The notes under the pieces: generated by a model | What the model was told of the DNA's origin: nothing | The model's database searches: none | What the model saw: only the letters and a program-made list of their open reading frames with translations | In this document: one piece after another, positions 1 through 64,000 of the stretch | Layout of the letters: each line of letters starts with the position of its first letter | Numbering within the stretch: position 1 is the stretch's first letter | Program-made: the position numbers and the translations under genes | Assembly: GCA_002269645.1 (NCBI GenBank) | Contig: NIVC01001104.1 | Span: 186,001-250,000 of the forward strand | From: Macrostomum lignano | Taxonomy: Eukaryota | Length of the DNA: 64,000 bases | Reading direction: 5' to 3'

Positions 1-5
1 TCGCA

Positions 6-1036
6 GTCCCGATCCCCAATTCAGAAATCAAATCCCCAATCCAGAACTCCCCCCATTTCAGAAATCCCGGCCCCCAATTCAGAAATCCCGATCCCAAATC
101 CAGAAATCCCATCCCCAATTCAGAAATCCCGATACTCAATTAAAAAATCCCTATCCCTAATTAAGAAATCCCGATCCCTAATTAAGAAATCCCGATCCCA
201 AATCTAGATATCCCTATCCCAAATCCAGAAATCCCGATCCCAAATCCAGAAATCTTAATCCCCAATCCAGAAATCCTAAGTTCACGATCCCTAATCCAGA
301 AAACCGGATCCCCAATTAAGAAATCCCGACCCCCAATTCAGAATTCCCGATCCCAAATCCAGATATCCCTATCCCAAATCCAGAAATCCCGATCCCAAAT
401 CCAGAAATCCCGATCCTAAATCCAGAAATCTTAATCCCCAATCCAGAAATCCCTATCCCAAATCCAGAAATCCCAATCCCCTAATCCAGAAAACCGGTTC
501 CCCAATTAATAAATCTCATCCCCAATTCAGAAATCCCGATCCCCAATTAAGAAATCCCGATCCCAAATCCAGATATCTCTATCCCAAATCCAGAAATCCC
601 TATCCCAAATCCAGAAATCTTAATCCCCAATCCAGAAATCCCGATCCCAAATCCATAAATCCCAATCCCCTAATCCAGAAAACCGGATCCCCAATTAAGA
701 AATCCCGATCCCCAATCTAGAAATCCCGATCCCCAATCCAGAAATCCCTATCCCAAATCCAGATATCTCTATCCCAAATCCAGAAATCCCTATCCCAAAT
801 CCAGAAATCTTAATCCCCAATCCAGAAATCCCGATCCCAAATCCATAAATCCCAATCCCCTAATCCAGAAAACCGGATCCCCAATTAAGAAATCCCGATC
901 CCCAATCTAGAAATCCCGATCCCCAATCCAGAAATCCCTATCCCAAATCCATAAATCCCGATCCCAAATCCATAAATCCCGATCCCAAATCCAGAAATCC
1001 CATCCCCAATCGAGAAATCCCTATCCCCAATCCAGA
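6..1036. repeat. Degenerate 21-22 bp minisatellite (CCCAAATCCAGAAATCCCGAT), inside an intron of the SLC12A8-like gene
   Basis: Directly visible tandem units. A ~190-bp higher-order block is duplicated at about 561-750 and 751-940. Confidence 0.95.
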
Positions 1037-1118
1037 ATAGCATGAAATATCTGATCTGAGTTCACGAAGCATGGGACTGCATTATTGGAAATGTAAAACA
1101 CACAGCTAGATGTCGCAC

Positions 1119-4100
1119 CTCAGCCTCGGGCTCTGCGGCTCGGAGTCCCTTCGGCCCCTGCGGCGGCCCAGATCGAATCGCCTGACGCGGTCGGCCTCGA
1201 GGTCGCGAGTCATAGCCAGCGCGAAATAGGCATAAGAGACGGTCGCGTAGGTAATCAAAAACGGCATAGTTACTATGGGGCCGAGAAAGTTGACATTGCC
1301 AACGGCCGTGAACAGTAGCGAGACGGATGTGACAGTGAGCAGAGCGTATAGGGGCACCTGGGGAGGTTTGAAACGCGAGTTGATAGGATTCATGGGCTTT
1401 TGAAACCTACAATTCCCCTTAATTCCTTTCATCCCCACGAGCTAATCGCAGCTAATGAGTCAAGAACTATCCTAAGTCCTTTAATCCCAGATTACTTAAT
1501 CCAACTCCAATGCTAACTTTCTTAATCCTCAATCATATCTGCCAAAATCACTAATCTGAACACGAGAGCATAATATATAATCCCGAATCCCAATATCCCC
1601 TATGTTTACTCCCATAATCTCAAATCCAAATTCTCTTCTCTAATCCCAACCCCCGTAATCCCTAATCCAAATTATCTTCTGTGAGTCCCAACTCCCGTAA
1701 TCACTAATCCAGATTCTCTTCTCTAATCCCAACTCCCATAATCCTGAATCCAAAGTCCTATAATCCCTAATCGTAACTTTCATCCATAATCCCAATACCC
1801 ATAGCCTCAAAATCCCAACTACCGTTATCCCTAATCCCAATAATCATAATCCCAACTCCCATAATCCCTAATCCCAATACCCATAATCCCAACTCCCATA
1901 ATCCCAACTCCCATAATCCCTAATCCCAATACCCATAATCGCAACTCCCATAATCCCAACTCCCATAATCCCTAATCCCAATACCCATAATCGCAACTCC
2001 CATAATCCCTAATCCCATTACCCACACACCCAAATCCAAAATTTAATAATCCATAACTACCATTAATACCCCTCGATATCTATGTATCACTACAGTCACT
2101 AATAATAATTATTTAATAAAAAGGTATCTCTCTAAGTTAATCTCCAGAACCCCAAATCCCGAGCACAACCGGTATCCCAAGCAAGATTCGCGCACCTGCA
2201 CAGAGAACTTGAGCTCAGCCAGCACTCTCAGTCCGGGCAGTTGAGTATTATGCGCCACAGCCGACAGCACCCTAGCCGCTGCAGTCAATCCGCCCAGCGC
2301 GGCACTCATGGAACTGACATAGAGTCCGCACAGAAACAGCGGCCCCAACAGCGACACTTTCTGGCCAATCAGCGGGTCCGACTGCAGCGCCCATCGTTCG
2401 CAGGTGGCGCCAAGCACCAGCACGAAGGTGACGTACAGCAGCCAGCTGGAGGTGACCGCTAGCAGGCTGCCAACCGGCACAGAGCGCTGCGGATTAGCCA
2501 AATCTCCAGCCATATCCACCCCGGCCAGTACTCCAGTGATAGTAGGCAAGAACACGCCCAACACTGTGAAGAAGCTCTCACCGCTGGAATAGTCAGGCCG
2601 GCTGTTGTTGAACAGCGCCTCTCTAGAATAGCCGGTCACTCCGCTAGCAGCAGTTGCTGTCGTTGCCAACGCCCCGGCGTTGCCATGAACAATGGAACCA
2701 ATTAGAAAATCCAGCACAGCAATGAACAGCAGAGCTAGCAGTGCCAGCTGCAGTCTGATCACCCATTTCACACCGGCCCCGCACACGGCTAACAGGCTGA
2801 GTGTGACGCATGCCGCCACGCCCCTGGCTGGCCAGTCGCTGCCGCCGCTGTCGTCGCGCCAGCCGGTCAGCTCGGCCACCGACTCGCCCAGACCGGCGGC
2901 GTACAGCGACACTCCGATGGACTGGCCGAGCCAATAGGCGCTGCCAATGGACGCGGCCAGCCGGTCGCCAAGCGCCCTACGCAGCAGGGGGTAGACTCCG
3001 CCTCCGCCGGGCTCGTCTAGATCTCCGGCGCCGCCGCAACGATCCATGGCGCCAATAGCGCCGAGTACGGTGAGCAGAGCCACCGAGGAGGTGAGCGACG
3101 CGATTAACAGCGCGAGGGGAACGCCGGCCTCGCCGACCACCCAGCCTGCGCGAAGGAATACCTGAGAGGCGAAAAATTTTCCCTTTGTAACAGTGCCTCA
3201 GGTGTCAATTTAGTGCCGTTAAAACTTGGATTGATTTAGGGATCAATGAACTTGGGATAATTTAGGGATCAATAAATTTGGGATAATTTAGGGATCAATA
3301 AATTTGGGATAATTTAGGGATCAATGAACTTGGGATAATTTAGGGATCAATAAATTTGGGATAATTTAGGAATCAATGAAATTGGGATAATTTAGGAATC
3401 AATGAAATTGGGATAATTTAGGGATCAATAAATTTGGGATAATTTAGGAATCAATGAAATTGGGATGATTTAGGTATCAATGAACTTGGGATAATTTAGG
3501 GATCAATAAATTTGGGATAATTTAGGAATCAATGAAATTGGGATAATTTAGGAATCAATGAAATTGGGATAATTTAGGGATCAATAAATTTGGGATAATT
3601 TAGGAATCAATGAAATTGGGATGATTTAGGGATCAATGAACTTGGGATAATTTTGGGATCAATAAATTTGGGATAATTTAGGAATCAATGAAATTTGGAT
3701 AATTAAGGGATCAATAAATTTGGGATAATTTAGGAATCAATGAAATTGGGATAATTTAGGAATCAATGAAATTGGGATAATTTAGGGATCAATAAATTTG
3801 GGATAATTTAGGAATCAATGAAATTGGGATGATTTAGGGATCAATGAACTTGGGATAATTTAGGGATCAATAAATTTGGGATAATTTAGGAATCAATGAA
3901 ATTGGGATAATTTAGGGATCAATAAATTTGGGATAATTTAGGGATCAATGAAATTGGGATAATTTTGGGATCAATAAATTTGGGATAATTTAGGAATCAA
4001 TGAAATTGGGATGATTTAGGGATCAATGAACTTGGGATAATTTAGGGATCAATAAATTTGGGATGATTTAGGGATCAATGAACTTGGGATAATTTAGGGA

Positions 4101-4772
4101 TCAATAAATTTGGGATAATTTAGGAATCAATGAAATTGGGATAATTTTGGGATCAATAAATTTGGGATAATTTAGGAATCAATGAAATTGGGATAATTTA
4201 GGGATCAATAAATTTGGGATAATTTAGGAATCAATGAAATTGGGATGATTTAGGGATCAGTGAAATCGGGATCAATTATGGGATCAATGAACTTGGGATC
4301 AATTTAGGGATTAATGAAATTGGAATTAATTTGGGGATTAATGAAATTGGGATTAATTTGGATATCAATGAAATTGGGATAAAATTTAGGGGTCAATTTG
4401 TGGGATTTAGTTTTGGGATCAAATAGGACTACATTAAGTGGCTGACTAAATTTAATATTTATACTGGTTTGAAGACAGCCCCAAAGCCCAACAGCATACC
4501 ACAGTGCCAAATATGTTCATCATGCAGCTCGTGAAGACGCCATCCCACGGACCAAATTTGACTCTTTCTGTAATGAGAAAATTTGCTTTCCACCACGGCC
4601 CCAGCTGGTCCTGACTGTCGTTGCCGACCTCTTTGAACAGTTCATTGTCGCGAACTGGGTCCTGGTGGCCTGCAGGCTGATTGTCACCATCGTAGCGATA
4701 GAAGCCGTGAGTTGATGCGCCGCCATTACTACTGACTGTCGAATCTGCCAGTAGGCTGGTTCGCTCGCTCAT
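1119..4772 (-). CDS. SLC12A8: Cation-chloride cotransporter family member, SLC12A8 (CCC9)-like; 3' part lies beyond the window edge
   Basis: Exons 4772-4500 (donor GTG|GTATGC), 3161-2196 (tctcag|GTA, CAG|GTGCGC) and 1357-1119 (ccccag|GTG, AG|GTGCGA). The first two introns are phase 0. The joined protein reads [33 protein letters not shown]...GGVY...FFTVLGVFLPTITGVLAGVDMAGDLANPQRSVPVG...LGPIVTMPFLITYATVSYAYFALAM, matching my recollection of the SLC12A8 signature ([26 protein letters not shown]). Confidence 0.88.
1575..2045. repeat. Intronic C-rich minisatellite (CCCATAATCCC-TAATCCCAATA/AACT), grading from degenerate to homogeneous
   Basis: Tandem units fill SLC12A8 intron 2 (1358-2195). Many units contain CCCTAA (TTAGGG on the minus strand). 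Confidence 0.9.
3232..4400. repeat. 26-bp minisatellite ATCAATGAACTTGGGATAATTTAGGG, about 40 copies
   Basis: Period 26 (GATC at 3241 and 3267). Fills SLC12A8 intron 1 and degenerates after about 4260. Confidence 0.95.
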
Positions 4773-4814
4773 TTGAAACTAGCTGTCAGCTCTGAGGCCA
4801 AGTCAATGTCTGAA

Positions 4815-4940
4815 ATTCCCAATTGAGGCTTTGGTTAGCTGATTGAGCGATTCTCTATTGAGTCATTGGTCAGCTGATTGAGCAATTCCCCATTGAGTCA
4901 TTGGTCAGCTGATTGAGCAATTCCCCATTAAGTCACTGGC
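4815..4940. repeat. 35-bp tandem repeat (GTCATTGGTCAGCTGATTGAGCAATTCCCCATTGA), about 3.5 copies
   Basis: Visible units just upstream of the SLC12A8 start codon. The core is shared with the array at 15750-16618. Confidence 0.85.
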
Positions 4941-6189
4941 TATCTAATCAGGGTTTTGGAAGATAAAATTTGAAAAAGTTAGTAGGTCTATAGACTGTTT
5001 TGTTTTCATAAACATTAGTAAATAAATATTTGAATTTGAATTCTATCTAAAAAATTTACTATATACCAGTAAGTATATTAAACAAGTTGAGATAAGACAT
5101 TTAATAATAAAAAGGCTTTGAAATGCTCTGCTAAAAGATAGTACCTACCTAGATCTTCTTAGAAAATATGAGATAAAATTGTAATTTAGGTTTTGTTCAA
5201 GAACTTTAAAAAATATCCACCTATTAAATTTTATTGCCACTTTAGTGTGTAGCATCAATGAGAAAGTTAGCAATAGCCTTTTGATATTCTTGTATTTTAA
5301 ATAAAAAAATCAAAACCAAATAAATTGAATGTGCTTTTTATATATACCAGTATGACTTCTAGTTCTAAAAGGAATAATTTTTTATAATAAGAATTGCAAA
5401 ATGTTTGACTCAATGTTAAAAAATAGTTAAATAGTTACCATTTTTAAGTTTTAGATCCAATATACTAAAAAAGGTTTGTTGGTTGGTATCTATCTTTTTG
5501 TCTAAGAAACATTTGATGTTAAAGCTTAGCAAATTATTTGAATAATTGTCCGTTAAAGGAAGACTTCAACTAATGAAATAGTTCAAAATCTAGTTAGCGC
5601 TAGTTTTCGAAGTCGTTTCGGATTCTAGGAAATGCACGCAAATTTAGCAAATAATTAAATATGTGCCAAAACCGTTTCGTGTGTTTGATTTTTCATTAAA
5701 ACGACAGTTTGCAGACTAGCTTCAGTTATAATATAAAAATGAAAAATCACAATATATTTATTTAATATTTAGTATATTTAATTATATATGTTTCATACAG
5801 GATGTCTTTTTTCATACTGCGTGGCTTCTCTTCTAGCTGAATGGAATAAATTATCAAGTTACGAACTTGAAGCAATCAACGCATTAGAAACTTAAGTAGA
5901 GCCCTTGAAAAAAAACTGTATAGTTAATGCTTCGACCTTGAACCCTGCATATTATAATAAAGTAGCTTATTATATACACTTACAGCATGAATGAGTCTAC
6001 TGGTAAAATGAATTTAATAGATATTTAATGTTTTGCTTCAATTTGTGCATTATCCGATGTTCATAACATCTTAATTATATAGATTAATAAACCGTGAAGT
6101 CAACAACTAAAAACTTAGGTTAAAACGCTAAAGCGTTTAACTTAAGTCGCCCTTGAAACAGGCAACAAAGCTTAACTAATTCAAACAAG

Positions 6190-6295
6190 TCCACGCCGGT
6201 GTCCGATCACGGCGAAGCTGACGTGCCGCGAAAATGCCGGCGTACTGGGGGTTCCATGGAAACTGCTAGAGATGGCGGCGTTTGACGGAGCTGAA
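6190..6295. promoter_or_regulatory. CpG-rich patch in AT-rich DNA with an RFX X-box-like site; candidate promoter
   Basis: GGTTCCATGGAAAC at 6250-6263 is a 13/14 match to the palindromic X-box GTTTCCATGGAAAC. An ATGGCGGC (YY1-like) motif follows. It lies about 1.5 kb upstream of the SLC12A8 ATG. Function is inferred only. Confidence 0.3.
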
Positions 6296-8084
6296 AAATT
6301 TAATTTTCAAGATTTTTTACTATGATTAGTACATGCATTTTAAGATAGATTGTTATAATATCCCTTCTTTGGTATTCTCTCGAGCAGTGTGATTTTCTAG
6401 GTAATTTCCATTTTCCTGTACACGCGTATATAGCCCAACAACCCCCATATTTGATATTTTTGCCCAACTTCCAGCTTCCCAATTTTCCTTATCCACTGCA
6501 CACACTCACACTACCTTAAAAATTTTACTCTACATTTGTTAATAATTGGTGCAGTTATTATTGTTGATTTCATATGAAGCAGTTATAATTGTTATATTAT
6601 TATTTCATATGAAGCAGTTATTATTGCACTTTATCCAATATCTGAATTCTTGCACGAGTGCTGTTGTACTAAATTAAGTCAACTCACTTTGAATACTGCT
6701 TTAGACGTTTGAATGCCATAAATCTTTTTTTTCTTTGCTGCAGTTATCACCAGATGAGAGAGAGGGCCGGGAGAGAGAGACGGAGCAGGTGGCTCGAAAG
6801 AAATGAGCAGGTGAAAAAAATGAGAAATATGCATACTTATATTATGCCGTGTATATGCTATCAAATGGCTAAATATGACTAACTAAAAGTGCAATATGGA
6901 TTCCCCCAATTAGATGACCTTTGAATACTTGCCCCGGTTAGCGATGAAAATGTGACGAATTGAGAACCCTTGCAGTATACCGCGTGTATAGGTTAAAAAA
7001 GAGAAGAAAGACCTGCAGTCAAAGGATTTTAAGGTTTTCTCCGTCTGACATTCTGCCATCACCCGAACGGGCTCAAAAGCAGCGGATGAAAAACGACATC
7101 CTCTTCCAGAAGCAGACAGCCTGCGGAAAATGGCTTCAAAGCTCTTATTTCTGTCAAGGATTTCTCCTCCCGTAGGTGCATATAGACCCCCTCTCCGTCT
7201 TTCTCAACTTGGTCCTACAAAATTAGCACCTTACGAGCGACCTACGGGCCCACCTGTTGGGGAGGCAAGAAAGAAATAAATAAAAACTGTTGTATAAACT
7301 ACATGTAGCTCTTGACCTTGTACAGCCGCTATTGTTAGTTTCCTAACGAAAATGATGTTTAAAGCAAAAAAGCACCTATCCTGAAAGCCAGCTATATCTA
7401 GCCTAAGATATCAGCATCCCCAGTGAGCTTTGGCGTCAAAGCAACCCTTTAAACCATGGCTCAACCCTAGCTCTCCCTTTAATGCTTGGCCTACCAACAA
7501 CTCCCAGTTGACCCTTGGTATCTCCATCAGCAACCCCATAAGCCAAAGCATTTCAGCGATTCCTCCATGAGTATTGACATCTCAGCAACTCACCCGTGAG
7601 CCAGAGAGCTAAGGAAGACAAACATGAAAATATGAAGGAGAAAGTGGGCAAAAAAAATTATTTCAAGGCTGTGAATTTTGTACCAACTATGTTCTGCGCA
7701 TTCGCTGGGATTTTCTTGATATTTTTCTTCCCGTTTGATCAGGCAGAACCAGTGTAAACAGGAAATAAACAGAAAGAGCAAACTACGGGTTGCGTCTTGT
7801 AGGTGTGCCAAGATTGTAGCCGTGTTGGCACCTCTAGGGGAGATATTCTGCAGTGAAAATGAGTGCATTGGGTGGGGAATGAGAAAAATAAGGGGCTAGG
7901 GGCTAGGGGTGAGACTAGGATGATGATTTTTATAATTGGCCCGAGATGAGCAGAGATGCACATACAGATAGATTACGGATCTGAAAGAAAATTCTAAAGA
8001 AAGGTTTGAGCAGGGGTTTCCTAAAGTACGAGTGTATTAATCGGGAAAGGAGCTCCCAAAGTAATGATTAGGAATTGTATAGTG

Positions 8085-8530
8085 ATACGAAAGAGGATTC
8101 CCAAAATAACGATTGGGAAGAGGATTTCCAGAATATTTATCGGTTTGGAGATTCCCAGAATATTGATCGGTTAGGAGATTTCCAGAATATTGATCGGTTA
8201 GAAGATTCCCAGAATATCGATCTGGAAGGGGATTCCCAAAATATTGATCGGTTAAGGAATTCCGCGAATATTGATCGGGAAGGGGATTCCCAGAATATTG
8301 ATCGGGAAGGAGATTCGAATATTGATTGGAAAGGAGATTCCCAGAATATTTATCGGAAACCGAATTCCCTAGAAAATTGATTGCAAACCGAATTCCCAGA
8401 ATATTGACCTGGAAGGGGATACCCAGCAACAAGACGCGAAGAGATTCCAAAATTTAAATGGAGTTTAGAAAGGAGATTCCAAAAATATAGAAAGAAGAGA
8501 TAAAAAACTATCAAGATATTTATCGGGAAA
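8085..8530. repeat. Degenerate ~21-bp minisatellite (GATTCCCAGAATATTGATCGG...)
   Basis: Visible tandem units. They explain the repetitive ORFs 8037..8450 and 8075..8380. Confidence 0.85.
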
Positions 8531-8561
8531 GGGAATCCCAAAATAAGAGTAAGGGAATGAC

Positions 8562-9718
8562 CTCCACTTATCGCTCCTCCTCCTCCTCCGCCTCCGCCAG
8601 ATACGCCGATGCCCTCGAGGCGCTCCTCCCTTCGCGCCCGCTCCCTACGCTGTTCCAGCTGCATCTCATCGTTTTCGTGCAGCCTCTCAATGCCGTCGTT
8701 TTCCATCGCGTACAAAGTAGCCTCCCGCTGCCTGTCCGTCAAGCGCCAGCTGCCGGCCGGAGCACCCGCCGATGTCACCGCAGCGGCGGCCGTCGCCACG
8801 GCCAAAACCGCGTCTCCGAACTCGGGCCCGCCGGCTGGCGAATCGCGCGACGATCTGCGAGTGTTTTTGTTTTGTAATAACCACTATCGAGAACTCCCAA
8901 CCGGGAGACGGGAATCTCCAACCACAGGGAACTGTCAAAGAGGGATTCCCCCGAGGGAACGGTCAAAAAGGGATTCCCCCCAGGGAACTGTCGGAGAGGG
9001 AATTCCCTCGAGGGAACTGTCGGAGGGGATTCCCCCGAGGGAACTGTCGGAGAGGGGATTCCCCCGAGGGAACTGTCGGAGAGGGGATTCCCCCAGGGAA
9101 CTGTCGGAGAGGGGATTCCCCCAGGGAACTGTCGGAGATGGGATTCCCCCCAGAGAACTGTCAGAGATGGGATTCCCCCGAGGGAACTGTCGGAGAGGGG
9201 ATTCCCCCGAGGGAACTGTCGGAGAGGGGATTCCCCCAGGGAACTGTCGGAGATGGGATTCCCCCCAGAGAACTGTCAGAGATGGGATTCCCCCCAGAGA
9301 ACTGTCAGAGATGGGATTCCCCCGAGGGAACTGTCGGAGAGGGGATTCCCCCGAGGGAACTGTCGGAGAGGGGATTCCCCCAGGGAACTGTCGGAGATGG
9401 GATTCCCCCCAGGGAACTGTCGGAGATGGGATTCCCCCCAGAGAACTGTCAGAGATGGGATTCCCCCGAGGGATTAGTGAAGACTCACGAATTGACAACT
9501 CGAGCAGGACTACCCCCGATTTGATCGACAGCTTTGCCGTCCTTATCAATTTGTTTCGGCACCTGCTCTCTGATTTTTGATCCGCCTGTCTGTCGCGAAC
9601 CCTGCTGCGCGTCACGGACTTCGAAGTCCCTGTCAAGAAAGAATTTCACCAACTCGTCGCGTCGGAGCGCCCGCTTAGCCAGTTCGCGTTCCCGCTGCTT
9701 CTGAATGCAGTTTCCCAT
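8562..9718 (-). CDS. Uncharacterised small spliced gene beginning MGNCIQKQR (putative N-myristoylation/palmitoylation)
   Basis: A 5'UTR donor GG|GTAAGC at 10566/10565 and an acceptor cttgcag|ATG at 9719/9718 flank an intron. Exon 9718-9563 (CAG|GTGCCG) is open in only one frame from that acceptor. A GC-rich exon 8883-8562 (WLLQNKNTRRSSRDSP...ATLYAMENDGIERLHENDEMQLEQRRERARREE...) joins in frame if tcgatag| at 8884 is used. A possible last exon at 7847-7834 would add EYLP*. The exon-2 acceptor and terminal exon are uncertain. Confidence 0.45.
8935..9472. repeat. 28-30 bp minisatellite GGGAACTGTCGGAGAGGGGATTCCCCCGA, about 18 copies
   Basis: Tandem units with an internal GGGGATTCCCC palindrome. 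Fills the intron between the two MGNC-gene coding exons. Confidence 0.95.
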
Positions 9719-9749
9719 CTGCAAGCAGAATCCGTGTGGTTAGCTTTGC

Positions 9750-10530
9750 CATTCCCTATCCCAGTGCTTATCCACTCCCTATCCCAGTGCTTATCAACTC
9801 CCTATCCCAGTGCTTATCCACTCCCTATCCCAGTGCTTATCCACTCCCCATCTCAGTGCTTATCTACTCCCTATCCCAGTGCTTATCCACTCCCTATCCC
9901 AGTGCTTATCCACTCCCTATCCCAGTGCTTATCTATTCCGCATCTCAGTGCTTATCTACTCCCTATCCCAGTGCTTATCCACTCCCTATCCCAGTGCTTA
10001 TCCACTCCCTATCCCAGTGCTTATCTATTCCGCATCTCAGTGCTTATCTACTCCCTATCCCAGTGCTTATCTACTCCCTATCTCAGTGCTTATCCACTCC
10101 CTATCCCAGTGCTTATCTATTCCGCATCTCAGTGCTTATCTACTCCCTATCCCAGTGCTTATCCACTCCCTATCCCAGTGCTTATCCACTCCCCATCTCA
10201 GTGCTTATCTACTCCCTATCCCAGTGCTTATCCACTCCCTATCCCAGTGCTTATCCACTCCCTATCCCAGTGCTTATCTATTCCGCATCTCAGTGCTTAT
10301 CTACTCCCTATCCCAGTGCTTATCTACTCCCTATCTCAGTGCTTATCCACTCCCTATCCCAGTGCTTATCTATTCCGCATCTCAGTGCTTATCTACTCCC
10401 TATCCCAGTGCTTATCTACTCCCTATCTCAGTGCTTATCCACTCCCCATCTCAGTGCTTATCCACTCCCTATCCCAGTGCTTATCCACCCCCATCTCAGT
10501 GCTTATCTACTCCCCATCTCAGGGCTTATC
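9750..10530. repeat. 22/23-bp minisatellite CCCTATCCCAGTGCTTATCCACT with interspersed CCGCATCTCAG variants
   Basis: About 34 visible units. Fills the 5'UTR intron 9719-10565. Confidence 0.95.
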
Positions 10531-11280
10531 TACTCATATCTTCTCTCCTGTTCTCCTCTGCTTACCCGAACTTTGCAACCGAAATTCAAGTGTAGCAGGA
10601 GATGTATGCAGGTTAATACACTATACAATATATTCCTGAATGAGAAGTCACTATAGTTACGATCTGCCTTGTCTAGAGCAAGCCTTTTTGAGTTGACGAG
10701 TTGGGGTCACCCGATGACTTCACTGTGCACTTCTCCCTCAGCTTCGCAAGCACGTACCAATGGGAACCCCTCTTTTTGCTTTCCCCAACCAAGCCTATGG
10801 GTTTTTTCTGTCCACACCAGCTTCACTGCATCATTACGTAACATTAGCAGCTACCCCTCTGAACTCCATGGCCGGAGAGGGGAAAATAACTCGCCTTGCT
10901 TGAGTCACCCATCTCACCCAAAGTAGAAAATCAATCAGGTTTACCAGTTTTCCTGCCGTGTATTCTGTGTTCTTGCTTCTCCGAAGAAAATAATTCTTGT
11001 AACTGTTTCTCTGCACGGCATTGGCAGCGGTAACAGTTTATACGAAACCTCTCTTTCTGGCTGTCATTAACTTTGTTTACAATAAAATGACTTTTCAAAT
11101 GGATACACTGGCGTACTTTTAGAATATGCGGCCGTGCAAATGTACATGACTGCGTTGTGCGTGTGTTGAGGCGTGTGTTTTAAAAAATTGAAGTCCTGTG
11201 TACAGTAGTAGAGTGAGTGTTGTAAACTGTAGTTACATGTAATAAATTGAGTCTTCGCAGTAAGAGAAACGTGCACTGTA

Positions 11281-11617
11281 GGGGGGGGGGGGTTGTAGCC
11301 TAGTGGTTAGAGCTTCGGACTCGCAACTTGAAGGTCGGGGGTTCGATTCTCGACCAACTCCTTGAGCAAGACGCTTAACTCTGCATTGCTTCAGTTCACC
11401 CAGCTGTAAAATGGGTGCCAGCATTAGCTGGGGTAATTGAGGCTGTGTGTGGTGACCCCCCCAGTCCTTGGACTGAACAGCCGTACGCAGCCTTCAGATG
11501 CGCCGCGCAATAGCTGCGGCTGAGCTGTCGGTTGCACATCTGTCTGTTGGGCAGGTGTAATCAATTATTACTTTCTTATTAATATTATTATTACTATTAT
11601 TACTATTATTATCATTA
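11281..11617 (+). mobile_element. tRNA-derived SINE with a CORE-like central domain and (ATT)n tail
   Basis: A box TAGCCTAGTGG (11296-11306) and B box GGTTCGATTCT (11340-11350). These are followed by CCTTGAGCAAGACGCTTAACTCTGCATTGCTTCAGTTCACCCAGCTGTAAAATGGG (11360-11415), which resembles the CORE/MIR core CCTTGGGCAAGTCACTTAAC...CTCAGTTTCCTCATCTGTAAAATGGG. The element ends in an ATT/ACT microsatellite tail. Confidence 0.85.
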
Positions 11618-12219
11618 CATGTAAGTAAAAGTATATTGTGTACTGTAAACTGCAGTAGAGGACGATCTAGTTCCGGTTTATTTCAGCTTAATCTGATGGG
11701 TTTTGCAATGTTTTATCGTTGAGAACCAATAAAAAGTTGAAGATCCAATTGCCTTGCCATAATATAATTATTAATATATCCGATGCAAATCAAAACTTGA
11801 CCATGAACTTTTTCTTTTTTATTTTAATGCATTAAAACAATTTTTCTAAAAATAATGATTCCTGTCAATCATTTTGATTCAACAGGAGCTTGGGTTAATG
11901 AGTGAAAATATTGTGATAAAAGCTGGGAAATTTTGCAGACGAATATTTGTGCCTCGGCGACTCAAACTTGCCGTAAATTCTGTTTAAAAGCGTAATCTAT
12001 ACAAGAGAAAAATATTCTGACGAATCGGAAAAAATAGACAAAAGTATCCCACGAGATCGATAATAATGTATTGCAATATCGATATCGATATTGGTAATAA
12101 ATAAATTGTGGTATTCATATTAATTACTGATTTCATATTGCTGCATTCGCTTAAAATCTATTAATTTTTTTACTGAAGCTGATGCAATTTCTATACATAG
12201 TCCAATGAGATCTATGAGA

Positions 12220-13240
12220 TTTTCAGTTACAGTTGGGATCTATTGCAGTTACAGTCGGGATTTATTGCAGTTACAGTCAGGATCTATTGCAGTTACAGTC
12301 AGGATCTATTGCAGTTACAGTTGGGATCTATTGCAGTTACAGTTGGGATCTATTGCAGTTACAGTCAGGATCTATTGCAGTTACAGTCGGGATTTATTGC
12401 AGTTACAGTTGGGATCTATTGCAGTTACAGTTGGGATCTATTGCAGTTACAGTCAGGATCTATTGCAGTTACAGTCGGGATTTATTGCAGTTACAGTCAG
12501 GATCTATTGCAGTTACAGTTGGGATCTATTTCAGTTACAGTTGGAATCTATTTCAGTTACAGTTGGGATCTATTTCAGTTACAGTTGGAATCTATTTCAG
12601 TTACAGTTGGGATCTATTTCAGTTACAGTCAGGATCTATTGCAGTTACAGTCAGGATCTATTGCAGTTACAGTCAGGATCTATTGCAGTTACAGTCGGGG
12701 TCTATTGCAGTTACAGTCGGGGTCTATTTCAGTTACAGTCGGGATCTATTGCAGTTACAGTCGGGGTCTATTTCAGTTACAGTCGGGATCTATTGCAGTT
12801 ACAGTCGGGATCGATTGCAGTTACAGTCGGGGTCTATTGCAGTTACAGTCGGGGTCTATTGCAGTTCCAATTGGGATCTGTTGCAGTTACAGTCGGGATC
12901 TATTGCAGTTCCAATTGGGATCTGTTGCATTTCCGATTAACATCTGTTGCATTTCCAATTGGGATCTATTGCATTTCCAATTGGGATCTGTTGCATTTCC
13001 AATTGGGATCTGTTGAATTTCCAATTTGGATCTGCTGCATTTCCAATTGGGATCTGTTGCATTTCCAATTGGGATCTGCTGCATTTCCAATTGGGATCTG
13101 CTGCATTTCCAATTGGGATCTGTTGCATTTCCGATTGGGATCTGCTGCATTTCCAATTGGGATCTGTTGCATTTCCAATTGGGATCTGTTGCATTTCCAA
13201 TTGGGATCTGCTGCATTTCCAATTGGGATCTGTTGCAGTT
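12220..13240. repeat. 22-bp minisatellite with two unit families (CAGTTACAGTYGGGATCTATTG, then CATTTCCAATTGGGATCTGYTG)
   Basis: About 46 visible units. The unit type switches around 12860-12960. The array lies just downstream of the GPCR stop codon. Confidence 0.95.
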
Positions 13241-13372
13241 TCCGAGAGAGACCAGGAGAAATCTGAGACCACTGGAGTGTCGAGAGATTCAATGAACTTC
13301 GTAGATATTCTAAGTCGGTCATTAAAAAAGTACTTGTTGTCCTTTATTGTCCATCCGGCCGGATCGCTTTCC

Positions 13373-18555
<5,183 letters not shown>

Positions 18556-18807
18556 CCTTGAGTTGATAGGACACGATCAGTCACTCAAAGAGGCTCAAGA
18601 GAAGGAGTTTGAGCTTGCAGCAGAATCACGCGGGTTTATGCAGCTTACCTATTTTAAGATGCAGTTTGATTGGCTAACCAATCATCAGGCTGGGGAGTTA
18701 GTGAGGAGCCGTCTGTATGGGTTATGCCTTTGGTAGGAATATAACGTTAAAACGTTAAAACGCTTGTAAAATTATTAACGGATGTTTGCTTCTAATTTCC
18801 CAATTGG

Positions 18808-19810
18808 TGTGCCCCAATACCCCAGTTGTTGAGGCCCAATACCAAAGTTGGTGATCCCCCAATACCCCAGTTGTTGAGGCCCAATACCAAAGTTGGTGAT
18901 CCCCCAATACCCCAGTTGGTGATCCCCCAATACCCCAGTTGGTGATCCCCCAAAACCCAAGTTGGTGATCCCCCATTACCCAAGTTCGTGATCCCCCAAT
19001 ACCCCAGTTGGTGAGCCCCCAAAACCCAAGTTGGTGATCCCCCATTACCCAAGTTCGTGATCCCCCAATACCCCAGTTGGTGAGCCCCCATTACCCCAGT
19101 TGGTGATCCCCCAATACCCCAGTTGGTGATCCCCCAATACCCCAGTTGGTGATCCCCCAAAACCCAAGTTGGTGATCCCCCATTACCCAAGTTGGTGATC
19201 TCCCAATACCCCAGTTGGTGATCTCCCATTACCCCAGTTGGTGATCCCCCAATACCCCAGTTGGTGATCCCCCAATACCCCAGTTGGTGATCCCCAAATA
19301 CCCCAGTTGGTGATCCCCAAATACCCCAGTTGGTGATCCCCCAATACCCCAGTTGGTGATCCCCAAATACCCCAGTTGGTGATCCCCAAATACCCCAGTT
19401 GGTGATCCCCCAATACCCCAGTTGGTGATCCCCCAATACCCCAGTTGGTGATCTCCTATTACCCCAGTTGGTGATCTCCCATTACCCCAGTTGGTGATCC
19501 CCCAATACCCCAGTTGGTGATCCCCCAATACCCCAGTTGGTGATCTCCTATTACCCCAGTTGGTGATCCCCATTACCCCAGTTGGTGATCTCCCATTACC
19601 CCAGTTGGTGATCCCCCAATACCCCAGTTGGTGATCCCCAAATACCCCAGTTGGTGATCCCCAAATACCCCAGTTGGTGATCCCCAAATACCCCAGTTGG
19701 TGATCCCCAAATACCCCAGTTGGTGATCCCCCAATACCCCAGTTGGTGAGCCCCCAATACCCCAGTTGGTGATCTCCCATTACCCCAGTTGGTGATCCCC
19801 AAATACCCCC
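18808..19810. repeat. 23-bp minisatellite CCCCAGTTGGTGATCCCCCAATA (G-run rich on the minus strand)
   Basis: About 43 visible units upstream of the GPCR ATG. Confidence 0.96.
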
Positions 19811-20384
19811 ATCCATTAGTAAGCGCATAGTTCAAATTAATTAATTTTTATTATTTAAGTAGATTTTCGGGACATTTCATCATTTCAGTATCTTATGTGA
19901 GCTCACAGTTTACTAGTTCCTTATAACTAAAATAATAAGTTGCTGAAGTTCTAAAATTGAATAGAAGAAAAATACGCTACTTCTCCATCGAAAAAAAATC
20001 GCCCAAGCATATCGAGCTCAGCAAATCCAAATGTGATGAAATTATATTAGACCAGCCTGGGGGGGGGGGGGGGTAAAAGCCTGCCTGAGCTCGTATTGCA
20101 TTGAATCCGATATTGGGCGACAGTTTTTCATAACGAAGGCCTCCGTGACTGCAGGAAAAGGCTTGCGTCTCTTATTAGATGGCCTCCCGCTGAGTTTAGC
20201 CTCAGAATTTAGCGAGCACCAGGTGCCCAGGGGTCCTGCATGGCGATTGTTGCGAGAGATGGAGAAATGGAAATTAAAACTGCTTTTGCAGCCCAACGAA
20301 AGGGGGCTGCCGGGGGTTGTTCTCCGGATTGTTGACTGAGGTTATATTACAGATGAGCATCAGGCATACTGCGGCTTTGGCGTT

Positions 20385-21808
20385 CCTGAGGACGCTCTGG
20401 GATTTCTGAGGATGCTCTGGGATTTCTGAAGAAGCTATGGGATTTCTGAAGATGCTCTGGGATTAATGAAGATGCTCTGAGATTTCTGAGGATGCTCTGG
20501 GATTTCTGAGGATGCTCTGGGATTTCTGAAGATGCTCTGGGATTTCTGAAGATGCTCTGGGATTTCTGAGGATGCTATGGGTTTCTGAGGATGCTATGGG
20601 ACTTCTGAGATGCTTTGGGATTTCTGAAGATGCTCTGGGATTTCTGAGGATGCTCTGGGATTTTTTGAAGATGCTCTGGGATTTCTGAAGATGCTCTGGG
20701 GTTTCTGAAGATGCTTTGGGATTTGTGAAGATGCTTTGGGATTTCTGAGGATGCTCTGGGATTTTTGAAGATGCTCTGGGATTTCTGAAGATGCTCTGGG
20801 GTTTCTGAGGATGCTATGGGGTTTCTGAGGATGCTGTGGGATTTCTGAGAATGCTATGGGACTTCTGTAGACGCTCTGGGATTTCTGAGGATGCTTTGGT
20901 TTTTCTGAAGATGCTTTGGGATTTGTGAAGATGCTCTGGGATTTTTGAAGATGCTCTGGGATTTCTGAAGATGCTCTGGGGTTTCTGAGGATGCTATGGG
21001 GTTTCTGTAGACGCTCTGGGATTTCTGAGGATGCTCTGGGATTTCTGAAGATGCTCTGGGGTTTCTGAAGATGCTCTGAGATTTCTGAAGATGCTATGGG
21101 TTTCTGAGGATGCTATGGGGTTTCTGAGGATGCTGTGGAATTTCTGAGGATGCTATGGGGTTTCTGAGGATGCTCTGGGATTTCTGAGGATGCTATAGGA
21201 CTTCTGTAGACGCTCTGGGATTTCTGAAGATGCTCTGGGGTTTCTGAAGATGCTATGGGGTTTCTGAAGATGCTCTGGGATTAATGATGATGCTTTGGGA
21301 TTAATGAAGATGCTCTGGGATTTCTGAGGATGCTCTGGGATTTCTGAAGATGCTCTGGGATTTCTGAAGATGCTTTGGGATTTCTGAAGATGCTTTGGGA
21401 TTTGTGAAGATGCTTTGGGATTTCTGAAGATGCTTTGGGATTTCTGAAGATGCTTTGGGATTTCTGAAGATGCTATGGGATTTCTGGGGATGCTTTCGGA
21501 TTTCTGAAGATGCTTTGGGATTTCTGAAGATGCTTTGGGATTTGTGAAGATGCTCTGGGATTTCTGAAGATGCTTTGGGATTTCTGAAGATGCTATGGGA
21601 TTTCTGAAGATGCTATGGGATTTCTGAAGATGCTTTGGGATTTGTGAAGATGCTCTGGGATTTCTGAAGATGCTTTGGGATTTCTGAAGATGCTTTGGGA
21701 TTTCTGAAGATGCTTTGGGATTTCTGAAGATGCTTTGGGATTTCTGAAGATGCTTTGGGATTTCTGAAGATGCTATGGGATTTCTGGGGATGCTTTCGGA
21801 TTTCTGAA
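20385..21808. repeat. 20-bp minisatellite GATGCTYTGGGATTTCTGA(A/G)
   Basis: About 70 visible units, more homogeneous toward the 3' end. Confidence 0.96.
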
Positions 21809-22432
21809 AGAGTTTTTCAGCATATAATAATGTTCAGCCTTTGACTTCCTGAAGATTATTTTCAGCGGCAATGTTCTACGTACATTTATCCAAGCAAGTG
21901 TTCAACGAAATTTTAATGCAGCATTGCTACGCTCATCGTGATATTAATTATCCAAAATAAATTTGTTTTACACAGTTCATTGCACCGTGTCAATCAGTAC
22001 AGTTCAAACAGTGTCTGGTTGAATTGGTAATGAACAGTAATATTGCTGTCTAAAGCTACAAGTTGATCCACTGACCCGCGGTAAATTAATTTACACTTGA
22101 CTTCACTCTGTTTTGCTCAATAGGCCGTGTGCAGGTCTCTAGCTAGCTACAATTATCACTTTGCACCTGCCCAAACTGCATGCATGGTTTAGCTTTCCAT
22201 GCTAAATATTGTTGACCATAAAGTGGCATAGTTCGGTTCGCGCAGAGGGAGAGGTGAGGGAGGAAGAGTGGCCGGCAGACAGGCTAGAACGGATGTTTAC
22301 AGTGGCCTGTAGCCATGTGTGATATGACTGTTGCTTAAGCATCAATTCGCTCCAACGGTGCACATTTGCTACTCTGATGGAGAGCTGCGGCAGCTGCATC
22401 TTGCATTGGATTTTTATTCTTAAATCGAGCCA

Positions 22433-23182
22433 ATGCGGTCTCCGTCTGTGCTGCATCGCGACAGCAACTATCTGGACGATTTTGGCTGCTACTTTGACAA
22501 TGACGGCGTTGAGAACGGCGTCGGCAGCGGCGGGCAAGGCAGCGGCGGCGGCAAGGATGCCGGCTGTTTGGTCCGCTGCGTCTGCGCGCTGGGCGACGGC
22601 TGCCTCGCTTTGGCCGGCCTGCTGGCTGCGCTGCTGCCGCTGTTGCTGCCAGCTGAGGCGCCGGCCTGCTGCTACGGCTGCCTGCAGCCGCTGGTGTCGG
22701 CAGCGGGGCTCGGACTGACAGCTGGCGCAGCGGGACTGGCGCTGACAGCCGGACTGGCGGGCTTAGCCGCCTCGGTGGCCAGCCGACGGGCTCGTGTTGG
22801 TCACGCGGTCGCCGCCGTGCTGACCGTCTGCTGCGCCCTGCTGGCAGCCAACGCCGGCGTCCTGCTGGCGAAGGAGGAGCGCCTGGCTGACCAACTGCTG
22901 ACGGCTTGCGGTGGCGCCGATTGGCGCGCCGCTCTCGGCATCAGCGCTGCTGGGGCGCTGATTCTGCTGGCTAAATCTGGCCTGAATTGGACTTGCTATT
23001 ATAAGTACTCGAGAGCGAGCGTCTACGATGGGCAGTACAATTTGGCCAAGCTGAGGAGGCAGCGGTGGCGCCGGCTCCGCCTGCAGCAGCGGCACCGGCA
23101 GCAGCGGCTGCAGGAGCCATTCCGCAGGGACCGTCGGCCTCGCGGTGGAAACAGACTGCAGGAGTTTGAGTTGACAATGTGA
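22433..23182 (+). CDS. Uncharacterised single-exon membrane protein, about 4 hydrophobic helices, basic C-tail (249 aa)
   Basis: GC-rich ORF with CTG/GCC-rich codon usage like the other host exons. It has four Leu/Ala/Gly-rich segments and several Cys. Family not recognised. Confidence 0.65.
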   Translation: MRSPSVLHRDSNYLDDFGCYFDNDGVENGVGSGGQGSGGGKDAGCLVRCVCALGDGCLALAGLLAALLPLLLPAEAPACCYGCLQPLVSAAGLGLTAGAAGLALTAGLAGLAASVASRRARVGHAVAAVLTVCCALLAANAGVLLAKEERLADQLLTACGGADWRAALGISAAGALILLAKSGLNWTCYYKYSRASVYDGQYNLAKLRRQRWRRLRLQQRHRQQRLQEPFRRDRRPRGGNRLQEFELTM

Positions 23183-23892
23183 CCGCTTTCTTTTGCACTT
23201 GATTTTGCTAATTAGAATTAATGTTATAAAAAATATAACTTAGTGAATGTACATTAGTCAGTTTACTCTTAAAGCCCATGAATGTGATGACTTTAATGGA
23301 GGATTTCACATGTTTACCTAGCTACCTTACCTAGGATTTCACATGTTTCATGTACAGTGTAGACTATCAGTAGAAGACAAAGCTGGTATCGGACGATAAA
23401 AGAGATTAAGCTAAAAGATTTTCAAAGGTATAGAAAATTAGCCCAGCAAACTAAGTCCAAGCTGCTTGTATCTAAATGGCTTTTTTCGCTCGACTTGAGT
23501 TCATATGGTTTCAATTTAGTGCGTCTTTTTCAGCAGATTTAGATCGATTATCAGACGCAAAAATTTATGCTTGAAAAATATGATTATCGTAGTACACACT
23601 CTGCTGCATGTACCTGTACTATATATTATGAATAAGGAGTCAGGACAGAGAGAACTTTTGATCTGAATTTGCCTGTACATGTAGTGTAGAACCTAAAAGT
23701 ATATGTCTAGATGTGCACTGATGACAACTGTGCTGAAATTTGTTTTTTAAGCAAAAGGCAACCGGTACATGTACAGATGATTGAAAGAAAGTACATTTAT
23801 GTTCTCAGTCAAGACTTAAAGTAGTAGCATTATATGGACGTACATGTAGCATGTATATGTCTTTTGATGTAATTTTGTATATATATATATGA

Positions 23893-24240
23893 GCAGCCCC
23901 GGCCGAGTGCGCGTATAGCCGTCAACGTCCACGTCTCTGTACAGCAGGACGGACTCGAGCACCGCCTGCCAAAGCCGAGACCTCTCTGGCGATCGGGCAG
24001 CACTTTAGACTGAAGAACAGCGCGAATCTACCAGCTAATAGACCGGTCAGGCAAGTCCTGAGATCTGTGCCGCCGGATGTGTCATCCTCTACGTTGAGCA
24101 ACAGTTGGAGCTACGTTGAGCCGTACGTGAACCGTCGGCAGCGTGCGAGCTTGGTCGTCTGCGCCAGCCCGCTGGGATTATCGGCTGGTAGGATGGTCAG
24201 CACCCCTCGGCCCTCGGCCCTCAGCGGTGTTGACAACATA
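23893..24240 (-). mobile_element. Decayed RTE-type LINE fragment (C-terminal part of the RT region)
   Basis: The minus strand translates, with frameshifts, to ...RAVLQSKVLPDRQR...QAVLESVLLY..ETWTLT, resembling the RTE-clade VESVLLYGSETWTLT motif. Confidence 0.6.
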
Positions 24241-24982
24241 CATTAAGGAAAGCCACTCGATCGATCTCATAGTAATTAAGGCTGAAGCTCCTTTAATAGT
24301 TGCACAATATTCAGCTGTCACAACTTAAGAATTGTCGATAAAAAAAAATTATTAGCCAATATTAGCACGGCCACTGCAGCCAAAAATTATACTGTTAACA
24401 TATAGCGAACAGAAAAAAATAGCTACCTTTGTAAATGCAATGTAAAAACTTTAAAAGCAAAATCTTGCAAACCCTATGCAATCTCATATGAATCTAAGTG
24501 TGATGAATTAAATGGGTTGACATAAGAGATGTAAGTGTTGTAGGTTTGGATAAAAAAGAGTAAGCAGGCTAACATAAAGGGTAGCATGACTTTCGCATAC
24601 CTTATCGTAATTTTAATAAGTCCTTCATCCTTCTGTGAGTTTTAAATAGCTGGAGATTTTCATACTTAATCCCAGAAAGTTTTAAAATAAAAAAAAGACT
24701 GCTTTTGCAAACACTTTTGTTTATGTCGTATAGTTCTAGGAAAAATACTTTAAAAACTTTGCAAGATCAGCATATTGATTATTGACGACTAATTTGTAAA
24801 ATCTGATCCTCCAAGTCCCCTGACATTGTGCGTTGCGTTAATCAAGCCCTTTCGCTTTCTTTGTAACTGAAATGCTTGATTTCTAGATATTTAGCTTACT
24901 TGAAATACTGCACAATAATCCAACTACAGCCAAACAGACTAGGCCCTACATAATCTTTCATACTGACGCTGACGCATAATAA

Positions 24983-27900
24983 ATGTCAATGATGACCAAT
25001 CTTCCTGTTATCGGTTGCATATTTAATCACGAAGTTGTTTGTTCACTTTTCCTACCAACATTTGCCGTGATTGGCGTTTTGACTGTAATATTTTTATTTC
25101 TATTTCGTAAGCCAAAGCCACCACCTTATTTGTTTGATGATAGTGAATCGATTCCATTTATCAAGAAAAAGAAGCAACCAAAATCCTCGGGCAGTAATGC
25201 TGAGACAAAGGAGACAAAGTCGAAGGTATAAGTTTTTAAAATAACACTTGCTTGCAACTAAAATATTTTGATGAAGAAGCCGATTTTTTTTTGACTTTTT
25301 GTAAATAGGCCTAATATAGGCATTAGTAATAGCAAAGTAATAGCAACTAACATTGGCTTGTATTAATATTAATATTTATAAGTAGGCCCACGCCAATGGA
25401 TTCTCAATACAAATACCTGTACAGTATTGGTTAGGCCCCTAGTTATTATACTAGGCCTAAAGTACTCCTATTAGCCCCTTTTAAGAGAAATTTCATTTAG
25501 GAATATACAAAACTTTAATTTACTATCATAGGGCCTATCATAATCCCATATACTAAAAATGATTATATCTGTAAATATAGAGGCCTAATTTTTTTAGCAT
25601 AGGGCCTAGCCATTCATAGGTACTTTGTATCAGTTTTATAATCCCAATAAATCATAAAAATGTAATTAAGTATAGAAATTTAGCATAAAATGCAAATTAT
25701 TATATATAATATTAAAATAAAACTTATTGTTATTGGTTATATTATTAATCACAAAGTTGTTTGTTCACTTTTCTTATCTATTAATCATTTTCTATTTATA
25801 AGCAATTTAGCAAAAAATAAAACAATAGGATAATTTGTCTAATTTTTTGTAAAAATAATAGGCCTTAGGCATTATTAGGCTTTACTATAATATGATATAT
25901 TAAAAACAAGTTTAAAATTTATTTTTTAAATCTTATAAAAGGCCAAAGATACAACTTTACAAGGATTTTAATTATTTTTATTATTAAACATTGGGTCTAT
26001 GACTAAGCCTATTATTAATACATTGAATAATTAAATAAGCCTAGTTCTAGTTATCAAATGTTATAAATATTTTGTTCCTAATCTAATCTTATTCTTAGTT
26101 TTAAATATTTTTTATTTTGTGGCTATGTATAATTTTTTTAATAATATGGTTTTATTAATTTTCTAAATCTAATATTGTTTTGTTTTTGCAGTAAGTAAAA
26201 TTGAATAAGACTAATATATATAGAATAATGTAATATATATTATAATTTTAATATTACATGTTACTTGATTGTCATTTGGTTATATTAGGCCTTTTGCAGC
26301 ATTAATAATACTTTAATTTAATATTAATTTTAATAATTAAATATTCATTAACAATATTAATATTAACAATGCATCTAGATAGACTAGAAAGTTGCAAGTT
26401 AAGTGTTCAAGTTGATTATACTAGGTTTACACAATTAGGATTCTACTATCAATCAGTTGATTATATAACAATATATGTAATCAAGATGATAAAATAGATT
26501 CATAAAAGCAAATGCACAGCTATATTTTTATGTGCTAAGAAAATGAAGACTTCCTATCTCTGTAGTGTATTTTCTCAAAAAACCTGCCTCCTAAAATTTG
26601 AGTATGGTCTTTTTTGTCTTACATTTGTATAGATTGTGTTGTCAATGAGTGCTATAATTTTCTTTTTCAAAAAATCAAATAGCTTTAATAATTTTATACT
26701 GCTTCAAATATTTTTGTTTAACAGGCAAAGTTGGCCTTAGCTACACAGCAAGTGAAGACCAAAGGCCAACAGCAGCAGCAAGGACAGACTGCTTCAGCTA
26801 CAGCTGCCTCTGTAACTGTGGTAACTAAATTTAAACTGTTTTTTTTTCAATTTTTTAATAGATTTTTTGGGTTCTACAGCCATTTATTATTTTTTAGACA
26901 CCAACGCCTGAGACTGTGAAGGTCAGCGCATCTGTTGCTCGTCGAGCTCCACCAGCAGGCGCCGCTGCTGACGCTGCCGACGCTTGGTTCGAGGTGACTA
27001 CCGGCGGCAAGAAGAAAGCGCTGAAGAAGGAGCCGCAGCACCTGACAAAGCAAGAGAAAACTAGGAGTTATAAAAAGGAAGAAAAATCAGAACAGAAAGT
27101 GGAACCTGGAGTGGAGTCTATGGCCAAGAAAGAAGTGCCTAAGGCTAAAGAGGAAGAACCCAAAGCCAAGAAGGAAGAGTCAAAGGCTAAGAAGGAAGAG
27201 CTGAAAGCCAAGAAGGAAGAACCCAAAGCCAAGAAAGAAGAGCCTAAGGTTAAAGAGGAAGAGCCTAAGGCCAAGAAGGAAGAGCCTAAGGCCAAGAAGG
27301 AAGAGCCTAAGGCCAAGAAGGAAGAGCCTAAGGCCAAGAAGGAAGAGCCTAAGGCCAAGAAAGAAGAGCCTAAGGCCAAGGAAGAGCCTAAGGCCAATAA
27401 GGAAGAGCCTAAGGCCAAGAAGGAAGAGCCTAAGGCCAAGAAAGAAGAGCCTAAGGCCAAGGAAGAGCCTAAGGCCAATAAGGAAGAGCCTAAAGCCAAG
27501 AAGGAAGAGCCTAAGGCCAAGAAAGAAGAGCCTAAGGCCAAGAAGGAAGAGCCAAAGGCCAAGGAAGAGCCAAAGGTTAAGCAAGATGTATCCAAAGCCA
27601 AGACACAGTCGCCTAAGGCTGCTGACAGTAGCGCAAACGACTCCGGTCTGGGCACCAGCTTTGTCGAAGTGCCCCTATCGCCTTCAAAGCCTGCCGCGGC
27701 TGCCCAGTCCGCTTCTACGCCAAAGAAGTCAAAGAAATCGCGCAAGCAGCCTATAGAAGTAGACGGTTTTGTCCTCGCTGACTTCTCGCCGCCGTCAAGC
27801 GCCAGCTCCGCGTCTCTGTCGCCGCCGGTGTCGCATCATTCCGATCCGCCTTCGACCAGTAGCGGCCCGGCTATTGCCTCCCTTGTTGAAGATGACGCAG

Positions 27901-28136
27901 AAGACATCGCTGGCAATGCGGCCTCCGGTGGAGGCAGTTCAAGCCAGACTTCCGGCTCGGCTAAGAAAAAGTTAAAGAAGCTTAACAAACAGCAGAAGCA
28001 GCAACAGCAGTCGGAAGGTCCCAAGCCTTCTGCTGCTGATCCGCCGCCCTTGCCTGCCACTGAGGAGGCTGACGGCTCCTCCGCCTGGGTTGAAGCGCCC
28101 AGCTCCAAGAAGCGTCGAGCCAGACGCGAGAACTAA
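24983..28136 (+). CDS. MTDH: Metadherin/LYRIC (AEG-1)-like single-pass membrane protein with a KEEPKAK repeat tract (about 525 aa)
   Basis: Exons 24983-25225 (AAG|GTATAA), 26725-26820 (aacag|, GTG|GTAACT) and 26898-28136 (ttttag|), all phase 0. An N-terminal TM anchor is followed by a Lys-rich region. The internal DAWFEVTTGGKKK and the C-terminal SAWVEAPSSKKRRARREN* resemble the metadherin end (WESPKQIKKKKKARRET, from memory). An RRBP1/kinectin-like identity is the alternative. Confidence 0.6.
27150..27575 (+). repeat. Coding 21-bp repeat (AAGAAGGAAGAGCCTAAGGCC = KKEEPKA) with 18-bp variants
   Basis: About 20 units visible in both DNA and translation. All length variants preserve the frame. 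Confidence 0.9.
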
Positions 28137-28397
28137 CTAAATTAATTGTCTCCAAATTTTCAAAGCGTTTTTTTCTTCTATTCCTTTCACCCGGGTGTCG
28201 GTTCTTTATTAGTTTGTTGATGAATTAATCATTTCTGCTAGACCGTATTTCTGTTTGTTGACAATTGCTTTTTTTATTTACTTTTCCTGGCCTGGGCGTT
28301 TAACCAAAGCGCGTATATAACAAAACAATAATGATATACACCTGGATTTCTAGTCTGGAGACGAAACATTTAAATTGACCTTCAGTTCGCTTTCCGG

Positions 28398-28582
28398 AAA
28401 GGGCCTGTCAACCTACGCTCATAAAGTGGAGCTATGACCTATGTACACAAATGATACTACAGTCCGCTCACAAAGAAGCTGGGTCTGGCAAAAAGCGACG
28501 ATAATTGGACTTGGGATAGGGGAGAACAAACAAGGGGATAATTAGGGATTCTACTTTATGAGCTTAAGTTGACAGGCCCTTT
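28398..28582. mobile_element. 185-bp MITE-like element with ~33-bp imperfect TIRs (AAAGGGCCTGTCAAC...)
   Basis: AAAGGGCCTGTCAACCTACGCTCATAAAGTGGA is matched by the reverse complement at about 28550-28582. The internal part has an AT-drifted homolog at about 53229-53315. No clear TSD. Confidence 0.65.
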
Positions 28583-30286
28583 TGTCTATGGTCCAACTGA
28601 GCTCCTACCCAGGTTAAAGGAATTTATAACCCCGCATTTGTCCCGGTCAAACAAGTCTACGGCCTTGTGTTGAAACGTATTTGTCCGAAGAAACCATAGT
28701 TTATTTGGACCATAGACCATAGACTATTTTGCAATTTTATCCAATTTCACAGCAAACGGTAGGGGAAGATTGTTCACTTTGGTTGGTTAAACATGTTCGT
28801 CCATCATAGACTCGCAATCTAGGTAGTATAAATATAGCTGAGGCGTCTCGACACTTATTAGCCTGTCTCAGCCATCAATATGAATATAATGGATTGCTAA
28901 TTGGGCCCATTTGCTCTTTCTTAATCGCTTTACCATTCCGAAGTTATTTATAGTTTCATACATGTATGCTCACAGGAAAAGGGAAGTTATACTGATAATC
29001 CATTATATTCCAAAGTATACTTCTACTATATTACTCGTTTGTTAATACGCTGATAATCTGGTGTCATTGACTCATTGGTACTGCGATTAAATGTTTTGTC
29101 GTTCGTTACTACATTGCAGGTGTGATATTATCAGATAAAAGGCAATAATTTCTCCTTTTTGAGTTTCCAGCAATAAAACTTGTGTCGAATTGTTTCTAGC
29201 GCTCTTCCATTCCCTGACATTTGTTTTGATGATGGGCTGCACCGCGATTTACTTGTACGATTTGTGTAGAGAGAATTATGAACATAATTATCATTATCGT
29301 ATATTTTTGATTCGCACTACCCCTCCGTTTCCGTTGCTCAAATGGCTGTTTTAATCAAATTTGTTTTCCCCATTCATCTCGAATTGTTTTCTCACTTATA
29401 GGTACGGAAGTTGCAATCAATTATATTGAAAAGTGCTATACAAGTCTTTAACTACATTTTGTCCTCGATCAGCCACTCGTGCCATTGATTTTTTGTCTCC
29501 CCCTCTGTTCCTGGTCCTCTCCTACCAGCTTGTTTCTCTTATATTATTTGAGTTTATTCTTTGTTTTAACAGCCAACTCTCTATCTGATTCCTGTTTTTT
29601 GTCTGATTTCTGCTCTTTTTTACTTCTTGCGTTAGACTGGTCCAGCTTTGCGAGTCCTGTTTCTCAATATTTAGTCACTTTGCGCTACTTGTTTTGCCGC
29701 TAACTTTGCAATGGTTTCATTGTCTCCCTCTGTCAGAATTGTTGCAATGTTCCTCAGTCTCATGATCATTTTTTTCTGTTCAATTTTGTGTTTTTGTGTT
29801 TGTTTTTGTTTTTTTTTCTTCTGGTTTTTTTCCAACCTGCGGCAAATGTGACTCCCCTCCCGTTTTTTTCGTTTGCTTTAACAAATTTCTCTGGTGAATA
29901 TATAAATAAATACATGATGAGTTATTATTATCTAATTATAATGCTTTACTAGCTGGGCACAAATGACTATAAAAGTGTGCTCGCGAAGTAATCGTTACGA
30001 CCTGCGAAGTTGTGTTTCTGTGGTTTCAACTGAAACTCGGTTTGGCTTAGCGTCGGAACAAGACAAGCAACTAGAATTCACAACTACATTCACAATGGTA
30101 AGTAACTAACCTACAATTGCAACTTAGACCATACACAAAATGCTCATATTTGTGCTGCGATTAAAATCAAACTGAAAATCATTTATTATAGAAAGATTCC
30201 GCTGTTTGCGGGGATGCGGTCTATGTTGTATTGCTTAAACTATGCTTAACAGACTCGTGAAGTTTATTCTCTCTGCATGTTATAAC

Positions 30287-30985
30287 CAAGGACGACTTAA
30301 GTAGAAGGACGGGAAACCTCGTTTCTTAGAAAATTTTTGAAGGCACTTTTTCCCGAAAAAATACACTGCGGAGATAGGAAATTTTCATTTTTTCAGCACA
30401 AAAATTGCTATAACTTTTGATAGGAGGCAGATCCAGTGTTGATCTTTTGATATGTTGTGCCTTTTTTATTGCTCTATCGATATTTATAAAGCTTTTCGTT
30501 CAGAAAATTAGGATTCTATGTTAATTTTTTATTCTACGTACATTTCCTGTATCTAAAAATCACAAAAATGCATGACACAGCTCTAATATTTGGTTTTATG
30601 AATCTATTTTATCATCTGTGTTACGACTATTTGCTATACAGTCAGGTAAGAAGGATAAAATAGACTCATAAAATCAAAGAGCCAAGCCGTGGCATTCTAA
30701 TGTATTTCAAGCACAAGACACATGAAAATATACGTAGAATAAAAAATTAACATAGAATCCTAATTTTCTGAACGGAAAGCTTTATAAATATCGATAGAGC
30801 AATAAAAAAAGGCACAACATATCAAAAGATCAACACTGGATCTGCCTCCTATCAAAAGTTATAGCAATTTTTGTGCTGAAAAAATGAAAATTTCCTATCT
30901 CCGCAGTGTATTTTTTCGGGAAAAAGTGCCTTCAAAAATTTTCTAGGAAACGAGGTTTCCCGTCCTTCTACTTAAGTCGTCCTTG
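30287..30985. mobile_element. 699-bp foldback MITE with ~255-bp TIRs, CAAGG...CCTTG ends and an 8-bp TSD (hAT- or P-type)
   Basis: 30287-30540 is the near-perfect reverse complement of 30731-30985. Flanks are GTTATAAC / ATTATAAC (7/8 identical). Confidence 0.9.
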
Positions 30986-31069
30986 ATTATAACACTATAG
31001 AGCAAGTATTCATATTTTACTCGTACACTATTGTCTATGGTTTTCGGCAGTAAGACTTTCTGCAAAAAC

Positions 31070-31112
31070 CAAGGACAACTTGATAACTAGTTGATTTATC
31101 AAGTTGTCCTTG
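31070..31112. mobile_element. 43-bp CAAGG-family mini-MITE with a perfect 8-bp TSD
   Basis: 17-bp TIR CAAGGACAACTTGATAA, a 9-bp spacer and the reverse complement, flanked on both sides by GCAAAAAC. Confidence 0.85.
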
Positions 31113-31289
31113 GCAAAAACTTAATTGCTAAACGATGAAAGCGGTCTTTCGCGTCCCTGGGATTTCCCTAGGGAATCCCGGAATTACACTGCGATTTCTA
31201 TTGTCTGCCGGCTGTTTTAGATGGTTGCCGGAAAATTAACGGAAGCATTTGGCTATAGAAAAGAATCGAACATGACAACGACGAACAGC

Positions 31290-31775
31290 AACAAAAGCAA
31301 CGGAGTAATTTTGTTCCTCCGGTAATGGTGTTCACCAGGCGATTGACGGACGGGGATTCCAGGTGCCGTTGAATGGCCGCACGAAAACAGATGAGACTCG
31401 GCGCGTTAGTATGAATTCCATTCTGCTTTCGAAGAGACGAATAGAAAAGCCTCAAATAATCGTTCAAGAATCAATTCGGTAAACGCTCAAACTCTTGGCT
31501 GAGTCCCTTCTCATCGAGGAACTGGCCGAACCTTGCCACGAGAAGTTTTCATTTGAAGTCTCTGTCGATTTCGGCACAGATTCATTCTCAATCCGGTCCA
31601 GCATTTGCAGATCTTCGCTAGTCAGCTAAGGTAGCACTTCGGTACTGGAAGACGCATTCAAATTGTTAATCTCCAGAACAAAGCGATTGCTCGACTCTCG
31701 GGCGACAAAAGCCAACTCGTCTGTGGAGAGTCCACATTTCTCCGCCAGTATGTATTCGTAGCGAATTATAGATCA
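31290..31775 (-). pseudogene. Decayed, 3'-truncated Crypton-like tyrosine recombinase (N-terminal part)
   Basis: The minus strand gives LAEKCGLSTDELAFVARES...LP*LTSEDLQMLDRIENESVPKST / (frameshift) RFGQFLDEKGLSQEFERLPN*FLNDYLRLFYSSLRKQNG...SLICFRAAIQRHL. This is colinear with GEISGLNADELEFVTHQS...FPELNETDLQEITNLEKAAVVQST...AFLGERGLSTDIETMPSRYLCQYLRLWFSTVRKADG...TLVCMRAAIHRFL of the 39320 ORF. It is bounded by TTGTCTATGG (31031) and CCATAGACAA (31903). Confidence 0.8.
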
Positions 31776-33749
31776 TTTTTCTTCGGGTATTTCGACAAAT
31801 CCACTAGAGAATTAATTTATGACAGTTACGCTAGTCGTCTTCACTGTCCTTTCCGATTATCATAAACGATTGACTGATTATCCTTACTGCTATTTCAAAG
31901 TGCCATAGACAACAGAAGAAAATTTGACTATAGAAATCCGGCAACAGTCAATTTCATTCAAAAGGGTAACAATAACGGTATAGACGACAGATTCTTTCAC
32001 GGCAGCAATTGCGTAAGCTGAAGCTGCGTAGCGAAAAAATCCGTATATATCGTTACATTGCTTATTTAATGTCTAGATACATTCAATCACAAAAATATTT
32101 ACCGTATTATTCCTAGATTTCTCGGGCCGAAACATAAATGCAATCATCAGTATGAGGCCCGGAACATTTTGTCTATGGTCGAACTTAATGAATTAATTAT
32201 CGAACTTAATGATAACATATCGCTGGCCGAAATAGCCGAGTAGCCAGAGCTGATCACTTAGGTGTGTCAGGACTCATTGAAACCCTAATAAAAATTTTCG
32301 ACTAAAAGTTGACTAAAAGTCATCTTGTGCAAGCTTCGAATATGACTTTTAGTCAATAATTTGTTACACGAATAATTGAACTCTGGTTCCGTTATTCTCC
32401 AGAATGACTCCGGTTGCCTGATGATGGAGGTCTATACATGATGTCTATACATGTTGACGTTGAATTGATCTTGACGTCGACAGCCACAACAGGACCTTTG
32501 ACGTCGCCGGTTGTAAAAAAGGCGAATCTGCCTGCTGTCACTCCATTCCCTAGTTCAGTGATAGTTTTTTTTTCGGCGGCATCCTTGATTAAATAAACAT
32601 GCACATTTAACGCCGTTCTCTGACGAAATAATTTGATCAGATTTTTTCAGAGATCTGATAGAGTCTGCCACGGAAGCGGAAATGGTACATCACCAAAAAG
32701 AAAACCTTGTCTGAAAGGTCTGTGAATTTTTTCTCATTGTACATTCTGAGCTTGTACATATCGCTGGCCGAAATAGCCGAGTAGCCAGAGCTTGATCACT
32801 TTAGGTGTGTCAGGACTTATTGAAAGTTGGGATAAAAATTCATTTCTTGCCGTTCAAGTCCGATAATTTCTCCTTCTGCAATTCTTGACAAGTTTATCAT
32901 GTTGATTTTTGAACGAATGAATCTTGAACAATAAAGCTTCTGAGTTTTCTACTCGTACTTTACTACACTTTGTCATGTTAAAAATCATATTAAGTGAGAT
33001 TTGTCTATGGTAGTTAGTGCGAGCTTCGTCCCACACCCTCACTGTAGCGGGCCGCGAAATGATAATTTGGCCTGACATTTTATCCCCCACTTGTCCCGGT
33101 CAAATAAGTGTATGGTCTAGTGTTGAAGCATTTATTTGTCCGGGACGAAGAAATATTTATTTGTCCCGGCCGAAGAAACGATTGATGTGGAACTGACAAC
33201 AACAACAAAAATGCCACAAAAAGCAACTATGGTTAACACTAACGCTAATAGACTGATAGTCAATGACAGTAAAGCACTTTTGTCTTTCCCACTCCATAGT
33301 GATCACGACGGTGTTATCATTTCCAGAAACTTCGATTCGCATTTTCTTCGCAGGAGCAGTAGAAACCGTCGTAGACCCAGTTGTCGGAGCGCCTCCAGCA
33401 TCAGGAACAATGGCAACCGTCGTAGTCCCAGTTGTCGGAGCGCCTCCAGCATCACGAGCAGTGGCAACCGTCGGAGTCCTTGAGGTCGAAGCATCTGCAG
33501 CACCTACAGCAGAGCGGCTGATCAGAGCACTGCAGCTCATTTGCTTCTTCACTGACACTCAGCATCAAACAGCAGCTGACACAACAGCATCAAACTATCG
33601 CTATCGCATCAAACTCGGGACTGTTCCGTTTCGATCAGAACCATAGACTGTTGAGCTATAGTTCTTTTTTTCCACAAGACCGAGAGATTATATACTTATC
33701 AGTGGTAAATAGACAACAGGCCACATCACTTCATTTCGGCCCGCTGTTC

Positions 33750-34241
33750 TATTGTACCATGACCTTTGTGCCCGCTGGGCACTTATTCTTGCCTTTTAAT
33801 GCCATAAACTACATTTAAGCCCACTTGCAGGAGTCACACTTACTTTAATGCAAATTAGCGGCCAGTTAATAGTACATTAATACCCATGCTTTAAGGGCGT
33901 TAATGGGAAAATCAGAGGGCGCCGTTAGGCGCCGAGGATTTCTCATTAACGCCCGCAAAGCATGGGTATTACTATCATTGTGCCATAGACATTTGTGTCC
34001 TTGACAAAGTGGGACAAAATTAGCGGGCAGTTAATGATATTAACTGCCCGCTAATTTGCATTAGAGTAAGTGTGACTCCTGCAAGCGGGCTTAAATGTAG
34101 TTTATGGCATTAAAAGGCAAGAATAAGTGCCCAGCGGGCACAAAGGTCATGGTACAATGATAATACAATAATGTGCCCGCCGTTAGGCGCCCTCTGATTT
34201 TCCCATTAACGCCCTTAAAGCATGGGTATTAATGTACTATT
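33750..34241. mobile_element. Nested pair of non-autonomous derivatives of the Crypton-like element (forward copy 33868-34159 inside an inverted copy)
   Basis: The inner copy joins the left-end motifs of 39024-39143 to the right-end motifs of 44219-44413. The outer copy begins TATTGTAC (33750) and ends GTACTATT (34241). Confidence 0.8.
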
Positions 34242-34420
34242 ATATGTCTTAATTTTTTAATATTGGTGTATATTTCGCATAAAACATCAGCATTTAACGG
34301 TTAAACTTACAAATTTAGTCAATGTTCTATTTTCAGATTGTGCTACATCTCTCTTGGATTGCCAGTACCGCAGTCCGCGCGGGATTTTGACGATTGTTCA
34401 ACAACTTTGTTCTGTTCTGC

Positions 34421-34641
<221 letters not shown>

Positions 34642-35150
34642 TCCACACAGAGGACTCAACCGCAAAGGACAGCGGCTTACTGTCGGTAGCGCTTAAGGCA
34701 GAGGTGTGCGGACTTCAGGACAGTACCTGGTAAAATTGCAGACTTCAGTCAGAAAAGTCTATTATATTTGTGTCGAGCACTGGTAATCCAGTATATTGTG
34801 AAACAGCTTGTTCTTTGAATCGCATGTGCTCAGAGTTGTCACAAACAAAATTAAGTTTACCAGTCGACAGGCCACTGATTTCTTGCTCAATGATGCCTTT
34901 TGTAATTCAGCATGGTTTTTTGTTTGTTGGTTTGGTTTAAAGTTGCAATTGTAGCCTCTAGTTTTTTTTCTATTATAAATTTTCTTTTTTGAAAGTCTAT
35001 GGGTCTATGGGCAAGCCCCCCACTAGCCTTACGGAAGCCAGGGGTGAGGAGGGCGGCGAGCCCCCCACATGTGACATCCCCTACCCAACAAGGCAACAAC
35101 TGTATATAGCCCACTAATCTTCTTAGTTCTTAATTACATTTGATTTTGTA

Positions 35151-35905
35151 CAGCTTTTTGCAGCCCATTTGGGCTTACGCGCATATAATTTAATCCAAGA
35201 TACGTTTGCCAATGCAACGGAGCTTTTGTCTATGGTAGCAAGGCTGGCACAGCAGCATTTCATTTCGTCCAACAAGCATCAATTTGGTCCAAACGCTCGT
35301 GAGCCACTGGACAAACTCCTGCCTTCTCGCAACTGTCTGCAGGTTGTTGCGTACCGCTGGAATATCAACAACAGCGTGTCTACCAACCATTTTCAGTCGC
35401 TTTTCCAGAGCTCTGCTGACAGTCAAAATCTGATAACCAACTGGAACTGTTCATTCAGCTTCTGCTGCATTTTCTGAAACGCCAACAAAGGGTTCGTCTC
35501 AACTGCATCGAGTAGCAGTTCGACCTGAGGCTCTCGCAACTTGCCTTGGCGATTGCTACCCTGCCGGCAGAGTTTCAACGCGCTGATGGATGCTGTAAAC
35601 CATCTTTCCTTTTAAATTCAGCAACCTTGCAATGTCCTTTGTGTGCTCACCTCTGTCGAGCGCTTAGATCGCAAGCCAATGGCATTCGTTCGACAGCCTA
35701 GCATATGGTCCACTATTCTGGGGCTGATGTTGCTTTTACGCAGCAGTTGCAGATGAAGCTATGGACCAAATTGATGCTTGTTGGACCAAATTAAATGCCG
35801 CTGTGTCAGCTAGCTTGCTACCATAGACAAAAGCTCCGTTACATTGGCAAACGTATCTTGGATTAAATTCAATGCGCGCAGACCCAAATGGGCTGCTAAA
35901 ATCTA
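35151..35905 (-). mobile_element. Internally deleted Tc1/mariner (IS630-like) element with ~140-bp TIRs and a TA TSD
   Basis: The TIR 35151-35291 matches the reverse complement of 35762-35905, with TA on both flanks. The internal minus strand gives frameshifted HTH-transposase pieces (DIARLLNLK..VYSIHQRV; QVELLLDAVETNPLL..QKMQQKLNEQF; TVSRALEKRLKM..VDIPAVRNNLQTVARRQEFVQW). Confidence 0.75.
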
Positions 35906-36811
35906 TAGTAAAAAAGACTAAGCAAGCAAAGCCAATGTCAGAAACTTGACCAACAGTATAGAAAAGAGTATGTACGAATGCATACCATAGTGTATATCAT
36001 ACTGGAAGCTGTATATACATTAAATTTGTTGCGATTTCGTAAATAATATTAAAGCATTACAATACAGATGAACAAAACAAGGTCAATATCAAAAACTCCC
36101 GCGAGACTCTCGTCCTATAATTGATTAAAGTTATCCTTGACTTGGCTTTAACTTTTTATTTGCATTTGGGGTGCTTTAGACCATAGACGTCTATTATTAG
36201 ATCGTTAGGGGCCTTCCACTGCAGTCACAGTCGAAAAAGGCTACATTTGAAGTTACTCTGAAGTAAGAAGTTAGAAGCAAAGGTAGTCTTTACGATTGTG
36301 CCAAATTCAAGGTTGAAATGGTATAATAAGTGTGTTATTTCTAAGCTGAGCTTAAAGGGAAACAAAGAAAAATTTCAGTCTCAGGAGTCCAGACATTAAT
36401 TTTACATGTGGTTATTTTGTAGTCTGTCGTGCGATTCGTTTTCGATTCGGTTGTTTGTGTGAAACATGCATTAGCAACTCAATCTCAATCGATAAGATTT
36501 TATACGCCACCGCCAAGCTTTCGAGCTAGTATTATAAAATTAAGTGCATTCGCGGCCGGGGCACTGCCGATCTTGCATGAAAATGGCACGCGTGTGCACT
36601 TTCAAATTAATCTGCAAGATAATACTGCACTGTACAGGTACTACTAGCTCGAAGCATTCATGCGGGCGCTATACACATTGCCGATAAGACTTGTGCAGAA
36701 AATTTATACTGAAGCACACTTGAGCCGCGATCATTCTAAGCTGTGTTTCTGTGCGCTATCCTAGCTGTCACGGCTCAGGTTCAGAATTGAGCAAAGCATA
36801 CCGTGCCCGCA

Positions 36812-38451
36812 ATGGGAGAGACGCTGAAACCGCAGCAGCAGCAAACAACGCTGCGTCACTCGCTGACCGTGCCGACGGGCTTTCAAGCCTATCAGAAGCG
36901 GTATTCAACACCGAATCCTCGCCTGCAGGCGACCACCGAGGAGGTGCCGGTGCCGCTGATGAAAGCGGTCAGCTCCGTGCCGCACGAAGGCCTGTCGGCA
37001 CGCAATCCCGTCTGGATGGAGGTTCAAACGGCCCTGATTGACGCGTTTAAGGGTCGTTCGAACCCCAACCTGGGTCATACAGCCCGCTTGGTCCGCCTGC
37101 TCAGCAAGACAGTTTCCACTGGCCTGGTGTTTGACTACCTTGAGAAGAGTCTACTGAAAAAGGGCTTCAAGATTATCTGTAGAAGACTCGATTGCAGCTC
37201 GCAGGATCCCGAGGAGTTGCTCGAATCCATGGAGGCAGCTTGGCGCTTTTTCCACGATCAAGTGGTGACTGAGGTGAAGTGTATTCTCCAGCCCATGGGG
37301 CTGGATCTGCAGTTACTCGAACGAGCTCTCATGCTCGGCTTCCGAGACCAGGTAAGCAAGATACATTTTAAGTTACGTACACGTTTCCATGTTTCCTTGC
37401 CCCTGGCTTAAGGTAAGAATTCCCTGCAGCCTTAGCCGCTCTCAGCCAGTCAACTGCATGAGCCCGTTGTCAGAGTCGAAGTACATTTATAGTGTCCCGT
37501 CGTCAATGAGATTGACAGCTGTGAGAATGTACGCAGATGAGAGTCTGAGAGAGCTAGTGAGACTGAATTGAAGAAGAGTGACGTGGGTGACAATGTCGTA
37601 TTATAGATTACAAAATATAAGGTGTTAAAATAATAAATTAGAACGAAAGCCCATCAAATTCATAATACCAATTCAATATTCCCTAATTCCATGATTCCAT
37701 AACTACAAAGCGTAGCTTTGAAATTTGATAAAATTGCCTGAATACACTTTCGTTGGCTGGTTAAACTATACGTCGACAATCGCATTTCAACGCACTAAAG
37801 GTTCTTCTACCAACGGGACTTCACGGAATTCTGCGCTCCGAGGTAGCCTGCAGTCCAGTCTGCAGCCTGTCGCCCGGCCTCACCCGCATGCTGCTGGTGC
37901 TGCAGATGCATCGGGACTCGGAGCCGCCCAGCGAGAACGACGTCGCCCTCGAGCGTATCGTCGCCCTAACTGTCCGGCCCTACATTGGCTTCTTGGGCGT
38001 CTACAATGGCACCGAGGAGCCGGAGCGGCGAGCCAATCTGCCCGAGCTGGTGAGAACTCGACGCCGGCTCACCCGACGGGCTTTCGTCAGCCGCAGCTCC
38101 GTGTTCCGTCGGGCTGGCGGCGGGTCCTCAGACAGCTCGTCTGCACCGACCGAAGCTGCCGCCTTAGCCAGCGCCGCCGCTGTGTCCAACGGAGCAGTTG
38201 GTCCCGAAGCTGAGGGCATCACCATCGTGTTGACCGACGAGTGCTGCATCGATGGCGATGACGATGATGGCGATGGCGATGACCAGGAGTCCGCTGATGA
38301 GGCCGACGACGATGCTGAGACGACGCCGTCTCTGGAAGTGACGGCGGAGGAGTCTGAAGAACACAAAGATAAGGGCACTGCTGACGAGGCCGCTCTGAGC
38401 AGGGAACGGTACCAGTCCGACCCTGCGCTGAGTCTGCTGGCGCCACAGTGA
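36812..38451 (+). CDS. PRR5: PRR5/PRR5L (Protor, mTORC2-associated; HbrB-like domain) homolog, about 396 aa
   Basis: Exons 36812-37351 (CAG|GTAAGC) and 37801-38451 (ctaaag|GTT), phase 0. The protein contains VWMEVQTALIDAF...DYLEKSLLKKG...LLESMEAAWRFFHDQV...LMLGFRDQ|VLL...RMLLVLQ...LERIVALTVRPYIG, paralleling PRR5 (WNSIHNGVIAVF...EYLQNQLLTKG...LLDSLAETWDFF...QMLLVLQ...VVSPYLG, from memory). The tail is acidic. Confidence 0.85.
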
Positions 38452-39319
38452 TATTTGTGTGAAACCATTGCATGGCTTCAGTAGGATAAGAAGCCAATTA
38501 TTTGAACGCAAATAGATTATTACCAGTAATAGATACACAAAGCTTTTTAGATACGAATATTCAACGATCAATTCGAGACAGGAAGTTCCAGATAGGGAAA
38601 ATTTGCATATGAGGCGGCACCTTCACAACCTTTCGACACTCGCACGTCTGTGAATTCCAGTTTTTGAGGAAGGACTCATTAAAGTTGAATGTATACATGT
38701 GCAGTTTGTTAAGTTAGAATGCACATAAATTATAGCAGTGCGAAAGATTCAATTTAGAAAAATGAAAAAAATTAAAGTCGTAAAGTATCTCCGCTTTTCT
38801 CCCTTCGCTCCCTCTTTTCTCTTCTCTCCGCTCTTCTCGCTTCTCTCCTCACTCCCCTTTTCTCTCCTCTCTCCCCTCCTGATCTCTCCTCAGAACTCGA
38901 AAAATGTCAAAAGTTTTTTAAAGTCATTCCTTTCGAAAGTGTGACAATTAAAGCCAATTTGAACAATCAGAGGGTGAGAAAGGGTTTGGGTTACAAGCAA
39001 GGTAAATCCAGAAATACTAAAAGAATAGTACATTAATACCTTAATACATTAATAAATAAATAAATAAATAATTAATACATTAATAGCATGGGTATTATTA
39101 TTATTGTGCCATAGACATTTGTGTCCTTGACAAAGTGGGACAAATAATACGAGTAGAAAGGGGGTGTGGGGGCGAAGCCCCCACCAAAAGCCATAGACAA
39201 AACACGAAATAAGATTTTAGCAGTAGTACAGTACTAACTTAAGCAGAGAAGAGAAGAGATTAGACTTATCACACCACATACTGCATAAGGTTTGACTAAG
39301 ACAAACTAGATCTAGAAGC

Positions 39320-40702
39320 ATGATCAACTATAGCGGTATCGCAGAGGGCGAGATAAGTGGATTGAATGCTGATGAATTGGAATTTGTAACTCATCAATCT
39401 GCTGGACGCAGTCATGAATCGGCTGTCTCACAATACGACGGACTTCCATTGGTCGACTCGAGACGCATCAACGAGTTCCTTCTAAACGTGACGGAGTTTC
39501 CTGAACTGAACGAGACGGACCTCCAGGAGATAACTAATCTGGAGAAGGCTGCCGTTGTACAATCAACAGAGAAGCAGACGGACGCCTACTCTGGAAGACT
39601 GAAGGCTTTTCTGGGTGAAAGAGGTCTTTCCACTGACATAGAGACTATGCCCTCGAGGTATTTATGCCAGTACCTGAGACTCTGGTTTTCTACTGTACGG
39701 AAAGCTGACGGCTCCGCCTACAGTTGCAGCACGCTAGTTTGCATGAGGGCTGCTATTCATCGTTTTCTGCTGGCCAAGCGGGGTCTGTCTCTGATTGGGA
39801 ATCCCGACTTCCTTGAACTAGAAAAAACCTTCAAGGCCGCTCTGACGTATTCACTTAAGCAGCCTACTTCCGTGGTTGACGGCGACGGTGGATACCGAGC
39901 TATTGACGTCGTTGACTTGGCCAAGCTGTCTGCGTATTTCGACCGGACTGATCCTAAGAAGCTGCAACACGAGACGTTCTTCCTGATTGTGTATCACTTT
40001 GGATTCAGGGGACGTGAGTGGATTCGATCTCTGGACAAAAATGATGTGGTTGTGAGGCGTCGCGATGGAAAAGTGGAATGTATCGACCTTGCGAAGGAAA
40101 AAAGGGAGAAGAACGTCTCGGCCAGAAGTGCAAGCACGAAGAAGGATATTGGTATATTCCCGGTGGCGGACGAAGCCAAGTGTCCTGTTCAGGCAGTGAT
40201 GCTCTACCTGTCTAAACTGCCGGAGGAGAATTCAAGCCTGTTTCCTAAGCCTCGAGCGAAATGGACCGACAGGGAGTGGTACTGCAAGAAAGAAGTCATC
40301 GGCAAGAACACCCTGGCCGAGCTAATGAAAGAATCTAAAGCTGCCGGCCTTTCCTACATGTACACTAATCATTGCATCCGCTCGACAATGATCACGAACC
40401 TGTCGGAGCAAGGTTTCAATCCGGAGCAGATCCAGACCGTCTCCGGTCACAAGAAGGTTGAAAGCGTGCTTCGCTATACGAAACGAGTCTCGGTGGAACA
40501 GAAGCGCAGTCTGTCGAGTGCAATGACGTCCGGCTTGCATGGTCTGGAGGATGAAGTCCCACTGAAGCGCGCGGACTTGGATCTATCGCCTGCTTCTAGT
40601 GCGTCCAAGGGCGAGTCCACACCTACTGAGTCGAATGAGCGTCAGGGGGACCCGACTGTCGTGTTGGAAAAAAACGGCCTAAAGGTGTCCATCTTTATGT
40701 AG
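39320..40702 (+). CDS. Crypton-type (DUF3504-like) tyrosine recombinase, intact 460-aa intronless ORF
   Basis: The catalytic set is present: R in HFGFRGRE, HxxR in YTNHCIRST, H in VSGHK and Y in SVLRY. It also carries KCPV..V.LYLSKLP and IGKNTL, typical of CryptonA/DUF3504 proteins. Confidence 0.92.
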   Translation: MINYSGIAEGEISGLNADELEFVTHQSAGRSHESAVSQYDGLPLVDSRRINEFLLNVTEFPELNETDLQEITNLEKAAVVQSTEKQTDAYSGRLKAFLGERGLSTDIETMPSRYLCQYLRLWFSTVRKADGSAYSCSTLVCMRAAIHRFLLAKRGLSLIGNPDFLELEKTFKAALTYSLKQPTSVVDGDGGYRAIDVVDLAKLSAYFDRTDPKKLQHETFFLIVYHFGFRGREWIRSLDKNDVVVRRRDGKVECIDLAKEKREKNVSARSASTKKDIGIFPVADEAKCPVQAVMLYLSKLPEENSSLFPKPRAKWTDREWYCKKEVIGKNTLAELMKESKAAGLSYMYTNHCIRSTMITNLSEQGFNPEQIQTVSGHKKVESVLRYTKRVSVEQKRSLSSAMTSGLHGLEDEVPLKRADLDLSPASSASKGESTPTESNERQGDPTVVLEKNGLKVSIFM

Positions 40703-40837
40703 CAGGTAAGTGTAACTGCTGGATTGAATAAATTGACTCTATTGATTGAATTAAATTGACAATTGTTGTTTTGTTTTTGTTGCATTTATGTTCTAGTTGT
40801 GGGACGATGAGCCAGTAAGTAGTATAGGAAAAAATGC

Positions 40838-42540
40838 GAGCGAAGCGAGAATTTTTTTCTATGCTGCTTACTTTTGCGAAATCGTCCCTGATAAGATGTA
40901 ACGCCGTTGCACACACTAAAAATGACGTTTTTCAACTTTTAAACGCTGCCAATAAAAAACGGTACGACCGATTTACAAACAGTTTTTGCCAAAATGTGTC
41001 AAAGACCTAGCGCTATCGGATGCACAATATTTGGTTGCCATGGCAACGCGTTTTGGTTGCCATGGCAACCAAAAACTGCGTTTTTTCTACATTGTCAAAA
41101 AATTTGATCTCAAAAAATAAGGATTGAGAATATGGCAGCGCTTAGCGAGTGGGCTCAGCAGACGCGGGCATTCGAACGCTAAAATGATCAGAAATGGATT
41201 TTTTGATTGTACTTTCACTTCACAGGTAAAAGTACAAAAAACGTGTTTTTTGAGGTCGAAAAATTGGCATTTTTTTCAACTTTGCCTCACCGCAGCGAAA
41301 AGGACGCGCGATAGCACGGCCTTTGAGCTGCCTCATAGCGTCAATAACACCTGGGGCTGTTTGATGCGCTATAGTTTTTAGGGCTAAAATGTACTTTTCA
41401 CATGGCTGCCTATCTGCTGTTTAAAAGTACAAATTTTTAGTGCACTTTTGTGAGGCCTATGGCGTCGAGATGGAAAACTTTATTTTTTAATATTTCTACA
41501 CCAAATTACTCAAATGGATGTCTTCTATTCGGAAACATTGAGATTTGGCCGATTGGGCCATCAATAACCTGCCTAGGTGCCAAAGAGTGCCTAAAAACGA
41601 CATTTTCGAAAAATTGGGTCACGTTTTCAAAAAGTAGTCCCCAAAAATAAGGAAGCGTTTTATGCTACGGTGTTGAGACTTTAACACGACGTGTCAAACA
41701 TTTGGAAATTTGTTTTCCTGAATTTTCTAAGCATTGGGACCTACCTGTGCTGAGCAGTGACCCGGAAACCAGGGAAAAAAGAGGCCGGGGGCTCTGCAGA
41801 AAATCAAACGTTGTTAAGGAAATTTTTTTAAAATGGGGCGAATTTTTTCGAGTGTAGTGTCAAATTGTAGCCCATCGGATGCCCTTTTGAATGACATAAG
41901 ACACTCCTGAAAAAACCCCTGTTAACAGGTACTTTTTACCTGTTAAGTGAAAAACGGCCCATTTGGGGGTACAAACTTTGAAGTCGAAAAATAAGAATTT
42001 TTGCGCACCGATTTTTCTGCATTTTCAATATTGTTTAGTCGAATAGCTAAAGTTACACCGGTCATACGCCAATATGGCTGGAAAATTCGTATTTTTGAGA
42101 AAATTGGCTCCGAATTTTTAGAAGGCTATTTTTGGGCAAATTTTGAGCATACTTTTGCTAATAACTCTGCATTGGCAAGGCCTAGAGACTCAATTTTGGT
42201 GTCTAAAAACAGCACTATGGATGCACTGTGCAACTAAACTAGTTTTGAAAACTGATTCTTAAGTTAATAGGTCTTAATACCTGTTTGAATACCTGTCAGA
42301 ACAGGTGAAAATGCACAATTTGGCGCCTAGGAGGCGTAAAATTTGTTGACATACTTTAAAAATGCATTAGATGAATGCGCCTTGATGTTATCTCTGTAAC
42401 GACATGCAACTCGCATTTTTAGATGAAGGCGCTGCGATGCAGCGAGCAGAAATGTATGAAAAAGCAGCAAAAATCGTAAAAGTGGCTACCATAGGGAATA
42501 TTCGATATAAAGGGCGTGCACTGTAGAGCTTCGCTTAAGC
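40838..42540. mobile_element. Non-coding ~1.7-kb segment, probably a non-autonomous DNA element (possibly Helentron-type) inserted in the YR element
   Basis: No credible ORF. It has short inverted AGCGAAGC/GCTTCGCT motifs near both ends and two tandem GGTTGCCATGGCAAC palindromes (about 41034-41070). Class and boundaries are inferred. Confidence 0.3.
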
Positions 42541-42547
42541 AAGAGAT

Positions 42548-42625
42548 GGATCGGGGCCGAAGGCAGTTGCTTTGTAAATGCCCTAAACACGGGTTCGAAT
42601 CCCAAGTGGGCCAAGTTTTTTTTTT
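42548..42625 (+). pseudogene. Degenerate tRNA-like sequence followed by a T run
   Basis: B-box GGTTCGAATCCC (42592-42603), a TTGTAAA anticodon-loop-like heptamer (Tyr GTA) and an oligo-T tract. The acceptor stem does not pair, so it is not a functional tRNA. Confidence 0.35.
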
Positions 42626-43004
42626 AAATTTAATTTTTTTAGCAGGAACGGATTTATTAGTATTTTCAATTCTCTTTCACTTGAATATAATTTAATATTG
42701 ATTGTTTAATTTTCATTTCCTTCTATACCTTATTAAAGAGTAAGAGTGAAGCTGAAAGTGCGGCACAGATGATTTGTTAGTGCAGAAAAAATATTACGAT
42801 ACATATCGGCAAGTATCATGTGTTGCGCGGTCGCCAAAGGCTTACAAGCAGTTTTAGCATGCTAAAAAGATGTGTTAGAGGTGAGAAGAGTTGCGGAGGG
42901 GTGGGGTGGGGGAGCGGGGTGTGGGGGCGGCAGCCCCCACGTTACGCAAACCCCACAACAACAACCACCCTCCCCAACAACAACGCGCGGGAGGGGTGGG
43001 GGAG

Positions 43005-44080
43005 CGGGGGTGTGGGGGCGGCCAGCCCCCCACTATACCACTAGAAAAACTAATGCCAGGGGCGTGGGGGGCGGCCAGCCCCCCACTATACCACTAGACT
43101 AACTAATGCCAGGGGCGTGGGGGGCGGCTAGCCCCCCACTATACCACTATACCACTAGACTAACTAATGCCAGGGGCGTGGGGGCGGCCAGCCCCCCACT
43201 ATACCACTAGAAAAACTAATGCCAGGGGCGTGGGGGGCGGCTAGCCCCTACTATACCACAAGACTAACTAATGCCAGGGGCGTGGGGGGCGGCCAGCCCC
43301 CACTATACCACTAGACTAACTAATGCCAGGGGCGTGGGGGGCGGCCAGCCCCCCACTATACCACTAGACTAACTAATGCCAGGGGCGTGGGGGGCGGCCA
43401 GCCCCCACTATACCACTAGACTAACTAATGCCAGGGGCGTGGGGGGCGGCAAGCCCCCCCCACTATACGAGCGTACCACTAGAAGAACTAATGCCAGGGG
43501 CGTGGGGGCGGCTAGCCCCCACTATACCACTAGACTAACTAATGCCAGGGGTGTGGGGGCGGCCAGCCCCCCACTATACCACTAGACTAACTAATGCCAG
43601 GGGCGTGGGGGGCGGCCAGCCCCCCCTATACCACTAGACTAACTAATGCCAGGGGCGTGGGGGGCGGCAAGCCCCCCACTATACGAGCGTACCACTAGAC
43701 TAACTAATGCCAGGGGCGTGGGGGGCGGCCAGCCCCCCACTATACCACTAGACTAACTAATGCCAGGGGCGTGGGGGCGGCCAGCCCCCACTATACCACT
43801 AGACTAACTAATGCCAGGGGCGTGGGGGGCGGCCAGCCCCCACTACACCACTAGACTAACTAATGCCAGGGGCGTGGGGGCGGCCAGCCCCCACTATACC
43901 ACTAGACTAACTAATGCCAGGGGCGTGGGGGGCGGCGAGCCCCCACTATACCACTAGACTAACTAATGCCAGGGGCGTGGGGGCGGCCAGCCCCCCACTA
44001 TACCACTAGACTAACTAATGCCAGGGGCGTGGGGGCGGCCAGCCCCCCACTAGACCACTAGACTAACTAATGCCAGGGGC
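43005..44080. repeat. ~52-bp GC-rich minisatellite CCACTAGACTAACTAATGCCAGGGGCGTGGGGGGCGGCCAGCCCCCACTATA, about 21 copies
   Basis: Visible units, each with a GTGGGGG/CCCCCAC stem. Degenerate precursor units occur at 42895-43030. Confidence 0.96.
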
Positions 44081-44751
44081 ATATGTCATAGCCATAAAAG
44101 GATAAAAACACAATATATAAACCATCGTCCCACCTTTGAAGACGACAGCGTCTTCATTCACTAGTCTTCACATGTTTCATGCTGAGTCGTTCTACAAATA
44201 AAGCGGTTGTGTAACTGTCTGCAAATTAGCGGGCAGTTAATGTCATTATCTGCCCGCGTTTAATGTCATTAACTGCCCGCTAATTTGCATTAAAGTAAGG
44301 TTGACATAGACTGTTTGTTCGATATTTCTTTCCTGCAAGCGGGCTTTAATGTAGTCTATGGCATTAAAAGGCAAGAATAAGTGCCCAGCGGGCACAAAGG
44401 TCATGGTACAATAAGATTTGTCACCAAAATTGAGAATCTGTGGCACAAAGTTTAAAACCGTGATAAAATATAAAAGTAAAAAATGCTGTATAAAGTCATT
44501 TCAATCAAAGGGCGATTGCAAAATCTATTCTCGCTGGTTCCTCGCTTTGCACATCGCCAGTAAGTAATATACCTGCACAGTATTATGAAGATTTAGATCG
44601 CACAACAAAGGCAAATCTATTACTGGATATTAGTCTGTGACCTGCACGCTTTGTGCCTTGCTGTACTTTGCTGTAAGCTTCCTCGAGCATTACAGACTGA
44701 CGGCGCGGAACTTCAGCTGCTTCATTGAGGCTTTCAGTTGACAATTCAACC

Positions 44752-45085
44752 GCACCAATCGATGTCTCCAGCTGGGAGCCGCTAGCAGCCGTGGCAGCAG
44801 CACCTGCACCAATCGATGTCTCCAGCTGGGAGCCGCTAGCAGCCGTGGCAGCAGCACCTGCACCAATCGATGTCTCCAGCTGGGAGCCGCTAGCAGCCGT
44901 GGCAGCAGCACCTGCACCAATCGATGTCTCCAGCTGGGAGCCGCTAGCAGCCGTGGCAGCAGCACCTGCACCAATCGATGTCTCCAGCTGGGAGCCGCTA
45001 GCAGCCGTGGCAGCAGCACCTGCACCAATCGATGTCTCCAGCTGGGAGAGCCGCTAGTAGCCGTGGCAGCAGCACCTGCACCAAT
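44752..45085. repeat. 54-bp tandem repeat, about 6 copies, open as an 18-aa repeat
   Basis: GCACCAATCGATGTCTCCAGCTGGGAGCCGCTAGCAGCCGTGGCAGCAGCACCT repeated almost perfectly. Confidence 0.95.
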
Positions 45086-45393
45086 CGATGGCTCTGCTAT
45101 CTTTGGCACCTGATTGGCACATAGCTGACACCACCAACTTATCTATCTGTAGCTCGCCTGGGGTATGTAAAATAAAAATTAAAAAATACCATGCATGTAC
45201 ATGTAAATCTGCTTCAATAATTGTTAGATCCATACCTTTCCGTATCTGAATGCACTGCTGATTAGTAATTCCTGTCTGACATTTTCGATGTTGCCATCCC
45301 CCGCATCCATCACAGTTGATATGGCATGCTGACGACTACTTACAACTTTTTCACACAGTAGACATAAATCACTACTGTTGGATCCATATACAT

Positions 45394-45692
45394 GTTAAAA
45401 TCAACATAGATTATAATAAATTCTTTCTTCCGACGCGTTTCGGTCCAACAATGACCATCTTCAGGGTCTGGTGTATTTTTAACTCACACAACAACTTTAT
45501 AAGTGAACAAATGTAATCCCTTCCAGGTGTCTCTCTAATCCCTGCCAGGTGTCTCTCTAATCCCTGTGACTTGTTCACTTATACTTGTTCACTTGTGACT
45601 TGTGACTTGTTCACTTGTGACTTGAAGATGGTCATTGTTGGACCGAAACGCGTCGGAAGAAAGAATTTATTATAATCTATGTTGATTTTAAC
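45394..45692. mobile_element. Penelope-like pseudo-LTR remnant in inverted arrangement (70-bp perfect IR)
   Basis: 45394-45463 is the reverse complement of 45623-45692. The arms carry TGAAGATGGTC...GACCGAAACGCGTC, the PLE hammerhead-type end. Confidence 0.75.
45425..45470 (-). ncRNA. Minimal type-I hammerhead ribozyme motif (PLE-type)
   Basis: The minus strand reads cc-CTGAAGA-t-GGTC attgttg GACC-GAAAC-GC-GTC-gg. The core, stem II and palindromic ACGCGT stem III are present; stem I is only about 2 bp. Confidence 0.65.
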
Positions 45693-46131
45693 TTTTGTAT
45701 TTCTCTGCCTGCTAAAGCGTGCTACCTTACCATATACATGTAGTCTGCAGAGTGCTGAGATTTAGTTTCGTAAAAATTCGTAGAAGTCAGCTATAGCATA
45801 CGTGTTAGTTTAAATCGTCTTCAAATCTATAGTCTGTACTTTGCGTGTGTACTATACAAGCTATAAGTTTTGCAAATATGTACATATATATCTGCAACAG
45901 GTCAAACAATAATCAATAAATTAAACTGCACTGTACATTTTGGCCTGAAATGAATTGCAGGAATTGAATTGAATTGAAGTTACGATGTACGTACATGTAT
46001 AATGATTTCTCAGTCAGTCAGTAATGCAATACAATGTAAATATGAATAGCATAAAAAATCTGTCAACTTTTCTCCCAAGTTTGGGCATTCGTTGCCACCT
46101 TGGCCAAACTGGTCCAATTAAAGGCGAAATG

Positions 46132-46391
46132 GGGCCTTTTCATATTGCTTGTTCTGGTTCCAGAACCAGAACCAATTTGTGAAGTATAACTTTTTGTCTC
46201 CATAACTAGAGGGAGATACGTTCTATAAAGTTTTTATTATTGAATGACAATCGCCAAGAAGAAAGTGAAAAATCGTGCAAAGTGAGGCTGTTAAGGCAGT
46301 CAAATATTAACAGAGTTTAATAGTTATACTGCTGTTTTTCTTGGAATTCCGAACCGATTCTGGTTCTGGAATTGGTAATATGAAAAGGCCC
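46132..46391. mobile_element. 260-bp PIF/Harbinger (Tourist-like) MITE, copy 1
   Basis: TIR GGGCCTTTTCATATT / AATATGAAAAGGCCC with a 3-bp TSD ATG. A second copy lies at 47015-47250. Confidence 0.8.
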
Positions 46392-46440
46392 ATGGTCCAT
46401 GGCCATGGTGTGATACAACTACATGTATCACACCTGCATG

Positions 46441-46616
46441 CAGGGGCGTAGGGAGGGAGGGGATAGCCGAAGAGCCTGACAAAAACTTTTTTGTTGCCCT
46501 TTGTTGCTATACATGCTACCATGTGACTCTGTCATAGCACTTTTACCTTGGTGTATCCCCCCGTAAAAAATCACCTTGGTGTTCCCCCCCGTAGGAAATT
46601 CCTGGCTACGCCCCTG
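46441..46616. mobile_element. 176-bp MITE with 11-bp TIR CAGGGGCGTAG (hAT-like end)
   Basis: CAGGGGCGTAG...CTACGCCCCTG is a perfect TIR pair. The TSD is not clean. Confidence 0.6.
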
Positions 46617-46654
46617 TGTATCACACGTATTCAATTACAACATTCGTCTCGGTT

Positions 46655-46705
46655 CAAAGGACTAGTGAGTCTTCAGTCTTCAGAAGATTACTTTAGTCGT
46701 CCTTG
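46655..46705. mobile_element. 51-bp CAAGG-family mini-MITE
   Basis: The right end CTTTAGTCGTCCTTG and a degenerate left end CAAAGGAC are flanked by TCTCGGTT / TCTCGGTC (7/8 TSD). Confidence 0.65.
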
Positions 46706-46971
46706 TCTCGGTCCTGTTGTTGCAGATAACAAAGTTTAGCTGCATGGATGTGCTCAACAAGTGTTACATTATTTATTAACTCGCTATCGGAAATGTCCAG
46801 AAACAGATTTTTTGTGTGCAGTAAAACAAGTCTCTAAGATTTTGTGTAGAAAGAAAAAAATCAGAGAAAAAGCACGGCATTATTTTTTATAAAAAACTCA
46901 TTTAAAATATGGTATTTTCGGGTGTCGGGTGAATTCAAGCACAGTAATGATATTTTATTAAAATTTTAATG

Positions 46972-47263
46972 CAAGGATGACTTAAGTAGACTAGGGACTA
47001 GGGCCTATACTTAAGGGCCTTTTCATATTGCTTGTTTGTGAAGTATAACTTTTTGTCTCCATAACTAGAGGGAGATACTTGCTATAAAGTTTTTATTATT
47101 GAATGACAATCACCAAAAAGAAAGTAAAAAATTGTACTTAGTGATGCTGTTAAGGCAGTCAAATATTAACAGAGTTAAATAGTTATACTGCTGTTTTTCT
47201 TGGAATTCCGAACCGATTCTGGTTCTGGAATTGGTAATATGAAAAGGCCCTAAGTCGTCCTTG
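46972..47263. mobile_element. 53-bp CAAGG-family mini-MITE interrupted by PIF/Harbinger MITE copy 2 (47015-47250, TSD TAA)
   Basis: Removing the 236-bp insert and one TAA restores CAAGGATGACTTAAGTAG...TATACTTAAGTCGTCCTTG. The insert matches 46132-46391 closely, apart from a 24-bp deletion. Confidence 0.8.
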
Positions 47264-47724
47264 ATTTTATGTTGTACACGCATGCAGCACAGCATGTCTT
47301 ACAGTCTTACATAGCCCCCCCCCCCTATTATGATCCTTGTGTACCCCAATAACCATATACACAATCTACCCATTACCATTGATCAAGGCAGTGAGGTAGG
47401 CACATAGTCAAAGCTGTCTCTGGGAGACATATCAGGGTGAATTTTTACTGAGTTCTACCCCAGAATTATTTCTGAATTAATGCTTCGATCTGTAATTGGC
47501 TAAAAGCCTAAAACAGATAGCAGATAGGCCCTAGCCTAACAAATACCAAATAAAGTTACTAATTTATTGAATATAATTTGAGTTAGAGTTTTTAGCTTTA
47601 TAGACTTGCTTTTAATTTTTGTCTCTATTCTTCTATGCCTTAGCCTGTCTATGCCTAGGCCTACTCTAATAAAACTTAAATAAATATTTTAACTCTTAAC
47701 ATTAAAAAATTGGAAGTGCTTATC

Positions 47725-49090
47725 CCCACACGCCATAGTCCTATGCCAATAATTCCAATTTTATTCACATGGATCTGTGTCAATAATTTTCAGCTTATCC
47801 AGATTCCACACAGCAGCTTATTGAAATAGCTGCCACCATCAAGTCTATAGGCTATGTCAATAACTCCAATTTTATTCATACAAATCTGTGTCAATAATTT
47901 TAGCTTACCCCCATGGCTAAGATTGTGCAGTTTTTTAGTTTATATACTGTGATGTTAAATGTTAACTAATATATTAGACCTTGTCTTTTTTATTATAAAG
48001 CATATGGCATAGGTGTAGCTTAAATAAAGTTATTACAATGTTTTGTGACTTTCCATTGAAAGTCACTGTGTGAGTGTCATTTTAATATCTTGCTAACTCT
48101 TTATTCAAAATCAATATTGTCATTATTATTTGCATTATTATTTTATTATTACATATCAAATTTTGGATTTTGCAATTCTTGTTTGCCTCAATCGTAGGCC
48201 TAAGCCTTAGGGTTGTTCAGTCATTCAAAGCAAAACTGGTAGATAAGCAAATATTTAAAATTAGGCCCTAACCCTTTTTATTTAATGACAAAAAAGTTTT
48301 AACAAAGACCTCAAAGTACTTATACTATTTAGTATTTAGCAATTTATTTGAAAGATTTAAAAATAGTAAAAACCATACATGCGCAACCCCTCTGATTTAC
48401 ACTGGCCATGTGACTTATTTTTTTACCAAAAATGCAACTTACCTGTGGAAGAAACCCTAAAGCAAAATTAACACAGTTTTGGGTAAACGGCAGGAGTAAC
48501 TATGAATGTCTTATCAGGCCTAAATGCCTCAGCATCTAATTAGTACAATGTCCATTCCTTTGGGGTGGCATTTTTGCAACTTACCCCTGGTCCACAAACA
48601 ATTTACAGTGGCCAGATTCACCAGGTCAGCTAACAGTTGCGCATGTATAGTAAAAATAAAAAGACAGTTTTTGCAAGCAAATTTTTTAGAAAAAAAACTG
48701 AATACATAATTAGATATATACTGTATAGTCATATGGGTATAACAACATATGACAAATATATAAATATATAATAATATAAACAAAATTATATATATAGGGC
48801 CTAAAATGCTAATAAACTATATGTAAATACTAGATTCAAAAGGACCTTTTGGGTCCTTCAACAGATTCATTTTAAGGTTCTCTATTCTAATAAGCTACCA
48901 TGGAGATAAGCTGAAAATTGTTTATATGGATCTGCATAAATAAAATTAGAATTATTGATACACCTTATAGATTTGAATGGTAACAGCTAGCCTATTTCAA
49001 TAAGCTACTATGGGAATAAACTAATAATTATTTATATAGTAATACAGATCTATGAATAAAATTGGAATTATTGGCATGGGACCATAGGGA
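47725..49090. mobile_element. Old, AT-drifted element with ~190-bp degenerate inverted ends
   Basis: CCATAGTCCTATGCCAATAATTCCAATTTTATTCAC (about 47733) is matched by GAATAAAATTGGAATTATTGGCATGGGACCATAG (about 49054). The internal subrepeat is duplicated in both arms. Confidence 0.55.
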
Positions 49091-49577
49091 TAAAGCATTT
49101 CCTTAAAAATTAAAAGTAGAAATAGGCCTATATGATACATCTTAGTGTAGGCTCTTATACCACCATGGATTTTACCAAAGAATTCCTTTAGACTTTCTTC
49201 CTTCAATAAAAGTCTTGGCCCCTAAGCTATTATGATGCTTATTCTTTAAAGTATCTATCTTGGAAAATAGGCCTATTATATTTAAAAGTGTGCATATTTG
49301 TTTAAATTACATTGTATTGCCATCATTATAAAAATTATAAAGTTTAATTTTTAAAAATAATAGTGAAAAACCTATAAGGATATAAGAGCTGCTACTGCTA
49401 GGCTTAATATGGAAAATTAATTTTGTCTATGCTTGTTTGCTTCCTTTAAACAAGCCTTGGCTTTATATACAAATGATTTGCAAATATTTTATTCTTAGAA
49501 AACAAGATCTTTAATTAGATATTAGAATATAAGAAATCTGGGTTTTTTGTGCAAATAGTAAGACAAAACTCAATATT

Positions 49578-49622
49578 ATTTGCGACACGTTTCGGCTAAA
49601 ACTAGCCATCTTCAGGCACTAT
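49578..49622 (-). ncRNA. Minimal hammerhead ribozyme motif in the inverted PLE end
   Basis: The minus strand reads tgc-CTGAAGA-t-GGCTA gttt TAGCC-GAAAC-GT-GTC-gca, differing by one base in stem III from the sense copy. Confidence 0.65.
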
Positions 49623-50027
49623 CGAACAGAATTTATTTCAACCTATTAAATACTGTGTAGACGACAAAATCACGTATTGAAAAGATATAAAAGGACTAAA
49701 GGATCAATGTACAGTATAGCAATGTTCATAATATTTTTTGTGGAATGACAGGACAGAGAAAAAAGAGAGAGAGAGAGAATGAGGCGTATGCGCCCCAAAT
49801 GTACTCTAGCTTAAAACACCAATAGCTGTTCACTTGCACCTCCTCCAGATAGTTGGACATTGAGAGTGGGTTTGTGTAACTTAATGTGCAGAGCTTCAAG
49901 AATGTTAAGTTTATGCTCATTTTTGCTGTTGTCTATGACCTTGAAATGAGAGGTTATGTCTGGCTCATCACAACAACCATGGCATTGCAGCAAATGTTCA
50001 TGAATCGGAGAGTTTCTTTTTGTCTTT

Positions 50028-51492
50028 AAATGTGTACAAGAAGATTATGCCGTGTGGGAGTCAACCTGGCCAACTCTATGGCTCGTGCAAGGTCCATAAG
50101 GAAGACAAACCATTGAGACCCATTGTGTCTATGCTGAACACGGCTGAATATGAGCTGGCTAAATTTCTAGACTCATTTATCAAGCCATGCATCCCTCAGG
50201 AATTCAGTTTGCGGTCCAATAGGGAATTCATAACAGCCATCAGCAATTACACCCCATCTCGCAAAGATCAATTGTATAGCTTCGATGTCACCTCTCTATT
50301 TACCAATGTTCCGCTGAATCTGGCGATCGACATTGCTACCAATTTGGTCTTCAAAGACAACCCAGCGCCACCAATCCCGGAGAAAGTGTTTAAGAAATTG
50401 TTGGTTATTGCCACGTCTGGGATATTCCAATTCGGCGATAAGTATTTCCAGCAAATTGACGGCTGCGCTATGGGCAGCCCTCTTGCCCCCACTCTTGCTA
50501 ACGTTTGCATGTCACATTGGGAGAAAACCTGGAGGGAAAAAAGCTGTGCTCCAAAATTTTACAAACGGTATGTCGATGACACATGCGCTATTTTTGATAA
50601 CGAGGAAGACTTTCTGCAATTTTTCAACACAATAAACGCCACCCATCCTAACATTAAATTCACCGTGGAATATGGTGGAAAGAAACTACCGTTTCTTGAC
50701 ATCGAGATCCATCTGAAGGACTGCGCTATTGAGACCAAAGTGTATCGCAAGCCCACATTCACTAAATTGATGCTTAATTTCCAGGCGTTGTGCCCCAGGG
50801 AATGGAAGACGGGAGTCATTCGTTGTCTGCTTCATCGTGCCTATACAGTATGTTGCTCTTGGTCGTTGCTGCACAACGAGTTTACCAACATTATCAATAT
50901 TCTCACTGCCAATGGATACCCTATCAACTACATCATGAAGGTTATTGGTAATTTCTTAGATGAAAAAATTGAAAAAAAGCTTAAACCTAAGCGGCCAGAT
51001 AGAGAACCAGGAGAACCAATCTTGACTCTTCCTTTTTTGGGCAACTCTTCGATTGTGTTTAAGAGGCAAATTCGCAAAACTTGCCAAAAATTCTTTAAGA
51101 CTAAGATTCATGTAGTGTTCCGTACTCATAAAGTCAGTCAATTTGTTGGGAGTTTAAAGTCTCGTGTTCCATGTGCTCTCAAGGCAGGTGTCATCTATCG
51201 TTTTCGTTGCTCTGTTGACCAGAGCATTACCTACATTGGTAAAACCAAGCGACACCTACGCACGAGAGCCAAGGAACATAGGCAACGAAACTCTCCGATT
51301 CATGAACATTTGCTGCAATGCCATGGTTGTTGTGATGAGCCAGACATAACCTCTCATTTCAAGGTCATAGACAACAGCAAAAATGAGCATAAACTTAACA
51401 TTCTTGAAGCTCTGCACATTAAGTTACACAAACCCACTCTCAATGTCCAACTATCTGGAGGAGGTGCAAGTGAACAGCTATTGGTGTTTTAA
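50028..51492 (+). CDS. Penelope-like reverse transcriptase plus GIY-YIG endonuclease (N-terminally truncated, frame intact)
   Basis: RT motifs LYGSCKVHK, LRPIVS, FDVTSLFTNVP, GCAMGSPLAP, RYVDDT, LPFLD and YRKPT. GIY-YIG motifs GVIYRFRC...YIGKTKRHLRTRAKEH and ILEALHI...PTLN. Confidence 0.93.
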
Positions 51493-51683
51493 GCTAGAGT
51501 ACATTTGGGGCGCATACGCCTCATTCTCTCTCTCTCTCTCTTTTTTCTCTGTCCTGTCATTCCACAAAAAATATTATGAACATTGCTATACTGTACATTG
51601 ATCCTTTAGTCCTTTTATATCTTTTCAATACGTGATTTTGTCGTCTACACAGTATTTAATAGGTTGAAATAAATTCTGTTCGA

Positions 51684-51727
51684 TAGTGCCTGAAGATGGC
51701 TAGTTTTAGCCGAAACGCGTCGCAAAT
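51684..51727 (+). ncRNA. Minimal type-I hammerhead ribozyme motif in the PLE 3' end
   Basis: tgc-CTGAAGA-t-GGCTA gttt TAGCC-GAAAC-GC-GTC-gca. It has the CUGANGA and GAAA core, a 5-bp stem II, a palindromic ACGCGT stem III, a GUC cleavage triplet and a 3-bp stem I. Confidence 0.75.
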
Positions 51728-53552
51728 AATATTGAGTTTTGTCTTACTATTATCTGTTAAGAGTGCTTCTCTACCGCAATTTTGTGCAAATAAGTGCAAA
51801 TAGCATCCTGGTCTTAAAAATTGCTCCCTGAAATTTGACTCAGGGTGCAAAAAGCACACCAAAATTTTTTGCAAGGATGTGATGCGGATTTCACAATTTA
51901 GTGTTATGGATCTCTTAAGTCCGTAACTTCATATTCTTAGAATTAGCCAGTAATTTTTTGAATCCTTAATTAATATAATTTAAGGAATTGCTATTGAGCT
52001 GACAGCTGAGTGAGCTAAGCTGCTGAGCTGAGGCTAAGGGGAGAATTATAAGGAGATCAAACAATTAAGTTAAGTGTTTGGAATTTGGATCATCATTGGA
52101 TGGTTTGGATGGACAGAAACTTTGAAACACACTATTAGTGTTAGACCAGTTTTTGTCTGCAGCAGTGCAGTGCATCCTGGTCTTGAAAATTGCACCTTGA
52201 AATCTAGCACAGGGTGCAAAATCGCACCCAAGTTATGGACGAAAAAACCCAATGAGAAATTTACTTTAAAAACCAAAATATCTATCAAAGGGTAAAGATA
52301 TCTAGACTTAGAATCTACGAACTCTTCTAAAAGGTAAAAAATCTAATCTATTAAAGTATAAGCTATGACCTTTTGATCCTAGTAATGCCTAGACTGAGAG
52401 AAAACCTCAATATTAGCCATAGTTAGGAAGGTGGCCTATATGACAGATTTCTCCGGCATACATTTGCTATGCTATAAGTCTATATGGCCTAGCATATAAT
52501 GCAATGTACAAAAATATGGCTTAGAAACTTGGCATATACACTGATGATGCTGGCATATATTTTTACTTTCCCTAATTACCTGGAATACAATTTTAATCAA
52601 ACATAATTTAATTTTAATGTAAAAGTAATAATAGTAAAAAGAAAAAAGAAAGATGTTTCTATTTTTTTAAAACATACAGTTTCAAAATATTGCAAAATTT
52701 TTCAACTAAAATCAATAAATATGGAATACAATAAATAAAGCATTTGTTTTTTTTGTTTTAAACAGCGACTATATAAAATTTTAAAGTAAAGAATATTTTT
52801 TCATTTTGTAAGAAACTGTTGTCAAGTTAAATGACCTCTTTTTAGGAAAAATTTTTTGTCTGAGCAAATGACTTTTGTAGGGAAAATTTTGGCTTATATT
52901 TTTTGTGTATAATCATCCATCCCCAAAAATCATTCCAGTGTATACTTGCCACCTTCCTGACTAGGCCTATGGAATAGGAGAAAGTCATAGTATATAATAT
53001 AAGATAATGTATTGGCATAGACTGCTTCGGCCAATAGTGTATATATAACAATAGTGTAATGATATTTTATTTGATATATATGATCTACATAAAAAGCTTT
53101 CATGCATCATTATTATTATTATTATTATACTTCATATAAGAAGGCCTTTTATAAGTGCAGATCTCAAAAGTCAAGACAATATTTTTTACTGACACTAAAA
53201 TTAAATAGCTTGGCGAGTGGAACCCAATTAACCTATGTACACAAATGATATGTCATTCTGCTCACAATGACACAAGAAAGCTGGATTTGATAAAAAAAGT
53301 TACAATTAGATTGGATTACTTCCCATTCCACCGACCTCCTTGAACTCAGTCCTAACTTATTTATCGTTAGGCATTTACACTTCACTGCGCCCTGGGGGTT
53401 GGCCCTCAAGGGGCAAAACTATTGCCACTACACTTTGAGTCAAGCCTGGGCCACTGGCACATAAAAGTGCCGCACTGGACCACTAGGCTGCGCCCCCTCC
53501 CTACAAACTAGCTCCAAAATAATAATAATTCGAAAATCCAATTCTGCTCCAG

Positions 53553-55565
53553 TCAAGTCAGCCGCTGTCGGCAGCACGGCAGTGCACCGATGGTGCCAGT
53601 GCCGCTGCCAATGGTCCAGGTGTCAGCAGTGGCGATGGCGCGCCATCTTCGTACAGCTACAACGACAAGTTGAACCCTATCGGAGCCGGCAGCTTCAGCA
53701 AGGTGTACATAGGCCAGGGTCCGCATGGTCGAGTAGCAGTGAAGCTGGTTCAATGGTGCAGCAGCGGCGGGGTCAACTATGGCTCATTGCGGGAGTTATC
53801 CACGCTGAAACGTTTGCAACGCTGCCAGCACCCGAATGTGCTCAAACTATTAGACGTATTTGTGTCCGAGCTCAACCAGACCTTCTGCCAGCACCTTGTA
53901 TTCGAATTGATGGACTGCGACCTGCGCCAGCTGATGCGGGCGCGCGGCGACCGGCCACTGGAAGTGCCATTGGTTGCCTCGCTTGGCCGGCAGTTGCTAA
54001 GCGGCTTGGCGCATCTGCACAGGCACCGGATGCTGCACCGGGATATTAAACCGCAAAATCTATTATTAGATTGGTCGGCTACCGTGTTGAAAATTGCCGA
54101 CTTCAACTCGTCACGACTGTGCAGCTGGGAGCGCTGCCTGTCCCGCGTAGCCACCACGCTGGCCTACAGGGCGCCGGAGGCTCTGCTAAGCGCCTCCTAC
54201 GGCACACCGGCCGATGTCTGGAGCACAGGTTGCATTTTCTACGAAATGCTTACAGGACTCTGGCCGTTTCCGTGCTGTAAAAAAGGAGAAGCGCCAACTC
54301 TGTCCTGCATTGCCGCCTGCGTAGTGGAGGGCCTGACAGATCCTTTGCTGTAAGTTTCAATGTGTTTGGTGACCTACTGTCCTTTGATAGATCAGCTACT
54401 GTCCTTTGATAGATCATCTACTGTCCTTTGATAGATCAGCTACTGTCCTTTGACAGATCATCTACTGTCCTTTGATAGATCAGCTACTGTCCTTTGACAG
54501 ATCATCTACTGTCCTTTGATAGATCAGCTACTGTCCTTTGACAGATCATCTACTGTCCTTTGATAGATCAGCTACTGTCCTTTGACAGATCATCTACTGT
54601 CCTTTGATAGATCAGCTACTGTCCTTTGGAAGATCATCTACTGTCCTTTGATAGATCAGCTACTGTCCTTTGACAGATCATCTACTGTCCTTTGATAGAT
54701 CAGCTACTGTCCTTTGGAAGATCGTCTACTGTCCTTTGGTAGATCGTCTACTGTCCTTTGGTAGATCGTCTACTGTCCTTTGATAGATCAGCTACTGTCC
54801 TTTGATAGATCATCTACTGCCCTTTGATAGATCAGCTACTGCCCTTTGATAGAGCATCTACTGTTCTTTGGTAGATCATCTACTGCCCTTTGATAGATCA
54901 GCTACTGCCCTTTGATAGAGCATCTACTGTTCTTTGGTAGATCATCTACTGCTTCCCTCTAACAAAGCATTTCTCACTCCCCTCACCCCATCCCCAAAAG
55001 CCCCATCGCGGACCGCAGCTTCTTTGAGTCGTCGCCGCCCTGGCTAATCATCGAATCCGTCAAACACGCGGCCAACTGTCCGCCTCTGCGCAGCCGCCTG
55101 GCCTCCGCGGCTGCTACCCCGGACGCCCTGCTATCAGAGCCGAACGGACCAATGGACCTTCTGCGCCGGATGCTGTCCTGGCGTCCCACCGACCGCCCGA
55201 CCGCCGCCGAGGCCCTCGACTCGTCGGTCTGGCTGGCCTGCGAGCCGCCACCTTCTCCTCATCAAAACTGCTCCGATGATGACAGCGACAACGAGACTAC
55301 TACTAGCAGTAGTAGTTGTTCTACGAATAGGAGCAACAGCGATACCGATGAAGAGGACAATGAGGATGACAGCGACAGCGATGAGGCATCCAGCGTGGCA
55401 TCGGAGAGCAGCCTGTCGTCTTGGTTGACCTGCTCGGATTCCGACTGTACAACCGATGACTCAGCTAGCGACTGCTGCTGTAACAGCGGCTGCGAGCATA
55501 GGGCAGCTGCGAATGAAGTCGACTATGCCGATTATATTGGGCAGAGGGACTCCGACCTGAAATAA
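53553..55565 (+). CDS. Divergent cyclin-dependent kinase (CDK4/6-like) with an acidic Ser-rich tail; start exon not identified
   Basis: Exons 53553-54349 (ctccag|, CT|GTAAGT) and 55001-55565 (aaaag|), phase 2. Motifs: GAGSFSKV, VAVK, NYGSLRELSTLKRLQRCQHPNVLKLLDV, LVFE, HRDIKPQN, KIADFN, TLAYRAPE, DVWSTGCIFYEM and RPTAAEAL. Confidence 0.82.
54375..54952. repeat. 22-bp minisatellite CTACTGTCCTTTGATAGATCA(G/T) filling the CDK intron
   Basis: About 26 units, with an alternating 44-bp dimer in the 5' half. Confidence 0.96.
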
Positions 55566-55764
55566 CTGCAGTAAAGTATGTGTAGCTGAGATGGAATTCA
55601 CTGTTTTGCTTTGTTTACACTTTTGGTCAGGTATTCTCTCTTTCTCTCAATCTCTCATTGCACATTTGTTTGCACTTGCATTTTCTGCTTGATTTCATAA
55701 TCATAATTCCGGTATTTTCTATGGATATGTATCAAGTTCTAAACTTTAGGTCAAAATGTATAAG

Positions 55765-56298
55765 GCTGGGCCATAGAATACTGCACATCAGCATCTGGAG
55801 TGGAGCTTTGGCCCTAGAATACTGTAATTCAGCATCCGGAGTGGAGTCTGGGCCATAGAATACTGTAAATCAGCATCTGGCATGGAGTCTGGGCCATAGA
55901 ATACTATAAATCAGCACCTGGAGTGGAGCTTTGGCCATAGAATACTGTAATTCAGCATCTGGCATGGAGTCTGGGCCATAGAATACTATAAATCAGCACC
56001 TGGAGTGGAGCTTTGGCCATAGAATACTGTAATTCAGCATCTGGAGCGGATTCTGGGCCATAGAATACTGTAAATCAGCATCTGGAGTGGAGTCGGGGCA
56101 ATAGAATACTATAAATCAGCATCTGGAGTGGAGTCTGGGCCATAGAATACTATAAATCAGCACCTGGAGTGGAGCTTTGGCCATAGAATACTGTAATTCA
56201 GCATCTGGAGCGGATTCTGGGCCATAGAATACTGTAAATCAGCATCTGGAGTGGAGTCTGGGCAATAGAATACTATAAATCAGCATCTGGAGTGGAGT
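55765..56298. repeat. 41-bp minisatellite GGCCATAGAATACTGTAAATCAGCATCTGGAGTGGAGTCTG
   Basis: About 13 visible units downstream of the CDK stop. Confidence 0.95.
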
Positions 56299-57223
56299 TA
56301 GTATCCGAAATCAAATAAAAAGATTCTCTTACTATAAAGGTTAGCTTCATTATGAAATCCAACCAGAAAGTCCTATATTGTATTATTGTACATAGACACT
56401 CTACGAATTACTTTATATATACATCTATAAATCCTCGGTGTTTGTTCCACTTAACAGGAAGCGGTGTTTCAATGATATACTAGTTTATACCTATTCTAAT
56501 TGTCTTTCGTTCGGTTATATCAAAGCTGATTTAAATAATTTTAGCAGTTATAAACTTAAAGTGGTGGTGTATAATAAATTTCGTTACAAATTGGCTTCAC
56601 TGACCCAAATGCATTAAAAAGTACTAGCATTTAAGTTATTGACTACTATGAAAAGTCCTTAGTAGTATTAAAGCATTTTACTGACTAAGTCAACTTTAAG
56701 TCATCGATACTTTAATAATTTATTTGTTCTTTCTTTAAAAATAATTTTAACCTACATCGATGGTGCTAAAAGCTATTTTCAGCCGCGCGTATAGCTTTTC
56801 AACGCGATAAAACTTTTTTTACTACTCACACTATAGTAGTAGGGCTCCTTGATATGTTTTTGTTGTGTGTCAATTTATTTATTCCTCGGCGTGTACATAC
56901 CCAGTGGCTTTTCTAAGCTAAGAGCTAATAGCCAGTTTTTATAATAAGCTGTGGGACACCCCTGCTTGCTTTCAGTAATTTATTACATGTCTGTTTGATC
57001 TTGTGTTGCTTTGTGCGTCACCTGTGTCCTGACTGTTTTTAAAAACAGACATTTTTCCAAGCGTTATGCAGTTAATAAATCAGTTGAGTTAATATGGCCA
57101 CTCCTGACGGGGCTTCAAAACTATTGTTGCACTTGATAATAAATTAAAATGAGCAATAATCCGTCACCGTGTTCCCAGATTTATTACTTTTCAAATACTT
57201 GGCGCATTGGTTCTAAAGAATGG

Positions 57224-57837
57224 TTAGTGAGTTAGTCAGTCCGTTAGTTATTTAGTTAGTTAGTTAGTCAGTTAGTTATTTCGTTAGTTAGTTAGTTAGT
57301 TAGTTAGTCAGTCAGTCAGTTAGTGAGTTAGTCAGTCAGTCAGTCAGTTAGTTAGTGAGTTAGTTAGTCAGCTAGTTAGTCAGTTAGTTATTTCGTTAGT
57401 CAGTTTGTTATTTCGTTAGTTAGCTAGTTAGTTAGTGAGTTAGTTAGTTAGTCAGTTAGTTAGTGAGTGAGTTAGTTAGTCAGTCAGTCAGTCAGTTAGT
57501 TAGTGAGTTAATCAGTCAGTTAGTTAGTTAGTGAGTTAGTCAGTCAGTTAGTTAGTTAGTTAATTAGTTCGTTAGTCAGTCAGTTAGTTAGTTAGTCAGT
57601 TAGTTAGTTAGTTAGTTCGTTAGTCAGTTAGTCGGTCAGTCAGTTAGTTAGTTAGTGAGTTAGTTAGTCAGTTAGTTAGTTAGTCAGTTAGTTAGTGAGT
57701 GAGTTAGTTAGTTAGTTAGTTAGTCAGTTAGTTAGTGAGTTAGTCAGTCAGTTAGTTAGTTAGTGAGTTAGTTAGTTAGTCAGTTAGTTAGTCAGTTAGT
57801 TAGTTAGTTAGTGAGTTAGTTAGTTAGTTAGTCAGTC

Positions 57838-57868
<31 letters not shown>

Positions 57869-57925
57869 CAGTTAGTTCGTTAGTCAGTTAGTCAGTCAGT
57901 TAGTTAGTTAGCTAGTTAGTTAGTG

Positions 57926-57956
<31 letters not shown>

Positions 57957-58153
57957 CAGTTAGTTAGTTAGTGAGTTAGTTAGTTAGTCAGTTAGTTAGT
58001 CAGTCAGTTATTTCGTTAGTTAGTTAGTGAGTTAGTTAGTTAGTTAGTCAGTCAGTTAGTTAGTTAGTTAGTTAGTTCGTTAGTCAGTTAGTCAGTCAGT
58101 CAGTTAGTTAGTTAGTGAGTTAGTTAGTCAGTTATTTAGTTAGTTAGTCAGTC

Positions 58154-58188
<35 letters not shown>

Positions 58189-58453
58189 CAGTTAGTGAGT
58201 TAGTCAGTCAGTTAGTTAGTTAGTGAGTTAGTTAGTTAGTCAGTTAGTTAGTCAGTTAGTTAGTCAGTTAGTGAGTTAGTTAGTCAGTCAGTTAGTTAGT
58301 CAGTTAATTAGTTAGTTAGTTAGTTAGTGAGTTAGTTAGTTAGTCAGTTAGTTAGTTAGTTAGTTAGTTAGTCAGTCAGTTAGTTAGTCAGTTAGTTAGT
58401 TAGTTAGTTAGTGAGTTAGTCAGTCAGTTAGTTAGTTAGTTAGTTAGTCAGTC

Positions 58454-58500
<47 letters not shown>

Positions 58501-58625
58501 CAGTCAGTTAGTTAGTCAGTTAGTTAGTTAGTTAGTTAGGTAGTTAGTCAGTTAGTTACTTAGTTAGTCAGTTAGTTAGTTAGTTAGTTAGTTAGTGAGT
58601 TAGTCAGTTAGTTAGTTAGTTAGTC

Positions 58626-58656
<31 letters not shown>

Positions 58657-58657
58657 C

Positions 58658-58740
<83 letters not shown>

Positions 58741-58821
58741 CAGTCAGTTAGTTAGTCAGTTAGTCAGTTAGTTAGTTAGTTAGTTAGTGAGTTAGTCAGT
58801 TAGTGAGTTAGTCAGTTAGTG

Positions 58822-58856
<35 letters not shown>

Positions 58857-59222
58857 CAGTCAGTCAGTTAGTGAGTTAGTCAGTCAGTCAGTTAGTTAGT
58901 TAGTTAGTCAGTCAGTCAGTTAGTGAGTTAGTCAGTCAGTCAGTTAGTTAGTGAGTTAGTTAGTCAGTTAGTTAGTCAGTTAGTTAGTGAGTTAGTTAGT
59001 CAGTCAGTCAGTCAGTTAGTTAGTGAGTTAATCAGTCAGTTAGTTAGTTAGTGAGTTAGTCAGTCAGTTTGTTATTTCGTTAGTTAGCTAGTTAGTTAGT
59101 GAGTTAGTTAGTTAGTCAGTTAGTTAGTGAGTGAGTTAGTTAGTCAGTCAGTTAGTTAGTTAGTTAGTTAGTTAGTCAGTTAGTTAGTTAGTTAGTTAGT
59201 TAGTCAGTCAGTCAGTCAGTCA
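57224..59222. repeat. 2-kb compound tetranucleotide array (GTTA/GTCA/GTGA)n
   Basis: Directly visible. Confidence 0.98.
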
Positions 59223-59633
59223 GCAAGCAATGCAGCGCAGCCATTGTTATGGTGCATTCAATCCGCCCCCATGGTCCCCATTGTTGGTGCGCATCGGAAC
59301 TCCGGGGTCCGGCCGTTCTCTTGTTGTTATGCTAGCTGGGTCTGCTCTTCATCTGCCGCCAACAATACTGGTTTTATACGGTATTAAATAAAAAATTCCT
59401 AAGGATGAGGCCTCGCCAACTTCCTGCTAGTGGGGGTCCAGCGGTGTCGCCAACTTCATGCGGTGTCTGCAGCTACAGATCATTGTTGCTAGGGGCAACG
59501 GGGTTGCTTGCCGTGCTTATTTATGTGGCATAAAATGAGCGCTCAGCTTAGATTATCGACTTGTAGAATCCAAAGTGTATATAATAATATATGGCCATTC
59601 AATTAAATTGCTGTGCAATATAAAAGAAACGAG

Positions 59634-59771
59634 CTCCAGTTTCCGAAATCATCAAGCGGAAGTCGGCTGCAGTTTCCGAAATCATCAAGCGGAAGTCGGC
59701 TGCAGTTTCCGAAATCATCAAGCGGAAGTCGGCTCCAGTTTCCGAAATCATCAAGCGGAAGTCGGCTCCAG
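59634..59771 (+). repeat. 33-bp tandem repeat x4 containing GCGGAAGT (ETS-like), just upstream of the 59783 ORF
   Basis: CAGTTTCCGAAATCATCAAGCGGAAGTCGGCT(G/C) repeated four times. Confidence 0.9.
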
Positions 59772-59782
59772 TCTACAAAGTC

Positions 59783-60436
59783 ATGAGCGGCAGCCAGATG
59801 AGCCTCGCCCTCAGCAGTCCGATCGCCTGGGATGCCCCAGCCACGCCGGTGGTTCTGCCGCTGTCACCGACTCCTACGTCTTTGTCGCCTCGCCAGCGCC
59901 TCACTGCCGCGCAAACCACAGCGCGGCGCATTCGGCGCCGCCTTGTAGCTCACCAGCTGGCCGAGCGCGACTGGCGCGCCGGCGGTGGTCCGATAGCGCT
60001 TGATCGCGCGCTAGGCCGCCTGCAGTGCGCCGTCACCTGCCAGTCGGCGTCTCTGACTTTGGGCAGCATGGCGGAGCTCCGCCGTCTGGTCGAAATCAAC
60101 GGCCTGTCAGAGTCGGATCGTCGAACTGCGCAGGCGTTTCTTGGCCGCTGGGACGAATTTGACGAAGTCGGCGAACAACTCGAGGCGGGTCTGGCGCGCC
60201 CTCTCGCCCGGCTGTTCGACGAGGCGGCCGAGTCCGACGACAGCTGGAGGCTTCGCTGCGACTGGCCGGGCGTGCAGGCCCGGCGACTTCTCGACGACTG
60301 GCTGATGGAACGCCGCCGCGAAGCAGACGATATTGTCAGTTTGCCTCCGACGCCGGAGTCGCTGCAACGGCGGATTGCCGCGGCGCTCAGCGTCTGCTGT
60401 TTGGCACTGCGGCTCAGAGTGGAGACGGCGTCTTGA
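59783..60436 (+). CDS. Uncharacterised single-exon protein (217 aa)
   Basis: GC-rich ORF with host-like codon usage, a Pro/Ser-rich N-terminus and a helical-looking Leu/Arg/Glu-rich body. No family recognised. Confidence 0.6.
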   Translation: MSGSQMSLALSSPIAWDAPATPVVLPLSPTPTSLSPRQRLTAAQTTARRIRRRLVAHQLAERDWRAGGGPIALDRALGRLQCAVTCQSASLTLGSMAELRRLVEINGLSESDRRTAQAFLGRWDEFDEVGEQLEAGLARPLARLFDEAAESDDSWRLRCDWPGVQARRLLDDWLMERRREADDIVSLPPTPESLQRRIAAALSVCCLALRLRVETAS

Positions 60437-61099
60437 GCTGACCTTTGGGCTGACTGCTGACAGGTGTGTGTCTGACTGTCTGGTCAGACTGATATCTAAC
60501 TGACAGTTGTCCATCTGACAGTCTGTAGTCAGACTGCTATCTCACTGACAGTTGTACATCTGACAGTCTGTAGTCAGACTGCTATCTGACGGCCAGATCA
60601 GGTTAGCAGTCCTGATGCAACAGAGAATCTGCTGAGCTTGTTTTTCAATTGACAACCTGGTCAGACGGTCATTCAGTTTTACTTTTAATTCTCCAATTAT
60701 CAAGCCCCATCCGGTACGAGGTAAATGTAATAATAATTTTAGCGATGTCAATTCCTTCGTAACCTAAAATGATTGAAGGCTTCATTCCGATCGGCATCTG
60801 TCTCAGACTGCATGATTTATGACGATTATCCTATGGGACTGCCTAAGACAACCGGGATTAGCCATTCCTTTTGCTTTGCTCCTCTTCGCCATACGCATGT
60901 TTTCTAACGTGATTTTCTATGCGCAAATGGGAAAAACTGGAATGAACTGGAATCGTATGAACATCAATAGATACTGCTATACCGGATGCATTAGTCGAAA
61001 TTGCAACTTTTGCTACATCTTTGTCTTTTTAGCTCGAATCTTATCATATTTTCGTTAGTGATTTTGGATTACCTACTCTCACTGAAGCGCTGTCCCATT

Positions 61100-61322
61100 C
61101 TGTGTCTCTTGGGTACCTCTTCTACGCCCATAATGTCTCTGGGTACCTCTTCTACGCCCATAATGTCTCTGGGTACCTCTTCTACGCCCATAATGTCTCT
61201 GGGTACCTCTTCTACGCCCATAATGTCTCTGGGTACCTCTTCTACGCCCATAATGTCTCTAGGTACCTCTTCTGTCTCTAGGTGTTTTTTTTCTACGCCC
61301 ATAATGTCTCTAGGTACCCCTT
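61100..61322. repeat. 30-bp tandem repeat GGGTACCTCTTCTACGCCCATAATGTCTCT
   Basis: About 5 perfect copies plus degenerate ends. Confidence 0.93.
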
Positions 61323-61837
61323 CTGCGCATTTATATATCTACGCACATTACATCTCGTGGGTGTCTGCTCTACGCGCGTATTGTCTCAGGATAGCTTTTT
61401 TACACCTCCTCTATCTATTCTCCTATCCTGACTCGGCATACCTTGAAATTTCCTTACGCAGTAGTTTGCTCTGATTAAGTAAATGATTTTCCACTCATTC
61501 AATTTAATTTGCTGATAAGACAGCGCAGCTCAATGGAAAGGTAAAGGAATTGAATTTACCTGAGGCGAAGCTTGTTGCATTGAGACTTTATTTTTACGAG
61601 CGTAAGGCTAAACATTTTCTAATTTCCCCTTGTACAGACTGCCCTAATCTCTGCCTTTGTAGTGTCTGCCTTTATTACCTAGCAGCATCTGGGCTGGGCT
61701 CTGTGCGCCTTCCTCTCCGCCTGCCCTGCGGCCCTATCCGTTTTTGGTAATTGGAAAGCGTGTCTGAGCTCGCTTGAGCTGGGAGGGACTGGCGATGCCT
61801 CCAGCTAGCTGCCTGCCTGCCTTGTTATCTGTCTCAC

Positions 61838-62794
<957 letters not shown>

Positions 62795-63107
62795 TATGCG
62801 TAGGCAGCTGTAATTACCTTTTCTCCCAACTGTTGTCATCTGTCTCGGAAAATTTAATCCCAAATAATCCGCAGCCGCCCGGAGACCCCTCCCCCGATTC
62901 AGTTATGATCCAGCATACGTATGCGGCTGCACCTTTGCTGTCTCCCAGGTAAAAATGATGACATCTGCACCCCGCACTGCTCTCCCTCTCTTTCTCCGCT
63001 CGCTCATCTCGTATTTTCCATTACTACGCCAGAATTTTCAAGCCCCACAGAGACTGTGATTATGATGAGTTTTGCTACTCGAAAATAAGCCGCTCACCTG
63101 CTCGCTC

Positions 63108-63153
<46 letters not shown>

Positions 63154-63346
63154 ATTGCATTCCGGCAATGCGGCTCTGCCTTACTCCCGACTCCTGCCTC
63201 ACTGAGCCAAGGCAGTAACCTGTGACTCGTGCTTCTCGAGCCGAGCGGGATATGACAGACCCCATTGCTGGCTGAACTGAGGCAGATAGTGAGGCCATGA
63301 TAGGGGCTACATTCAATACTAGCTGGATACCTGTACGCCCGGATTC

Positions 63347-63926
63347 CAGATACCTCCAAATACCCAGATACCCAGATACCCCAGATAGCCCGGATATCCC
63401 AGATACCCAGATACCCAGATACCCCAGATAGCCCGGATATCCCAGATACCCAGATACCCTATATACCCAGAAACTCCAGATACCCCAGATACCCAGATAC
63501 CCAGATACTCTAGATACCCAGATACCCAGATACTCCAGATACCCAGATACCCCAGATACCCCAGATACTCCAGATACCCCAGATACTCCAGATACCCCAG
63601 ATACACCAGATACCCCAGATACCCAGATACTCCAGATACACCAGATACCCCAGATACCCCAGATACCCCAGATACACCAGATACCCCAGATACCCCAGAT
63701 ACCCCAGATACACCAGATACCCAGATACCCCAGATACCCCAGATACCCCAGATACCCCAGATACCCAGATACCCAGATACCCCAGATACCCCAGATACCC
63801 AGATACTCCAGATACCCCAGATGCCCCAGATACCCCAGATACCCCAGATACCCCAGATACCCAGATACCCCAGATACCCCAGATACCCAGAAACTCCAGA
63901 TACCCCAGATACCCCAGATACCCCAG
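63347..63926. repeat. 8/9-bp repeat GATACCC(C)A
   Basis: Directly visible mixed 8- and 9-mers. Confidence 0.96.
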
Positions 63927-64000
63927 ACGCTCCATATGCCAGACGCCCTGGAACCCACACCAGTAGTTATGCATATTGCATGCGCAACTAAAAGTCCTCT

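What the first reader, a model, noticed from the sequence alone, without database searches (positions are those of the whole stretch)
39024..44413. Crypton-like tyrosine-recombinase transposon with definable ends and a 4-bp AATA crossover core
Seen: an intact 460-aa YR ORF with the R, HxxR, H and Y catalytic residues. The 120 bp before it (AATAGTACATTAATACC...AGCATGGGTATT...GTGCCATAGACATTTGTGTCCTTGACAAAGTGGGACAAA) and a block 3.5 kb downstream (44219-44413, ending GGTCATGGTACAATA) both recur, fused, at 33868-34159, which fixes the two ends. AATA lies at both termini. Joining the ends would give ...TGGTAC-AATA-GTACAT..., a GTAC inverted pair around an asymmetric core. Established: Cryptons encode a YR, carry short terminal direct repeats and are thought to move via excised circles; YR sites are inverted arms around an asymmetric spacer. 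Inference: this is a near-complete, possibly active element whose recombination site can be read directly.
Basis: partly seen in the sequence, partly recalled or inferred. Interest (0 to 1): 0.85.

Follow-up and report, generated by a model that had tools for sequence, protein, structure and literature searches.

The report
Crypton transposon with palindromic junction site
A flatworm-type genome window holds three copies of a tyrosine-recombinase (Crypton-like) DNA transposon that inserts at the trinucleotide AAT. When its two ends are joined they form one arm of a long conserved palindrome, an end structure not found in the Crypton literature I could search.

Summary
Window 39024-44413 is a 5,390-bp element with an intact 460-aa tyrosine recombinase (YR). 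It starts AATAGTAC and ends GGTACAATA. Both end blocks recur fused at 33868-34159.

- The fused copy is a 292-bp non-autonomous element. It is nested inside a second, 204-bp derivative of opposite orientation (33750-33867 plus 34160-34243).
- The true left end is a hairpin of about 115 nt with a GC-rich tip and a GTTA loop.
- The about 24 nt after that hairpin are an inverted copy of the right terminus. A joined right-left junction therefore lies inside one arm of a palindrome of about 150 bp.

This architecture, and AAT(A/G) at both ends, recurs in 17 divergent relatives (35-45% protein identity) from metagenome contigs. Compensatory changes are strong (35 of 41 pairs; 0/500 shuffles). One relative contig shows the right-AAT-left join in a tandem array.

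The GTAC dyad is family-specific and is not the conserved site. The ORF-bearing copy has lost the conserved hairpin tip and carries about 3.3 kb of extra non-coding DNA, so its own mobility is doubtful.

Verdict: a real CryptonA-like element and a new structural variant. The geometry recalls the DIRS-1 internal complementary region. The mechanism (double- or single-stranded) is unresolved.

The parts
39024..44413 (+). ORF-bearing ('full-length') element, 5,390 bp, AATA at both ends
   Evidence: Homology to the other copies starts at 39024 and ends at 44412/44413.
39024..39040 (+). Left terminus: core AATA plus the first 13 nt of the hairpin 5' arm (remnant)
   Evidence: 17/17 identical to 33868-33884.
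39041..39084 (+). AT-rich (TACATTAA)n repeat that replaces the conserved hairpin interior and tip
   Evidence: Tandem Repeats Finder reports period 8 over 29029-39085 region, i.e. 39029-39085. The alignment with the small copy shows the replacement. The covariance model scores this left end only 19 bits.
39085..39126 (+). Remnant of the hairpin 3' arm, followed by the internal inverted copy of the junction (ATT at 39103-39105, then the complement of the right tail)
   Evidence: rc(39100-39126) = GGACACAAATGTCTATGGCACAAT against the right end GGGCACAAAGGTC-ATGGTACAAT.
39320..40702 (+). Tyrosine recombinase ORF, 460 aa, catalytic residues intact
40703..42879 (.). Non-coding filler of unknown origin, absent from relatives
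   Evidence: No ORF above 85 aa and no family hit. No other copy in the window. No tRNA or Rfam match.
42880..44080 (.). G-rich stretch followed by a 52-bp x 20 tandem array inside the element
   Evidence: Tandem Repeats Finder, 43006-44080, score 1669. A related unit lies outside the element at 35020-35068 (D4).
44220..44289 (+). Right subterminal palindrome carrying three copies of the arm motif GCGGGCAGTTAATG
   Evidence: I9. Motif copies at 44229+, 44244-, 44267-.
44331..44413 (+). Right terminal block ending GGTCATGGTACAATA
   Evidence: 80/83 identical to the small copy.
33868..34159 (+). 292-bp non-autonomous 'mini' element (left end fused to right end), ends AATA...AATG
33868..33982 (+). 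Complete left hairpin of the mini element (5' arm 33872-33923, loop GTTA 33924-33927, 3' arm)
   Evidence: Covariance model 100.8 bits, E 5.6e-20. Junction fold -54.6 kcal/mol, z -8.5.
33977..34001 (+). Internal inverted copy of the junction in the mini element (ATT plus the complement of the right tail)
34017..34060 (+). Right subterminal palindrome of the mini element (two inverted arm motifs)
33750..33871 (-). Right part of a 204-bp 'micro' element of opposite orientation, split by the mini element
   Evidence: 118/121 complementary to 34038-34158. Reconstruction.
34160..34243 (-). Left part of the micro element (26 nt plus the 5' arm, which is 57/57 identical to the mini element's 5' arm)
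   Evidence: (I4).

Best explanation
This is a family of CryptonA-like DNA transposons in a Macrostomum-like flatworm genome. The only gene is a tyrosine recombinase (YR).

The window holds three copies:
- one ORF-bearing copy at 39024-44413;
- a 292-bp deletion derivative;
- a 204-bp deletion derivative, with the 292-bp copy inserted into it.

The elements most likely move by YR-catalysed site-specific recombination. The two ends are joined at a shared AAT, and the joined molecule recombines with an AAT(A/G) in the target. One AAT is left at each end and no target duplication is made.

The recombination site is not a short dyad around the crossover. It is a composite:
- The left end is an imperfect hairpin or palindrome of about 115 nt, with a GC-rich tip, a GTTA loop and a conserved purine-rich internal loop.
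- The about 24 nt after the hairpin are an inverted copy of the right terminus. Once the ends are joined, the crossover point lies inside one arm of a palindrome of about 150 bp.
- A short motif from the hairpin arms (here GCGGGCAGTTAATG) is repeated as a palindrome just inside the right end. It probably serves as accessory binding sites that bring the two ends together.

Shown: the ends, AAT, the hairpin, the junction complement, the arm-motif repeats, nesting, tandem joins, and intact catalytic residues.

Inferred: the circular intermediate, cleavage at AAT, the role of the palindrome, and whether the palindrome acts as duplex, cruciform or folded single strand.

The ORF-bearing copy has lost the hairpin tip. 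It is probably not mobile itself, but it could supply recombinase to the small copies.
For: - Ends and AAT in the window: three left and three right ends with unrelated flanks.
- Ends and AAT in relatives, from independent insertions: the P0006 family has AATATATC... to ...GAGAAT(A/A/G); P0002 has AATAGTT... to ...GAACAATA; P0012 has AATGTAGG... to ...CAGAAT(G/T).
- YR: Phage_integrase 2e-11, and 19-sequence alignment columns invariant at R230, R232, K264, H351, R354 and Y386. The closest named relative is KIAA1958-like, and PF12012 is recorded on many relatives.
- No other gene. Relatives are 2-kb elements with one ORF.
- Hairpin: the covariance model hits the + strand upstream of the YR gene in every relative locus that has upstream DNA. 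That includes 6 families not used to build the model, at 90-106 bits for those with a full-length match and 30 bits for one match cut by a contig end (L022).
- Junction complement: each family's post-hairpin segment matches its own right tail (mean score 14, minimum 11). Other families' tails score 6.5 +/- 1.9, and the family's own upstream flank scores 5-10.
- Folding: reconstructed junctions fold into one continuous stem, -49 to -64 kcal/mol, z -8.5 to -18. That is 9-19 kcal/mol better than with the genomic flank in place of the right tail.
- Covariation: 83.9% of cells paired against 59.2% in shuffles, 35 of 41 pairs with compensatory changes, and 0 of 500 shuffles reaching any of the five measures. 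Slid controls score 0.10-0.16 against 0.63. The helix formed by the right tail shows compensatory change at 11 of 11 pairs.
- Arm-motif repeats near the right end.
- Insertion into or next to other copies at AAT: window, L001, L007.
- A right-AAT-left join in a tandem array: L011.
Against: - No circle junction or empty site could be looked for in the source genome. Only three copies are in the window.
- All relatives come from short metagenome contigs of unknown organisms, some of them visibly chimeric (L001 end, L026 end).
- Termini of 6 of the 10 families used for the junction tests are inferred from geometry, not from independent flanks.
- Inverted repeats in duplex DNA give the same 'covariation' as a folded strand, so the structural state is open.
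- An alignment-based count gave G.T 12 against A.C 11 on the top strand, so there is no strand-specific folding signal.
- A 3-4-nt shared core is shorter than the 6-8-bp overlap of classical YR sites.
- The architecture was not seen at the two more distant relatives examined (Ptychodera at 30% identity; P0021 at 25% identity).
Confidence: 0.72

Rival explanations
1. The site is a canonical short YR core, two GTAC-containing inverted arms around an asymmetric 4-bp AATA spacer. The rest of the ends is incidental.
For: In this family the joined ends read GGTAC-AATA-GTACAT. L001a (TTAC-AAT-GTAA) and P0002/L004 (GAAC-AATA-GTTA) also show a weak local dyad.
Against: - Six of ten families have no dyad at the junction: P0006 TGAG-AATA-TATC, P0014 ATAC-AATA-TAAG, P0012, L007, L008 and L026.
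- What is conserved and covaries is the long palindrome centred about 50-56 nt away.
- A 4-bp spacer with 4-bp arms is far below the 11-13-bp arms and 6-8-bp spacer quoted for YR sites (PMC3212892).
Confidence: 0.08
2. Single-strand version. One strand of the joined element folds into the long hairpin, and the stem rebuilds a duplex-like site. The YR then exchanges only one strand with the target AAT, and replication resolves the product. This would parallel integron attC sites and the CTX phage attachment site (both from established knowledge). In the integrated copy, the same internal complement could splint the two ends of one strand for excision.
For: - The crossover lies inside the stem, and the right tail pairs with the post-hairpin segment.
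- Only 3 nt are shared between element and target, as expected if there is no overlap region.
- Unpaired purine positions (AGA/GAG) and the loop orientation are conserved. The + strand scores about 35-55 bits above the - strand.
- DIRS-1, the other eukaryotic YR element with a junction complement, has single-stranded intermediates (PMC7192593).
Against: - There is no wobble bias: G.T 12 against A.C 11. The earlier 12:2 count was a method artefact.
- No gene is encoded for making single strands.
- Duplex inverted binding sites explain the covariation equally well.
Confidence: 0.3
3. An RT-less derivative of a DIRS-like retroelement. It would be mobilised through RNA and cDNA by a reverse transcriptase supplied in trans, with the junction complement acting as the template that restores the termini, as proposed for the DIRS-1 ICR.
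For: The geometry is the same as the DIRS-1 ICR: an internal segment complementary to both extremities, and a trinucleotide at the junction (PMC7192593). A Penelope-like RT is present elsewhere in the window.
Against: - No RT, RNase H or methyltransferase in the element or in any 2-kb relative.
- The YR is of the DUF3504/Crypton type, which DIRS YRs do not match (PMC3212892).
- The right tail and its complement differ at 4 positions plus 1 indel. Yet the three right tails are identical to each other and the two complements are identical to each other, so the termini are not recopied from the complement at each cycle.
- Conserved mismatches between the hairpin arms argue the same way.
Confidence: 0.05
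4. The hairpin is a promoter, origin or other regulatory structure. The mobile unit is defined only by ordinary subterminal inverted repeats (the post-hairpin segment and the right end). The 5' arm is a passenger duplication.
For: The hairpin lies 170-370 nt upstream of the ATG in all families. The post-hairpin segment and the right terminus are inverted repeats.
Against: - Homology between independent insertions begins at the outer base of the 5' arm, not at the post-hairpin segment.
- The 204-bp derivative keeps the 5' arm but not the 3' arm.
- The arm motif is repeated at the right end.
Confidence: 0.07

Closest known systems
Crypton DNA transposons, animal group CryptonA (Goodwin et al. 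2003; Kojima & Jurka 2011, PMC3212892)
   Same: - The single gene is a YR of DUF3504/KIAA1958-like type, with no C-terminal extra domain and no RT or DDE transposase.
- Non-autonomous deletion derivatives exist.
- A short sequence is shared by both ends and the target, and there is no target-site duplication.
   Different: [quoted passage not shown] A 2026 review still cites only TATGG for CryptonS and says the mechanism is untested (PMC13565253).
- Here both ends carry AAT(A/G).
- The left end is a conserved hairpin of about 115 nt.
- An internal inverted copy of the joined ends follows the hairpin.
- Arm motifs are repeated at the right end.
DIRS-1 internal complementary region (Cappello et al. 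1985; PMC7192593)
   Same: [quoted passage not shown] A trinucleotide at the junction is found on both sides of integrated copies. New copies tend to insert into pre-existing copies. A YR performs integration.
   Different: - DIRS-1 is a retroelement with gag, RT/RNase H and methyltransferase and about 300-bp inverted LTRs. Its ICR lies near the right end and is an exact complement.
- Here there is no RT.
- The complement lies next to the left end and continues into a hairpin.
- It is imperfect (4 mismatches plus 1 indel in 24 nt), and the differences are inherited.
- The YR lineage is different.
Folded single-strand YR sites: integron attC and CTX-phage attP(+) (established knowledge, not tested here)
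   Same: An imperfect palindrome of about 60-150 nt whose stem carries the crossover point. Unpaired positions and orientation are conserved, while the sequence is poorly conserved but the pairing is kept. Only about 3 nt are shared with the partner site.
   Different: Those are bacterial, use IntI or XerCD, and have proven single-strand substrates. Here no evidence distinguishes a folded strand from duplex DNA.
Tn1549/Tn916-type integrases (closest solved structures, 6emz)
   Same: Weak sequence match over the HxxR...Y region (E 0.0095, residues 339-396). These are circle-forming YR transposons that tolerate heterology next to the crossover.
   Different: Bacterial conjugative transposons with 6-7-bp coupling sequences and an Xis partner. 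There is no overall homology.

Membership tests
Crypton (YR-only DNA transposon) | Encodes a tyrosine recombinase with the catalytic R..K..HxxR..H..Y residues | tested here: met
   Phage_integrase 2.1e-11. R230/R232, K264, H351, R354 and Y386 are invariant in 19 sequences, and H377 is present.
Crypton (YR-only DNA transposon) | No reverse transcriptase or other transposase in the element | tested here: met
   The only ORF of 100 aa or more inside 39024-44413 is the YR, and the small ORFs are uninformative. Relatives are about 2-kb single-ORF elements.
Crypton (YR-only DNA transposon) | Short direct repeat at both termini that matches the target, with no target-site duplication | tested here: met
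   AAT(A/G) at both ends of all three window copies and of the P0006, P0002 and P0012 insertions. An empty site was not available.
Crypton (YR-only DNA transposon) | Multiple copies with identical ends at different loci (mobility) | tested here: met
   Three copies in the window, 96-100% identical in the shared blocks. There are 2-3 independent insertions in each of three relative families.
Crypton (YR-only DNA transposon) | Extrachromosomal circular intermediate | not testable with these tools
   The only evidence is a right-AAT-left join in a tandem array (L011). No reads from the source organism were available.
CryptonA subgroup | YR clusters with animal Cryptons and DUF3504 genes in a phylogeny with Repbase references | not tested
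   Repbase sequences are not held. Indirect support only: a DUF3504 hit below cut-off (24.9 vs 29.7 bits), PF12012 recorded on 10 of the 22 hits in that search, and KIAA1958-like as the best named hit.
DIRS-like retrotransposon | RT/RNase H (and methyltransferase) genes | tested here: not met
DIRS-like retrotransposon | Internal region complementary to both extremities (ICR) | tested here: met
   The complement is imperfect and lies next to the left end.
DIRS-like retrotransposon | Long inverted terminal repeats | tested here: not met
   Only about 24 nt of the right terminus are repeated, subterminally, on the left.
Folded single-strand YR site (attC / CTX attP type) | One specific strand folds and is the substrate | tested here: inconclusive
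   Asymmetry is conserved, but there is no G.T against A.C bias.

The most novel reading that the evidence does not exclude
Animal Cryptons of this lineage may recombine through a long folded or cruciform palindrome in which an internal complement holds the two termini together. That would be the same logic as the DIRS-1 ICR and bacterial folded att sites. It would mean the junction complement serves the recombinase step itself, possibly on single-stranded DNA. It would also be a shared, ancestral or convergent, feature of eukaryotic YR elements with and without reverse transcriptase.
Probability: 0.3. Interest if true: 0.85.

Novelty: new variant of a known kind. Interest (0 to 1): 0.66.

Why it matters
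Crypton transposition has never been shown experimentally. Animal Cryptons have been described as lacking any terminal repeats, which makes them hard to delimit and annotate.

A conserved and easily searchable end architecture gives three things:
- a practical signature for finding autonomous and non-autonomous copies: AAT ends, a hairpin with a GTTA tip, a junction complement and arm-motif repeats;
- a concrete substrate for biochemical tests, since a 292-bp natural mini element carries all the cis parts;
- a structural bridge to DIRS retroelements, whose essential ICR has the same geometry.

Crypton recombinases were domesticated several times into vertebrate genes (KCTD1, ZMYM2-4, QRICH1, KIAA1958). 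Knowing what DNA structure the ancestral enzyme recognised may help to understand those proteins.

Tried and rejected
- **Wobble bias.** Counted on minimum-free-energy structures, G.T exceeded A.C by 12:2 on the coding strand. An alignment-based recount gave 12:11, so the first result was a method artefact. I draw no single-strand inference from it.
- **'Flipped loop' (TAAC) in the outer copy.** I first read it as a sign of inversion. Reconstruction shows the outer copy is a deletion derivative in which the 5' arm tip is joined to the right palindrome.
- **Hairpin-telomere (protelomerase-like) reading of the GC-rich GTTA centre.** Rejected, because the integrated ends lie about 50-56 nt from the centre.
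- **tRNA-like or SINE reading of 42520-42620.** No tRNA and no Rfam family was found. Two sub-threshold miRNA hits on the right palindrome are chance.
- **Ptychodera KIAA1958-like locus and the P0021 locus (25-30% identity).** No comparable hairpin. The architecture is therefore shown only for relatives at 35% identity or more.
- **Scan of viral contigs for the tip motif.** 118 hits, none in a hairpin context, so all are chance.
- **Contig L026.** It ends in a right-end / hairpin / inverted-right-end palindrome. Contig L001 ends in a 100% inverted repeat. I treat both as possible assembly chimeras and do not use them as evidence.
- **BLAST of the element against the window.** No further copies of the 2.2-kb filler.
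- **Literature.** Searches for Crypton with hairpin, termini or Macrostomum found no description of this architecture. Repbase Reports are not in the library.

Full report
**What is in the window**

The window is eukaryotic. It holds a Penelope-like RT + GIY-YIG ORF and an amino-acid-permease exon. That exon is 91% identical to a Macrostomum lignano protein, so the host is a Macrostomum-like flatworm.

At 39320-40702 there is an uninterrupted 460-aa ORF. It matches Pfam Phage_integrase (2.1e-11) and, below the cut-off, DUF3504. In an alignment with 18 relatives, R230/R232, K264, H351, R354 and Y386 are invariant. H377 is present.

The nearest relatives are unnamed 449-493-aa proteins at 35-45% identity from metagenome and Logan contigs. 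The nearest named relative is 'KIAA1958-like' of Ptychodera. KIAA1958 is one of the genes derived from animal Cryptons (PMC3212892). A profile search finds 15,503 cluster representatives at E <= 0.001 and 1,498 at E <= 1e-30, so the protein family is large.

**The ends**

- The left 15-mer and the right 14-mer each occur three times in 64 kb (0 of 100 shuffles).
- Alignments show homology beginning exactly at AATAGTAC, with flanks ...ctaaaag, ...ccagtt and ...acatat.
- Homology ends exactly after GGTACAAT, followed by A, G or A and then unrelated sequence.
- The 'fused' copy at 33868-34159 is a 292-bp non-autonomous element.
- The region around it reads inverted right end, left end, right end, inverted left end (I1, 121 nt at 98%; I4, 57 nt at 100%).
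- Removing the 292-bp copy and keeping one AATA leaves a coherent 204-bp element of opposite orientation. It consists of the 5' arm, 26 nt, half of the right palindrome and the right end.
- The 292-bp copy sits at a TATT (= AATA) in the loop of that palindrome.
- The window thus holds three copies, 96-100% identical in the shared blocks. That argues for recent movement of the small ones.

**The left end is a hairpin, and the joined ends lie inside it**

In the 292-bp copy the left end reads AATA, a 52-nt arm, GTTA, then a complementary arm. The next about 24 nt (ATTGTGCCATAGACATTTGTGTCC) are an inverted, imperfect copy of the right terminus (GGGCACAAAGGTCATGGTACAAT).

Written out, the reverse complement of that internal segment is GTCTATGGCACAATGATAG---TAATACCCATGC. 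The right end joined to the left end gives GTC-ATGGTACAATAGTACATTAATACCCATGC. Once the ends are joined, the crossover point is therefore embedded in one arm of a palindrome of about 150 bp whose axis is the GTTA loop.

**The same architecture in relatives**

I fetched DNA for relatives. Every family with upstream sequence has the hairpin 170-370 nt before the ATG. It has a GC-rich tip, a GTTA loop (sometimes GTAA, GATA or GTA) and, in many families, the motif ..AATCAGAGGGCGxC GTTA GxCGCCCGAGGATTT...

A covariance model built from 11 families finds the hairpin on the gene's strand in all of them. It also finds it in six families not used to build the model, at 90-106 bits for those with a full-length match and 30 bits for one match cut by a contig end. 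It finds nothing comparable elsewhere in the window.

In ten families where the right end is on the contig:
- The post-hairpin segment matches that family's own right tail (mean score 14, minimum 11). Other families' tails score 6.5 +/- 1.9, and the family's own upstream flank scores 5-10.
- Reconstructed junctions fold into one continuous stem of 54-68 pairs (pair counts), -49 to -64 kcal/mol, z -8.5 to -18. That is 9-19 kcal/mol better than when the genomic flank replaces the right tail.
- On the ten-family alignment, 35 of 41 consensus pairs show compensatory changes.
- 83.9% of cells pair, against 59.2% in shuffles (0/500).
- Sliding the partner by 1-3 columns drops the covariation score from 0.63 to 0.10-0.16.
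- The helix formed by the right tail has compensatory changes at all 11 pairs.

**AAT**

Independent insertions fix the ends in three relative families:
- P0006: AATATATCAATAGTAC... to ...GCGTGAGAAT + A/A/G.
- P0002: AATAGTTATTT... to ...GAACAATA.
- P0012: AATGTAGGAATAG... to ...CAGAAT + G/T.

In the other families the point where complementarity switches from the 5' arm to the right tail also falls on AAT. The fourth base can differ between the two ends of one insertion, so the strict shared core is AAT. Flanks are AT-rich but otherwise unrelated.

Six of the ten junction sequences printed show no dyad at the junction (my reading of those sequences).

**Further cis elements**

The motif GCGGGCAGTTAATG is related to both hairpin arms (AAGGGCGTTAATGG and its complement). 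It occurs as a palindrome just inside the right end of each copy. There are 6 hits in the window, all inside the elements, against 0.47 expected. Relatives have the equivalent, with their own arm motif.

**Evidence for joined ends and self-targeting**

- Contig L011 is a tandem array (period 1,203 bp, units 97% identical, YR decayed). In it the right tail is joined to the left end through one AAT: ATAGCTCGTTTG-AAT-GGAGGAATAATAC.
- In L001 and L007, an element of a different family begins on the very AAT that ends the preceding element.
- Together with the nested pair in the window, this gives three cases of insertion into or next to a resident copy at AAT.
- This is what a circle recombining with a half-site would produce. 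It recalls the preference of DIRS-1 for pre-existing copies (PMC7192593).

**State of the ORF-bearing copy**

- Its left end keeps the first 17 nt, the base of the 3' arm and the junction complement.
- The about 73-nt interior, including the tip conserved in all families, is replaced by 44 nt of (TACATTAA)n.
- The junction fold drops from -54.6 to -20.3 kcal/mol. The hairpin model scores 19 bits (E 0.55) against 101 bits.
- Between the stop codon and the right end there are 3,711 bp, against about 190-440 bp in relatives.
- That stretch consists of 2.2 kb with no ORF, RNA family or other copy in the window, plus a 52-bp x 20 satellite.
- The ORF is intact. It may supply recombinase in trans, but this copy's own mobility is doubtful.

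**How it most likely works**

Shown: a YR-only element with AAT at both ends, a conserved and covarying palindrome that spans the joined ends, arm-motif repeats at the right end, and tandem and nested joins at AAT.

Inferred: the YR joins the ends at AAT into a circle and recombines that junction with a target AAT. The palindrome and the arm motifs form the recognition and synapsis site.

Whether the palindrome works as duplex DNA, as a cruciform or as a folded single strand is open. A 3-nt core, a crossover inside a stem and conserved unpaired purines fit a folded-strand, one-strand-exchange mechanism of the attC/CTX type. However, an unbiased count shows no G.T over A.C excess (12:11), and an apparent 12:2 excess was a method artefact.

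A DIRS-like templating role for the internal complement is unlikely. The right tail and its complement differ at 4 positions plus 1 indel, yet each is identical among copies. There is also no RT.

**Comparison with what is known**

By gene content and behaviour this is a Crypton, and by its recombinase it is probably CryptonA. A phylogeny with Repbase references was not possible.

- The 2011 survey reports no terminal repeats for animal Cryptons (PMC3212892).
- A 2026 review states that the mechanism is untested and cites only TATGG for CryptonS (PMC13565253).
- I found no description of a hairpin or a junction complement in Cryptons.
- The nearest structural analogue is the DIRS-1 ICR, which is complementary to both extremities and essential for retrotransposition. 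Integrated DIRS elements are also flanked by a species-specific trinucleotide (PMC7192593).

**Verdict**

The finding is real and largely correct in its observation. Its interpretation needs three corrections:
- the conserved site is the long palindrome, not the GTAC dyad;
- the strict core is AAT;
- the long copy is damaged.

It is a new structural variant of a known kind. It is of moderate to high interest, because it gives Cryptons a testable cis architecture and links them to DIRS elements.

Noticed in passing
window 50020-51492 (+): A 490-aa ORF with RVT_1 (9.7e-13) and GIY-YIG (1.9e-5) domains. This is a Penelope-like retroelement.
   Followed up: partly
window 2112-3140 (-): An amino-acid-permease exon, 91% identical to a Macrostomum lignano protein. 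This is what identifies the host lineage.
   Followed up: partly
window 44752-45094: A 54-bp x 6.3 tandem repeat (98% matches) about 340 bp beyond the element's right end. It is open in both strands, with mirror ORFs of 110 and 139 aa.
   Followed up: no
window 43006-44080 and 35020-35068: The 52-bp satellite unit inside the element (GGGGCGTGGGGGGCGGCCAGCCCCCC...) has a related single unit outside the element. A similar GC hairpin sits at about 39160-39185. Its origin and relation to the transposon are unknown.
   Followed up: partly
window 35144-35309 and 35744-35912: Two adjoining inverted-repeat pairs (99 nt at 89%, 67 nt at 82%) about 0.5 kb apart. This may be a foldback or terminal-inverted-repeat element unrelated to the Crypton.
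   Followed up: no
window 34411-34643: A (TCTG)58 microsatellite 170 bp downstream of the nested small elements.
   Followed up: no
window 38788-38892: A CT-rich low-complexity tract just upstream of the long element's insertion site.
   Followed up: no
L001 1-2068 and 2066-3985: Two YR elements of different families lie head to tail. The second starts on the AATA that ends the first. The contig end (3983-4068) is a 100% inverted copy of 2788-2873, probably an assembly chimera.
   Followed up: partly
L026 1975-2151: After the right end comes AATA, then a tip-deleted hairpin, then a 98% inverted copy of the right end (right end / hairpin / inverted right end). It is either a real palindromic rearrangement like the window's nested pair or an assembler artefact.
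   Followed up: partly
L011 1-1506: A tandem array of a decayed 1.2-kb derivative (period 1,203 bp, 97% identity) with the right end joined to the left end through one AAT.
   Followed up: yes
L028 3279-3357: A perfect 38-bp-arm palindrome 640 nt upstream of a distant (25% identity) DUF3504 YR gene on a 1.9-Mb contig. There is no GTTA tip and no clear junction complement. Whether it is a divergent version of the same architecture is unknown.
   Followed up: partly
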